DNA of 64,000 nt, taken from NCBI RefSeq assembly GCF_032191835.1, contig NC_083236.1, positions 53,134,001 through 53,198,000 on the forward strand, given 5' to 3'. The position numbers and the translations under genes are program-made. Numbering within the stretch: the first letter of the stretch is position 1; each line of letters begins with the position of its first letter. Below are positions 1 to 64,000 of the stretch, piece by piece. The stretch is from Heteronotia binoei. Its lineage: Eukaryota. The notes below the pieces were generated by a model. The model was not told where the DNA came from and searched no databases. It saw only the letters and a list, made by a program, of their open reading frames with translations.

Positions 1-1185
1 TAGATTTGAACTGTTTCTGTGCCCTATATTAAGGTGCGCTTCTAACGACCCTTGTAAGACTATATAACCTGAGCCTGTGTTACTCTGTGCCACTTTTGAC
101 ACTGACTGTCTATCAGTGCCAATGTATCCTGCCTTACAATAAACACTTATCCACACATATGGAGAGTCATCTTTATTGAAGGAATTTGGGAACTTGACAG
201 GCACAGCCAGTCTAGGAGGCAATGGATCAGATCCAGATTAAATTGTACATTTCCACCCACATCCCCTTCCTGCTGCAGGACCATCGCTACCCCATGTTAT
301 TCTTCAGGGTCCCCTGAACTTATGAGCAGCCTTTCATGGCAATCCATGGGCTGTAATCAGGCAGAAAAGTTCTCTGTTTGCTGAGGATCCAGCCCAAAGC
401 AGGTGGCTGTGCTGAGTGGAAGAATGACATAAGTGAGTGGAAGAATGGCAGCGGCCCATAGATGCTGGAAGATCATTCTGCCCAATTCAATAAGTAATTT
501 GTCGTCTTTTCTGGTCTCTTTCCCTTCGAATATCAGAATAACAAAAGGTATTAACAGTTACTGAGTAATTACGCAGCTACTATCTGAGTAATTAACTGAT
601 AATCTGAGAATAAGCATGCTGAATGAGAGCAAGCTCAGATGAATCATGCACCCACCCACTGTTCTTCATGGAGGAGTATTTAACTGGGGGCTGGGGCAAT
701 ATTCTGTTCACAAAATAGGTATTTTTTATAGGTCTCAGGGACGTGTTGATCAAAAATGCCTTGACATCTAGGCTGCTTACTCTAGAAACTATCCTAAGGA
801 GTCTTTTGAAGCAAGGTATATTCCATGGCTCCAAGGAGTTTGAAGGGAGTGAGACGGGCATTTAATCCCTTTCCTCTTCCTTCTCAACTCCCTTTCCTGT
901 TTGCACTGTAGAAAACAGAGGCCAGAAAAACAGGATGGCGTGTGGGTTGCCATGATGGTGCAAGGGAGTGCTGTGCACCTAATCCATTCACTGTGGAGTG
1001 GAGGCAGCAGCTCTGTTGTACAGACAGAGCTTTGTTTTGAGCGAAGTGCTCGATTCTCATCTGTTTGCTAAAGTTCTCCATGAGTTATAAGGCTGTGAAC
1101 ATAACTTTCCCTGATAAGATAGGCCCTGCTTGCACAGAACACTGTTTGTACTCTCTTCAAAGTTATCTTTCGTTGTCAAGGTTTC

Positions 1186-1864
1186 ATTCCCTTGTGCAGC
1201 CTCATTTGGAGTACTGTGTACAATTCTGGTCACCACACCTCAAAAATGATATTGTAGCATTGAAAAAAGTGCAGAAAAGGGCAGCTAGAATGATTAAAGG
1301 GTTGGAACCCTTTCCCTCTGAAGAAAGGTTAAAGCGCTTGGGGCTCTTTAGTTTGGAGAAATGGCAACTGAGGGGTGACATGATAGATGTTTACAAGATT
1401 ATGCAAGGGATAGAGAAGGAAGAAAAAGAAGCATTTTTCTCCCTTTCTCACAATACAAGAACTCATGGGCACTCTATGAAATTGCTCAGCAGTCAGGTTA
1501 GAACAGATAAAAGGAAGTACTTCTTCACCCTAAGAGTGATTAGCACGTGGAATTCGCTGCCACAGGAGGTGGCGGCAGCTACAAGCATAGACAGCTTCAA
1601 GAGGGGATTGGATAAACATATGGAGCAGAGGTCCATCAGTGGCTATTAGCCACTAGGTATGCATGGAACACTATTTCTGGGGCAAGTGATGCTCTGTATT
1701 CTTGCTGCTTGTGGGGGGCGGGGAACAGAGGGAGGGCTTCTAGTGTCCTGGCCCCACTGGTGGACTGCCTGATGGCACCTGGTTTTTCTGGCCACTGTGT
1801 GACACAGAGTGTTGGACTGGATGGGCCATTGGCCTGATCCAACGTGGCATGTCTTATATTCTTA
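1186..1864 (+). mobile_element. CR1 LINE 3' fragment (ORF2 C-terminus + 3' UTR)
   Basis: LVQPHLEYCVQFWSPHLK...KVQKRAARMIKGLE...RGDMIDVYKIM...WNSLPQEV...SFKRGLDKHM is typical CR1 ORF2; ends in a cttatattctta tail. Confidence 0.93.
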
Positions 1865-4624
1865 CGTTAACTATAGTCACCCTTAATTAACTTAGTGCTT
1901 TTTGCCCAGAACTGCTTCCCAGAAACGCTGCACGCTGCCATCTCTTTCTTTTAAAGTCCACTTTTTCCACAGAACCTTTGGCTTAACCTTTTGGTTATCA
2001 CCCTCAGCTGAAATAAAACTAAACTAATGCTGTCTTCCTGTTGCTGTCACTGTATAAGGCCCTTCTGTGACTGGGTTTTAAAGTTTGACCAGTTTGACTA
2101 GATGCTTCCCTCACCTCATTGTGCCAAATATTTTCAGGTTGCCTGTTTGCTGATGTGTGATTGTGAAACATCTGCCTCTGTTACTCACAACAGACGCCTC
2201 CCCTACGCCTTTTTTCCGCATCAGTTACTGTGAGCATTGCAAATGCTTTGAGGCAGTGACTTCCTCTCTACCTGAGAACTCCATGAAGTACATGGAACAA
2301 CCTATGACTACGCACTTTGCAGCACCTCAGTGCAAAAGTTATATCCCTTTGCATTAAATTTTAGAACTATGTTTATTTATTTCAAACATTTGTTAGCCAC
2401 CTTTCCACTTTGTAGAACTCAAGGCGGCTTACAATATAAATGTAAAATCAATTGTAAGAACCAGAATTTAAAACCACGGTTTAAGGCTGCCACCAAGTGA
2501 ATCAAGTGCAGTCCTAAAGATGAATCGGCCGCCTCCTAAAGATTGCAAGTGAACAGGCCAGGCACACCTCCTGGAGGAAGTTTATGCATAATCATGGTGC
2601 TGCTGCTGAAAAGGCCCTCTCGTGTACCCACCAAATTAGCTTCTTTGACTGAAGGGACAGTCAGGAGGGCTTCACCATGTGATCTTATTTCCCAGGTAGG
2701 AAAATGCAGGAAAAGATGCTCCTTCAAATATCCCGGTCCCAGGTTGGTTTGTCAGCCTCCAGGTGGGGGCTTGCAATCTCCTATTACAGCTGGTCTGCAG
2801 ACAGCAGAAATAAATTTCCCTGGAGAAAAAATATGGCTGCTTTGGCAAGTGGGCTGTCTGGCTATGCCAGGGAGCCACACGTGACTCTTCCATACATATT
2901 GCGTAGCTCTCGAAGCCCCCCCCCCCCACTCCATTGAGCTGGTTTGGAGAAGGCATTTCTCTCTTTAAATCACTTCTCCACGCTAAGCCAGCCGGCAGCT
3001 TGGAGAATGCATTTAAAGTTGCTTTCTTTCCATCTCCCTCCACCCCATCTTCCTTCCTCCCTGCCTCCCTCCCTCCCTTGATATTCAGGCCTTGCAACTC
3101 TCAAACATCTGATGTTCATTCTGTGTGGCTGTTACTTTAAGCAAGTTTGGCTACCCCTGTGTTATGCCTTGCTGAGGTCCCTCCCCCATCCCAAAGCATG
3201 CCATCCCCAGCTTCCACCCCCCCCCCCAAGAAATCTCCAGGAATTTTCCAACCCATAGCTGGCAACCCTAGTTTTAAGCCGTGTAGGGCTTTGCATGGCC
3301 TTATGTAATGATCTAGTTTGTTAACCTTGTATGGTTAACTAAGCTTTTAACTAATGCATGAACACCCAGTGAAGCCATGAACTTAAATGGCCTGGCTTTT
3401 TTTTTTCCTTGCCAACTTCATTGTTCTGAGAGAACAGGTGACTAGCTCTGTTCTGAAATGGCTGGAACAAATGCAGTAACTCAGATGCATTTTGTGCCCT
3501 GTTTAGTTTAAGACGGGGTGAGGAACCTCTGTCCCGAGGGCCGTATACAGCCCTCGAGGTCACTTGGTGTGGCCCTCGGAGATTGCTGGGCCAAACTGAG
3601 CCATGTGATAGCCTCCCTGGGGCCTGGCTGGCCAGCGAGGATCGTGGGGCCCTGCTACACTGTGCAGCAACCTCCCCAGGGCCAGGCAGGGATTATAGGG
3701 TCTAGATGTACTGTGCAGCAGCCTCCCTGGGGCGTGGCCGACTGGCCAGAATTACTGCAGGGCCTGGAAAAGTTACTGTCACAGTTCAGTTTGCACTTGA
3801 TTATCCCAGATGGTGTGGCCTAATATGCTAATATTAGGGGATGTGGTCTAATATGCTACTGAGTTCCTGCTGGGCTTTTTCTGCAAAAAAGCCCTGGACC
3901 TCTGCATTTGCCTAGGGCAGCAGGCCGTGTGTGTGTGTGTGCCAGATTAGACTTTCCCCACATGACTTCAAAATAGAAAAACAATTATTTGCATTAATTT
4001 TGCTAGCCTGAATTATTCTCCCTCGGCTGCGCACTGTTTTTTAAGGTGATAGTTTTTTATGGCCCGCGAATGATGTTATAAATATCCATATGGCCCTTGG
4101 CAGAAAAAAGTCCCCCCCCCCCCTAGTTTAAGACTTAGTGTCAGGCAAGTGTAAAAAGCCTTTGTTTTATTAGCATGGATGGCTTTTGCTATTTTAATCC
4201 TTCTGCTTTTTGCCGTTCCACTACAATAAATACTCTTTAACTTCCTGACGATACTTGTGTTCGGGTGGCAGCCCCAAGTGGGACTTGGGGATCCCCTGAA
4301 ATCACTGCTCATCTCCAGACTATGGAGATCAATTCCCTTGGAGAAAATGGATGCTTTGGAGGGTGAATGTGGCAATGTACACCACTGAGGTCCTTGTCCT
4401 CCTAAGGGTCCATCCCCAAATCTCCAGGAGTTTCTCAACCTAGATCTGGCAACCCTGCCACCCTCATCCCCCGCTGGTGGCCAGGGGTTAAGCTGGGAAC
4501 CCTAATTGCGTGCCTGGAATTTTCACTGGATGCTCACCGGCATACCTGTGTTTCTGCTCATGCTTAATAAAACTCAAATGACCATGAAATCCTTTGCTTC
4601 TTTTTATAAGAGGGTTCATCTGCC

Positions 4625-5135
4625 CCAACACACAGAGTGGTAAAGCTGCAGTACTGCAGTCCTAAGCTCTGCTCATGATCTGAGTTCTATCCCGGCAGAA
4701 GCTGGGTTCAGGTAGCCAGCTCAAGGTTGACTCAGCCTTCCATCCTTCCAAGGTTGGTAAAATGAGTACCCAGCTTGCTGGGGAAGAAGTGTAGAAGACT
4801 GGGGAAGGCAATGGCAAACCACCCCGTGAAAACGTTGTGAATTTCTTAGAACTAGCTGGTTACTCTGAATTTTGATAGACAGAAAAATCAAATGTTAATG
4901 ACTCAGAAACGATAGCGAATGGTATGGGTTATGCATTGGCTCATGCTGAGTTCTTTTCCAGATATGCTATAGTTGATTTTTATTTGATTTAATCAATCTG
5001 TGTTATGTTATGTATATCTGGTAAAAAATGTTAGAAAATTAAATAAAATGTGTTATTTTAAAAAAAGTTGTGAAAACAACATCACCCCAGAGTCGGAAGC
5101 GACTGGTGCTTGCAGCAGGGGGACTATCTTTTTTT
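4625..5135 (+). mobile_element. Sauria SINE (Squam1), interrupted by a 225-bp insertion
   Basis: gagtggtaaagctgcagtactgcag head; gttgactcagccttccatccttcc core; ggcaatggcaaaccacccc; BovB-like tail. Confidence 0.85.
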
Positions 5136-5785
5136 TTTATTATTAAAACTGATCAGCCATCTTCAGAGATCTTTGGGTCATAAGGTATCAGCGGCAAATG
5201 TTACATTTTGGACTCTGCATGGCAGGGAGACAGATTGAGGGAGCGTGGAAGACGAGGAGGAAAAAACGCAGATCTTCTATTGCTTCTCAGCAGGAGCCTT
5301 CTGCCAAAATTCAGAATATAAGCATTTTTCTCCGTCAGGTGCCGTGCACATCTATAGCACTCAGCAACATTTTAAAAATATATATATTTGGTGTCAGATT
5401 CCCATGTGTTAATGTTATCATTAAATTAAGTGGGATAGTACCAGTCCTTGCCAATGAAGTTGTTTTTTTAAAAAAATACTGTGTTTGTACTCCTGGTACA
5501 CCAGATGTCCAAATGCAAAGCGATTAAAATGTGTGTGTATGTGTATGCGTATATACATTTTAATGGATGGCAGGTGACCTTTAAAGGTAATCTACTGAAA
5601 ATTGTAAAATAAAGCCTACTGTATCATAGTTTTTAGCCTCAGCTTGTTTGTTTTTAAAAGATCCTCCCAGCAAGAAGTAATCTGATGTACGAGTCAGTCT
5701 TCAGGGAAACTGAATTTTATTTCCAGAGTTATGAGCGTAACAGGCAACTTCCTCCCCCCTTCACTTTTTTCTTCTTTTTTTCCAG

Positions 5786-5849
5786 TTCTGTCGGGTTAGC
5801 AAAAGCCGCCCTAGAAGCAATTAATGGATTCAACCTCTTTGGCAATCAG
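5786..5849 (+). CDS. PHKB: PHKB coding exon (~human exon 8), (S)[21 protein letters not shown]
   Basis: Polypyrimidine tract + ccag acceptor (5785); 64 bp; cag|gtagta donor; peptide matches PHKB as I recall it; starts phase 2, ends phase 0. Confidence 0.97.
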
Positions 5850-7956
5850 GTAGTAAAAATATTTAAGTATTTGTTCATTCTCCGTTTTTAATTAACTGCT
5901 TCTTCTGCCGTAAATTGCTTTCATTGTAGATCAAAGGAGGTCTAATATCCGTATGGTAAAGTCTGTTCCATCTTCTTCTTCTTTTTTCTTTTTCTTTTCT
6001 TTTCTTTTTCTGGCAAAAGAAGGATAGCAAATTAGTTCTTGCTACTTTGGGTACAGGATTCATAGCCCATCAAGATCAGCTCCTTCCTCATTTCGTTGGG
6101 TGTAATTTTTCCTTCCAGCCATCTATTTTGCTCTTGTTTTAGAAGTGAAATGTCTAGGATTTTCCTGTGTTTTCTTTTAGTATCTTTGACCAACATTAAA
6201 CTGCACCAGCTGCTTTTATGAAAAGCCTCCTGACAGTTTCAGTTTTCAGTCTCTGACTCACATCATACTTTTATTAGGTGTGTTGTTTGTATGGGTTTTG
6301 TCACAGTGCCTCTCAGGTTGCCAGCAATGTTCTCTCTAAGCTGTGGAGCCTTGTGAGCAAGAATTCCACTTCATGAGCTACTGGCATTAAAGTTATGAGC
6401 TACTGCATGTCTGGGACCAAGACAAAAAATGTGTGAGCCAGAGGCTAAAAAACTGTGAGCTACCTCAAACTAACTCAACTTAGAGGGAACACTAGTTGCC
6501 AGCCTCCAGGTGGGACCTGGAGATCTCTTGGAATTACATCTGATCTCCAGATGGCAGAGATCTGTTCCCCTGAAGAAAATGGCTCCTTTGGAGGGTGGAC
6601 TCTGCGGTATCATATCCCACTTAGCTCCCTCCCCTCCTGAAACCACACCTTCCTGAGGCTCTACCAAATCTCCAAGAATTTCCCAACCCACAGTTGGCAA
6701 CCCTAAGCTCCTCACCCTGCCCTGTCCTCTGATAAATTGCTGTCCATTAAATAGCCAGACTTTCTATTCCAACATGTATGTTCTCCTCAAAAAGTATGGA
6801 TTTGACTCTTCTCTCTCCCACGTTAATGGAGATAAAAGTGTAAGAAAAAGGTTCAAATCCAGACATTCTTGTTCCTTTTATGCCCTCAGAGTCACTGTTG
6901 TGTGGTGTCTTTAGTGCTGGACCTAGGGCTGTACAGACTGGAGGGGAAACCCCCATTCAGCTATGAAGCTCAGTGAGATGACCTTGAAACTGTCATTCTC
7001 TCTCAGCCTAGCCTACTTCACAGGATTGTTGTGCCAATAAAGTGAGGGATGGGAGAACCAAAAATATGCCACCTTGAGCTCCTTGGAAGATGGACTGGTT
7101 AAAAAAACCTACAAAGATGGGTTTTGCGTGCCTCAGGTCAGCAGCTGGTTTTGTGGGAGGGCTTTTTTGAAGAAAAAGAAGAGGAGGAGGAATTGGATTT
7201 ATACGCTGACCTTCACTCAGAGGCTCAGAGCCTCTCTGAGTAACAGACACCTTGTGAGATAGGTGGGGCTGAGAGAGCTCTGAGAGAACTGTGACTGGCC
7301 CAAAGTCATCCAGCAGGTTTCATGGGGAGGAGGAGTGGGAAATCAAACCCATTTCTCCAGATTAGAGCCTGCAGCTCTTAACCACTACACCAAACTGGCT
7401 CTCTTTGAGGAGGGGAGATGTGCCAGGACCTGCCCCCACAGAGCCCAAAATGCACATTGCTCCATCAGAACCATTCATGTTTCTCTACCATCTCTGTTAA
7501 TTTGGAGTTGACAGAGGGCAAGCAGCATAAACTACCCAGGGTGTGTGAACTGATCTTTCCCTGCTTGCTCCTCTCCATCCCATATTTCCATAATGTTGTG
7601 TGTTTCTCCTAGAAGGCCTGGAAGCAGAACACTTTCCCCATCATGTCATTCACTTCTCTTCCCTTGAAAAAACCACCCTCAAGTCAACTGTTTAAACATG
7701 GCTTCTCTTCTCCAGTTTTTTAAAATTGTTACTAAAAACCAATGTGTTGACAGTGTCTTATCCCTGTTGAAGTCTGGTGTGAAATCATCGCTGGTTTTAT
7801 TTAAAATCACAAGAATAGAAAGCCAGACGCGATGGGAAGACAGCCCAGACATTTCACAGAAGCACAGAGCAAGGAATAAGTTGCATTTTTAAGAACTTGG
7901 TCCTTTAAAAGATTCAAAATGGCAGATGCCGCTTTGTGCGAAAATGTGGTCACCTT

Positions 7957-8164
7957 CAGTGTTTCCTCTAAGCTGAGTTAGCGTGAGCTGGCTCACAGAT
8001 ATTTAGCCTCCAGCTCACACCTTTTTGTCAGGAAGGACGACCCCAGAGCACAATATTTGTGCAGTAGCTCACAACTTTAATGCCAGTAGCTCACAACTTT
8101 AATGCCAGTAGGTCACAAAGTAGAATTTTTGCTCACAAGATTCCACAGCTTAGAGGGAACATTG
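7957..8164. mobile_element. hAT MITE with CAGTGTTCCCTCTAAGCTG termini
   Basis: Perfect TSD gtcacctt; other copies at 59520-59716 (ctgaccac/ctgattac), 60081-60297, ~6325-6500 and ~25950-26432. Confidence 0.8.
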
Positions 8165-8649
8165 GTCACCTTCCTTTGAGGCTACAGATGCCACTGTCCA
8201 GAGGACCATGCCACAAGGCAAAGCAGCACAATATCTGAGAGCTAATCTGTAAGCCTAAAGGGATTCCACTAACCTTTTAACAGAGCTCCTCAAGGTGAGC
8301 AGAAGGCAAAGTGTAAACACTAGCATAGGGGGAGGCTTCATCTTTTAATTAAACAATGTCTAAATCTGGGGGATTTGGAAACGTATGCATTTGAAAGTGC
8401 CTTCCGGTTGCCCTTGAAATACCAGAGCTTGGCCTCTTTTCAGTCTTGATGTTCCTGCTTTAAAGAGCAGGACTTCGACTGCCGTGTCATAGGGTGTTGT
8501 GTGCCCAGTTCATCCCAACACGACACTCGACGTGTGTTTGTTTTTAATTCGCCCTCCCCCTACTTTAAGCCACCCTTGGATGATTCTTGTAGCAGGGCAG
8601 GGCATAAATCTCATACATGTTAAATATAAAGATAGGTACATAGACTTGG

Positions 8650-8948
8650 CAGCCCCATGGCGCAGAGTGGTAAAGCTGCAGTACTGCAGTCCGAGCTCTC
8701 TGCTCACGACCTGAGTTCAGTCCTGGCCGAAGCTGGGTTCAGGTAGCCGGCTCAAGGTTGACTCCGTCTTCCATTCTTCCGAGGTCGGTAAAATGAGTAC
8801 CCAGCTTGCTGGGGGGGAAGTTTAGATGACTGGGGAAGGCAGTGGCAAACTACCCCATAAAATCTGCCATGAAAATGTTGTGATGCGATATCACCCCAGA
8901 GTTGGAAACGACTGGTGCTTTCACAGGGGACTACCTTTACTTTTTTAC
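8650..8948 (+). mobile_element. Sauria SINE (Squam1), full length
   Basis: Same consensus; further copies at 26020-26298 (-) and 45065-45350 (+). Confidence 0.88.
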
Positions 8949-9509
8949 CTAGACTTGATAGCATCTTACAGTCATTTGAAAATGTTTTTTTTTTCATAGA
9001 TACAGCTGTTTATCTGTGATTTGGAATTAGTACCTTAAAACCAACATCCCCGTTTTCCTCATCTGCAATAAATTTCAGTAGGTGAAGTTGCTTTAGAATG
9101 TTGCAGCAAAGACAAAAACAGTTTTGTGGCACCTTAAAGGCTAAAAGATCTATTAAGAGTGTGATTTTTCATAGTCCAGCATTCACTTTGTGCACCCAAT
9201 GAAGTCACCTTGTGAAGTGCTTTCTGTCTCATGAAAGTCTGTGCTGCAATAAAGCCATCAGTCTTCAAAGTTCCACAAGAATGGTGTTCACATTGGCAAC
9301 AATTTGCTATGAGCTTGGCCAGCAGCCAGGCCCACCCACTCTCTCCCTTCTCCATTGTGCATGGGCTCCAGACAGACCCCTGTTATAATTCCTGAGACAA
9401 TAACTTTAAGTTTTGAGCCCCTGTGCACGTGGATGCTCTCTAGGATTTACCAAAGTGATTGAGGGTGAATCTAGAGTAGGGGCTTAATGTAAGAGAAAAA
9501 ACGTCAGAT

Positions 9510-9797
9510 GGAGAGCCAGTTTGGTGTAGTGGTTAAGTGTGCGGACTCTTATCTGGGAGAACCGGGTTTGATTCCCCACTCCTCCACTTGCACCTGCTGG
9601 AATGGCCTTGGGTCAGCCATAGCTCTGGCAGAGGTTGTCCTTGAAAGGGCAGCTGCTGTGAGAGCCCTCTCAGCTCCACCCACCTCACAGGGTGTCTGTT
9701 GTGGGGGGAGAAGATATAGGAGATTGTAAGCCGCTCTGAGTCTCTGATTCAGAGAGAAAGACAGGGTATAAATCTGCAATTTTTCTTCTTCTTCTTT
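9510..9797 (+). mobile_element. tRNA/MIR-related SINE (Squam3-like), full length
   Basis: gagagccagtttggtgtagtggttaag head, ccgggtttgattccccactcc B-box, (ttc)n tail; other + copies at 24661-24934, 31629-31895, 46844-47132 and 47420-47640. Confidence 0.85.
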
Positions 9798-11966
9798 GAG
9801 AGCTGGAAGGAAGGAAGGAAAATAGACGGGGGAGGGACAGGTGGAAAGAAAACAGCTTTAAATGCATTCTCCAAGCCACCGGCTGGCTTGGCTTGGAGAA
9901 GTGATTGAAAGAGAGAAATGCCTCCTCCAAACCAGCTGATGGGGTGGTGGGGGCTTCGAGAGCCACATAATATGTATAAAAGAGCCACAGCTGAAAATTA
10001 TGTCATGTGATGCTTCCCCCCATTCCCCTCACTGCCTCATTGAGTGCTAGTTGGAGTGTTGGCGGGGGCTTCCCTGCCAAAGGCAGACATGTAGCAACTT
10101 TAAGACCCATATTCAAGTCCCTTCTTTGGCCTCAAGCTCATAAGGTGACCTTGGACCAGTCTGTCACCATCAGCCTCACCCACCTCATTCACAGGGTAGT
10201 TATGAGGGTAAAATCGAGGAAGGAAGAGTGCCATGTATGTTTCCCTGATCTCCTTGGGACAAGACTAGAATAAAAATTATTAACTAAATAAAGTTGTAGA
10301 GATGCCCTGCTTTCCCACGGTAAAAATATTGATTGTCCATACAGGAAACATTCACTTCCCCTCAGAAGCAAAAGAATAATCTCGCTATATTCTTTGGAAT
10401 TCATTTTTTAAAAAATGAGTCTGCTTTTTTTTTCACGCCTCCATGGTTCATAAATGCAACTAGAACACGCTTCTGGTTGTCCGGGCAACTGATCTGGGCC
10501 ACTTGGCCAGGGCAGTTTCTCAGGTGCCTCATGGTTGCCCCAGGAAGTGACCTAGGGTTCATTTGCATTGTTCAAGTGTTCAGCTGAAGGGCACTGTGAA
10601 CTGCCTTTATCCCAACATCCTGAAAATTACAGAAAGAAACCCTTTTAAATATGATCTGGCTGTAAGACCAACGTTCCACTTCTGCACTCACATTCTGCTT
10701 GTTAGGCATAGCTTCCACTTATTCTGTTTAGTACTTGGCAGAGATGCTCAGTTAACTTCTTAGAGCTTTTATCTGATAAGTTTGTAAAGAAAATAGAAAA
10801 AAATAGGTTTTGTTTTGAAATAAATACTGCTATTTTGCTAACGTACCAGAAGTTTACTGAGTACTAGTTTTTTTTTGCTTCTAGCCGGTTTCCTTGTCAA
10901 CCTTAGTTTCAGAAAATTTAACAATCCCTGAAGGTAGTTATTTCCTTAGACAGATCAAAAAAGCAACTTTTCCAGCCAGAGTTGTCACAGGAAACTCCTT
11001 CCTAATACCACTTACCAAACCCTTTATAGTCTCCAAGCCAAGATGGGGGGATTGGGGTGTTTTTTAAAAAAAAGGCCGGGAGGGGGGTGTTGTCAGGAAA
11101 TTACAGACCGGTTCTCCTTGCTGTTCATCCAGGCATTTCAGAGTTCCGGTTTTTTTGGAGGGTGGACCACATTAAATTCATTTTCCCCTCTCCAGAATCC
11201 AGCAGGCCTTATCTAACGTAGTAGGTGTTGGCAGAAGATCCTATTCATCTGTTTTATTTCACCAGCAACATGTAGGATTACATTCCTGATTCTGTCATGT
11301 ATTGTACACAGTGGAGTGCATTTGATGAAAAAGCGACTGTCCTGTTGACAGCTTGGGAAATGCATTAAAGATATTAACAAAGATGCCATTTTCATCTGCT
11401 TATTGGTACAATTGCCTAATCCTGTTATCTGCTACACTGTCCATTAAGCTATGAAACCTCCTCCCTTAGGAGGTACAACTGTCACTCTCTGCAAGCCTTC
11501 TGGTATATGCAAAAAAATCATTTTTTGTTTAGTTTAAAACGTTTTAATGATGGTTTATACGATTTTACTGATGACTGTGTTTTCCTGTGTTCACCGTGAG
11601 CCACCTTGCAAGTTTTTAGAAGTGTGTGGTGTATATGTAATAAATACCACATTAGTAAATAGGCCTCATTTTGGTCAGGAGCTCACAGGAGCAGAGCTCC
11701 AGAACCTCTAAATTTTATTGTGCTCTTTCTTTCTTAAACCCCCCCCCCCCCAAATTACTTGCTTCTGTGCTCCATTGTTCAAACCCCGTGAGAATTTGCT
11801 GAACTCTTTAGATTTGACAAACTTTCTAATATTTTTCCCCACAAAAAATGGGAAAAGAATCAAAACATAGCAAGCTGACAGATGGAAATCTTCATCATGC
11901 CACTGTGACCACATAGGATAAAGTAATTTAAAAAGCATGATGGGAGTAAGGTTTTATTATGGCAAT

Positions 11967-12065
11967 TTCAAGAAGCATTTTAAGGCAGATGCTCAGCTGA
12001 TATAATTTAGTCACCTTCAAGAAGCATTTTAAGGTAGATGATCAGCTGATATAATTTAGTACACC
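11967..12065. repeat. 49-bp tandem duplication
   Basis: ttcaagaagcattttaagg(c/t)agatg...gatataatttagt starts at 11967 and 12016. Confidence 0.85.
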
Positions 12066-13081
12066 TTCCGGTGATGTCAGGGATGTGTGACATATGCAAA
12101 TAAGTTGTGCTAATGAACTCCAGTGCCTCTTTTTCTACAAAATACCTAGTTATGCATGAGAATGTGGTCACCAGAAATCTTGGCTGTTATCTCTGTCCGT
12201 CCAGCATGGGACCTTGCTTTGGAACAACCAGAAATGTCTCTGTTGCCTTTCTGAAGGGTCCTCGTCCCTCAAGCGATGTGGATCATCTGCTAGTAATGAC
12301 CTTGCGCTGCTGATTGATATTTGACTTGCATTGCAATTTTCCTGCAGGTTCTTATGGGGTTCCTCACAGAAATGATTTTCTAAACATGTCAAGTTCACAG
12401 ATCTTTGTGGTCTTCTTGCATCACACCTATGAGATATAGGACTCCTGCGCCAATCGAGAAAGGAAGCCCCAGCCCTCAGTTTGTAAGCACTGAGCAAGGC
12501 TGTTAATGATAGGATCTTTTGGAGGCCATTATTTCATAGGATTGCCATAAGTTGGAAGTAGAGCTGCCAGGTCCTGCCTGGCTGCTGGCGGGGGGGGGGG
12601 GGGGGGGGATCCTGGTTCCTTTCTGGGATCGTCAGTGTGCGTGGCGCAATGACATCACGCAGAAGTGATGCCATCATATCACCGATGTCAGAGGGGTGAT
12701 GCTCTAGTTTTTGTGCAAAACTTGGCCAAAAACTAGAGCATTACTGTGCAATGTCACCAATTATGTTGATGTCACTTCCTGGTGACATCATCATGTCGCC
12801 TTTCAGGCCAGTTGAGGATGGGATTTCCCGCCATCAGCCAATCCCCTGCCCCAGCAAGGTTCTAGTAACCCCGAGTCACTTGGAAGTGACTTGATGGCAC
12901 GTAATACACTCAATATGACATGTATTTGTCCTGGAAATGTAATTGTTTTTAAATAATTGGTTTATGGTTGCAAGTTATAAATCTTGATGTCCTAGGAAGC
13001 CATTCATTTTATCAGTATTTTTTATTCCAGGCCTTTTTGTATATTCCCTCCATATTGTGGATTGTTCTGTTCCCTTTACAG

Positions 13082-13177
13082 GGCTGCTCCTGGTCTGTCA
13101 TATTTGTAGATCTTGATGCCCACAATCGGAACAGGCAGACTCTTTGTTCATTGCTTCCCCGAGAATCCCGATCTCAC
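13082..13177 (+). CDS. PHKB: PHKB coding exon, [32 protein letters not shown]
   Basis: ttccctttacag acceptor, 96 bp, cac|gtaagt donor; phase 0-0; recognisable PHKB peptide. Confidence 0.98.
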
Positions 13178-14286
13178 GTAAGTAATATTTGATGAAATTG
13201 AGTTTAACAGGACAGAGCGGGAATTAGCTTGAATATAGTTCTTAGCTGTATTGCAATTTTAATATCCTGTTTAATAAAGGGTCTGAAGTTGTTTGGTTAG
13301 GGAACAATTAGAATTTGTTCTTTAAATATTACTACACGGGAGAGACTGTTCTAGAAGCTAATTATTGTGATAGATGTGTCTTCCGTAACTGTGGTCAGGA
13401 TGAAATCCTTTTATACAGCAGGTCTGGACAATAGAGATTTTTCCTCTGAGTTATAAGTATGATAGATACTTACTCAAAGCGTGCCTTAAGGCAGCCTAGG
13501 CGAGACACAAGGTTTTCATAACAACACTCCTTAAAATTTTCTTGCTGTAACAAAAAAGCACCCAGGGTACTAAAAGCCCACCAACAACCCAGAAATCTAT
13601 ACTTTTAACTGTAGGGTTAGTTTTTCATCCCACCCAATAATATATTTATTTATTTATTGCCAAGGCTTTTTTTGTAGCAGGAACTCCTTTGCATATTAGG
13701 ATACGCCCACCTGATGTAGCCAATCCTCCAAGAGCTTACAGTAGGCCCTGTAAGAAGAGCCCTGTAAGGATTGGCTGCATCAGGGGGGTGTAGCCTAATA
13801 TGCAAAGCAGTTTCTTCTACAAAAAAAGCCCTGCTTATTGCCATCAAGTCACAGCTGACTTATGGTGACCCCATGGGGTTTTGAAGGCAAAAGATGTTCA
13901 GAAGTGGTTTGCCTTTGCCTGCCCCTGTTTTCCAATCCTGGTACTCCTTGGTGGTCAGGCCTGACTCTGCTTAGCTTCTGAGATCTAATGAGATCAGGAT
14001 AGCCTGGGCTATCTACTCAAGGCAACCCATGATTAGGGGTAGGAAAAAGTTCTTCATGAGTTTGTTCTCTCCATAAAACACTTCACCACAAAAGCCTTTT
14101 GCAGTGCCCTGGAGAGAGGTAGCCCTTTGTGGAAGCTGATGACCCTTCCTGAATATATTTACCTCACATCAGAGATATATTCTTGGGTAGAAAACAAATG
14201 CCAGATGCAAAGAAAAAGAAAAGAAAGAAATTATTCTTTTTTGATATTCTTATATGCTTTCCTTTATAATTAATGAAAGTTTGTGG

Positions 14287-14428
14287 TAAGAACATAAGAA
14301 CCCTGCTGGATCAGATCATTGGTCCATCTAGTCCAGCATCTTGTCTCACTGGCCAACCAGTTCTTCTGGAGGGTCAACAACAGGGCATAGAGGCTGAGGC
14401 CTTCCCTTGATCTTGCTTCCTGGCTCTG
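14287..14428 (-). mobile_element. CR1-type 3' end fragment
   Basis: taagaacataagaa...ctggatcagatcattggtccatctagtccagcatc; related copies at 28351-28500 (-) and 45633-45795 (-). Confidence 0.7.
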
Positions 14429-15857
14429 AGATTGGTTATCTAATACCTTAGGTTCAAAATCTTGTTTTCCAATGGAAGGAGGCGTAAATTTTTAAACAGT
14501 ATTGTTTAGGGTTAACGGGGCTTTCTGTATCAGAGAGTAACAATTCAATACAACGCATAGCAAATGTTGTCCAGCATCATCTGAATTCAAGAACATTTAT
14601 ATTAATTACATGCACAAATATGCTGTTTGGCTGTTCAGCCCTTATAGCTCTGCAGCCTATTTACGGTGCATCTTGCAAAATCGAGCACATGACCCACATT
14701 TGTTATATACAGTCTGCATTGTCTCTAAATAATGTAGGTGTAGAGCCTACTGCTTGTTTTTCCCCAATTCATTTTGTGGACAATAGAACTCTGCACCTTC
14801 AAATCTATAGGATGAAACAATATGTGAGTTGTCTTTGAGGTTGGCAGTTTCCATGTGGGTTTTCTGCTTATATGGGAAGCGCATTGCAAGAGACCAGGTG
14901 GGCAACCAAAAAGCTTTTAATCAAGAATCCTAATTTAGCTTGGTGATTTTCATTATCATCAAAAGGGCTGTCGTCCATTGTCTTAAAATTTGGTCACAGC
15001 ATGACACCTCTTCCTCAATTCCTGGATCTCATAGCATTTCCACAAATTAAACAACCCCATTAATCTCCACTCTTACCACTGTATGTGCCTCATGGAAGAA
15101 AAAGGGTGCGGAATGGTATTGGTATCTGCTTTGTGTATAGTTTCTTTAACTCCAAGCTTTAAACGAAATAGTATTTCCCTGATGAATGCGAGATTTAATA
15201 TTGTAACATTTTGTTCTTGTGTGCCAGAAGATGGTGGTGGTGTGTGTCTGCTGATAACCTGGTAGTGAATTTTAAAGGCCGTTTCGTTATTTACTTAAAT
15301 ACTGTGGGAAATATCATTCAGGCAGAAGACAAAAGTATTTTGTGCAGCCCCAATGAGAGAACAGTTCTGGACAACTCCTTTGTCACTTTACCTCCAAACA
15401 TATCGTGCAGATGTCATTAGGCAGTCTGCTATGTACTTGAAGTATGAATGCCCCCAATTAATTACTTAACCGTGTAGCTGAAGATAGGGGGGGGAGCCTA
15501 GGCCCTATGCCCTAGGCAAAGTCCTGCCACACTACACCCTTTGCCTGCCATGACAGCAAAAGGTGGGCGGCTTTAAGGAGGGAAGGGGCAGTGACAGAGC
15601 CCATCCAAGGTTAACTGCGAGGAGCAAGGGAGGGAGGCAGGAACTCACCTGCGCCCAAGGTGCCCAGCAGCATCCACATGTCTTGTGTCAGTGTGCCTCC
15701 CTAAGAAATGCCCCTCAGCCACTACCGCTCACCTACTTCCTTGGCAGTGCCTCGTAGGGCCCCTGCAGGAGGGAAACTCTTGCTTCATGGCTTGTTTATT
15801 TCTTTAACTCCCTCGTTCTCCCCTTATTCAGACCAGCATTTCCTTTTCCTACCCTAG

Positions 15858-16055
15858 AACACTGATGCTGCTCTCCTACCCTGCATTAGCTATCCAGCCT
15901 TTGCCGTGGACGACGACGCTTTGTACAGCCAAACAATCGATAAGGTGGTCAGGAAGCTAAAAGGGAAATATGGGTTCAAGCGGTTTTTGAGGGATGGCTA
16001 TCGAACCGCTCTGGAGGACAAAAATCGCCATTACTATAAACCTGCAGAAATTAAG
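15858..16055 (+). CDS. PHKB: PHKB coding exon, [66 protein letters not shown]
   Basis: ccttttcctaccctag acceptor, 198 bp, aag|gtaacg donor; phase 0-0; contains the [10 protein letters not shown] motif of phosphorylase kinase alpha/beta (GH15-like domain). Confidence 0.98.
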
Positions 16056-16710
16056 GTAACGTAGCTATTAACGTGATACCAGAAGGGATTAATTGGCGTG
16101 CGCATCAATGTTCCAATGCACGTCCCCTTGCAGGGTTTGTTTCTTATTTATTGAAATTTGCGTGGTGTAATTACTGGGTAAAGAATTTCCAGTTTGCCCA
16201 CTCTGGATCGTTTTTTACACCGCTAATTGCTGTGCCTCCAAATGTCAAATTCTAATTTCCTGTATTATACCAGTGCGGTCACGCACGCTCTAACGCAGCT
16301 TATACCAGACCTTCAGATGTAATTTCAACAGAAAATGACAGTAGCGGTTTTTTGTGGACTTGGCCAAAAGTTAGTTACCCTTGATCAGATTGTTTTATTG
16401 ATCTTTTCTACTTCCCTGCTGTCCAGGCCAGATAACAAGTATTCAGGTTTGGCAGAGGCAATCTTGTCCCCCCCATAGCTTGTCCCCCCTGCACCCATAG
16501 CTTAAGAAAGGAAACTGTTAAATTTTCCATGAGATACCTTAGCACAAGTTTGGCTGCATGACTGCATCCATGCATGTTAATCTTTTAGCAGTGTTGGTTA
16601 TCAGAATCTGGTTCAGGTCAAGGACTTTCAGGTTCCCTGTAGTCCTATCATTGTGTAACTCTTCAACTTCCGCTGACATCTGGTTCTTGCAAATACAAAG
16701 ACTGCTAAAG

Positions 16711-17147
16711 CAGGCATCTCCTTTGTAGCACCCGTGGCACCTCGGCTGATACCTTTTGTGGCACCTGCCAAGTGTCTGTAGAAATGTAGCTATTACAGCC
16801 ACCACAGTGTTGATTTTATTCTTTCTCTCACTGATGTTACCCTTTAAAAATCTTTTTTACCCCTCTTCTCCCCTTCTTTTGTGTATGAGGGGGCTCTGCT
16901 TTCTGAAGCTGCCATTTTGTGGTTGTCCCCACTTCCCGTGGCAGCCATTTTCTGTCTTCTCCCACTTCCTGTGGCAGCCATTTTCTGTCTGCCCCCACTT
17001 CCCATAGCAGCCATTTTGTGGTTACCCCCACTTCCCATGGCAGCCATTTTGTGTCTGCCCCCACTTCCTGTGGCAGCCATTTTGTGGTCGAAAGCTCCAT
17101 CCTGTGTCAGAAGGTGCCCACAGGCTCAAAAAAGCTGGGGACCCCTG
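16711..17147. mobile_element. hAT-like MITE carrying a 33-bp tandem array
   Basis: caggcatctcc...ggggacccctg termini; flanks tgctaaag/ccctaaag. Confidence 0.55.
16908..17088. repeat. 33-bp minisatellite, ~5.5 units
   Basis: GCCATTTT recurs at 16911, 16944, 16977, 17010, 17043 and 17076. Confidence 0.92.
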
Positions 17148-17910
17148 CCCTAAAGCATTGTATTAGCTCAGTAGTGTAATCTCTGGGGGCCTTTGCAGAA
17201 ATCATGACTGCAGCCCTTTTGTTACAATTAAGAAGGGATCAAGAGTGGACTGTAGGACGGCATGCACTCTTTGCTGAGCTCCCCTGTCTTTTGCATAGAC
17301 CAGGTTCGTTTCTTGCTTTTTAAAATTCTGTTGACCTTGAAGTTAACTGTGGTTAATCAGGTTCTTAATTAAACTTCAATGTAGGGTTTTAATCCAGGTT
17401 ACGCATGCCATGGTTATAGCCAATGAGCAGAGAGTGGCAGGACTGGAGGCTTTGTATGTACAAGGGGAGTAGACCATCCCTCAGCGGTAGAGCACACACT
17501 TTCAGTCACAAAAGTCCCAGTCCAAGGCATCTTCACTTAAAACATCTCAAGGGGTCTAAATTCTGCTGTTAGTCAAAAACAGATAGCTCTCAGCAAGGGT
17601 GGAATTCTAGCAGGAGCTCATTTGCATATTAGGCTACACCCCTCTGATGTAGCCAATTCGCCAAGAGTTTACAAAACAGAGCCTTGTAAGCTCTTGGAGG
17701 ATTGGCTACATCAGGGGTATGTGGCTTAATATGCAAAGGAGCTCCTGCTAGAATTCCACTTTTGGCTCTCAGCTAGCTGAGCCAGTAGTTCTACAACCTA
17801 AACCTGCTTCTGGTGTGCAGGGGAGGGCTTCTGAAGAGGGGGCACCTAATGCTGTGACTAGGATTGCCAGGCAACCCCCTGGAAGGTTGTGGGGGCAGCA
17901 GAGCCCCTGG

Positions 17911-17913
<3 letters not shown>

Positions 17914-17989
<76 letters not shown>
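17914..17989. repeat. (TA)n microsatellite
   Basis: ~38 uninterrupted TA units. Confidence 0.97.
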
Positions 17990-17995
<6 letters not shown>

Positions 17996-18202
17996 AGACA
18001 AATAAGGCCTTAGCTTCTTACAGGAAGTTCTGAGCGAAGAGTTCCTGGTGATCCTAGAGCTACCTGGAGGGGGCAAGAGTAGCTCTACTAGAATGTCTAG
18101 GGATCACCAGGACCTCAGTGGCCTTATTTTTCTTTTAAAAAATTTTCACCCTAGGATGATTGCATGCACCCCTTTGGCCCCAGTTTCTGTCTGCCCATCA
18201 GA

Positions 18203-18682
18203 TAGGGTTGCCAAGTCCAACTCAAGAAACATCTGGGGACTTTGGCCAGGAGCAAGGGTGTGACAAGCACTGTTGAACTCTGAAGGGAGTTCTGGCCATC
18301 ACATTTAAAGTGACCATGCGCCTTTTAAATGCCTTCCCTCAATTTGGAATACTGAAGGATAGGGGCACCTACTTTTGTGGCTCATAGAATTGGACCCCCT
18401 GGTCCAGTCATTTTGAAACTTGGTGGGGTTTTTTCAGGAGAGGCACCAGATGCTGTGCTGAAAATTTGGTGCCTTTACCTCAAAAAACAGCTCCCCCCCC
18501 CCGAGAGCCCCAGATACCCACTGATCAATTTTCCATAATACCCTATGGTAATTGGTCTCCATAGGGAATAACGGAGTGCTCAGCAGACAGTTCCCCCCCC
18601 CCACTTTCTAATGATCCTGAAGCGGGGTGGGGGGCTCCAAACCAGGGGATCCCCTGCCCCCACCTGGGGATTGACAGCCCTA
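18203..18682 (+). mobile_element. hAT MITE with TAGGGTTGCC termini
   Basis: Perfect 8-bp TSD ccatcaga (18195-18202 / 18683-18690). Related copies: 29219-31919 (interrupted) and 56088-56712 (TSD actgtgtg/actgtgcg, SINE inside); shorter forms at ~2720-3270, 4260-4500, 6485-6705, 28060-28270, 46407-46625 and 62434-62825. Confidence 0.8.
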
Positions 18683-19728
18683 CCATCAGATGAGATTCAT
18701 GGGGCAAGCACCACAACTTCCTGGAGGTCCCCTGCCTTAAGCAGGCAAATGGGAACCCTGACTGTAACCTGGTCTTTACCTTTTAATCATACGTAATGGA
18801 TCAGGAGCATTGCTTCATTGCTACCCTGTGTATATCAGTGGACTGCACCCAAGGCCAAATTGAGGTTCTGAGTGAGATCAAAGCTATTATTACCTACCGG
18901 GGAAAAAGACACGACCAGACCAGGTTGGGTGTGAAAAGCCCAGCTATATGTTTGAGTTATGATTCTATACTTTAATCCAGGTCATTTAGTCTGATCTGTT
19001 GCTAGAAACCGAGTTTGAAGCGTTTTGTTAATTCCGTTCGAACACCGCCACCAAAGTTTCTCAAAGGGAGTCAGACTTCCACAGCTTCCTTCTAGAAAAA
19101 AATAAAGGTGGTGGCGGGGAGAGAAAACAGCAAATCATATGAACCGTTAGCTTTGGCACTTCCTGGCAATCTATTTTAGTGAAGCAGACATTACTTGCCG
19201 CACTAGCTTTGGATGTGCAGGACTCAGAAGGTGCGCTGTCAGCACTTTCTCCCCTGATTGATTTGTTTAGAGGTAAATGCGCTTACATTTCAGAAGCAAC
19301 ATACAGTTTGTTTCCCATAACAAATGGCCACGTTGTTTATCATTTTATTTAATTTCACAGCTGACTACAGACTAGAGTATATTAATAACAGAAATCTCTA
19401 TGTGCTTCGGAGTATTAATGCTTGCCATTAAAGTCTCTCTGAACAGAGTTCCATTTTTCCTTCTAACACTTTTATTTTTGTCTTTTTTTTAAATTTAAAG
19501 GAGAATTTTCTAGCCTGGAATAAAAACAATACATAAAATTCCGCCGCGACATTTTTACAGTCCTTCATATCTTTATGTGCCATGATGAGTCATCTTTTTC
19601 GTTTTAAAATAAGTTGTTTACACTTAGAAGAATCATTTATTTGCTTGTTTTATTTTTGAACGTGTGATCAGGTATTTGAATGTGTGAGACTGCTGCGTGC
19701 TTCTAACTTTCCTTTTTTAAAATTTTAG

Positions 19729-19786
19729 CTCTTTGATGGAATCGAATGTGAATTTCCTCTCTTCTTTATTTTCATGATGATCGATG
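19729..19786 (+). CDS. PHKB: PHKB coding exon, LFDGIECEFPLFFIFMMID(G)
   Basis: aattttag acceptor, 58 bp, atg|gtaagt donor; phase 0-1; LFDGIECEFP motif. Confidence 0.97.
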
Positions 19787-20251
19787 GTAAGTGTGACTTT
19801 TCGTTCCTCTTTTAATGGGGAATGAGATGGGGAATGAGTTGTGGAATGGAGCAATAAAACTTTTTTTTAGGCAATCTAGAAAGGCAGGCTAGAATGTAGT
19901 TAAACCAAGGTTTTCCGTGACAACTCTGCCTCCTAAGCAGAATGATTAGAATGAAAATCTTTAATATTTCTTTTATGCACTGCTGAGAAAAGAATGCTGC
20001 TTAGATATGCTCCCCAAAATTCTCAAAATGCTGTTCTGTCCTCTCTTGCTGAGCACTTTCATTTGGATCAGTGTTCCTAATGTCATTCCTGACATTCAGA
20101 CTGTATGCTCTGGTGGGCTTGCATCATCCTTCACTTAGTTCATCCAGCTGGGTAGGAGACTCAGTTTATGGTTACTGGTTTCCTAGATAAGAGAGCTTCT
20201 CTGTTAATTTCCATAGAGGCACCCAATATTATCAACATGATAGAGGCAAGC

Positions 20252-20420
20252 AAGGGCCAGCCTTGCCTCTAGGCAAACTAGGTGATTGCCTAGGGCGTTG
20301 GCCTTTGGGGGGTACCGAACTGGGTGCTCCCCCATGTGACTTGGTGACATTATCAGTGCCGGGGGGCAGGGGGGGAGCCTTGCCTTGCCTAGGGTGCCAG
20401 ACAGTCTAGGTCTGGCCCTG
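20252..20420. mobile_element. hAT MITE (CAGGGCC termini)
   Basis: TSD aggcaagc on both sides. Confidence 0.7.
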
Positions 20421-21456
20421 AGGCAAGCCATGTGCCTAAGTGATCCATGTGTGCTATTTTGTCACACCTCTAGATCACAGCAGATCTAAAATTTGCTACC
20501 CATGGCTGCTTTTTAACATAAAGTCCTCTAATGCGACTCTTGCCTTGCGTATAAAAGTTAACTGAATATTCCTGAATGGATTTCTCAAAAAAACATCTGT
20601 TTCTACTGGAATATAAGAGGAATATCTTCTTATCTGGCTTTGATTTTTTTTTTTTTAAATATCTGCATACCTCTGGAATCCCCTGAGTGTCTGCGTCATC
20701 CTATCTTGTCTTTTCTGCCGTTAGGACTTTATAGTAGTCTGCTGTCAGTATAGTTAGGATGATGACTAGCAGCCGTTGATAGGTTATATAGATTTATATC
20801 TGTATTATGTATAGATTATATATATTTATATAATTGTTTTCAAAGCCGTCTCCGTTAGTATTCCTCCTCCCAGTTTTAGTTTGTGAATTCCACAAGTTGT
20901 GTGTAATGCATTATATGAAACAGATGTCACTGGGAACAGGTGTCACTGGGGTGTGTGTGGGAGGGAGGAGAGGTACTTGTGAATTTCCTGCATTGTGCAG
21001 AAGGTTGGACTAGATGACCCTGGAGGTCCCTTCCAACTCTATAATTCTAAGCTTTTCCTTTTGCCACTTCTGAACACTACTGCCAGCTGGTTTCGCTGAA
21101 CAACTCTGAGTTCTGATATTTCATGACAGTGTGAAAAACAAATTTTCTCTCCATACAATGTCTCCATGCAATGCATTTATATATCTAATTCTCACCATGT
21201 CGATATAGAAATCCAGAGATTGGAGCCATGAACAGACAAGACAGATCTTTCTGCAAACATTAAAAAGCCCCTGGTTTAAGGAAAATCTGGAAAAAATACA
21301 TTGGGATGTTAGTTGCTCTTGGTCATAATGGTCATTGTCAGGCAACCACAACAGTATCTCCAGCTTTCAAGCCTTGGTTTATGTCAGTAAAAGGAACAAG
21401 GAAGGGAGTCTTTTCCAGGCAATGGACACCCACCAAACAATTTGATATCATGTGAC

Positions 21457-22073
21457 CATGCCCAGTGCATGGGAGTAACTGAGGTAGACGTCTGCCTAGG
21501 GCGCCAACTCACCTGCAGGGCGCCACTGGGCAACCCTACCCCACTCTGACTCTCTCAGTTTCCTAGGTCCCAGTCCTGGGAAGCTGAGATCTGCAGGATG
21601 GTGCGTCAGCATATGGTCTCTTCCAAGTCTGGCTTTCTGCCGGGCTCAGAAGAGAATGTTTGCGCACGCAGTCTCAGAGTGTCTCCGAGAGCACAGACGT
21701 GGCTCACACGCAGCCCCTGCTATCAGCCTTCTCAGGTTGGACTGAGAAGGCTGGTGGAGGGGTGCTGTGGCAAGCCATGCCTGTGCACTGCGCTCTCAGA
21801 GGCACTATGAGACTGCCTACGAAACTGCAGGCGTGGCTTGCCTGCAATCCCCGCTCTCAGTCTTCTCAAGTCTGCCCGAAAAGGCTGAGAGCAGGGGCTG
21901 CGGTTAGGCTGCATCTCCGAGAGAGCACTGTGTGGCTCTGCTGGAGTCTACTCTGCCCTCTCCTGCTGCACCGCCACACCCTTCCTCCCCAAAGGCGGGG
22001 GCGTGGGGGGACAGGCGTGGGGGGGCAGGGCAAGTGCCAGTCTGGGGCGCGCACAGCCCTAGCACCAGACCTG
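21457..22073. mobile_element. GC-rich non-autonomous hAT-like element
   Basis: Perfect 8-bp TSD catgtgac (21449-21456 / 22074-22081); degenerate TIRs. Confidence 0.65.
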
Positions 22074-23274
22074 CATGTGACTTACATGACTAACCCAGGC
22101 CTGGTTGCTTGCTAATATTTACCAGCAACCACCCCATGGAAGCCAGTGTGATATAGTTGTTAGCGTTTCAGACTAGAGTCTGAGAGGCCCTCTATTGCCT
22201 AACAGGCTAGGCTGAAAATGTGTAACTGGCTTCCTTGGTAGAGGCTAAAATGGATGGGAAGAGAATGATGTGAGCTACTTTAAATCTCCCTTCTTGAGAA
22301 GCAATATAGCTGAAGATGGGGTTAAATAAAAGGTGGTGGGTGGGAAAGAGAGAAGGATTCAGGAAGTGGTGAGGATGTGGAGGTTACCAGGAGGAGGGAA
22401 AGAGGAAATACAGCAGGGAAGAGGATATGGAGGAAAGTGAGGCACTCGCCTCAAGTCCTTTTTGGTTCCCCACACCATCCAACTGGCCCCTGTCTAGAAG
22501 CCAACGTTGCACAACCAGTCCATAGTTTTCCCAGGTAGTATCAGCTAGGGAGGGAAGGAGGAAAGCTGAAGAGAAGCAGATAAAGGTAGGTAGGCTGGTT
22601 GGTGGGAAGAAGAGAACGAAACGAGAGAAGCAGAGAGGCTATGGGGACTTTCAGGGAAGGGGATATAGTGAAGGAGGGGAAATGAGATCCCCCCCCCCCA
22701 CAAGCTCTTGTGGATCCTCCACTGGCAGCTTTCTAAACCTCTGCCGTGTCCTCCTTTGCAAACATTAAAATGGTTAAAATTATATGAAGATAAAACTGGC
22801 ATGCAGATTCTTCCCAAAATTGGATTTCTCTGTGAGCGCTTGGGTTTTTTTCACTGTTGTTGTTTTATTTATCATGCACGACGCTTTCTCAAGTACCTCT
22901 GCCTCATCTGAAATGCTAAGAGATGAGAAAATGCTCATATAATTCTTCATTTGGCATTCTTACAGCAAAAAAGGGATATACACTTCATTCTTTTCTCTGT
23001 GTCAATGAGGACAACATAGGTTTCAGAGCTATTGAAACAGCCATGGCCCTTCCCTTCCCATCTCTTAAATAAAACATTGAGATCCCAGGAGCTTTCTTAA
23101 AAATTAAGGCTTCCTGCCTTCTTGTAACACAGTACTCACCATGGGCAGACATTCAACCTTTCTGCTGTGCCATGCCTCCCCTGTTCCAAGGGCTAGACCT
23201 CTGCCTGAGATCCTGGAGAGCTACTTATAGTCTGAGTAGACAGTACTGAACTTGATGGACCAAGGGTCATTCAG

Positions 23275-23715
23275 TCGGTGTTTATTATAACAGTCATAGA
23301 CCAGGTAAAAAGCACAAATCTATAAGTAATAAAAAGTACAAATCTGTCAAAAGTATACTACTAAAATACATGTCCATATAATACAACAACATTAAAATGT
23401 AGATAAAATTTTAATAGATAGTAGTAGTTATCTGTAATAGCTCCACAAAGTTTACAGCAAAAGAGAAAACTCCTGTGATTTAAAACTATTCTTCTGTTTG
23501 ATCACTTGGGCACAAAACCTAGCTGTCACTCTAGTGATTGCTGGTATTTCATCAACCAGCAGTTTCCCCATAGATATCTTATCTGTTAGCACTTTATACT
23601 GTTCCAAAATAGGGAGAATTGTCTTGTCCCTAATTTCCTTATAGAGGGGACAAAGAATAAGAATATGTTTCAGTGTTTCCCCCTCACCAATGGGTCTTAA
23701 TTCAGTATGAGCCAG
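23275..23715 (-). mobile_element. Non-LTR retrotransposon 3' fragment with C-terminal zinc-knuckle remnant (clade uncertain, RTEX-like)
   Basis: GETLKHILILCPLYKEIR...LLVDEIPAITRVTARFC; 3' end tctatgactgttataataaac. Confidence 0.65.
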
Positions 23716-24948
23716 CTTATTAGTTGTTGCACCTAAATGGGATTTCATGTTCAGAGGCAGTCGGCCTCTGGATGCCAGATGTTGTAGACAAAGAATGGGG
23801 AATGATAAGACCTTTGTGCAGGAGTGGAATTCTAGCAGGAGCTCCTTTGCGTATTAGGCCACACACCCCTAATGTAGCCAATCCTCTAAACTTACAGGGC
23901 TCTTTTTTGTAAGATCTCGGAGGATTGGCTACATCAGGGGTGTGTGGCCTAATATGCAAATGAGCTCCTGCTAGAATTCCACCCCTGCCTTTGTACCCCC
24001 ACCCCATTAGTAAATGGAGGCATCTGCCCACTTTTTGAAGGAGAATACTGGGCTAAAGAGACCATTGAATCTGATCTAGCAGAATACCGATGATGTATAT
24101 TTGTGGAGCAAAAGAGAGAAATTCTATAGTACAGTAAATACTAGCGAGAATGATTCTATCTATAAACCGCCTGCTCCAAAGAGAAATGATTTTAGGTTTG
24201 CAACCTCAGCCCTAAAGGTAATGTATACAGAAGAACCAGAGAAGAAGAATAAGATGGGGAAGACAAAATGGTAGAGCAGAAAAACTGTGAATTGTTGCAA
24301 ATGTCATAAAAGGAAAGCCAGGCTGATCAAAGCCCACAACACTGTAATCATAGGAGCAGCCTGCTGGAAGTCCATTTGTCATTACATAGACCCCTGTCTC
24401 CCAGGGAAATTACTGTCAGCCCAAAGTACACTAAAGAAGTGGAGATCAAAGCAATGCATTAGAAACAGACTTCACGGATTTTTAGAGTAGTGGGACAGAA
24501 AAATAGCGCACGGTCCAAACGGATCCTTGTAAATCTCTGTGACTGAATGCATCCGTGGAGAAAGGGGTCTCTCATTGCCTTTTTTTGTGACTAAAAACAT
24601 CTGAAACTAAGTTGGTACTTCCATATTTATTTTCTATTTATTAAATACAATAGAAATATTGGGAGCCCATTTGGTGTAGTGGTTAAGCACACAAACTCTT
24701 ATCTGGGAGAACCGGGCTTGATTCCCCGCTCCTCCACTTGCAGCTGCTGGAATGGCCTTGGGTCAGAAATAGCTCTCGTAGGAGTTGTCCTTGAAAGAGC
24801 AGCTTCTGGGAGACCTCTTTCAGCCCCACCTACCTCACAGGGTGTCTGTTGTGGGGGGAGGGAAGGTAAAGGAGAGTGTGACCGCTTTGAGATTCAGAAT
24901 GAAGAGTAGAGTATAAATCCAATATAATCTTCTTCGCTCATACACTCA

Positions 24949-25211
24949 GACCGATTTCACACTAGGGCTTGTTCTGGGTGGAGAGCCCTTTTGCCCCCGG
25001 CGCGTCTTGGTTTTTGCACAAGCTGCCCTGGAGCTGCGAGTTGCCTCACCGCTTTTCCGCAGCAAGCAGAAACCGCTTGTAAGAAGATCTCGCTTGCTGT
25101 GGAAAAGTGGTGCGCCAGCTCACAGCTCCGGGGCAGCTTGTGTGAAAACTGAGAGAAGCTCTGGGAACAAAGGGGCTCTCTGCCTGGAACAAGCCTAGTG
25201 CGAAATCAGTC
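24949..25211. mobile_element. Foldback MITE (GACCGATTTCACACT termini)
   Basis: Arms pair end to end (gaccgatttcacactagg / cctagtgcgaaatcagtc). Confidence 0.75.
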
Positions 25212-25656
25212 CAACTGTCTCTTCCATGGGGACCCAAGTGGCTCACATCCTTCTACTTTCCTCCATTTTATCCTCACAACGACCCTGTGAGGTAGGTTAG
25301 ACCTAGCGAGCGTGACTGGCCCAAGGTCATCCAGCAGGCTTCCATGGCACGAGTGGGGATTCAAAGCTGCATCTTCCAGATCTAAACTTGACACTCTTAA
25401 CCACTACACCACACCATACCAGTGTGGTGCAGTGATTAGCTTGTTGGACTAGAATCTGGGTGGTTGTTACAAGGATAAAATGGAGGAGGGGAGATTGATC
25501 TTGCAAGCCACTTTGGGTTTCCTCTGGGGATATAAGCAAGATATAAATACCTAAAGAAATAAACCCAAGTGTGCATGTGGAAGAAAGGTTTTTTTTTTTT
25601 TTTTTAAAGATCAAATATTTACCTTTTCTTTTCTTTTCTTTTTTTTTGCTTTTTAG

Positions 25657-25734
25657 GAGTTTTTAGAGGCAACACAGAGCAAGTGAAAGAGTATCAGCAG
25701 CTTCTGGATCCTTTGCTGCAGCAGACCCCAGAAG
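25657..25734 (+). CDS. PHKB: PHKB coding exon, (G)VFRGNTEQVKEYQQLLDPLLQQTPE(G)
   Basis: Long polypyrimidine tract + ttttag, 78 bp, aag|gtaata donor; phase 1-1. Confidence 0.96.
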
Positions 25735-27623
25735 GTAATACGACATGTGGTTTCATTAGATGCATGGGGGGATTTCTGTGGATGCAAGGAAATTCCATTC
25801 CAGGGAGTATTTGGAGCCACAGTGGGGAAGGAGCAAGGGACCAGGCTCCCCGGGTGGAAATCTGTTGCATCTCTGGAGAGTACTGGTGGCTCTAAGCCCC
25901 AATCTGAACTTCCCAAAAAGTAGGCAGGGAAATTGTTATGTTACAGATGATACTCCCTCTAAGATGTGGAGTCTTGTGAGCAAAAAATTTATTTTGTGAA
26001 CTACTGGCATTCAAGTTGTAAAAAGGTAAAGGCACTGGGTCATTACCCAGCCTAGGGTGACATCACATCAGTATGTTTTCTTGACTTTTTTGTTACGGGG
26101 TGGTTTGCCATTGCCTTCCCCAATCATCTACACTTTCCCCCCAGCAAGCTGCATACTCATTTTATCAAACTCAGAAGCATGGGAGGCTGAGTCAACCTTG
26201 AGCCGGCTACCTGAACCCAGCTTCCACCGGGATCGAACTCAGGTCGTGAGCAGAGCTTGGAGTGCAGTACAGCAGCTTACCACTCTGCACCATGGGGTTC
26301 CTATTCAAGTTGTGAGCTACTGCATAAGTTTGCTTTGGGGCCATTTTCCTTGAGCTAAGACAAAATTGTGTAAGCCAGAGGCTTTAAAAGCTGTGAGCTA
26401 GCTCACACTAACTCAGCTTAGAGGGAACACTGGTTGCAGGTAACTGAAGCAAGTGAAGACAGAATCCCAAGAAATTGACTTACCTGTTCTTAGAAGAGCA
26501 GAACTCCAAGGCAGAATACAAGCATAACACTTAATGAATCTCTCCAGTAAAATACAGCTCATCAAAAAAACCAAAGTTCATTATCTGGGGAAGGAGCGGC
26601 TGAGAGGTTAAATGTTAGCTTTCCATTGGAACCAGCACCCGTCTGCCCCATAGCCCTGTTATTTACATCCAGACTTTCCCCATAATTAGATGAACAGCCT
26701 TATAACTGCTCATTAGGGAAGTCCAGCCTGTTGATCCGAAAGCATCTGGTTTAAAACGTGGGGAAGGTTTTTCCAAAGCATTTGTTTTCTAGACTGGGCT
26801 GCTCATGAAAATAATAACCTGTTTATCAGCGAATGGAAGAGCTTCATATTGTGAATTAGACCCACACCTTTGTAGACCCAGGGCCGAAAGATTACAGATT
26901 AAGCTCCCTCCCCAGCTAAAGAGGCCACAGATTAAATTAGCCCCGTAAATAGTGAAAGAGCAGCTGCATTGCTTGCCTGGCTCTGGTCGAACACATTGCG
27001 GCTTCTCTCTCTCCCTTCCGTTGGCTTGCATCTTCTGCTGCTGGTTTCTGCCATAACCTTTCCAAGCTGGGAAGGGAACCAGTCCTCTCGTTCAGCTTTT
27101 GAAAGCCCTTTGTCTATTTGTTCAGTATTCTTTGTAAACCACTGAAAAAAGTAGTACTCGTCTTTCCCATGCTTCAGAGGCTGTTGATATTAGCAGTAGG
27201 GTCGCTGAGCTCCAGGTGGGACCTGGAGATCTCCTGGAATTTATAACTGATCGGTTCCCATAGAGAAAATGGACGTTTTGGAGGGTGGGCTGTATGGCAT
27301 TATATCCTGAGGCTCCTCCCAAAACTACTTTTGATGGTGTTACGTCACATCCAGTGACACTTGATACTCCACATAAGGTGAATCCTTTGATGTGTGGGGA
27401 AGTCTTCAGACTATCCGGACACTTTTTAAAATATAATATGTAGTAACCACACCACATGTCATAAAGGAAGCAATACCTGGCTCTCTATTTTTTATCCTTG
27501 GATGTGAGTCTCTGTACATTGTATATTGACCACTGAGGAAGGCCCCTAGGGGGTGAAATGCATAGGGTCTTCCTTATGTGGATTGTGAATCCATCACATG
27601 AATATGAGTAACTATATATGGCT

Positions 27624-27626
<3 letters not shown>

Positions 27627-27674
<48 letters not shown>
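27627..27674. repeat. (TA)n microsatellite
   Basis: ~24 TA units. Confidence 0.97.
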
Positions 27675-27677
<3 letters not shown>

Positions 27678-27757
27678 CGCTGTGTGACACAGAATGTTGG
27701 ACTGGATGGGCCATTGGCCTGATCTAACATGGCTTCTCTTATGTTCTTATGTTCTTA
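27675..27757 (+). mobile_element. CR1 3' end fragment
   Basis: Matches the 3' UTR of the 1186-1864 copy, with a (ttcttatg) tail; related copies at 28351-28500 (-), 47225-47380 (+) and 20930-21048 (+). Confidence 0.75.
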
Positions 27758-29668
27758 CATATTTTATGCAGTCTGACATTCAGACAATGTCTTAAAATTT
27801 GCTTATGGTATGTAATTTTTTTATCAAATGTTATACATTTTACAAATGGTGTACAGGCAGCTTGACCCACTTTTCCACTGCTCCTCCCAAAACTCCATCC
27901 TCCCCAGGCTCCACCCTCAAATCTCCAGAAATATCCCAACTCAGAATTGGCAACGCTAAATAGCAGTCTGGGAAAGAGATTTGGTATGGCACTACCTTAC
28001 TCGTTTTAAGCTTTCCCAGGCTAGTTTTCTTGGTCATAGTCCTCTGGACAGCTTGGATAATAGGGTTGCCAGTTTCAGACTGGGAAATACCTGGAGATTT
28101 TAAAGGCAGAGCCTGAGGAGGGTGCATTGAAGGGAGGGGCTTCAGTGGGGTATAATACCATAGTGTTCACCTTCCAAATTGGCCATTTCCTCCAGGTGAA
28201 ATTATCTCTTTTGCCTGGAGATCAGTTGTAACCCCAGATCTCCAGCCGCCATCTGGAGATTGGCAACCGTATCATTGCTTGATTAGTTACTGCCGTTTCC
28301 ATCGTCATGACCTATTAATTGTTTCAGCTTGATAAGGTATAAATTCCATTTAAGAACATAAAAGAAGCCATGTTGGATCAGGGCAATGGCCCATCCAGTC
28401 CAACACTCTGTGTCACAGTGACCAAAAAAGCCAGGTGCCATCAGGAGGTCCACCAGTGGGGCCAGGATATTAGAAGCCCTCCCACCATCCCCCCCCCACA
28501 AGTTCCAATTTCAAACCTTTTTTTTTTTTCATGCAGGGTTCTGAATCAACAAGCTTCTGGTCTGTTGAAATGACAGTTGACTCACCTGTCCTTTATTCTC
28601 ATTAGTTAATCAATTTGTAAACTACGAATTTCTCATCTGTTTTGTTGCTTTCATTAACCCATTATGAGTAACCACGCACAAATGTGATCTGCATTGCAGA
28701 TAACTCTCCCTTAATCTTCTTTCTGGATATTTCCAAGCAGTTACAGAAGATTAATAAGACAGTTTTTCCTCACAGAGGTTTTTAATGTTGGCTTGTCTTT
28801 GACATTTTAAATCCATGCAGCCATTTTGTATAATATTATGGGAGATTTACCATGTAATGAAAAGATGTTTGCTTATCCTGTTATAGCCAGAATCTGTGTC
28901 AGTGGTATATTTAACTTCCAAGGGCTGTTATAGAATAATATTTATATTTCATTAAACATATATAATAAACTACTTTGTTTAAAAAAAAGGTCTCAAAAGG
29001 CAATGAACTAAGGTAAAACTCTTTATTTTAATGTAGCGTCACTTTATGTTTTTAAGTTCAAGATGCAAGATAATGATGTCTTTGACTGGATTACTTTTGA
29101 TTTTGTATGTGAGCTCTCGCTTTTTAAAAACAGCATTGGGGTGTAGCTAGATATGACACAGCTCGTGTCATGCGAATTCAGGTGGAAGGTGAAGTTCAGA
29201 GTTTTGACAGTGTATTAATATGGTTGCCAGGTCTGACTCAAGAAATATCTGGGAACTCTGGGGGGTGGAACCAGGAGCAAGGGTGCAACAAGCACAACTG
29301 AACTCCAAAGGGAGTTCTGGCTATCACATTTAAAGGGACCGTACACCTTTTAAATGCCTTCCCTCCATTTGGAAATAATGAAGGAAAGCGGCACCTTTTT
29401 AGGGGGCTCATAAAATTGGACCCCGTGGTCCGATCTTTTTGAAACTTGGGATAAGTTTTGAGGAGAGATACCAGATGCTATGCTGAAAATGTGGTGCCTC
29501 TACCTCAAAAAACAGCCCCAGATACCCACTGATCGATTCTCCATTATACCCTACGGGAATTGGTCCCCATAGAATATAATGAGCACCCAGCAGACATTCT
29601 CCCCCTGATGTCCCTGAAGCGGGGGAAGGCCTCCAAACTGGGGGATCCCCTGCCCCCAACTGGAGATT

Positions 29669-31633
29669 AAGTCAAGAACAAGAGAGAAGTCACTTCAGGA
29701 TTAGAACAAACACAACCACGAAGGTTATAGTGACCCAATAACGAAATGATGTTAAAGTACAATAATCATAATATACGCAAAGTACAATTGAAATCATAAA
29801 GAACATGGAGTCCCAATGTGCGGGGAATCGACTTGAAACATCCTGCTTCCATCCTTCTTCAAGCATTGGGTGCTCCTTCCATAACAGTTATATAAAAAGT
29901 TCCTACTTCAAAAAACTTAACAATGATTCATCCGACCTGTCTTATAACTGCAGATAATATAAACACTTTCATAAAAGAACTACAAAGTTTCCAAAAGTTC
30001 ATTGAGGCTGTATGAGCATTGTGCCTGCTTTGAACTTTTGGAAACTTGTAGTGCCTTTATGAAAGTGTTTATATTATTTGCAGTTATCAGATGCGTCGGA
30101 TGAATCATTGTTAAGTTTTTTGAAGTAGGAACTTTTTGTATTGTGGAAGGAGCACCCCATGCTTGTTGGTTAAAACAATTTTTATTTAGTAACCTATGGT
30201 AACAATATCTTATTCCTGCATCATTAATAACTTCTTTTTATCTATCCCATATATTACTTTCTAACCACCCCTCCCCCCGTTACTTGACCCCCGCCGGTGT
30301 TATTTACTTATAATACTAATATTAAAAGGTACCCTTAACTAATAAAAACAAATATTTACATTCTTCTTCCTTCTAAGACTTAATCATTATCAAAAATTGT
30401 CCAATGTCCTTTTATTTTCCACTCTTTTTCTACATATCTTCTGAACTTTTCCCACTCCATCTTAAAAACTTCTAAGTCATAGTCTCTTAAAATTCTTGTT
30501 AATTTGTCCATTTCACTCCATGTCACTTTTACAATCCAAGCCCATTTCTCTGGTATTTTTTTCTTGCTTCCACAACTGCGCATATAATGTCCTAGCAGCT
30601 GAAAGCAAGTACCAAATTATAGTTCTATCTTCTTTTGGAAATTTTTCGATTTGTAATCCCAACAGAAAAGTCTCTGCAATTTTCTTAAATTCATATCCCA
30701 AGATCCTAGAAATTTCTTGTTGAATCATCTGCCAATACTTTTTTGCTCTTTCACAAGTCCACCACATATGGTAGAAAGAACCTTCATGTTTTTTACATTT
30801 CCAACATCTGTCTGGCATCTTATTGTTCATCTTTGCCAACTTTTTAGGAGTCATATACCATCTATATACCATTTTAAAACAGTTCTCTTTAATACTATGA
30901 CATGTCGAAAGCTTCATAGAGTTCTTCCACAAATATTCCCAAGTTTCCATCTGTATTTCTTTATTTACATTTATTGCCCACTTAATAATTTGAGATTTCA
31001 CTACTTCATCTTCTGTAGACCATTTTAAAAGTAATTTATATAGTTTTGAAATTAATTTTTCATTGTCTCCAAGCAGAACTCTTTCCATTTCTGTTTGCTC
31101 TTTTTTTATTCCTTCCGTTTTAATATCATTCTCCACCAAGCTCTTTATTTGTTGCATTTGGAACCAATCATATTTATTATTCTGCTCTTCAGCAGTTTTC
31201 AATTCTGTTTTGCCACTTTGTATTTTTAATGGTTGATTATATGACAACCACGCGTCTCATAACTGCAAATAATATAAACACTTTCATAAAGGCACTACAA
31301 AGTTTCCAAAGTTCAAAGCAGGCACAATGCTCATACAGGCTCAATGAACTTTGGAAACTTTGTAGTGCTTTTATGAAAGTGTTTATGTTATTTGCAGTTG
31401 GATGAATTGGATGAATGGATACGTTGGATGAATCATTGTTGTTTTTCATATAACTGTTATGGAAGGAGCACCCCATGCTTGAAGAAAGATGGAAGCAGGA
31501 TGTTTCAAGTTGACTCCCTGCACATTGGGACTCCATGTTCTTTATGATTTCAACTGTACTTTGTGTATATTATGATTATTGTACTTTAATATCATTTCAT
31601 TATTGGGTCACTATAACCTTCGTGGTTGTGTTT
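29669..31633. repeat. Nested inverted-repeat element of unknown family flanking the L1 fragment
   Basis: ~29708-30085 is the reverse complement of ~31255-31633; ~29862-30166 is itself a hairpin. Confidence 0.85.
30172..31247 (-). mobile_element. 5'-truncated L1-clade LINE (ORF2 C-terminus + 3' UTR)
   Basis: 244-aa ORF with RCWKC...YHMWWTC zinc knuckle and the YRWYMTPKKL motif, continuing via a frameshift (30380-30583); A-rich 3' end near 30175. Confidence 0.88.
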
Positions 31634-32281
31634 GGTGTAGTGGTTAATTGTGTGGACTCCTATCTGGGAGAACCGGGTTTGATTCCCCACTCCTCCAGTT
31701 GCACCTGCTGGAATGGCCTTGGGTCAACCATAGCTCTCGTAGGAGTTGTCCTTGAAAGGGCAGCTTCTGTGAAAGCCCTCTCAGCCCCACCCACCTTACA
31801 GGGTGTTTGTTGTGGGGGAGGAAGATAAAGGAGATTGTGAGCTGCTCTGAGACTCTTGAGTGGAGGGCGGAATATAAATCCAATGTCTTCTTCTTCCCAA
31901 CGGGAGATTGGCAGCCCTATGCATTACCAAAAGCAGTTGCTCTAGTTAAATGACTCGATACTCAATGCACTTTTCCTGTTCTGTGGCATGAAACAACAGT
32001 ACTTCTAATTGCCATTTTTCATCTGTCAAAAATTACTACATATTCCGCGCCCCCCCCCCCCCCAAACAGATAACAGAGAGTGCATCTGTTCGGTCAAAGA
32101 ATGAGACATAAATCAACCCACGTTCAAGCCAGCAGTTTGTGTTATTGGCTGACTGAGGCCTGGAATGAGAACTGGGAATAACAGCTAGCAAACGTTTCCT
32201 TCATCTACCCACAGGAACGGTGTTCTTCTCATTTTAATATCATCTCTTATAGCTTTAACGTTGTCTTCTGAAATTCCACAG

Positions 32282-32440
32282 GCTATCCTGTTGTGCCTAA
32301 GTACTACTATGTGCCAGCAGACTTTGTGGAACTGGAAAAGAAAAACCCTGGCAGCCAGAAACGATTTCCTAGCAACCACGGGCGGGATGGGAAGCTCTTT
32401 TTGTGGGGACAAGCCCTTTATGTCATCGCAAAACTTCTTG
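32282..32440 (+). CDS. PHKB: PHKB coding exon, (G)[52 protein letters not shown]
   Basis: ttccacag acceptor, 159 bp, ttg|gtaagt donor; phase 1-1; FLWGQALY motif. Confidence 0.98.
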
Positions 32441-32928
32441 GTAAGTAGGAAGCGGTGGGAGAGCAGGCTTGGAAGAGGCATGTTCTCATTCCATGCCTCA
32501 GACATCAAATTATTAGAAATGAGTTGTTTCCTGAAGTTCGATTCATACACCATTGTGAATTTTGCAGGCCACATGAAAAAGCGCTCCTCGTGTCTGGATT
32601 TCAGTTGTTGGGCCAGTTCTGATGGGTTCTGAAGTGATTCTTCCTGTTGTGTATACACTGAACCTGTTTTGATTGGAATGAGTCATCTGCCTTGACTGAA
32701 TTTCTCATTAGCTGCAGTTATAAGAAAATTGAACGGCATCGACTTGGGATCTGGGAGTCTCAAAGTGGCTTACAATCACCTTCCCTTCCTCTCCCCACAG
32801 CAGGCACCTTGTGAGGCAGGTGGGACTGAGAGAGTTCTGAGAGAACTGTGATGGCCCAAGGACCTCCAGCAGGCTTCATGTGGAGAAGGAGTGAGGAATC
32901 AAACCCAGTTCTCCAGATTAGAGTCCAC

Positions 32929-33103
32929 CAGGGCTTTTTTTGTAGCAGGAACTCCTTTGCATATTAGGCCCGCTGATGCAGCCAATCCTCCAAGAGCTTA
33001 AAGGCTCTTCGTACAGGGCCTCCTGTAAGCTCCAGGAGGATTGGCTATATCAGGGGTGTGTGGCCTAATATGCAAAAGAGTTCCTGCTACAAAAAAAGCC
33101 CTG
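32929..33103. mobile_element. Palindromic hAT MITE (CAGGGCTTTTTTTGTAGCAGG... hairpin)
   Basis: Near-complete self-complementarity; TSD gagtccac; copies at 13661-13833 (tttattgc/cttattgc), 17594-17764 (gctctcag) and 23819-23987 (cctttgtg/cctttgta). Confidence 0.85.
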
Positions 33104-33538
33104 GAGTCCACCATTAGAGTCCGCCATACTGGGAAATTGCTGGGTGACCTTCAGCCATCCTAACTTGCCTCATAGGATTGCTGTGAGATTAAAATGGATG
33201 AGAATTATGTAAGCCACTTTGCGTCCCCATCGGAGAGAAAGGCAGAGTATAAATGAAGTACGTAAATAAAAATAAATGAATAAATAATATATGCAGTCAC
33301 ATTAATCAGCCCAGAGAGCAACCCATTACCTCCTCCAAGAAAAATATCCATGTTTTAATCTGGTCTGATTTTTAAGGGAGACTTCCTGCAGTTGAGTTTA
33401 CATCTGTATTCTCGTTTAAACCCATCCTTTTGCTTGCCATTCTTTTGCTTGTCCCTACAACAAATTAATGATAAATGAGTGCTAAATGCTTTCAGCTTAA
33501 TAGGTAAAGTGATTAATTGGCGGCGGTTTATTTTCCAG

Positions 33539-33633
33539 TTGACGGTTTAGTAAGCGCTAAAGATATCGACCCGGTGAAGCGTTACATACCTTCCCAAGAT
33601 CAACGCAACGTTAGCATGAGATACTCAAATCAG
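33539..33633 (+). CDS. PHKB: PHKB coding exon, (V)[31 protein letters not shown]
   Basis: ttttccag acceptor, 95 bp, cag|gtatga donor; phase 1-0. Confidence 0.96.
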
Positions 33634-33754
33634 GTATGAGTGCCTTTTACTAAGATGGCTTTTTGTTAATTGATGTTGGGAAACAAACACACACGAAGCT
33701 GCCTCCTTTTGCATCAGACCATTTGGCCATCCCACTAACCTGGATGGCCTAGAC

Positions 33755-34043
33755 CGGGGTGGCCAAACTGTGGCTCTTTCACACATATTGTGTGTGAAGC
33801 CCCCACTGCCCCGTTGGCCAGCTTGGAAAAGGCATCCTTAAATCACTTTTCTAAGCCAGCCGGCAGCATGGAGAATGCATTGAAAATTAAAGTTGCTTTC
33901 CTTCCACCTTTCCCTCCCTTCAGCTGTTTGCCTTCTGTCCTTCTTTCCCTCCCTCCAACATCTGATGTTCATGTCTTGCAGCTCTCACACATTTGACATT
34001 TATTCTATGCGGCTCTTACGTTAAGCAAGTTTGGCCACCCCTT
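33755..34043. mobile_element. Same hAT MITE family, complete, inserted into a 5S-SINE head
   Basis: TSD gcctagac/gcctaggc; other copies at 2868-3159 and ~9800-9985. Confidence 0.8.
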
Positions 34044-34530
34044 GCCTAGGCAAACCCAGTCTCATCAGATCTTGGAAACTAAGCAGGATCTGGTTAGTAT
34101 TTGGATGGGAGACCACAAAGGCAATGGCAAATTACCTACGAATATCTCTTGCTTGAAAACCCCACAGCGTTGCCTTAAGTCAGCTAAGATTTGATGGCGC
34201 TTTGCATATACACGGACACACACAACGTTGGTCCATCAAGGTCAGTATTGTCTGTTGCAGCTGGCTGGCATTGGCTCTCCAAGGTCTCTTTCACATCACC
34301 TGCTTACCTGAACCTATTTATTTTATAGGAGGTCCTTCTGCATGCAAAGCAGATGCTCTACCACTTTGCCACAGGGCTTACTAAGATACTGTCATCGAAT
34401 GTTCCTTACAAGTACATAATGTGTTGAAGCTGTAATAGGGCTTCAGGAATCTGTGCAGCTGTATATTCCTTACAGATTAAAGGGTCTGTTGTTAAATTGC
34501 TCATTGATGTTTTTGCTGTCAGAACAGATG

Positions 34531-34792
34531 TGCTGGGGCAGGCTTCCGTTTCTGCACGGAGCAAGCTGGCTATTTTGCACCAGTTGCTCCACGCCGCCAT
34601 TTTGTGCGGGGCAAACTCACGATTTGCCACCCTGCAGTGTAAACCTGAAAAAGCAAGTTTACAATGCGGTTCGGCAAATTGCGGGTTTGCCCCGCGCAAA
34701 ATGGTAACACGGAGCAACTGGTGTGAAATCGCCAGCTTGCTCTGCACAGAAACGGAAGCCTGCCCCGGAGCAAGGTGAGTGCAGAATCAGCC
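34531..34792. mobile_element. Foldback MITE (~115-bp arms, left end truncated)
   Basis: tgctggggcaggcttccgtttctg... / ...cagaaacggaagcctgccccggagca; right terminus gtgagtgcagaatcagcc. Confidence 0.75.
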
Positions 34793-36077
34793 TTTGTGTA
34801 AGGTAACTTCAAATCTACCTTTGTTGCAGAGTTTGAAGGAACAGGTGTGGAAAGCAACGGAGTGCATACCTGGAGATAGAAACCAGCAGTGCCCAAGCAC
34901 GTTAAGAAGCATGGCTTCTGATGCAAAGTTTATTTGGGCTACTGAGGAGGCTGGCTTAAGCCAGTTTCAGCAGCTTAATCAGGTTCTGTTATCAGGTCAA
35001 AGAACAACTAAGTGGATCTTAAAGCAGTGAGATAATCACACCTAGAGCTTGAGTCAAGGTGAAATGGCTCGGTCTCAGCTCAGGAGATGGAGAGAGCATC
35101 CTGCAGGTTATTCATTTTATTAATGAGCTTGTTATATAAAAACACCCCAGTGCATAATAAAACAGGCAAAACATCTGAAGTAGGCAGAGATGGTGTGGGG
35201 GTCAGATGCGTTCAGTGAGCTCAGTCCGTCACTCAACAAAGCGCCTTTCAGACATCCATCTTGAGCGGGTTGTAAAAGATGCCAGCCACAACTCCTCAGC
35301 CACTTTATCTTTTATACTGTGTTAAGCCCTCCTAAACAGAGGAAGTCATAATTTCAAGTAATAAAGAGAAGGATGAGGTGGCGGTATGGTTTTCTTGAAC
35401 TTTGTGTCCCTTTCCATTTACGGCTCTGAGTAGCCTATGTCACCATTGCACATTTGGGGGGGAAATTAAATTCATATGCCTCTGCAGTTCATTTCTACTT
35501 TTTGATTCGGATTGTAGGCAAGACTTCAGGAAAGTCTTGTCTACAAGACTTTTCTGAAGCTGAGCCCTCTTCTCTCCCTTCCTCCCCCACCCAGCAAGGC
35601 AGCTGCTCCCTGGATAGAGACAACTGGCCTTCTCCCCCCCCCCCACTACACTGGGGAAACTTCACTTTGTGGTAGGGTTGTTGACCTTCAGGTGAGGGCT
35701 GGAGATCTGGAATTGCAACTGATTTCCACACTACATAAAGCACTTATCCATCTGTCCGTCCATCTATTCAATTGGTTGCTTTGGAAAAAGAAGAAGAAGA
35801 GGGATTTAGATCCTGCCCTTCACACGGAGTCTCAAAGCAGTTTACCATCTCTTCTTCCTCTCCCCACAAAAGACACCCTGTAAGGTAGGTAGGAGAGCTC
35901 TGAGAGAACTGTGGCTTGCCCAAGGTCACCCAGCGCTGCATGTGGAGGAGGAGTGGGGAATCAAACCTGGTTGTCCAGGTTAGAGTCTGCACTCTTAACC
36001 ACTACCCCAAACTGGCTCTCCACTGGAAGGTGGACTGCAGAGCATCATACCCGATCAAGGTCCTTCCCCTCTCTAAG

Positions 36078-36570
36078 TGTCAGAACTTAAGAACTCCAGG
36101 CAGATCCCATACTTAGTTTCCAAGCTAGGATTTTATTAGAGAGAACTAAGAACTGTTAGATACAAGGTACAAGATAACAGTGATGGCGAGAGCCAGCACT
36201 GGCCCAGTTTTATATAGTAAAACAAACAACCCACAAAGCTTTAATTCACACCGTTACAGGCACATCTGTCTTCCCACCAGTGCTATCAGCAAAGACGTTG
36301 CCTCCTTACTCTGAAGGCCACACGATTCGGCTTCAAAGGGTGTCAGTGTGAGAAAGTACAGAGATACAACATTATTCAGTCTACAGCCCCCAAATACTTT
36401 GGATACCATCGGGGCAGGGTTAACTACTACTCAGGCACTTCAGGTTAAGAAAGGTTACAATATGGGGTCGGTCTGGTTCAACGCTCAGGTCCACTCTATG
36501 CATACTCGCCAACCATCAATTATACTGGTTCTACATTAAGCTAGCAATAATAAAGTTACAAGTTCTGACA
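36078..36570 (-). repeat. 3' LTR (493 bp)
   Basis: Direct repeat of 41679-42171 (offset 5601); adjacent to the polypurine tract. Confidence 0.97.
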
Positions 36571-39500
36571 TACTGCCCCCCCTAAGCGCCCTCCCCCGGG
36601 GGGTGGCGGCTTGGGCTTGTGCGGGTACAGCAGGTGAAACTTTTTTAACAATTGCGGCGCAGCTACGTTCTGAGACTCGACCCATTCATCACAGCTCGGG
36701 GGGAAGTGCTTCCACCTGATTAAGTAATACAGTTTCCCCCGTTTGACTTTGGAGTCCAGGATTTCGTGGACTTCATGGTGACTCTGACCCCTCACTGTCG
36801 TCGGAGGGGGCGGCGGAGCCCTGGGATGGAAGGACGTGGCACCAGGGTCTTTCCGGAGTAAGCTGCAATGAAAAACAGGATGGATTTTGCTTAGAGACTT
36901 GGGCAGCTCGAGTTCTGCAGTCACCTTATTGATTACTCGTTTGATCCTAAAAGGCCCAAGAAACTTCAACGCAAGTTTGCGGCAGGGCTGAGGAAGGGGG
37001 AGGTTTTTTGTGGACAAAAAGACAGTGTCTCCCACTCTCAATTCCCATTCAGGAGAGTGTTTTTTATCAAACTGTTTTTTGTAAGCCTTTTTCGCTTCCT
37101 CCAGGTTCTCCTGAATTCCCTTCCAGCTCTCCCGAAGGCCTTCCCACCATTGTTGGCACGATGTGGGTTCTGAGGGGGTGGCAGGGAGGGGAAGCGTTGG
37201 GAAAGGCTTGCCCTCATAGCCATTTATGATTTGGAAAGGAGAGGTTTTAGTAGAGCTGTGAAGGCTGTTGTTGTAGCCGTATTCAGCGAATGGGAGTAGG
37301 TCCACCCAGTTGGACTGTTGGAAGTTAATGAAACAGCGGAGGTACTGTTCTAGAAGGCTATTAACCCTCTCCGTCTGTCCGTCCGACTGGGGGTGGTAGG
37401 CTGAGCTGAGGCCCTGCTCAATACCCGCAAGTTTGCAAAACTCCCGCCAGAAGTTGGCAACGAACTGCGTCCCGCGGTCGCTAATGACCTTGTCTGGGAA
37501 CGAGTGTAGGCGTACAATGTGTGTAAAGAAAAGTTGGGCAAGTTTTTTAGCCGTGGGGAGCTGCTTGCAGGGGATGAAGTGGGCTTGTTTGGAGAATGTA
37601 TCGACCACTACCAAAATAACAGTTTTGCCCTGCGACGGCGGGAGCTCCACAATGAAATCCATAGACACTACCGACCAAGGCCGGGTGGCTGTTGGGAGGG
37701 GCACTAGGTGGCCGGGAGGTTTACCCCCTCTTCGTTTAGCCATCAGACAGGTGGGACATGAGAGGACGAATTCGGAGACGTCTCTTTTGAGCCTAGGCCA
37801 CCAAAACTGTCGGGTAAGGAGGTTGAGGGTTTTGACATAGCCGAAATGGCCCGCCAGGCGGCTGGAATGACAATGCTCTAAAATCTGCTTGCGGAGGGAG
37901 GAGGGCACATAGATCTTTTCGTTGTGCAACAGGAGGCCGTCCTCGCTTTTACGGAGGTTCGGTGGTTGGTCTGCTTCCCGAGCAGTCTCCGCAACTAACT
38001 GAGACAAGAGGTCTGGCTCCGGGGGACCGATCCTCTTCCCGGAGCGGGTGGTGACCCCCCCCGCGATGGCCGAAGGGGGGATAAGGGAGTCCACCACCTC
38101 CTCGCGGAGGCTCTCATGCTGTGGCAGGCGGGAGAGGGCGTCCGCCAAGAAATTCTTGGTACCTGGGATGTGTTTCAGTACAAAGTCGAATTTGGCGAAA
38201 AACCCAGCCCACCGGATTTGTTTTGCAGTCATTTTGCGGCGCCCGGTCAATGCCTCGAGATTTTTGTGGTCAGTCCAGATTTCAAATGGGACTCTGGCCC
38301 CTTCAAGCCAGGAGCGCCAGGTTTTCAAGGCAAACATGACTGCAAAAGCCTCCTTGTCCCACACTGACCAATTTTTCTGCTCGTTCGAGAACTTTCGTGA
38401 AATGTAGGCGCAGGGGCGCAGAACCCCGTTGTCCCCCCTTTGCATTAATATGGCTCCGACGGCGGCGTCGGAAGCATCACATTGAACCACGAAAGGTTTT
38501 AACTCGTCAGGGTGGGCCAACACGGGCTCCGAGGTGAAGAGGCGTTTCAATTCTGTAAAGGCTTTTTGACACTCGGGCGTCCACGTTAGGCGCGCGCCCG
38601 GCTTTTTTGCCTCTGCCCCCTTCCCCTTTGTTTTAAGGAGCTCCGTAAGGGGTAACATGATGGTGGCGAACCCCTTTATGAAGTCGCGGTAAAAATTTGC
38701 GAACCCGAGAAAACTTTGGAGCTGTTTGCGGGTTCGTGGGGGCTCCCAGTCTAGCACCGCTTGAACCTTTGCTGGGTCCATTGACAACCCTTCCCCCGAT
38801 ACTCGGAAGCCTAGATAGTCTAGTTCAGTCTTGTGAAATTCACATTTTGATAGTTTGGCATACAACTTGTGCTTGCACAGGGTGCTCAACACTTTTCTGA
38901 CTAGTGGTACATGTGACTTGAGATCTGGCGAATAGATAATGATGTCATCAAGGTACACCACCACCCCCTTAAACAGGAACTCTCGCAGAACCTCGTTGAT
39001 AAAGTTCATGAATACCCCAGGGGCCCCCTGTAGCCCGAAAGGCATAACCAAGTACTCAAATTGTCCTAGCGGGGTATTGAACGCGGTCTTCCACTCGTCC
39101 CCCTCCCTGATGCGGACTCGGAAGTACGCGTCTCGGAGGTCGAGTTTTGTGAATATTTTCCCTGTGGCCACAGTATTCAATAGGTCCTTAATCAATGGGA
39201 TCGGGTAGGCATTAGACATCGAAATCCCGTTTATCGAGCGAAAATCTGTGCAAAGTCTAAGCGACCCATCCTTTTTCTTTCTGAAGAGGACGGGGGCGGC
39301 ATGGGGGGCTGTTGCCGGTCGTATGAACCCCCGCTTCAGGTTTTTGTCCAAAAATTTGCGGAGTTCCGCTTTCTCCGCCCAACCCATGGAGTACAGTTTC
39401 GCTTTTGGCAGTTGCTGCCCCGGGATCAGTTCGATTGCACAGTCCGTGGGGCGGTGAGGTGGTAACTCATCCGCCTCCTTCTCACTAAAGGCCAGTTTTA

Positions 39501-40062
39501 AGTCCCGGTATTCTTTGGGGATCGAGGCGACCTCCTCGAGGGTGAGGCAGGCTCGCTCATTCCGGGGAGGCGGATGCGGCCCCCACTCGGGGCGCCAATG
39601 GTGGTGTTCGCACCTCCAGTCCGGGAATCGGACGATCTGCTCCTCCCACCTTATGTCTGGCTGGTGGCGGGCGAGCCAACCCGAGCCCATCACCACATCA
39701 AACGAGCAAGAGGGGGCAATTACAAAAGTTTCGATCCCCCAATGCTCTTCGGTCCCAACGGGGACCGCCTGCGTTTCTAGCTTACATGGCTCTCCCCTCA
39801 TGGGCCCCCCGTCCATCTGCTGGAAAAGCATGGGTAGCGGGAGGGGGGACGTGGCTAATCCTAGCGCCTCTACTAGGCGGGGGGTGATTAAGTCCCGGTT
39901 GCACCCCGAGTCGATTAGTGCTCGGGCATGCATGAACCGTTTTAGGTTCGGGTTGAGAAGGGTTACGGCCATAAACAATAAACCCCCAGTGGCTCTCACC
40001 GTGAGGAGTGCCGGCTGTTGCTGGACCTGCTTCGCGGCACCCATTAAAGCAGGTCGTTGTCG
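36556..40062 (-). CDS. pol: Pol: protease, RT, RNase H, integrase, chromodomain; in the -1 frame relative to gag
   Basis: ALIDSG protease, YLDD RT, CDAS RNase H, H-H-C-C and SMDFI...SDRG integrase, GPF module, C-terminal chromodomain (EILDSK...YYLIRWKHFPPSCDEW). The frame is open from the slippery site at 40062; the ORF track starts it at the ATG at 40044. Confidence 0.95.
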   Translation of the reverse strand, partial: RQRPALMGAAKQVQQQPALLTVRATGGLLFMAVTLLNPNLKRFMHARALIDSGCNRDLITPRLVEALGLATSPLPLPMLFQQMDGGPMRGEPCKLETQAVPVGTEEHWGIETFVIAPSCSFDVVMGSGWLARHQPDIRWEEQIVRFPDWRCEHHHWRPEWGPHPPPRNERACLTLEEVASIPKEYRDLKLAFSEKEADELPPHRPTDCAIELIPGQQLPKAKLYSMGWAEKAELRKFLDKNLKRGFIRPATAPHAAPVLFRKKKDGSLRLCTDFRSINGISMSNAYPIPLIKDLLNTVATGKIFTKLDLRDAYFRVRIREGDEWKTAFNTPLGQFEYLVMPFGLQGAPGVFMNFINEVLREFLFKGVVVYLDDIIIYSPDLKSHVPLVRKVLSTLCKHKLYAKLSKCEFHKTELDYLGFRVSGEGLSMDPAKVQAVLDWEPPRTRKQLQSFLGFANFYRDFIKGFATIMLPLTELLKTKGKGAEAKKPGARLTWTPECQKAFTELKRLFTSEPVLAHPDELKPFVVQCDASDAAVGAILMQRGDNGVLRPCAYISRKFSNEQKNWSVWDKEAFAVMFALKTWRSWLEGARVPFEIWTDHKNLEALTGRRKMTAKQIRWAGFFAKFDFVLKHIPGTKNFLADALSRLPQHESLREEVVDSLIPPSAIAGGVTTRSGKRIGPPEPDLLSQLVAETAREADQPPNLRKSEDGLLLHNEKIYVPSSLRKQILEHCHSSRLAGHFGYVKTLNLLTRQFWWPRLKRDVSEFVLSCPTCLMAKRRGGKPPGHLVPLPTATRPWSVVSMDFIVELPPSQGKTVILVVVDTFSKQAHFIPCKQLPTAKKLAQLFFTHIVRLHSFPDKVISDRGTQFVANFWREFCKLAGIEQGLSSAYHPQSDGQTERVNSLLEQYLRCFINFQQSNWVDLLPFAEYGYNNSLHSSTKTSPFQIINGYEGKPFPTLPLPATPSEPTSCQQWWEGLRESWKGIQENLEEAKKAYKKQFDKKHSPEWELRVGDTVFLSTKNLPLPQPCRKLALKFLGPFRIKRVINKVTAELELPKSLSKIHPVFHCSLLRKDPGATSFHPRAPPPPPTTVRGQSHHEVHEILDSKVKRGKLYYLIRWKHFPPSCDEWVESQNVAAPQLLKKFHLLYPHKPKPPPPGGGRLGGAVCQNL
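36573..36597 (-). promoter_or_regulatory. Polypurine tract
   Basis: GGGGGAGGGCGCTTAGGGGGGGCAG followed by TA then the TG of the 3' LTR. Confidence 0.85.
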
Positions 40063-40068
40063 TTTCCC
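40006..40068 (-). promoter_or_regulatory. -1 programmed ribosomal frameshift signal: G GGA AAC slippery heptamer + H-type pseudoknot
   Basis: Heptamer 40068-40062 in gag phase; 6-nt spacer; stem 1 GACCTGCTT (40055-40047) / AAGCAGGTC (40032-40024); loop GGGTGCCG pairs with CGGCACTC (40013-40006). Confidence 0.88.
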
Positions 40069-41624
40069 GCCGACTCGGTGTCGTCCGACTCCCCGGTCGA
40101 TTCTTCCACGGTTTCTGGTTCGGCGGTAAAATCCTCGTCAGTCGCCAAGGTGGTGGCGACGGAGCCCCGTCCGGGCTCTTTCGGCCGACTACTCTTTTTC
40201 TTCTTGGGCCCCGATGCGGTTGGCCTGGCTGTCGGCGGGGTGGACCCCGCTTTGGCTGGGCAGTTGGAGGCGAGGTGGTCCGGGTCGCCGCACCGGTAAC
40301 ACTTTCGGGCAGTGGTGGGGGTCGAGGTTGTCGGGGCCCGTCGCCCCTCCGCCTTGGTGGGTGTGGATTTCAACCCCTTCTTCGCCAGTTGCTGTCGGCG
40401 AAGCCCCACGTGCTGGATGTTGGTCTCGACCTCTCCGGCTAGCTGGATCCACCCGACCAAGGTGTCGGGTCGCCCGTGGCTGTAGCAGCGGTCGAGGACG
40501 TTCGGGTTCAGCCCGTTACAAAAAGCAGTATATTTCATAATCTCGTTCCACCCTCTCACTGCCGCGCAGTAGCCCAGGAACTCCGTGGCATACTCGCGAA
40601 TGGATCGGTTGCCTTGTTCGATGCGCTGGAGGGCTGCGATGGCTTTCTCCTCGCGGAGCGGGTCGCCGTACTGGCGGAGCATGGCGTGCAGGAACCCCGC
40701 TACAGTTGCTAGCTCGGGCTTCCTCGCGGTGAACAGCCCGACGTACCATTTGCGGGCTGGACCTCTCAGTCGGGACGCAATGAGGTACACTCGGCTGGCT
40801 TCGGTCGGGTAGTCCGCACCCCAGTGGGTAAAGAACGTGTCGCACTGTATGGTGAAGTACTCCACGTCCTCTGGGCTCCCGTCGAATGTAATTTTCAGCT
40901 CTCTCCCCCCCCCTGCGACCGGGGGTGCCGCGGGTTGGGGCACCGGGGCCGGCAGGGCCGGTAGGGCTGGTGCAGCTGGGGCCGGCGGCGCTGGCGGTGC
41001 GGGCACGGGGACCGCCGGGGGCGCCGGAACTGGCGGCGCCGGAGGCGCTGGGACCGGCGGCGCGGGGGCCCCCGGGGCCGGAGGCGCCACTGGTTGTGGG
41101 GCCGGTGGGGCTGGAGCGGGCACCACCGGCGGCGCGGGAGCCAGCGGGGCCGGTGGAGCCACGGGCGGTTGCCCCAGCGGCAGCCCTCCCACGGGGATCC
41201 CCAGGACCGCCGTCTGCAAGGTGCGGAGCTGGTCGTAGATCGCGCCTAGGTTCTGTTGCATCTCCTCGGCCATCATAACTCGGGAGGCGTGTACGTCGTT
41301 GTGAATTTCCCGTACATAGTCGAACAGGTCGTTGCGGAGGCTCCGGACCGGGTCGTCCCCGCCTCGCGGTTCTGGACCTTCGCCCTGGTCGTCGTCTCCG
41401 TCTCCGCTTGCCCCGTCGCCCAGCATACTTCTGTACCGCTGCTCCGCCGCGTCGATCGCCGCCGTGGATTTCCGCGGGCTCCAGGATCGGGGTGCGGCGA
41501 ACGCGTCCACCGAGAAAGGTGCGGGCACCTTAATCTTGCGCCTCACCCCCGTCACCTTCGGGTCGAGCGGCGGGTCCTCCGTTGGAGTGGTGGGCTCTCC
41601 GTTGTCTGGAACCTTTGCAGCCAT
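40044..41624 (-). CDS. gag: Gag (526 aa): N-terminal helical region, Pro/Ala-rich linker, Ty3-type capsid, CCHC zinc knuckle
   Basis: Uninterrupted ORF starting 54 nt after the 5' LTR; FDGSPEDV capsid start, QGNRSIREYATEF major-homology-like motif, CYRCGDPDHLASNC knuckle. Confidence 0.94.
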   Translation of the reverse strand: MAAKVPDNGEPTTPTEDPPLDPKVTGVRRKIKVPAPFSVDAFAAPRSWSPRKSTAAIDAAEQRYRSMLGDGASGDGDDDQGEGPEPRGGDDPVRSLRNDLFDYVREIHNDVHASRVMMAEEMQQNLGAIYDQLRTLQTAVLGIPVGGLPLGQPPVAPPAPLAPAPPVVPAPAPPAPQPVAPPAPGAPAPPVPAPPAPPVPAPPAVPVPAPPAPPAPAAPALPALPAPVPQPAAPPVAGGGRELKITFDGSPEDVEYFTIQCDTFFTHWGADYPTEASRVYLIASRLRGPARKWYVGLFTARKPELATVAGFLHAMLRQYGDPLREEKAIAALQRIEQGNRSIREYATEFLGYCAAVRGWNEIMKYTAFCNGLNPNVLDRCYSHGRPDTLVGWIQLAGEVETNIQHVGLRRQQLAKKGLKSTPTKAEGRRAPTTSTPTTARKCYRCGDPDHLASNCPAKAGSTPPTARPTASGPKKKKSSRPKEPGRGSVATTLATDEDFTAEPETVEESTGESDDTESAGNDNDLL

Positions 41625-41665
41625 CGGGCCGGGTTTCCAGTTCAGATAAGCTCCGAAACAATGGG

Positions 41666-41676
41666 ATCACTGTTAT
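41666..41676 (-). promoter_or_regulatory. Self-priming primer-binding site (ATAACAGTGAT), 2 nt downstream of the 5' LTR
   Basis: Perfectly complementary to ATCACTGTTAT at 41785-41775 in the LTR, which lies 30 nt downstream of the TATA box. It lacks the TGG start of tRNA-type PBSs. Confidence 0.85.
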
Positions 41677-41678
41677 AA

Positions 41679-42171
41679 TGTCAGAACTTAAGAACTCCAG
41701 GCAGATCCCATACTTAGTTTCCAAGCTAGGATTTTATTAGAGAGAACTAAGAACTGTTAGATACAAGGTACAAGATAACAGTGATGGCGAGAGCCAGCAC
41801 TGGCCCAGTTTTATATAGTAAAACAAACAACCCACAAAGCTTTAATTCACACCGTTACAGGCACATCTGTCTTCCCACCAGTGCTATCAGCAAAGACGTT
41901 GCCTCCTTACTCTGAAGGCCACACGATTCGGCTTCAAAGGGTGTCAGTGTGAGAAAGTACAGAGATACAACATTATTCAGTCTACAGCCCCCAAATACTT
42001 TGGATACCATCGGGGCAGGGTTAACTACTACTCAGGCACTTCAGGTTAAGAAAGGTTACAATATGGGGTCGGTCTGGTTCAACGCTCAGGTCCACTCTAT
42101 GCATACTCGCCAACCATCAATTATACTGGTTCTACATTAAGCTAGCAATAATAAAGTTACAAGTTCTGACA
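41679..42171 (-). repeat. 5' LTR (493 bp)
   Basis: Ends TGTCAGAACTT...AAGTTCTGACA (11-bp terminal inverted repeat); no difference from 36078-36570 seen on base-by-base reading. Confidence 0.97.
41809..41817 (-). promoter_or_regulatory. LTR TATA box (TATATAAAA); predicted TSS 41785; poly(A) signal AATAAA at 41738-41733
   Basis: Canonical ~30-nt spacing to a CA initiator. Duplicated in the 3' LTR (offset -5601). Confidence 0.75.
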
Positions 42172-42288
42172 CTCTCCCAGGCACTGCTCTCAAATTTCTA
42201 GGTATTTCCAAACCCAGAACTGGCAACTCTACCTTGCGATAATCTGTAAGAATTCTCACAATTCTCTGGAGGTCTCATATTTTAATAT

Positions 42289-42404
42289 GCGTCTGATGAA
42301 GAGAGCTGTGTTCCTCGAAAGCTTATGCTACAGTAGAATTTGTTAGTCTGAAAGGTGCTACTGGAATCTTTACTATTTTGCAGCAACAGACTGACACAGC
42401 TAAC
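42289..42404 (+). mobile_element. Penelope-like element 3' fragment with minimal hammerhead motif
   Basis: gcgtCTGATGAagagagctgtgttcctcGAAAgcttatgc followed by gttagtctgaaaggtgctac; a degenerate tail-to-tail pair lies at ~9120-9290. Confidence 0.7.
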
Positions 42405-43354
42405 TTCTCTGTATCATATTTTAAGAGTTTTCAGTATTCTCACGTATATTCCTACTTGGTCATATGCCTTGTTGAACAACACATTGAAGCTAACTTACAA
42501 GTAAACATTGATAGGCTTATCCCATCCTTTGCAAGGCTTGATTTATCTAATTTAACTCATTTATAAATAGTCAATATACAGCTGAAAGCTACAGCTGCTC
42601 CAGTCTCTGTTTGCTTTGAAGTGTTAAGCAACTGACCAAAAAACAGTCTCAAAATGGAACACAAAACGTTTCACTTAATTATGTCTTCCAGAACCGAACG
42701 CCACTGCGGTTCTTAAAGTGCTTTGTTCCTTTTTCCTTATAAAGCATATCAAATTAAACAATCTCACTTTGTTCCAGAGCAAATTAAGAAATCCATTTAG
42801 TCATCTCAACGTATATAGAAATATATGGGCCTGTGGAAGCAAAATCAATCAATTCAGATTTAGCACTTCGGGAAAAAAAAGCAATCCCAATCATTAATGG
42901 GATTCGTTGACGTTATTCTCATTAGTAGTAAAACAACTTAATCCATCTCAACCTTTGTTGTAGCACAGATTGCCACTACAGAAGTCCTTTGCTAGGAAGT
43001 GGCACCCTTTTAAAGAGAGTTATCTTGGAACCAGATCTATTAAAAGATAAGTTATTCACCAGTAACTGGAATTCAGGCTCTAAGGACTTGAGTCAAGAAA
43101 CTGCTGATGCGCGTACAACACAGTTCCATGTTAACCATGGATTAAATGATAGTATTGTCTGCAATTTCCTTATATTGCCTCTGTCTTGAAAATGTTAGGC
43201 TTGATTTGCACATCATGGGCCCAGCCATGGTGTTGACCATTCATGCTTGGGCTGATGTGCTTGCTCTCCTTCCACTTACCCTGTATATGCTCAGATGGCC
43301 ACTCTCTTTGTCAGTTCTACAATAGTTTTCCGGCAACCAGAGCTGCAAAACCCA

Positions 43355-43604
43355 GACTGATTTCCCACTCACCTTATGCCGCTCTCACGTTCCTCTTCTC
43401 AGTGGGGCTTCTGTCCAATTTCACACTATCTGTCCTGGGGCTGCAACTAACGTCGGCTTTTTCGCGTGGCAAACAGAAACATCTAAAAAACAATATCTGT
43501 TTGCTGATGCTGGCTGCAGCCCCAGGGCAGATAGTGTGAAATTGGAAGGAAGTCCCACTGAGAAGAGGAATGTGAGAGCGGCATAACGCAAGTGGGAAAT
43601 GGTC
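43355..43604. mobile_element. Foldback MITE (~87-bp arms)
   Basis: ~43360-43446 pairs with ~43514-43600. Confidence 0.75.
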
Positions 43605-43984
43605 ACAGTTTGCGTGTAATTGACATTTTGGCTGACAGGCAGAGTTCAGCTTGTGCCAATTCAATGGTGAGGGAGGGTGGGAATTGCAGCACTCAACAGA
43701 GGAGGGAGCGTGACCATGCTTCTGGTGCTTCTACCAGTAATGCTACTTGGGTTGCTGTTTGTTTGACCAGGAAACATAGCTAAAACTAATGAGGTTTAGC
43801 GGTCCAACAAGCTATCACTACTATCAAACATTTTGCACTCTGCAAAGTTTTCTGTTGTTCCTTGTCACTTAGCAACCATGAAGCAAAATTATTTCCAATC
43901 AAAGGAAGTATCTTCATTTCTAATATCTAAAAACCAAGGGCATTCAAGAAGAATATGATCAATAGTATCAAATTTCTATAATGC

Positions 43985-44250
43985 AAGAAGAATTGCAGAT
44001 TTATACCCCGCCCTTCTCTCTGAATCAGAGACTCAGAGCGGTTTACAATCTCCTATATCTTCTTCCCCCACAACAGACACCCTGTGAGGTGGGTGGGGCT
44101 CTCACAGCAGCTGCCCTTTGAAGGACAATCTCTGCCAGAGCTATGGCTGACCCAAGGCCATTCCAGCAGGTCCAAGTGGAGGAGTGGGGAATCAAACCCA
44201 GTTCTCCCAGATAAGAGTCCACCTACTTAACCACTACACCAAACTGGCTC
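43985..44250 (-). mobile_element. Squam3-like SINE
   Basis: Reverse complement of the 9510 copy; other minus copies at 7169-7404, 25215-25415, 32755-32928, 35784-36020, 55250-55514 and 56130-56410. Confidence 0.85.
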
Positions 44251-45797
44251 ATAATCTATCAGAGAATCATATGCCAAAGCCCCTTCCTGTCACAGCTGCT
44301 GCAGCATAAAAGCCCTTTTGTACCTTGGTAGAGACTAGGTCTGAAAATACTTTGGGATCTTCAACAGGGGATATATTCCAATAGCGAGAGAGGAACAAAC
44401 CCCACAAGACCTTACAACAGTACTGTTGTAATCTAGCTCTTTCAAATGACAATTCATATATATAATATGTTCAATACATGAGCAATAACATTTAGAAATG
44501 TCAACTTTATCTTCCAGTAACCTGTCACCAGTCCTTCAAAACCAAAGTTTCCATGACTTGATCCATAAAACCCTCTGGGCAGACTTAAAAGTGGAGTGAT
44601 GCTTCAGCATATACTGTTGCCTACTGGACAAGCGAAGTTTAGGTCTTGTCCCAGATACAATCTGCAGTGGTAATAGAGTGTGGATCTTCTTTCTCTGTGA
44701 ACAGCTCTACCCAAGTGTTTGGGTGTGCTTCATCCGTGCAATATCATAAGCACATGAATACCCCTCCACATATCAGTATGCTGTAGTTCACATACTTCAT
44801 TGCACTAGAGTGCAATGCTTCCCTACCATTAAATTAGTTTTCTCCATGTGACTCTCTTATTTTATAAACCTGTGATGGTATGGCTGAATCCCCAGAACCT
44901 TGTATGGGAGAGCTACGTGGCACAAACGAGATCTTGTACTAATTAATTCATATCCATATAGCAGGTCTTCTTCAAAGGATCTGAGACCACACTATCTCTG
45001 AGAAGCTGTCCCCTGAAGAACAGAGTTGGATCTCCTTCCATTAGTAGTTGGGTAGTACAGTCTTAAGAGCCCCGTGGCGCAGAGTGGTAAAGCTGCAGTA
45101 CTGCAGTCAGAGCCCTCTGCTCACAACCTGAGTTCAATACCAGCGGAAGCTGGTTCAGGTAGCTGGCTCCAGGTTGACTCAGCCTCCCATCCTTCCGAGG
45201 TTGGTAAAATGAGTACTCAGCCTGCTGAGGGAAAAAGTGTAGATGACTGGGGAAGGCATTGGCAAACCACCCCGTAAAAAGTCTGCCATGAAAACATTGT
45301 GAAAGCAGCAGCATCCCAGAATCGAAAACGACTGGTGCTTGCACCTTCTTTAGGACAGTCTTTGAACTACAGTCAAAGGTGTCTGCCGCTCTTTGCATGT
45401 TTCCCCTGCAAGTGACAATGATCTTTGCAGCCAGGGAAACGCTAGAAAGAGTTGGTCTGTAGTTGCTGAAGTGATCAGGACTTGATACTGCTGGTAGTGA
45501 AGAGGTTCATTGGGATATGCCTTGTGGAGCTTTGTCTCGGGACTCCAACAGGTAGAGAAATTAAATGTCGGATCGAACCAAGTCAAGTGTGAGTTGCTTT
45601 GTCAGGCGTGTTGAATTGGACTTAAGGCTATAAGAAGAGCCAGACCAGTGGTCCATCTAGTCCAGCATCCTGTGTCACACAGTGACCAACCAGTTCCGGA
45701 GGTCCAACAACAGGACCTAGAGGCCAAGGCCTTCCCCTAATGTTGCCGCTAAAGTACCACTGATAGACCTCCATGAATCTGTCTAGTCCCTTTTTGC

Positions 45798-46367
45798 TGT
45801 GTATGTGGACTCATGCAATATGTTCTACCAGGGTTCCTGCCTGGCTCATTGGAGCCGTGTGGAACTTGGGGACTCAGGAACAATGGGCAGTAGGATCCAA
45901 ATCCCTGCTGCCTTGGTCCAATCACAGGCCCCCTGCTGGTTCAAATGACCCAATGGTATTCTGGTGCAGGAACCTTGAACTGTATATAGTTGGCCCCATT
46001 GGCCTCAGTATCCAATCTCAGAGTTCAGCCGTTACTATGCTGTACTGAATAGAGAGCTATTTTCACTGCAACTGCGTCTCCTTCACGTGTTGAACCTACT
46101 ATATTATATTTTATTCAGTACAGCATAGTAACGGCTGTACTCTAAGACTGGATACTAGGGCCAACGGGGCCAACTATATACAGTTCAAGGTTCCTGTGCT
46201 AGAACACCATTGGGTCATTTGAACCAGCAGGGGGCCTGTGATTGGACCAGGGCAGCAGGGATTTGGATCCCTGTTCATTGTTCCTGAGTCCCCAAGCTCA
46301 GTCCACATGGCTCCAATGAGCCAGGCAGGAACACTGGTAGAACGTATTGCATGAGTCCACATACACA
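45798..46367. repeat. Long foldback: ~255-bp inverted arms, 60-bp spacer
   Basis: 45798-46051 is the reverse complement of 46112-46367 with scattered mismatches. Confidence 0.93.
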
Positions 46368-48874
46368 ACAGCTAATTCTGCATTTTAATGATTCTCTGTG
46401 TAAAATTAGGGTTGCCAGCCTCAAGGTGCGGCCTGGAGATCTCCCGCTTTTACCACTGATCTCCAGCTGGCAGAAATCAGCTCCCCTGGAGAAAATGGCT
46501 GCTTTGAAAGATGGATTCTATAGCAATGTACCATGCTGAGGCCCCTCCCCTCCCCAAACCCCACTCTCTTTTGGCTCCACCCCCAAAGCGTCCAGGTATT
46601 TTCCAACACACACCTGGAAGCCCTAGTAAGGATTTTGTTTTGTCCATCCCAAATCTACTGCTCATCAGCGTCATTGGATGCCCTAGGATTTGGGAAGAGG
46701 GAGATAAAGGTCTCTGCCAACTCTCTCCATTCCATGCATAAACCTCTATCAAATCCCCCTTTAGCTGTCTCTTTTGTAAACTGAAAAGTCCCAGACTCTT
46801 CAGCCTTTCTTCAGGGAAGTTGCTCCAACCACCTAATCTTCTTGAGAGCCAGTTTGGTGTAGTGGTTAAGTGTGCGGACTCTTACCTGGGAGAACTGGGT
46901 TTGATTCCCCACTCCTCCACTTGCACCTGCTGAGATGGCCTTGGGTCAGCCATAGTTTTCATAGAAGCTGTTCTTGAAAGGGCAGCTGCTGTAAAAGCAC
47001 TCTCAGCCCCACCTACTTCACAGGGTGTTTGTTGGGGGGCGGGATGTAGAGGAGATTGTGATCGCTCTGAGACTCTGAGATTCAGAGTATAGGGCAGGAT
47101 ATAAATCCAGAATCATCATCATCTTCTTCTTCTTGGTCAGCCATACTATGCAACTGTGGATGTCAGTTTTGGCCATAGAGGTTAGGAATCTCAGGCCTGA
47201 GCAAGGGCTTTAGCATTCTGCATACTCCTTTTCCATAGAAGCAGGACACAGGATTTCTAGTGTCTTGACCCCACTGGTGGACCTCCTGATGGCACATGGG
47301 TTTTTGTGGCCACTCTGTGACACAGAGTGTTGGACTGGATGGGCCGTTGGCCTGATCCAACATGGCTTCTCTTATGTTCCTACATTATGTAAAATAATCA
47401 CAAGCAAGTCTGTTTTCTGAGCCAATGTGACAAAGTGATTGGACTAGGATCTGGGAAACCCAAGTTCAAATCCCCATTTGTGCCACAGAAGCCTGCTGGG
47501 TCGTGTTGGGCCATTCACACACTTGCCGAGCCAACCTACTTCATAGGGCTGTTGTGAGGATAAAATGGAGGAGAGGAAAATGATGTAGGCTACTTTGGGT
47601 CCTCATTGGGGAAAAGGGGGGGTATAAACAAAGTCATTAAATTAGTTGATTTGGGTACAGGGTTTTTGCTTTCCTCGTTCCACAAGTTGGGTTACCTTTT
47701 TTGGGGAAGGGGGTAGCATAAACCCCTTTGGGTTTAGTTGAGATGTGGATGGCCAGATCAGTTGTGCGGCATATCCATTGGGAGCGTGTTGTAATATATT
47801 ATCACAGTAACGGAAATGCAATAAGACGTCTGCTGATTTGTTTCTTCCATATTGTGTCATAAAATATCTTTATTTCTTTTCAGTAATAAACCATACTGCA
47901 TTGCAAATCCAATAAATAAGACATAAAAAGTTCATTCCTCTCCCTCCATAGCAGTTTCGTCCGGCCGCTTTTAAAGTACATTTATGTTTAACCTTGCTTT
48001 ACAACCTGCGTGTTAAGCTGCAGTCTCTCTTTGTCGTACCCGATGCTGCAAAAGATTTCTCAGACTAGCTGGGGAAACAAAGATGATAGATGTTTCTGCA
48101 TGCTAGGATTTGTCACATCTCTTGACAGGATGGTTTATTGATATAAGTCACTTACATTCCACCTCTTCAGCTATTCCAGACCATTTACAAACCTGTTTAA
48201 AATCATAATATGAAACAATCACAAAAAAAACCTAAGCAAAGAGACTTGATGTGAAATAGTTTCCACAATATCTGAGACCTGAAATTACCACAGCCTCGCA
48301 CCGGTTGCATCTGAGCCAGAATTCGCTTCACTCCTCCTAGATTGGGCACGTGAAATCTCACTTCTGATTGGTTGGTAGCTTCTCTGGGCATGGTTTCAGA
48401 TGAGCATTTATCTTGCCAAATATTCCGATTTCCTCTAGGTATGTTAATGTAAACTGCATTGGCATGTATTTGTGATTAACTGGCATTGAACGCATACAGG
48501 TGATCTACTATTGCAAAGTGCTTCAACTGTTGCTTTTGAGGATTCATTGGCTGAGCCCAGATACTGTGTGACGATACAATTGTGTGTGCGCGTCACTGTA
48601 TGTTTTAGGCCAAAGCAAGTGGATTCAGGATAGCATGTTCCTATTAGAATCAATCCTGAATCAAACTTTTTGTTGAGCATCCAGTCAGTCACAGGTTCAC
48701 CTCTTGATTCTTCTTTTGGAATTATACTATGGGAATCTTAGTTCCATGAAAGGCAATTCCATGAATTCTCAGCACTTTATACAATGTACAGTACCCAGGA
48801 TGCCTTGGTAGGTGATACAGCAGCTGAAGAGTATAAGATGTGTAGAGATTTGAAGCATAGATCAGTGTATAGAC

Positions 48875-49281
48875 CAGGGGTGGCCAAACTGTGGCTTGGA
48901 AACTACGTGAGGCTCTTTCACACATATTTTGTGGCTCTTGAAGCCCCCACCACCCTGTCAGTCAGCTTGGAGAAGGCATTTCTCTCTTTAAACCATTTCA
49001 AGCCAAGTCAGCTAGCAGCTTGGAGAATGCATTTCAAGATAAAGTTGCTTTCTTTCCACTTCTCNNNNNNNNNNNNNNNNNNNNNNNNNNNNNNNNNNNN
49101 NNNNNNNNNNNNNNNNNNNNNNNNNNNNNNNNNNNNNNNNNNNNNNNNNNNNNNNNNNNNNNNNNNNNNNNNNNNNNNNNNNNNNNNNNNNNNNNNNNNN
49201 NNNNNNNCATGCCTTGCAACTCTCAAATATCTGACGTTTATTCTGTGTGGCTCTTACATTAAGCAAGTTTGGCCACCCCTA
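48875..49281. mobile_element. hAT (Charlie-like) MITE, CAGGGGTGGCCAAACT termini, containing an assembly gap
   Basis: TSD gtatagac on both sides; N-run 49065-49207. Confidence 0.85.
49065..49207. other. Assembly gap (143 N)
   Basis: N-run. Confidence 1.
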
Positions 49282-49487
49282 GTATAGACCCTGAGCACCA
49301 CTTGTTTTAGCCTCTGGCTTCCTTGCCCACCGGTCTTCTTGAGAGTCAAGACTTACCTTGCAAGCAACCTCTTGGCGAGGTCTGGAACTTGGTCTGGCAC
49401 ACAAGGCTTGTGACCTCATGAACAGACTTGACCAAGCAGTATTCTCTTTCTTGCCCTCAGCTTCAAAAGACTGAGCGAAAGCAATAC

Positions 49488-49690
49488 GGTGGCTCAGTGA
49501 TAGAGCATCTGCTTGGTAAGCAGAAGGTCCCAGGTTCAATCCCCGGCATCTCCAACTAAAAAGGGTCCAGGCAAGTAGGTGTGAAAAACCTCAGCTTGAA
49601 ACCCCGGAGAGCCGCTGCCAGTCTGAGTAGACAAGACTGACTTTGATGGACTGAAGGTCTGATTCAATAGAAGGCAGCTTCATATGTTCA
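49488..49690 (+). mobile_element. tRNA-headed SINE with CR1-like 3' tail (Squam2-like; name uncertain)
   Basis: ggctcagtgatagagcatctgcttgg...ccaggttcaatccccggcatctcc head; ggtctgattcaatagaaggcagcttcatatgttc tail; partial copies at ~17480-17580, 23195-23265 and 50430-50530. Confidence 0.7.
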
Positions 49691-50044
49691 ACCCCTGCTC
49701 TTCTGGAGACCGTTGCTGGAACTATACCGATGAGGTTTTAATTAGTCCCGAATACTGCAGAGAGCTAGGATTACTCTGGTTACACAGTTGATGCTTGGGT
49801 TTCTACCCTAGTGCTGTGTCTCCTTTCATCTACCTCAAGCCTGGCACTTCCATTGCTCCTGCTGGGTGGAGGCAGATCTTACTGGGTTCATGGGCTCAGG
49901 TCCAGGGCTGGCACTTAGTTTGCCAAACAACTATTGTGACATAAGACATACTCAAAACAATAACATGGAGACAGTGTGGTATAGCATCTATTACATTGCT
50001 GTATTTTAGGGGGTATTTTTGTAACTTTATGTGTGTGTATGTGT

Positions 50045-50238
50045 GGCTGCACTTGGAAGTCATGTTGACCTCTGGTGACTGACCCCTACTTGAGGATATT
50101 CAGGGAGGTGGCTGAATAAGCCTGCCTCTGCCTCCCAACTGGGTATTTCAAGGACAGTCTCCCATCCAAGTACTAACCGCAGGCAACCCTGTTTAGCTTC
50201 CGAGATCTGATGAGATCAAGTTTGCCTGGGTCATCCAG
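50045..50238 (-). mobile_element. 5S rRNA-headed SINE
   Basis: Minus strand reads gatctcatcagatctcggaagctaaacaggg...gttagtacttggatgggagac (5S internal promoter region) followed by a non-5S body; other copies at 13838-14015 (-) and 33735-34205 (+, interrupted). Confidence 0.75.
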
Positions 50239-51305
50239 CTCATTGCTATATTTGTGGTATATTCCCTTGCACTTTAAAACTGCCAGGAAATATGCTGGAG
50301 ATACAATGCTGGAGTGATGTAATATTGAAGTGACCACAAGAGGGAGCAAAAGAGGTGCAGAAAAAAAAATCCAAAGCAGTAGGGGCACACAAGCGACAAA
50401 AATGAGAGTGCAAAAGAACCTATTGAGAGATCTTCAGCTGAAACCCTGGAGAGCCTCAGCCAGTCTGAGTAGACGATGCTGACCTTGACGGACCAATGGC
50501 TTGAGTCGTTATAAGGCAGCTTCATATGTTCCTTAGAGCTTTGTCGCTACCCATTTCAACATTTTCAATGTGGCTTATGTTGTTGTCAAAATGTGCTTGT
50601 TTTGGATTACACTGAGTCATGTTTTAGAAGCTTGAACCTCCGTTTAAGGTGTTGTGATTTACTGAAAAACATTAAGTGGCAGTAAAGCTACCAGGATTTT
50701 CAAGTGAAGTCTAATGAGCACAAATTATACTTATACGGGAAACTGAACATACAATCAGACAAAACCCACTCACACCGAAGAAATTCTTTTTAAAGTGTCA
50801 AGGACAAGCCCTGGACAAAACTGCCTTTTAAAAGTTTTTAGCTGGGAGCACAGGTCTTTGTCCTGAAGATTTGCGTCTGTATGCGTGTTTGCATTATGTC
50901 GTTCATAAAAATATAGACGGGCTGAGCGATTTATAAAAAGATTGCCCGTAAATGCAGTATTATCGAGAGGAAATGCATTAACTGTTATTACGGCCGAGGC
51001 TAAAGCTCTAAAGCTTACAGAAGTTGTTGCTGTGTAATGATGGTTTTTTTGTGTGTATCAGAGCTCTCGCTGGTGCTTCTGGAGAACACTCCAGAACAGA
51101 AACACCGGTAATCCAATACTCACCATGTAGATGTATTGAAATTGTAGGCTTTTCCCCTTTCTTAACACTGTCTTATGCACTGCCATAAATAAATAAATTA
51201 CGCTCATGTTTCTCTGTTTCTTAATTCACTTAGAATCATAGAGTTGGAAATGGCCACACAAGCCATCTAGTCCAACCCCCTGCTCAGCGCAGGATCAACC
51301 TAGAG

Positions 51306-51761
51306 CGGGGGTCTCCAACCACCAGGCTGCGGACCAGTACCGGTCCGTGGCCTGGTAGCAACTGGGCTGCAGAGCGAGGCAGAAGTGCCACACCACCCCC
51401 ACCTGCCTGTAGAGCAGCCTCTTTCATCTGCCCTGGTCCCATGCCAGCAGAAGGGGCAGTGCTGCTGCGACCTTAGCCTACTCCTCATTTATAGACCTTC
51501 GCCAATCAGCTGATCACAGGGGTCTTTAAATGGGAGGGGGAGACAGATTGGCCTTCTGCCACCTGGCCACTTAGCAGGGAGGAGGCAGAAACAGCCCCAG
51601 TCCCCCTCCCATCTAAAGACCCCCATGGTGGTCAGGAACGGGGGGCAGGCGGGGGGCAACCTGGGACAGCAACCCCCCCCCCCCCCACACACACACTGGT
51701 ATGTGGAAAAATTGTCTTCCACAAAACCAGTCCCTGGTGCCAAAAAGGTTGGAAGCCACTG
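51306..51761. mobile_element. hAT MITE A (CAGGGGTCYCCAAC-like termini) in CR1
   Basis: Flanks acctagag / gcctagag. Confidence 0.75.
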
Positions 51762-51769
51762 GCCTAGAG

Positions 51770-51889
51770 CACGGCTGGCCAACGGTAGCTCCCCAGATGT
51801 TTTTGCCTACAACTATTCGCCATGCTGGCTGGGGGATGATGGGAGTTGTAGGCAAAAAACATCTGGAGAGCTACCGTTGGCCACCCCTG
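51770..51889. mobile_element. hAT MITE B (hairpin, CAGGGGTGGCCAACGGTAGCTC termini) in CR1
   Basis: Flanks gcctagag / gcttagag; internal hairpin cctacaact...agttgtagg. Confidence 0.75.
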
Positions 51890-54800
51890 GCTTAGAGCAT
51901 CACAGACAAATGTTTGTCCAGCCGCTGCTTGACGACTGCCAGTGAGGGGGAGCTCACCACCTCCCTAAGCAGTTGATTCCTCTTACCCAGCCACTACCTT
52001 TCTCCCTGTAATTTGAACCCATGATTGCGAGCCCTCTCCCCTGCTGCCAACCAGAACAGCTCCCTGCCTTCCTCTGACAGTCTTTCAAATACTTCAAGAG
52101 AACAATCGTGTGTCCCCTCAACCCCCTCTTCTCTAAATGGAACATTCCCAAGTCCCTCAGCCTTTCCTTGTAGGGCTTGGCCTCCAGCAGCCCCTTGAGC
52201 ACCTTCGTTGCTGTCTTCTGCACCCACCCCGTTTTGTCCACATCCTTTCTTTGTGACCTTATGCTAAAATAGCATCTTACTGGAATACAAAAAAAGAATG
52301 GAATGAGAACAGTGGCAGGCAGAGCTTAAATCGCTAATGCTGGTGTCAATGAGGACTGCTGCGCCTTCTTTAAAATGCGATCAGGTCATTATTCCATGTT
52401 CTGAACCCTGGCCTTTTTTTTAAGGGGGTATAAATATTGTGTATTGGGAATGGCAAGTATTAACGTAATTCTGAGTCAGTGTAAAAATTACAGTGGTCCT
52501 AAGTTTGGATTCCAGCTACTCAGCCAGGAAGAAATATTTGTCATTACTCCAGTGCAGAACCCCCTGAGTGTTTTCATTTTCCCCAGCAGAAATCCCAAAA
52601 GTAGTTTTGAGGAATTATTTATTTGCTAATTCAGTGTTTCTCGTTTAGACAGAGGATCTGGCTTTGACAAAGATAAATGGGGAGGGCTGGCTTTGATCTT
52701 CCAAAGCACTATCTTCACACTGTGGGTTGGGACCCTTGGGGGGGGTCACTAAACCTCAGTTGCTATAGAAGCCCATAGAATCACCATTTTGCAGCCTTTG
52801 CAAGGACAAGCATTTGTGTTGTGTGCGTAGAAAGCAAGGGCGCGTCTCCTTCCTCCCTTTGCGTACCCAATGGGTGGAGCGGTTTCTCATTAGCACAGGC
52901 AGATTCAGAGGCACCCACTTCCCACCAAAGTGCTCTCCGTTTCCTTCTCTCTCTTCCTTCAGCTACACCATCACCCATTGTGCCAGCTGGGCCTCCAGTA
53001 TCCCATGGATGTTTGCAGCGCTTCCCACTCCAATGGTGAGATCAAAACCCTGGATCCACCACTTCCTGTCATGTGACTCTGACATTGCGTGAATTCCTGC
53101 CTTGTGGTTGCAGCTCAGTGCACCTTTAATTGTGACTCCTGAGTCTTACAGTGCGGGGCATCCCTTCGTGTCCCATTGCTTGGTACAGTACCAGCAGGAG
53201 GGGAGAAAGATTAGAACCCACTGGCAACATGTGTGTTCTATTATATCACTTCTGGTAAAAAGCCAGAGGTGGGGGAGGGTAACTCTTTGGTTTTGCCATA
53301 AAGTTTCCAGCTATTCCTAGAGCTACTCTCTGTTACTTAAGTTTTCACTAGAAGAGACATTTCAGCACACGCATCATTCCCCTCCCTCCCATGTCTTCTC
53401 AGATCTCCTGCTGGTTGCCCATTGAGGCCTCGCAACCCTACTAGGAAAGTCTGGAAAGACTGAGGACCACAACTGAAGGGGGAAATCTCCCAAAGAGTCC
53501 TTGGTTCTTCTCCCCACCCCCTCGAAAGGTTTTTCCATTCTCACACGGAGTGGTGAGAGCAGCAACACACGACCTGAAACTCTCTGTCTGATGTTGCTGT
53601 CCTGCAGGCTTCCTCAGAGAGTGCTAGCTTCCACCCTCCTTTGGTCTATGATCCTTGAGTCCCTACCTCATAATTGCCAAACCAGCTGATATTAGGTTAT
53701 TCTCAGTAAAGCCACCGCCTGTTTTTCCCTCCGTCGTGTGTGTGAGCTCTCCTTCTTTATCTCTGCAGGCAGTTTCCAGCAGTCCTACATCTACCGGTTT
53801 AAGTATACTTAATCCAGTTTTTTTTAACAAATAATATGTCATTAACTTGCCTTGTTTTCTTTACCAGTTGCCAAATCTAGATACCTGGGAGGGTTTTTTT
53901 TTGGGGGGGGGGCTGCTGTTTCCCTCCCTAAAAGCTTACTTCCTGTTACCTGTTGTACAATAAACAAAAGCAGCATCCAGATGTCACGTGCCAAGCTCAA
54001 GTAGCTTACAATCTCCCCCCCCTCCCCCACCCGCCGGTTCTTCTGACTGACTTCTCTTCAAGCTGGCACTCTGAAATAAAAATGACTGAAGCATCAAGTC
54101 ACCTAGAGAAAAGATTGCAGCCCCTTGTTGATAAAGCACTTCATCAAGGGTGGCAAGCCATGAAATCTTGCTCACCGGGCAAAGAAGATTTAGATGAGAA
54201 ATAAAAGAAGCTGCTGTTTGTTTCAGGGCAAAAGCCTAGTCTGGTTTTTAGCCTTATAATAGGCAATATTTGTCTATTAACTTCTGTGCGCCTAAATGCC
54301 TTTTCTTTTATGTCTTCATTTGGAAATATGAAAGCCAAATATTGGCCAAAGCTAGTTATCTCTCACGACTGCAGATATGAATGGAAGAATCCCCCCCCCC
54401 CCGTTTTCTTTCTTCCCACCCCATCTTTCAGCCTGAATAATGATTCTCTTAAGCCACATTTTCTAAAATAATATGTGAAAGCACAGTAAATAAAAAAATG
54501 CCATTCAAAAGTATACATATTTTACAACGATCCCAGGTTTCGTGCTCCTATGTTCCTCTGTTCTGCAGTCAATTTCGTGCTCAAATTTTGCACCATCGTT
54601 TCTCAAGGAGATTTGTCTGGTACACGGGAATGCCCAAAGTTCTACGGACAAGTCTGTTTTCAAATGGTGCTTTGAAAAACTAGCAATCCTGGTGTCCTAC
54701 CAGGTAGATCAAAACCGAACCTTATTAATAACAGCAGGAACTGGCCCGTGCAGAAGTCCACCAGCTTCTGTGATTCTTTTCTCTCCCGACTGCACTCTGT

Positions 54801-57800
54801 GTTGTTTTGTCTGAGAGGCACGAACTTGGCACAGTCAAACACTGGAGCCGCCTGACTGGAATTTAATCATCCACGGTGCAGGTAGACGTGGGCTTTCTGC
54901 ATTCTGTTCTTGTATTCGCATCTCGGGTGCCGAAGCTAAGCTTTAGCTGGAAGGAGTTATTTGCCCAGACTTGAGGCCGTACTGAATCAGGTGGGCAACT
55001 CTTTTCCTGGCAAAAAGTCCTGTGCCTTGAGGGACGTGCTCAGAAGGCATGTTGTTGTTTAGTTTAACTTTGGAAAGTTTTGTGTGTTCAGTTTTTCCTG
55101 GGATACACAGTCCAGAATTGAACCATTTAGGGGCTAACAGACCACGCAAAATGCTTTGAGGGCCAATGCTTGAGGTTTTCAGGGAGGCAGCCATGTTGAT
55201 CTGCAGTAAAACAGCTAGATGTGAGTCCACTAGCACTTTAGAGAATAGAAAATATTGCATTTCTATCCTACCCTCCACTCTGAATCTCAGAGTCTCAGAG
55301 CGGCTGACAATCTCCTTAGTCTTCCTCCCTCTCAACAGACACCCTGTGTGGTGGGTGGGGCTGAGAGAGCTCTCCCAGAAGTTGCCCTTTCAAGAATGGC
55401 TCTGCAAGAGCTATGGCTAACCCAGGGCCATTCCAGCAGCTGCAAATGGAGGAGTGGGGAATCAAACCTGGTTCTCCCAGATAAGAGTCTGCGCACTTAA
55501 CCACTGCACCAAACTTAGATTTTTTCAGGGTGTAAACTTTTGAGAATCCAAGCTCCCTTCATCAGAGATGCTCGTGTGTTGTTTATTTATTTATTACATT
55601 AAGCTTATATCCCACCCTTTCCGCAAGTGGATTCAGGGCAGCTCACAACATCAACTCGGCTTTCAACTTGCTGACCTTAAGTCGAGGCACAGAGAAAATT
55701 AGCCTTGGAGGGGAGGGGCCACACAAAGCTTTCCCCACTGCCCAGCAATTTGTCTGAGCTTCATTAGTAAAGCCTCATGCTTCTAAAAACACCACAGATT
55801 TATGATAATTGTGCAAAGCACAATCCAGCCCACAGTGACAGCCTGATTTTCTCCTGATGGATGATACTTGAGCGTACATAACAAGATGGGTTACAAACAC
55901 CATTGTACTCTTGTGTTTCAATGTGTCCTTCTTTTACAGGCTCTGGGAAGTCTGCTAGAGGAGGCACTGTTGCCCAGTGGTTGCTACATATAGGACTCAG
56001 ATTTTGCCTAAAATCAAGAATGGCCTCCAGCTTAGATCCAGCCCCCCCATTTGGCACGTATAGTGTCAGTGCACAGTGTACTGTGTGTAGGGTTGCCAGG
56101 TCCGACTCAAAGAAATATCTGAGGGCTTTAGAAGAAGAAGAAGACTGCAGATTTATACCCCGCCCTTCTCCCTGAATCAGAGTCTCAGAGCAGCTTACAA
56201 TCTCCTATATCTTCTCCCCCCACAACAGACACCCTGTGAGGTGGGTGGAGCTGAGAGGGCTCTCACAGCAGCTGCCCTTTCAAGGACAACTTCTGTAATA
56301 GCTATGGCTAACCCAAGGCCATTCCAGCAGGTGCAAGTGGAGGAGTGGGGAATCAAACCTGGTTCTCTCAGATAAGAGTCTGCACGCTTAACCACTACAC
56401 CACACTAGCTCTAGGGGGATAAGGGCACCTTCTTTTGGGGCTCATAGAACTGGATCCCCTGGTCCAATCTTTTTGAAACTTGCAGGGTATTTTGGGAAGA
56501 TGCACTGAATGCTAAAAATTTGGTGCCTCTATCTAAAAAACCAGACACCCCCCCGAGCCCCAGATACCCACTGATCAGTTCTCCATTATACCCTATGGGA
56601 ATCGGTCTCCATAGGGAATAATGGTGTGTCCAGCATACATTCCCCCCCTTCCTGCTTTCGGGCCTCCAACCCCAGGGGATCCCCTGCTCCCACCTGGGGA
56701 TTGGCAACCCTAACTGTGCGCAATCTGCCTTTATTAGCTATTATAATATGTTTCAGTTAAGTTCCCTGTATCTTGGGCAGACCCATGCTAGATGCAGACG
56801 ACAGTGGCAAAGTGGAGAGGCTAACAGCTCCAGCCCTGGAGCCAAAACCATAGGAGAACACCCCCAGCCAACGCAGGAAGCCAGCAGTAGCCCTCTGCCA
56901 GTGGGATGCTTTTGGCTAGGGACCAGCCGCATCGGGAAGGGCTGACTCACCTATGAGGCTGTTATAAGAAGTAACGGCATCCCATTGGGATTATACTGGG
57001 ATCCAGGCTGGCAAGGCAAGGAAGGTCTCTGCCCAAGGGGCAGCTGCAACTCACAGGTAGGATGTAAAAGCCTAGAGGGAGTTTGGGGCTGAACTGAGCA
57101 GTAATAGGGCTTTGGGGTATTGTTCTTAACTGCCCAAGAGGAAGAGCGAAGGGACATGCGGGCTCATTTGTGAACTCTATTTAGAGCAGGAATTGATCCT
57201 GGCCACTGCCATGGGTCTTTTGTCAGACAGGGTCTAGGTTTTTTGACTTGGCTGTCGTCTGAAATTGTTAACTTGAAATTGATTGATTGGTTGTTTTTGT
57301 CAGCTATTTTAAAGTTCTGTAATTGTTTTCTTGATGTTTTCCACCATGAGCCTGTTTGGGGAAGGGCAGGATAGAAATGTGGATGGATGGATGAGAAGTC
57401 CAGTTGGATCACAAGGGAAAGCCTGCTGCTGTAAACCTGAGAACAACCCAGTAAAATGGACTCTGATTCAAGGTGCACATGGACAAATGACCGCCTCCCA
57501 GCCTGATGTGCCTGCCAGCACTCAGAATTCCCAGCTCAGAGACTTGCGTGCTTTCTGATAGGCGTACAGCTCTTTGGGGCAGACGAGTACCCCCACTCAC
57601 TTCTATGCAAACATGGGGATCAACTCCTTCAGCAGGCATGACTGGGAGAGGCCATTTTGTTTGCACTGCCGAACCCATGTTACAGATCAGAATAATGTTG
57701 CAGTGCTCCAAGGGCTGAATAGCTGCCAATAACATCACACTGCTTGACGCATATAAAGTAGAGATTTTTTTTGCGATGCAAAAGCTATTCTAATAAATCA

Positions 57801-58165
57801 AATGTTGGTGATCTCTTCCCTTCCCTTTGCTGCCAGGTAGTAAAAAAAGCGAAGGCGCCTGTCCTTAACTTCCCAGGATCGCATCATTCAAAAGCGTATT
57901 GACAATACGGCTCCTTAGGTGGCACTGAGATTTATGTGTTTAACTTCCCTGGTGCTCCATTTCCCTGTCTGCACCGTCAAATTGATTAGTAGGCAATAAA
58001 GTTCGAGGGGAAGCAGCAATGCAGCCGGACTATGACAGCCATATTAATGAATGGCTTAAGCATTGTTAATGTTGTCCTCGCTTCTGGTTGCCTCTAACAA
58101 ACAAGAGGCAAATTCATCAAATGTAAAACTTTTTTTTTTTTAATATAAGTCTTTTATGCTTTTAG

Positions 58166-58221
58166 GGCCCTCTTGAAAATGACTTGGTGGTCCATGTTGC
58201 ATTGATTGCTGAAAGCCAACG
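58166..58221 (+). CDS. PHKB: PHKB coding exon, GPLENDLVVHVALIAESQ(R)
   Basis: gcttttag acceptor, 56 bp, acg|gtaagc donor; phase 0-2. Confidence 0.97.
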
Positions 58222-58572
58222 GTAAGCCATTCATAACCAGTAACAAGCCTCTGCTCCCAAATGCAAATGCTGTATATATAAACTACCAACCCCAGGAGAA
58301 GCCAGAGCTGCTTGACCCATATGTGGATGCTTAGAAAGTCTGTGAAACTACATGCGCGGTTCCTGTTCCAGAGCCTGAAGAAGCTACATTCTGTGAAACG
58401 GCTGGTCCAGCTAGTGGCACCGTCGCCAGAGTGGTGTGGCCAGGTCACATGGGACGCTTCATGAATTTGTGCTTTTGGACACTTATGAAAAGACTTCTTT
58501 CTGAATGTTGGATTGGTCTCTATTTGAATGTCTGAGTGGTCTATGTGAGATGTTCATCCCCTCCATGTAGGG

Positions 58573-59090
58573 CAGGGGTGGCCAAACTGTGGCTCGGGAG
58601 CCACATATGGCTCTTCCACACATATTGTGTGGCTCTTGAAACCTCCATCAGCTGACTTGGAGAAAGCATTTCTCTCTTTAAATCACTTTGTCAAGCCAGC
58701 TGGTGCCTTGAAGAATGCATTTAAAATTGCTTTCTTTCCACCTCNNNNNNNNNNNNNNNNNNNNNNNNNNNNNNNNNNNNNNNNNNNNNNNNNNNNNNNN
58801 NNNNNNNNNNNNNNNNNNNNNNNNNNNNNNNNNNNNNNNNNNNNNNNNNNNNNNNNNNNNNNNNNNNNNNNNNNNNNNNNNNNNNNNNNNNNNNNNNNNN
58901 NNNNNNNNNNNNNNNNNNNNNNNNNNNNNNNNNNNNNNNNNNNNNNNNNNNNNNNNNNNNNNNNNNNNNNNNNNNNNNNNNNNNNNNNNNNNNNNNNNNN
59001 NNNNNNNNNACATCTGACATTCATGATTTGCGGCTCTCAATCATCTGGCATCTATGTGGCTCTTACATTAAGCAAGTTTGGCCACCCTTG
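58573..59090. mobile_element. Same hAT MITE family, containing an assembly gap
   Basis: TSD atgtaggg on both sides; N-run 58745-59009. Confidence 0.85.
58745..59009. other. Assembly gap (265 N)
   Basis: N-run. Confidence 1.
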
Positions 59091-60608
59091 ATGTAGGGGT
59101 TTGTTTTGGGCCAAGATGTTCATTATTATGTCAAAGTATGAGTAGTTCATATGAGAGTCTTCTTGATATTACACAAAAAAAATACACAACGATTTTTGTC
59201 AAAATCCTTCTTTCATATATGACCACGGACCATTTGGCATTCCTTGTAGTATATATAAGCTGACAACTTCCAGACCTTAAACTTGGGACTAACTTGGTGG
59301 TGCGTGCTGAAGCTTCAGAACCGGCCCTTTTCATGCATAGTAGGACCTGTCAATCTTTTGGCTAAGGACACGTGTTTGCGCCACGTAACATTCCTGGAAG
59401 AAAGACCAGTTTGATTGGATGGCAGTAAAACCTCTGGATCTGGTATAGATGTTCTGACCTGAATGGGCCAGGCTAACCCAGTCTCATGAGATCTTGCAAG
59501 TGAAGCAAGTACTGACCACCAGTGTTCCCTCTAAGCTTAGTTAGTGTGAGCTAGCTCACAGATTTTTGGTCTCCGACTCACACAAAACTTTTGTTTTAGC
59601 TCAGGAAAAATAGCCCCAGAGCAAACTAATTGACGCAGTAGCTCACAACTTTAATGCCAGTAGCTCACGAAGTAGAATTTTTGCTCACAAGACTCCATGG
59701 CTTAGAGGGAACATTGCTGATTACCCATGGTTATTACTTGATGGGACACCATTAAAGAAGTCCAAGGCTGGTCTGCAGAGGCAGGCGATGGCAAACCGTT
59801 ACTGTTCATCTCTTGCCTTGAAAATGCTGTGGAGTCATAAATTGGCTGTGACTTGATGGTACTTTTGACCACCCCTGGATATAAGTGCCAAGATGGGGAT
59901 AGGCAACCTCCAGAACACTTGCTGAACATGGCACGCAGACCATTTTGCTCGGCACACAGGCTGGTTCTTCACCCAAGGTTGGCTTTCTGCCAACTGTGCT
60001 ACACTTCAGGGTCAAATTCAAGCTCTCTTCCTCTCTCTGGCTCCAATTCAACTCCAGAACTGACCTTGAGGGCTCTTGATCAGTGTTCCCTCTAAGCTGA
60101 CTTAGCGTGAGCTAGCTCACAGATTTTTAACCTCCAGCTCACACATTTTTTTCTTAGCTCAGGAAGGATGACCCCAGTAGCTCACTAAATTATGCAGTTG
60201 CTCACAATTTTAATGCCAGTAGCTCACAATTTTAATTGCAGTTGCTTGCAAAGTAGAATTTTTGCTCATAAGACTCAGCAGCTTAGAGGGAACATTGCTC
60301 TCAATCCAAGCCCAGGTTCTGATACGGTAGCTCATTGCCCCAACTTGACCACAAAAGTCTTCAGGAGTTAGATTCTTTCATGAATTTCTGGGGAGAAACG
60401 CATATTGCAAAGGCAGCCTTTGCAATCTTGCTCTCTCTTTCTATGTCCTTCTCAGTAGTTCACTTGAAAGCCTTAGTATGGATTACAAACTTTGTGCCTT
60501 GGGTGCCATTATTTATTTTCACAAGCAATTGCTGCAAGGGCCCTGTTTAAAAGCAGGTTCTGTTTTTACTGTATGGAAATCCTCTCAGTGTTTCATTTTT
60601 CTAAACAG

Positions 60609-60702
60609 CCTACAGGTTTTCTTGAACACATATGGAATCCAAACACAGACTCCCCAGCAGGTAGAACCCATCCAGATATGGGCACAGCAGGAACTTGTGA
60701 AG
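60609..60702 (+). CDS. PHKB: PHKB coding exon, (R)[31 protein letters not shown]
   Basis: tttttctaaacag acceptor, 94 bp, aag|gtaaga donor; phase 2-0. Confidence 0.98.
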
Positions 60703-63541
60703 GTAAGATAATCCTGCTGTTCTTCTAGCCATTTTCCTCCTTTTAGACAAACCAGGGTGGTTTTTTGTTGTTTAGGCAATGAAACTTCTGCTTCCTGTGC
60801 TGTAATGTGTCTCGCTTTTATTGCATTCTTACTTAATCCATATAAATATGCATATGTTGGTCAATAGTAATAACAACATGCTTTACTGCATGTAATTGTA
60901 GACTAAGAACACTCTTAGAGATAAGGTGGGAATGACTTCACAAGACACAATCCATTCTCTACAGTTTGCTGTGTAGAAGTATCTTCTAATATGCTTTCAA
61001 GTGTTCTGGTTAGAACAAGAAATATTCTTTGTCCTGCATAGTCTTCTTGTTTCCAATTGTATGAAAGGGTCCAGTTGCCAAATCTTCTAAAAGCTGATGT
61101 TTAGTGTGATGCTTAGAGAATATCTGACTACCAACAACTAAACCACACCCACCTCAAATAGAATGTACAGTCAAAATTAGCACTTCCTTCCTGATGTTGA
61201 GTCCCATTCATGCTTCCACTTTTGCATCTGTAATCGGCCTGCCCCATTCATTTCAAAGAGAACCTTCCTCTGTTGAAGTGAATGGTGGAAGCTTTACCAG
61301 GAGAGTGCCAGATATATCCTCTCCCTTGCCTGCAGATTGGGGTAGTGAGAGGAATGTGAACGCTTGGTTTTCAAATTGAAGTGAACTGTAGAATACAAAA
61401 GATTTGTAAATTACAAATTCTTGAAAGAAAAATGCATAATGGACTAGCTGAGATGCCTCCTCTTTCTTTTGAGAATGCTGTTGACATGGCAGAATTTTTT
61501 TTTGCCCGGGGAGGGCGGGGGGAAGTGTCTTGGGGAAATTGAGCCAACCTTAAATGAAAATATGCTTATCTCTAATGGAATTTCTGTCTGGCAATAAAAA
61601 GCTTAGCGACTTTTCATGGTGCAAAATGTATTAATGTCTGTGAGTGTGAAGAAGGATTTTGAATTTTCTTTTTTATTATTTGGAATTTTCTTCTTTCTTA
61701 CCGGAGTGACCTTGGTAACAGCTTTGTAGCTCAGAATCCACTGCTTTAGCTAGCTAAGCCCTGTCTACTAGTACTACATCAGGTTTTGCCCAGCTCCGCC
61801 AAGTAATTTATCCTGGCCAGGTGCCAAAGAACTACACAACTGTTCCAGGCACTCAAGGAGACTTCAATGTATTGTTTTTTTGGAACAGCTGCTCTCCATG
61901 TTGTGTGGCGAACTGCTTTTGAAAATTGGGGGATTTTGAAAAAGCCGCTGTTGAAAGAATGACCTGGTTAAGAAATCAGATTCTGATTCTTCGAAGCCAT
62001 TCTCTTAAACACTCCTTTCTCCTCCCTCCATTTTGCCAGTTGCCTTCTCCACTTCTGGCTTTTCTCTTACCAGTATTTGCTACAATGGCTAAGCTGGGGA
62101 AACCATGGTTAGCAATAACATTCAAATCATCATTTGAAACCATGGTTTGCAAACCAGGATTTGTAGATGAGTGGTAGCGACAATTACATAAATGTAGACA
62201 TCATAACAAATGAAAGCAGGCCCAGAATAGAGAAAGGAGGATAGTGTGTGAACGAAGAACAAGGGAGGCGTGAGCCTGCAGCACTTTTCCAGTCCTCCAA
62301 ACCATGGTTCAGAGGGTCATCTGAATGGAGCCAAAGTCAAAAATCCCAGTTGATGTGCACAAGCCCTTGGTCCTGTCTATAAAGTAGATTTTTGGACTCC
62401 TCACCATTATATCTCCTTTGAAGCTTATGAATAGGGTTGTCAGCTTCGGGTTGGGAGAAACCTGGAGATTTTGAGGGTGGAGCTGAAGGTTTGGAAAGGG
62501 AAGGGACTCTTCAGTATGGTATAATGCCATGCAGTCCACTTTCCAAAGCAGCTGTTTTCTCTAGGGGAACTGATCTCTGTAACGTGGAGACCAGTTATTG
62601 TTGTTATTGTTTTCATTGATTAGATTTATAGACTGTCCTTCCCCAAAGGGCTCAGGGTGGTGCACAGCAGGTTAAAATAACAGAATAATTTAATTCCAGT
62701 TTACAATAAAATCAGCTGTACTTGGCAGTGGCAGTAAAATTGTGCTTCACTCCCTTCCTTGGGTGGATCAGGGACTGACCATGGAGAAGGTCTCCATCCA
62801 ACACTTGGAGACTGGCAACCCTAACCCTACTATGAAAGTAGCAGTAATTATTATGCAGCATAGGAGCAGCTCAGTAAAGAGGAGGATTATTTTTTGCAAG
62901 ACAAAGGGGCAACCTATTTTATTTCATTTTGGCTTTTTGTTCTTATTGGACTTTGCCGCTGCTTCTACGAGGGGGACTTGAGGCTATTCTCAAAATATCG
63001 TCTTTGGTTTTGCATTCACTTTCCTTTCCTGAGCAACTCCATCATTTCCCGGTGGGAAGGGGGAATGTTCTTTCCCTAGCTTTTCTGCAGCAAAATGACC
63101 TTTCCTTTCTGAAAAGGTCACTGTGCTGCAGAACCATTGACCAGCCCCTCCCTGAAGTCTGCTTGGCTCAGAAAGCAGCAGATGAATTATCTTGGCTAGC
63201 GCCCTAAGAGTTAATGTGTTCAATGAGGCTATCTTGTGTGTGCAAAAAAAGTACAGGCCGGTGTGAGAGAGAGATATTTGGTGGGGGGGGGGAGGGTTCC
63301 AGATCATTTCTCCCCTCCTGTTCACGTTCGCTTGTCATCTCTTTTCTCAAATGCCATAAATACCCTCTTTTGGCCCAAAGCAGTTTCTCATAGCTACAAT
63401 ACCTGAAATGCAAGCTTCAGCAATTCTGGCTCCTCAACCACCCAACCCTAACGAGTTCTTTTTTTCCTCCTGTTGTTTGATGATTGAATTTAAACAGATC
63501 TTCCCCGTTCCTTAGAATTTACATGCTCCCCCATTTTGCAG

Positions 63542-63625
63542 GCTTACTTCCACCTGGGGATCAATGACAAGCTGGGCCTCTCGGGAAGACCGGACCGACC
63601 GATTGGCTGCCTCGGGACATCAAAG
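63542..63625 (+). CDS. PHKB: PHKB coding exon (~human exon 17), [28 protein letters not shown]
   Basis: ccattttgcag acceptor, 84 bp, aag|gttctt donor; phase 0-0; [18 protein letters not shown] motif. Confidence 0.96.
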
Positions 63626-64000
63626 GTTCTTGCAAGGGATCTCTGATCTGCATGAGTTATAGCTAGCGTGAATAGTGGAGGAGGACTGGACTACTCTGTA
63701 AACACAGAGAGCAATTTCATTGCATTTGAGTATTTATTTAAAAAAAAACGTTTCACATGCTTTGTCCAAATGCATCGAGGATAAGTTATTTCAGTGACAC
63801 CACAGCTCAGCGACCTTCATGTGTATGATGAAGCTAGTTTTTGGTGGGGATTTTTGCCTATGAAAATTCATGCCATGGTAAATATGCCAGTCTTTAAGGT
63901 GCCACAGAAATGTTTTTGCTTGACTTTTCAGGGTATTATTAATTAAAGTAGTGCTTATTCATGACTGGCTTGTTCAAGACGAGTGTGGCATAGAGGTAGG

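Follow-up and report, generated by a model that had tools for sequence, protein, structure and literature searches.

A full-length chromodomain element, which we take to be Amn-ichi, was reportedly described from Anolis by Piskurek et al. in 2009. The full-length chromoviruses described from reptiles have an LTR-gag-pol-LTR layout without env, a pol that encodes protease, reverse transcriptase (RT), RNase H and integrase (IN) with a C-terminal chromodomain, no tRNA-type primer-binding site (PBS), and an AATAAA close to the LTR's 3' end. The element analysed here shares all of these traits and differs in its long gag, whose N-terminal region is otherwise found only in a gecko protein. According to the accessible part of PMC3670739, active Ty3/gypsy elements were lost in birds and mammals, and reptiles retain full-length ones. 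The available excerpts on the Tf1/sushi group present self-priming as its hallmark and a 5-bp target-site duplication as the rule for its young copies; they also record that a perfect duplication is missing in some young Tosmo (1/4) and grasshopper (1/6) copies.

The window, that is, the whole 64-kb stretch of DNA analysed, holds ten coding exons of PHKB on the plus strand. Among the matches listed for a PHKB exon, identity was 98% to Podarcis, 95% to Lerista and 92% to turtles, and no gecko was among them. A retrotransposon of 6,094 bp (36078-42171, minus strand) lies antisense to the gene in an intron of about 24.5 kb (33634-58165, plus strand), between the exons at 33538-33633 and 58166-58222; the preliminary description had already placed it inside PHKB. 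The plus strand carries an AATAAA at 36549 and at 42150. Its effect on PHKB is likely to be near neutral, judging from the intronic, antisense position. We consider it probable that the element, full-length and with open frames, is a chromovirus of the Tf1/sushi group that inserted recently in a PHKB intron of a lizard, likely a gecko, with predicted self-priming and a predicted -1 frameshift for Pol.

Structure and coding capacity of the element

The two LTRs (5' LTR, 41679-42171; 3' LTR, 36078-36570; minus strand, 493 bp each) were found by computation to be an exact repeat, identical at 493/493 sites, which confirms what had been noted on reading. Each has TG...CA ends with an 11-bp terminal inverted repeat. 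A polypurine tract of one A and seven G (36576-36583, minus strand) lies 5 nt upstream of the 3' LTR, and there is no N within the element. With two such LTRs, a PBS, the polypurine tract and a pol in the order protease, RT, RNase H and integrase, the element is a member of the Ty3/gypsy group (Metaviridae).

The gag frame (40044-41624, minus strand) runs from an ATG at 41624 to a stop at 40044 and encodes 526 aa, arranged as an N-terminal region, a Pro/Ala-rich linker of about 105 aa, a capsid and a CCHC knuckle, with Pfam matches to Retrotrans_gag, Ty3_capsid and zf-CCHC. The pol region (36556-40061, minus strand) encodes protease (about 39930-39625), RT, RNase H, an integrase with HHCC, DDE and GPF/SH3 parts, and a chromodomain (about 36774-36634). 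Its frame is open over 40137-36556 and comprises 1,168 codons counted from the slip site; neither gag nor pol contains a stop or frameshift, as had been claimed. The pol stop codon occupies nucleotides 13-15 inside the 3' LTR, and no space remains for env, which is absent. Pfam matches in pol were RVT_1, RNase H, Integrase_H2C2, rve, SH3_Tf2-1 and Chromo; the protease matched below the cut-off only, but its DSG is nevertheless present. All catalytic motifs are present, as the preliminary description had stated; DSG, YLDD, DAS, HHCC, GPF, and the acidic motifs of RNase H and integrase could be located. In a comparison with 25 relatives, 200 columns showed conservation of 95% or more, and the element departs at 11 of them, within the range of the relatives themselves (0-12).

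The chromodomain at the integrase's C-terminus (Pfam Chromo, E 1.4e-8, above the cut-off) identifies the element as a chromovirus, and its best matches among solved structures were HP1/CBX proteins. One of the three positions of its aromatic cage carries His, although the residue there is aromatic in 100 of 108 aligned relatives, and because of this His the reading of histone marks by the chromodomain may be reduced.

Predicted self-priming and frameshift signals

All signals in this section lie on the minus strand. The only TATA box match in the LTR (TATATAA, 41811-41817) predicts an RNA start 32 nt after its first base, and the first 11 nt of this RNA (41775-41785) form a putative self-primer. 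Their exact complement, the PBS (41666-41676), begins 2 nt past the LTR. It starts with ATAAC instead of a tRNA-type TGG, and priming by a tRNA was rejected since no TGG follows the LTR; this use of the RNA's own predicted 5' end is the priming type of the Tf1/sushi group. The window contains no tRNA gene, and an Rfam scan gave one match at chance level (E 5). An AATAAA lies in R (41733-41738); the signal in use would be its counterpart in the 3' LTR, at 36137.

When the RNA was folded without constraints from 41785 onwards, the pairing probability between primer and PBS was 0.63-1.0 per pair and at least 0.90 in 10 of the 11 pairs. A complement of this kind, at any place, occurred in 42 of 50,000 resampled LTRs. 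With 5 further upstream bases the same region folded without the primer/PBS duplex, suggesting that the structure hangs on the exact start site.

Pairing of an RNA 5'-end self-primer with a PBS just past the LTR is likewise found in Tf1/Tf2 and Tosmo of fission yeast. In the accessible text of the sources, the PBS of Tf1 also begins with ATAAC, and Tosmo, Tcry1 and Tj1 have the same TGTCA...TGACA ends as the element. Unlike Tf1/Tf2 and Tosmo, the element has gag and pol in different frames, a PBS 2 nt from the LTR end and, at this locus, no 5-bp duplication. Nested folding also did not recover the whole 'pretzel' of three duplexes of these elements; the central duplex formed, and the two flanking duplexes did not clearly appear.

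The heptamer GGGAAAC (40062-40068) is in the register that fits a -1 shift into pol. A predicted H-type pseudoknot (40006-40055), with stems chosen by eye, begins 6 nt past the heptamer; its stem 1 has 9 bp (-13.9 kcal/mol) and its stem 2 has 8 bp (-12.9 kcal/mol). As a nested fold, the region was not unusually stable (z -0.63). GGGAAAC, with a structure 5-8 nt downstream, is also the heptamer of PEG10 according to the part of PMC11299033 available.

Relatives of the element

We placed the element in a quick, midpoint-rooted RT-IN tree of 40 rows, 39 of them hand-chosen from 120 listed matches with none removed later; the tree holds neither a non-chromoviral outgroup nor named reference elements. 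Anolis, Crotalus and two rows without a name formed the sister group of the element (SH-aLRT 100), and with the root at the midpoint, squamate rows made up a clade separate from the fish and frog rows. Where named, the best 120 pol matches were squamate, fish, frog, fungal and algal elements, and in the tree, which has chromoviral rows only, the RT-RNase H-IN region groups with fungal and vertebrate chromoviruses. Taken together, domains, motifs, tree and self-priming signals bear out the chromoviral, sushi-type identity proposed earlier.

Among the best 120 matches, the closest full pol relatives were 50-53% identical. The closest relatives of gag were pieces from the gecko Heteronotia binoei, with 86% identity across 96 aa in the capsid and 60% across 107 aa in the N-terminal region (pol, 51%), and the N-terminal region was matched by the gecko protein only. 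The capsid region was matched by 32 of the 120 listed pol relatives, the best 20 at about 24-32%. An insensitive whole-gag search returned one match among the 8,000 word-sharing candidates scored.

The same squamate clade includes chromoviral families, themselves unnamed, from Anolis carolinensis, Crotalus adamanteus, Podarcis muralis and Heteronotia binoei. They are multi-copy with a long open pol; the Anolis pol cluster has 366 members at 90%, and 15 of 15 listed members are from Anolis. The element is distinct from these families at the sequence level, and no full-length gecko protein of its own family was among the matches. The family is new but its kind is known; full-length reptile chromoviruses have already been published. 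A search of mainly open-access papers for an intact gecko or squamate family gave none that describes this one.

The preliminary description had also linked this clade to the mammalian PEG10 and RTL1 genes. For the group the link holds in the accessible parts of PMC3670739 and PMC10570562; for this element in particular it does not, its capsid region matching the solved fragment of PEG10 (PDB 7lga) only remotely, at E = 0.11. The element shares with PEG10 and the RTL/SIRH (Mart) genes the heptamer GGGAAAC followed by a structure, a DSG protease and a CCHC gag. The mammalian genes differ in being domesticated, in occurring as single copies and in lacking LTRs. The element has no signs of domestication, and a domesticated RTL/SIRH gene was ruled out since both LTRs and all mobility functions are kept.

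Age and insertion site

With zero differences between the LTRs, assumed rates set an age limit of about 0.9-2 My, in agreement with the youth claimed before; the insertion likely occurred within the last 1-2 million years. This is an age limit and not proof of current activity. The CpG content of the element has not decayed (observed/expected 0.86, vs 0.27 in the flanks). Decay of the surrounding repeats, also claimed, was confirmed by six copies of one SINE-like repeat that were 81-94% identical to each other in 15/15 pairs. Neither a solo LTR nor a second copy of the element was present in the window.

A feature that the preliminary description did not report is that a target-site duplication, 4-6 bp in Ty3/gypsy elements, is absent here. 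The element splits an old host repeat, of which the first half (36024-36077, plus strand) and the second half (42172-42231, plus strand) continue each other, and the junction lacks 6 bases that 5 of the 7 other copies of this repeat in the window have. Both LTR ends are exact, and the host is missing about 6 bases. The absent duplication characterizes this one insertion and not the sequence of the element, and it is at odds with a fresh integration of the textbook kind. Integrase-independent insertion through PBS/PPT homology was not supported, since the number of matching bases next to the junction was 0 on each side and the best match was 7/12 with a 1-base shift.

Discussion

A cycle consistent with these signals would run as follows. 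Transcription would start about 32 nt past the LTR TATA box, and the first 11 nt of the RNA, by their computed complementarity, would fold back onto the PBS. RNase H would cut off the 11-nt primer as in Tf1, and the primer would start minus-strand DNA, with the G-rich tract serving as the primer of the plus strand. Ribosomes may slip at GGGAAAC before the pseudoknot and so make Gag-Pol, and the chromo-integrase would insert the DNA. Exact LTR ends together with a loss of about 6 host bases instead of a duplication suggest that the insertion was started by the integrase and finished imprecisely by host repair.

Other histories of the junction have to be weighed against this one. A 5-mer match, CTCTC, at offset 4 from the left junction could be read as an ordinary 5-bp duplication together with four additional bases where the 3' LTR ends, in a host repeat that already bore a short deletion. 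Deletions there do occur in 2 of 7 other copies of the repeat, and non-templated bases are added by the RT of Tf1 according to the excerpt at hand. This reading is very unlikely, because the internal similarity of the repeat gives the same match at similar offsets in 4 of 7 uninterrupted copies, which makes the 5-mer weak as a duplication, and because the four bases align with host-repeat columns and differ from those following the 5' LTR. It is quite unlikely that young cDNA, or gene conversion with a young copy as donor, later overwrote an older insertion or solo LTR whose junction was already eroded. In that case a young sequence would sit at an old site, and the insertion would be fixed rather than polymorphic. 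Such overwriting accounts for a pristine element without a duplication, and in the accessible part of PMC11042837 Tf1 cDNA without integrase enters mostly by recombination at existing Tf2 elements. However, the products there were tandem elements and not clean replacements, the window contains no older LTR remnant, and erosion would have had to halt precisely at the LTR end.

We also regard it as unlikely that the assembly collapsed many similar copies into their majority version and set this between two real junctions, the true allele being a more diverged element or a solo LTR. Collapse yields perfect identity and perfect frames, and the junction is odd. The window has two N gaps, so that the assembly may rest on short reads, in which case variants of LTR or interior could have been merged. 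Against this, the 6.1 kb are free of N, and the two flanks together make up one host repeat in collinear order, which indicates that the locus itself is coherent. A duplication would presumably survive collapse, since each junction comes from reads, and even a collapsed family must be young and intact. We favor a recent, integrase-started insertion with imprecise repair.

A bolder proposal, which we think improbable, is that a chromovirus family confined to geckos, whose gag has an N-terminal domain of its own, transposes at present, that the PHKB copy is segregating in the population, and that copies often lack a target-site duplication since host repair finishes integration. If true, this would be a living amniote example, inserting atypically, of the self-priming, frameshifting element type that gave rise to PEG10.

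The element leaves general knowledge of the group unchanged. Because it lacks a target-site duplication, finders that require one, as in the accessible description of PMC6317226, would skip this copy. As an intact gecko-type copy in which all cis signals can be read, it provides a clean example for annotating the group in geckos, for which the literature search turned up no description, and is useful for the study of self-priming and PEG10-type frameshifting in an amniote.

Structure and coding capacity of the element

The host gene was identified as PHKB by an exon scan and searches, and tblastn placed ten of its coding exons on the plus strand. The exon searched shares 98% identity with Podarcis and 92% with turtles, which marks the host as a squamate. 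The element, a Ty3/gypsy chromovirus of the Tf1/sushi group (36078-42171, minus strand), lies inside PHKB, as the preliminary description had proposed; it is antisense to the gene, in the intron 33634-58165. The element is 6,094 bp long and contains no N. Its LTRs (5' LTR, 41679-42171; 3' LTR, 36078-36570; both minus strand) start with TG, end with CA and carry an 11-bp terminal inverted repeat, and repeat comparison showed them to be identical at 493 of 493 bases. Both the gag frame (ATG at 41624 to 40044, minus strand, 526 aa) and the pol frame (40137 to 36556, minus strand, 1,168 codons counted from the slip site) are open, and the pol stop codon falls within the 3' LTR. Pfam matched a capsid and a CCHC knuckle in gag, and RT, RNase H, HHCC, integrase core, Tf2-type SH3 and Chromo in pol; the protease scored below the cut-off, but DSG is nonetheless present, and every catalytic motif was located. 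The identical LTRs, intact frames and complete motifs noticed on first reading were thus borne out, and the element is real and intact.

At 200 columns conserved in at least 95% of 25 relatives, the element departs at 11, and the relatives' own departures in the same test range from 0 to 12. At one of the three positions of the chromodomain aromatic cage the element has His, where 100 of 108 aligned relatives have an aromatic residue and 3 have His (109 of 120 proteins could be aligned).

Each LTR also carries AATAAA on the PHKB sense strand (plus strand, 36549 and 42150), a possible premature poly(A) signal for PHKB; such hexamers are frequent in introns. The same intron holds a MITE-like inverted repeat (45893-46270; 159-nt arms, 93% complementary, 60 nt apart). 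Nested inverted repeats at 29691-31650 (arms of 208 and 108 nt, 92% complementary) are possibly a decayed DNA transposon, and the 247-codon open frame that they enclose (30516-31256, minus strand) had no Pfam match. Both N gaps of the window (49065-49207 and 58745-59009) fall in copies of one family of host repeats, which points to gaps that short reads left at repetitive sequence.

Age

The absence of differences at 493 LTR sites bounds the age at 0.9-2.0 My under assumed, unmeasured rates (3.5-1.5e-9 per site and year). Combining LTR identity with the absence of stops and frameshifts gave 0.75-1.0 My at 2.5e-9. CpG observed/expected is 0.86 in the element interior versus 0.27 outside. Nearby SINE-like copies are just 81-94% alike, which agrees with the earlier impression of a young element among decayed ones. 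The element is young, yet its age is no proof of present activity or polymorphism.

Priming and frameshift signals

No tRNA-type PBS was found after the 5' LTR. Instead, the PBS consists of 11 bases (41666-41676, minus strand), 2 nt past the 5' LTR, that exactly complement a predicted self-primer at the predicted RNA start (41775-41785, minus strand), 32 nt past the start of the sole TATA box in the LTR. Such a complement, at any position, occurred in 42 of 50,000 resampled LTRs. Folding from the predicted start placed the primer/PBS duplex in the minimum-energy structure for all three lengths, with a pairing probability of at least 0.90 for 10 of 11 pairs. With five extra upstream bases the duplex disappeared, so the structure hinges on the exact start site, and the flanking duplexes of the 'pretzel' were not clearly recovered. 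A G7 tract lies 5 nt ahead of the 3' LTR. The pairing of primer and PBS is the self-priming layout described for Tf1/sushi elements (10.1101/2022.12.06.519325; PMC6317226); the first five PBS bases are those given for Tf1 (PMC11042837), and the termini match those given for Tosmo and Tj1 (10.1101/2022.12.06.519325). The element likely primes as Tf1 does.

The gag and pol frames overlap, with a GGGAAAC heptamer at 40068 in the -1 register and, 6 nt downstream, a 9-bp and an 8-bp stem that cross each other and were chosen by eye; the nested fold by itself is unremarkable. A GGGAAAC heptamer followed by structure is the layout reported for PEG10 (PMC11299033), and the element is likely to frameshift in the same way.

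Relatives and phylogeny

Among the matches listed, the best full-length pol relatives share 50-53% identity. In a quick RT-IN tree with 40 rows, the element was the sister of a group made up of Anolis, Crotalus and two rows without a name (support 100), and it fell in an 18-row clade in which every named member is a squamate (support 99); with a gecko host, this placement fits vertical descent. Clustering at 90% identity gave Anolis-represented clusters of 366 and 160 members and Podarcis-represented clusters of 15-24, so that multi-copy chromoviral families with open frames are common among squamates. A 2009 paper reportedly described a full-length Anolis chromodomain element.

Close gag relatives were only two predicted proteins, both from the gecko Heteronotia binoei, which makes a gecko host likely. 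XP_060110985.1 (86% over 96 aa of capsid; pol piece 51%) is an automatic gene model that combines a pair of short-chain dehydrogenase units with segments of gag capsid and pol from a close relative of the element; rather than a genuine fusion, it is most likely a prediction that ran across an inserted copy. XP_060096939.1 (60% over 107 aa) was the one match to the gag N-terminal region among 1.84 billion representatives; annotated 'large proline-rich protein BAG6-like', it matches that region and the Pro/Ala linker and is likely a mislabelled retrotransposon piece.

Full-length Metaviridae including chromoviruses are reported in reptiles and missing in birds and mammals (PMC3670739), V-clade elements occur in fish, amphibians and sauropsids (PMC2774666), and PEG10 and RTL1 share homology with sushi-ichi, one review favouring an extinct retrovirus as their source (PMC10570562). 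Our literature search found no account of the element's family; the element is new at the family level, within an already known type.

A junction without target-site duplication

The flanks are two halves of a single old host repeat (36024-36077 and 42172-42231, plus strand), and the bases flanking the element on its two sides differ. Young Tf1/sushi copies usually have a 5-bp duplication, as described for 3 of 4 Tosmo and 5 of 6 grasshopper copies (10.1101/2022.12.06.519325), whereas the element has none. Of the seven other host-repeat copies in the window, five carry 6 bases between the matching columns; of the remaining two, one carries 2 and the other lacks any. Junction homology to the PBS or PPT (36576-36583, minus strand), which marks the integrase-independent route of Tf1 (PMC11042837), was absent at the insertion site. 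Host bases just past the 3' LTR (36062-36077, minus strand) do resemble the purine tract ahead of it (36571-36586, minus strand), the first five being the same; as homology-driven insertion this is on the wrong side, and it is probably chance. A SINE-like copy (35820-36020) directly precedes the host repeat, so that three repeats are nested or lie side by side here.

We favour an insertion that integrase would start and repair would complete with a small loss of host bases. Assembly collapse at the locus is unlikely, and the overwriting of an older site slightly more so. A duplication obscured by filler bases could draw on the 5-mer repeat at offset 4 from the junction, but a similar 5-mer arises in 4 of 7 uninterrupted host-repeat copies, and we consider this reading very improbable. 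The absent duplication is the sole feature of the element that deserves follow-up.

What the first reader, a model, noticed from the sequence alone, without database searches (positions are those of the whole stretch)
41666..41817. tRNA-independent self-priming site: the PBS pairs with the element's own predicted 5' end
Seen: on the element strand the 5' LTR ends ...CTGACA, then TT, then ATAACAGTGAT (41676-41666). Its exact 11-nt complement, ATCACTGTTAT, is inside the LTR at 41785-41775. It begins 30 nt after the first T of TATAAAA (41815), i.e. at the expected transcription start, with AATAAA downstream (41738-41733). There is no TGG-initial tRNA-type PBS. Established: S. pombe Tf1 primes minus-strand synthesis by annealing the first 11 nt of its mRNA to the PBS, and the same has been proposed for vertebrate Tf1/sushi elements. 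Inference: this apparently young reptile element keeps a complete self-priming architecture. That makes it a candidate vertebrate model for this mechanism.
Basis: partly seen in the sequence, partly recalled or inferred. Interest (0 to 1): 0.8.

Follow-up and report, generated by a model that had tools for sequence, protein, structure and literature searches.

The report
Self-priming LTR retrotransposon in a squamate
An intact, very young jumping gene of the Tf1/sushi type carries an 11-base site that pairs with the predicted start of its own RNA. This is the tRNA-free way of starting DNA copying that is already regarded as typical of this group, so the finding is real but ordinary for its family.

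Summary
On the minus strand a 493-bp LTR ends CTGACA (41679). It is followed by TT and then ATAACAGTGAT (41676-41666). The exact complement lies in the LTR at 41785-41775, 30 nt after the first T of TATAAAA, with AATAAA downstream. No TGG occurs in the 39 nt after the LTR. A complement this long arose in 5 of 5000 shuffled LTRs.

The element is a complete chromodomain Ty3/gypsy retrotransposon. Its LTRs are 100% identical. It has gag, a G GGA AAC -1 frameshift site, and PR-RT-RH-IN-chromodomain.

Seven related squamate-type elements (pol 48-53% identical) have the same layout with different sequences. All 88 base-pair cells are canonical, and 9 of 11 pairs show compensatory changes. In 5 of 8 elements the TATA-like box lies exactly 30 nt upstream. 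A fish relative has a 10-bp version.

This strongly supports Tf1-type self-priming and argues against a tRNA primer. However, the literature already calls self-priming a common feature of Tf1/sushi elements, vertebrates included, and reports full-length chromoviruses in reptiles. The verdict is a new member of a known kind. The start site, the cleavage and the auxiliary "pretzel" duplexes remain unproven.

The parts
41679..42171 (-). 5' LTR, 493 bp, TGTCAG...CTGACA
   Evidence: 100% identical to 36078-36570; ends read
41809..41817 (-). TATA box (TATATAAAA) in U3
   Evidence: Read; the first T of TATAAAA (41815) is 30 nt before the primer start
41775..41785 (-). Predicted self-primer, i.e. the first 11 nt of the transcript (ATCACTGTTAT); predicted start site at A41785
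   Evidence: Exact complement of the PBS. The position relative to TATA is conserved in relatives. The start site itself is inferred, not mapped
41733..41738 (-). AATAAA polyadenylation signal, 47 nt after the predicted start
   Evidence: relatives have AATAAA or ATTAAA 26-62 nt after their primer site
41677..41678 (-). TT spacer between the LTR end and the PBS
   Evidence: A 2-nt spacer in the five Crotalus relatives; L002 has 1 nt and L006's LTR end is unmapped
41666..41676 (-). Primer-binding site ATAACAGTGAT, complementary to the predicted 5' end of the RNA
   Evidence: The 11-bp helix closes the minimum-energy fold of the leader
40044..41624 (-). gag ORF, 526 aa (Retrotrans_gag, Ty3_capsid, CCHC zinc knuckle)
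40062..40068 (-). Slippery heptamer G GGA AAC in the gag frame; predicted -1 frameshift into pol
   Evidence: The pol frame is open across the junction and reads ...LIDSG (protease motif) just downstream
36556..40044 (-). pol ORF, 1162 aa from its first ATG (RT, RNase H, integrase zinc finger and core, Tf2-1-like SH3, chromodomain). Its stop codon lies 12 nt inside the 3' LTR
36576..36597 (-). G-rich polypurine-like tract just upstream of the 3' LTR, separated from it by CAGTA
   Evidence: Read; its function is inferred
36078..36570 (-). 3' LTR, carrying a second copy of the primer sequence at 36184-36174
42172..42176 (-). Target-site duplication GAGAG, 5' copy, directly adjacent to the LTR
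36069..36077 (-). 3' junction: 4 extra nt CTTA (36077-36074), then the target-site duplication GAGAG (36073-36069)
   Evidence: relatives have clean adjacent 5-bp duplications

Best explanation
This is an intact, recently inserted chromodomain Ty3/gypsy LTR retrotransposon of the Tf1/sushi (vertebrate 'V-clade') type. It most likely starts reverse transcription by self-priming. The proposed steps are as follows. (1) RNA polymerase II starts at A41785, 30 nt after the TATA box in the 5' LTR (inferred). (2) The first 11 nt of the RNA fold back on the PBS, which begins 2 nt after the LTR; the complementarity is shown and it sits in the predicted minimum-energy fold. (3) The element's RNase H cuts after nt 11 (inferred from Tf1). 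(4) The freed 3'-OH is extended through TT, U5 and R up to nt 12, giving a minus-strand strong-stop DNA of about 98 nt (inferred). (5) This DNA transfers to R in the 3' LTR copy, and synthesis continues as in other LTR elements, with plus-strand priming at the G-rich tract upstream of the 3' LTR (inferred). By analogy with how a retroviral PBS is re-copied from its tRNA primer (general retroviral knowledge, not checked for Tf1 in the papers read), plus-strand strong-stop synthesis may copy the attached RNA primer. Each cycle would then rewrite the PBS from the primer. That would explain why the complementarity is perfect in every copy at the time of insertion and why the two 11-mers covary between families (inference).
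For: The exact 11-bp complementarity at the stated positions arose in only 5 of 5000 shuffles. The leader's minimum-energy fold is closed by this helix (-34.7 kcal/mol, z -4.19). The same holds in 8 of 8 elements. Seven relatives with 48-53% pol identity were examined: five Crotalus adamanteus chromosomal copies and two Logan contigs. They carry seven different primer sequences, and each had an exactly complementary PBS at insertion. Where both LTRs map the end (the five Crotalus copies and the window), the PBS begins 2 nt after the LTR; in L002 it is 1 nt and in L006 the LTR end is unmapped. All 88 cells are canonical pairs. Nine of 11 pairs show compensatory changes. Position 1 is always A-U and position 11 always U-A. 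Cognate primer and PBS give 11/11 pairs in every element, whereas non-cognate combinations give mostly 6-10. The single G.U, in L009, is a post-insertion change in the 5' LTR only. The distance from the TATA-like box to the primer is exactly 30 nt in 5 of 8 elements and 31 in one. A fish relative, L010, has a 10-bp version 30 nt after TATATAA. There is no TGG-type PBS. The domain set and the -1 frameshift fit the Tf1/sushi group. The literature states that self-priming is a common feature of this group, shown in Tf1 and proposed for vertebrate members (PMC10085805, PMC6317226, PMC4600332).
Against: There are no transcript data, so the start site is only predicted. The two extra duplexes of the Tf1 'pretzel' structure, which Tf1 needs, were not supported: duplex energies for the 14 nt on either side of the PBS were not better than shuffles in any of the 8 elements. 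The host's tRNA set could not be examined, so an internal-tRNA or tRNA-half primer is excluded only indirectly. No same-family copies were available; the closest pol is 53% identical, so all covariation is between families. To my knowledge, self-priming has never been shown experimentally for any vertebrate element.
Confidence: 0.87

Rival explanations
1. Reverse transcription is primed by a host tRNA, through an internal region or a tRNA half, and the LTR complement is incidental.
For: Some LTR elements use tRNA halves (PMC6317226). The host tRNA set could not be examined, and ARAGORN found no tRNA genes in the window or in the fetched loci. A more distant fish relative, L005, has a TGG-initial PBS, so tRNA priming occurs near this lineage.
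Against: There is no TGG in the 39 nt after the LTR. The PBS differs in almost every related family while the LTR site changes in step with it. A conserved host tRNA would not produce that pattern. A chance 11-mer complement arises at about 0.1% per element, yet it recurs in 8 of 8 elements at the same position.
Confidence: 0.03
2. The 5'-end/PBS pairing is a conserved long-range RNA structure with another role, such as packaging, dimerisation or translational control, and priming happens by some other route.
For: Covariation shows that the pairing is selected or copied, not what it is for. The helix closes a stable leader fold that contains the poly(A) signal.
Against: The helix sits exactly where a PBS must be, 2 nt after the LTR, and no alternative PBS is present. 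It has the same 11-bp length as in Tf1, where priming from it is demonstrated (literature cited in PMC10085805). Perfect Watson-Crick pairing in every copy at insertion (no G.U) fits copying from a primer better than structural selection alone.
Confidence: 0.05
3. The match is a chance coincidence.
For: Only one copy is present in the window.
Against: A match this long arose in 5 of 5000 shuffles for the window alone. It recurs with different sequences in seven relatives and one fish element, at the same position relative to the TATA box and the LTR end.
Confidence: 0.005

Closest known systems
Tf1 (and Tf2) of Schizosaccharomyces pombe, the experimentally proven self-priming LTR retrotransposons
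   Same: An 11-nt PBS just after the 5' LTR is complementary to the first 11 nt of the element's own RNA. Both are chromodomain integrase elements of the Ty3/gypsy type with LTRs ending in CA (PMC10085805).
   Different: Tf1 has a single ORF and its Gag lacks a CCHC knuckle (PMC10085805). This element has gag and pol with a -1 frameshift and a CCHC knuckle. The three-duplex 'pretzel' structure required in Tf1 was not detectable here. The host is a vertebrate. No experiment exists for this element.
sushi-ichi (Takifugu) and the vertebrate Tf1/sushi elements of Butler et al. 2001; the 'V-clade' (Amn-like plus Sushi-like) chromoviruses, including Amn-ichi of Anolis
   Same: They share vertebrate hosts, a chromodomain, a -1 frameshift as the prevailing gag-pol arrangement, and predicted self-priming (PMC10085805, PMC6317226, PMC2774666). 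The LTR 5' end, TGTCAGA, fits the Sushi motif TGTYANR (PMC3601003). The fish relative L010 has the same layout.
   Different: This family's pol is at most 53% identical to anything in the protein collection, so it is a separate family. Its primer sequence is unrelated to those of the Crotalus, Logan or fish relatives. I did not place it in a tree with reference sushi-ichi or Amn-ichi sequences.
Tj1 of Schizosaccharomyces japonicus
   Same: Self-priming was inferred from the same kind of LTR/PBS complementarity, and the element was then shown to be active (PMC4600332).
   Different: Tj1 is a fungal element with an in-frame stop between gag and pol.
PEG10 and other sushi-derived domesticated genes of mammals
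   Same: The gag family is related; relatives are annotated PEG10-like. The slippery heptamer G GGA AAC is the same (the heptamer in PEG10 is from my own knowledge).
   Different: Those are immobile host genes without LTRs or a PBS. This is a complete mobile element.

Membership tests
Tf1/sushi group of chromoviruses (Ty3/gypsy, Metaviridae) | Ty3/gypsy gene order PR-RT-RNase H-IN | tested here: met
   Pfam: RVT_1, RT_RNaseH, Integrase_H2C2 and rve in that order. The best solved relative is the Ty3 Gag-Pol, E 5e-129. The protease motif LIDSG lies upstream of RT.
Tf1/sushi group of chromoviruses (Ty3/gypsy, Metaviridae) | [quoted passage not shown] | tested here: met
   Chromo domain PF00385 at residues 1091-1137 of 1162, after the Tf2-1-like SH3 domain.
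Tf1/sushi group of chromoviruses (Ty3/gypsy, Metaviridae) | PBS complementary to the 5' end of the element's own RNA instead of a tRNA 3' end | tested here: met
   An 11-nt exact complement begins 30 nt after the TATA box, and there is no TGG. The RNA 5' end is predicted, not mapped.
Tf1/sushi group of chromoviruses (Ty3/gypsy, Metaviridae) | Primer and PBS covary among related elements | tested here: met
   Across 8 elements, 88/88 cells are canonical pairs and 9/11 pairs show compensatory changes; cognate pairs beat non-cognate ones.
Tf1/sushi group of chromoviruses (Ty3/gypsy, Metaviridae) | Three-duplex 'pretzel' leader structure (primer-PBS plus two PBS-adjacent duplexes) | tested here: inconclusive
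   The central duplex is present. Duplexes from the 14 nt on either side of the PBS are no better than shuffles in all 8 elements. The only candidates are UGU/ACA and AUGGG/CCCAU, which are short. No pseudoknot-aware prediction was done.
Tf1/sushi group of chromoviruses (Ty3/gypsy, Metaviridae) | -1 frameshift between gag and pol (prevailing in members outside fission yeast) | tested here: met
   G GGA AAC lies in the gag frame 16 nt before the gag stop, and pol is open in the -1 frame. Frameshifting itself was not shown.
Tf1/sushi group of chromoviruses (Ty3/gypsy, Metaviridae) | Placement inside the Tf1/sushi clade in an RT-IN tree with reference elements | not tested
The nearest hits are chromodomain Gypsy elements of squamates, frogs and fishes.
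Tf1/sushi group of chromoviruses (Ty3/gypsy, Metaviridae) | RNase H cleavage after nt 11 and extension from that end | not testable with these tools
   This needs cDNA and RNA analysis.
Tf1/sushi group of chromoviruses (Ty3/gypsy, Metaviridae) | 5-bp target-site duplication | tested here: met
   GAGAG is present on both sides, but with 4 extra nt (CTTA) at the 3' junction. Relatives have clean 5-bp duplications.
tRNA-primed LTR retroelements | PBS starting TGG, complementary to a tRNA 3' end, next to the 5' LTR | tested here: not met
   There is no TGG in the 39 nt after the LTR.
tRNA-primed LTR retroelements | PBS complementary to an internal tRNA region or a tRNA half | not testable with these tools
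   No host tRNA set was available, and ARAGORN found none in the window or the loci. Covariation argues against it indirectly.

The most novel reading that the evidence does not exclude
The copy is a currently active vertebrate self-priming retrotransposon from a gecko-like squamate. Several features are fixed across squamate families: an 11-bp helix, A at position 1, U at position 11, a 2-nt spacer and a start 30 nt after the TATA box. These may reflect an RNase H 'measuring' rule conserved from fission yeast to reptiles. If so, this would be the first vertebrate element in which self-priming could be demonstrated directly.
Probability: 0.4. Interest if true: 0.45.

Novelty: new member of a known kind. 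Interest (0 to 1): 0.3.

Why it matters
Self-priming has been demonstrated only in fission-yeast elements; for vertebrates it rests on sequence inspection. This copy is as good a natural candidate as one could ask for, with identical LTRs, open gag and pol, an intact frameshift site and a perfect primer/PBS pair. The cross-family covariation gathered here is solid comparative support that the mechanism operates in squamates. It does not change the picture of how this group replicates. Its value is as a well-characterised example and a possible study object.

Tried and rejected
- Auxiliary 'pretzel' duplexes: RNAduplex of the 14 nt on each side of the PBS against the R-U5 interior, compared with shuffles, gave no signal in any of the 8 elements.
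- tRNA comparison: ARAGORN found no tRNA genes in the window or in seven loci, so no host tRNA comparison was possible. A comparison with tRNA sequences recalled from memory was not used as evidence.
- Rfam scan of the element and its flanks: nothing relevant.
- Same-family copies: the best pol hit is 53% identical. The gag search gave only a 96-residue piece, 86% identical, inside a Heteronotia binoei gene model whose DNA could not be fetched because the gene range is too long.
- The frog locus for P0014 gave no DNA.
- L008 is embedded in satellite DNA and no LTRs could be defined.
- L005 (Astyanax) has 140-bp LTRs and a TGG-type PBS with no self-complement. Its gene model is composite, so it was not used in the comparison.
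- Empty-site reconstruction from paralogous repeats failed: the repeat in the flank ends about 50 nt before the insertion point.

Full report
**Observation.** Read on the minus strand, the 5' LTR ends ...GTTCTGACA at 41679. TT follows at 41678-41677, and then ATAACAGTGAT at 41676-41666. Its exact complement ATCACTGTTAT lies in the LTR at 41785-41775. The first T of TATAAAA is at 41815, so the complement starts exactly 30 nt later. AATAAA is at 41738-41733. The pairing is exactly 11 bp, because the neighbouring positions on both sides cannot pair. No TGG occurs in the 39 nt after the LTR. In the whole window the exact 11-mer occurs only in the two LTR copies and, as its complement, at the PBS. 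A complement of at least 11 nt to any segment starting 0-8 nt after the LTR arose in 5 of 5000 shuffled LTRs.

**The element.**
- The LTRs are 42171-41679 and 36570-36078, 493 bp each, TGTCAG...CTGACA, and 100% identical.
- Between them lies a 526-aa gag (Retrotrans_gag, Ty3_capsid, CCHC knuckle) and a 1162-aa pol (RT, RNase H, integrase zinc finger and core, Tf2-1-like SH3, chromodomain). The best solved relative is Ty3 Gag-Pol.
- The gag frame contains G GGA AAC at 40068-40062, 16 nt before its stop codon. The -1 frame is open across the junction and reads the protease motif LIDSG shortly after.
- A G-rich tract at 36597-36576 precedes the 3' LTR.
- The target-site duplication is GAGAG. At the 3' junction, four extra nucleotides (CTTA) sit between the LTR end and the duplication.
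- The element is complete, has no visible defect, and was inserted very recently.

**Host.** The closest pol proteins are from squamates: Crotalus 50%, Anolis 49%, and a Logan contig 53%. A 96-residue stretch of gag is 86% identical to part of a gene model from the gecko Heteronotia binoei. The host is therefore a squamate, probably a gecko.

**Comparative test.** No same-family copy could be fetched, so I took related families.
- The relatives are five chromosomal copies from Crotalus adamanteus (L001, L003, L004, L007, L009) and two Logan contigs (L002, L006), with pol 48-53% identical to the window element.
- In each one the sequence just after the LTR is complementary to an LTR site 97-128 nt before the LTR end. 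The PBS begins 2 nt after the LTR in the five Crotalus copies and 1 nt after it in L002; in L006 the LTR end could not be fixed.
- The eight elements carry eight different primer sequences. The five Crotalus copies and L006 share a related primer, and L003 and L009 differ at one base. The window element and L002 are unrelated to these in sequence.
- Across the 11 pairs and 8 elements, all 88 cells are canonical. Nine of 11 pairs show changes on both sides. Position 1 is always A-U and position 11 always U-A.
- Cognate primer/PBS pairs give 11/11 in every element, while non-cognate combinations give mostly 6-10.
- The only G.U, in L009, is a post-insertion change present in the 5' LTR but not the 3' LTR. 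Every copy was therefore perfectly Watson-Crick at insertion.
- In all eight elements the minimum-energy fold of the leader is closed by this helix. For the window element the fold has -34.7 kcal/mol and z -4.19.
- A TATA-like box lies exactly 30 nt before the primer in five of the eight and 31 nt in a sixth. The preceding base is always C, and an AATAAA or ATTAAA signal follows 26-62 nt later in seven of eight.
- A carp-family relative (L010, 40% identical) has a 10-bp version that also begins 30 nt after TATATAA.

**Mechanism.** The data fit Tf1-type self-priming. Transcription starts at A41785. The first 11 nt pair with the PBS. RNase H cuts after nt 11, and the new 3' end is extended through TT, U5 and R to give a strong-stop DNA of about 98 nt, which transfers to the 3' R. 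Only the complementarity, its position and its covariation are shown; the remaining steps are inferred from Tf1 and from general LTR-element replication. By analogy with retroviral PBS copying from a tRNA primer (general knowledge, not checked for Tf1 in the papers read), the plus strand may copy the attached RNA primer and so rewrite the PBS each cycle. This would account for the perfect pairing in every copy and for the covariation. It would also mean the covariation reflects the priming process itself rather than only selection on a structure (inference).

**Rivals.**
- A tRNA primer is unlikely. There is no TGG, and the PBS changes from family to family together with the LTR site, which a conserved tRNA would not produce. 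Internal-tRNA or tRNA-half priming could not be tested directly, because no tRNA genes were available.
- A purely structural role for the helix cannot be excluded by sequence alone. However, the helix occupies the only possible PBS position and has the Tf1 length.
- Chance is excluded by recurrence.

**What is not established.** The start site is a prediction. Tf1 needs two further duplexes next to the PBS, the 'pretzel' structure (PMC10085805). A duplex-energy test against shuffles found no support for them in any of the eight elements, so that feature is inconclusive. No experiment exists for any vertebrate member, to my knowledge.

**Comparison with what is known.**
[quoted passage not shown] 2001 on vertebrate elements. 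It also states that members outside fission yeast mostly use a -1 frameshift.
- PMC6317226 and PMC4600332 say the same for 'yeast and vertebrates'.
- PMC3670739 reports full-length, presumably active chromoviruses in reptile genomes.
- PMC2774666 names the vertebrate V-clade (Amn-like and Sushi-like).
- The window element meets the tested features of this group. Placement in a reference tree was not done.
- It is therefore a new member, at family level, of a known kind. Its priming architecture is the expected one.

**Verdict.** Novelty is low to moderate. The useful additions are the cross-family covariation table, the fixed TATA-to-primer distance, and the documentation of an apparently intact, very young copy. 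Interest is 0.3.

Noticed in passing
window 36069-36077 and 42172-42176: The 5-bp target-site duplication GAGAG is directly adjacent to the 5' LTR. At the 3' LTR it is separated from the LTR end by four extra nucleotides (CTTA). Relatives have clean adjacent duplications. This may be an unusual integration junction or a later small insertion; it remains unexplained.
   Followed up: partly
L005:8654-8810 (Astyanax mexicanus): A more distant relative (pol 40% identical) is flanked by 140-bp LTRs and has a TGG-initial PBS with no self-complement. tRNA-type priming may therefore occur near this lineage. The gene model there is composite.
   Followed up: no
window 40614-40901 (gag residues 242-337): This stretch of gag is 86% identical to an internal part of a Heteronotia binoei short-chain dehydrogenase-type gene model (P0121). 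It is probably a copy of the same family swallowed by a gene prediction. It suggests the window comes from a gecko.
   Followed up: partly
L009:9018-9028 and 14577-14587: The 5' LTR copy of the primer site carries a C-to-T change that is absent from the 3' LTR. It makes a G.U pair with the PBS and is a post-insertion mutation.
   Followed up: yes
window 36556-36570: The pol reading frame runs through the polypurine tract and stops 12 nt inside the 3' LTR.
   Followed up: no
window 49065-49207 and 58745-59009: Two runs of N lie inside arrays with an 8-bp period that are similar to each other.
   Followed up: no
window 29691-29898 and 31443-31650: A 208-nt inverted repeat (92% complementary) brackets about 1.5 kb that contains a 244-aa ORF with no Pfam match. 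It may be a non-autonomous DNA transposon or a foldback element.
   Followed up: partly
window 9506-9787, 24653-24895, 31630-31856, 44096-44260, 46845-47078, 55236-55520, 56126-56412: A short interspersed repeat of about 230-270 nt occurs in at least seven copies in both orientations (79-94% alike). One related copy lies in the flank about 50 nt from the element's 3' end.
   Followed up: no
window 16874-17086: A tandem array of a 33-nt unit (GGCAGCCATTTT... type), with about six copies.
   Followed up: no
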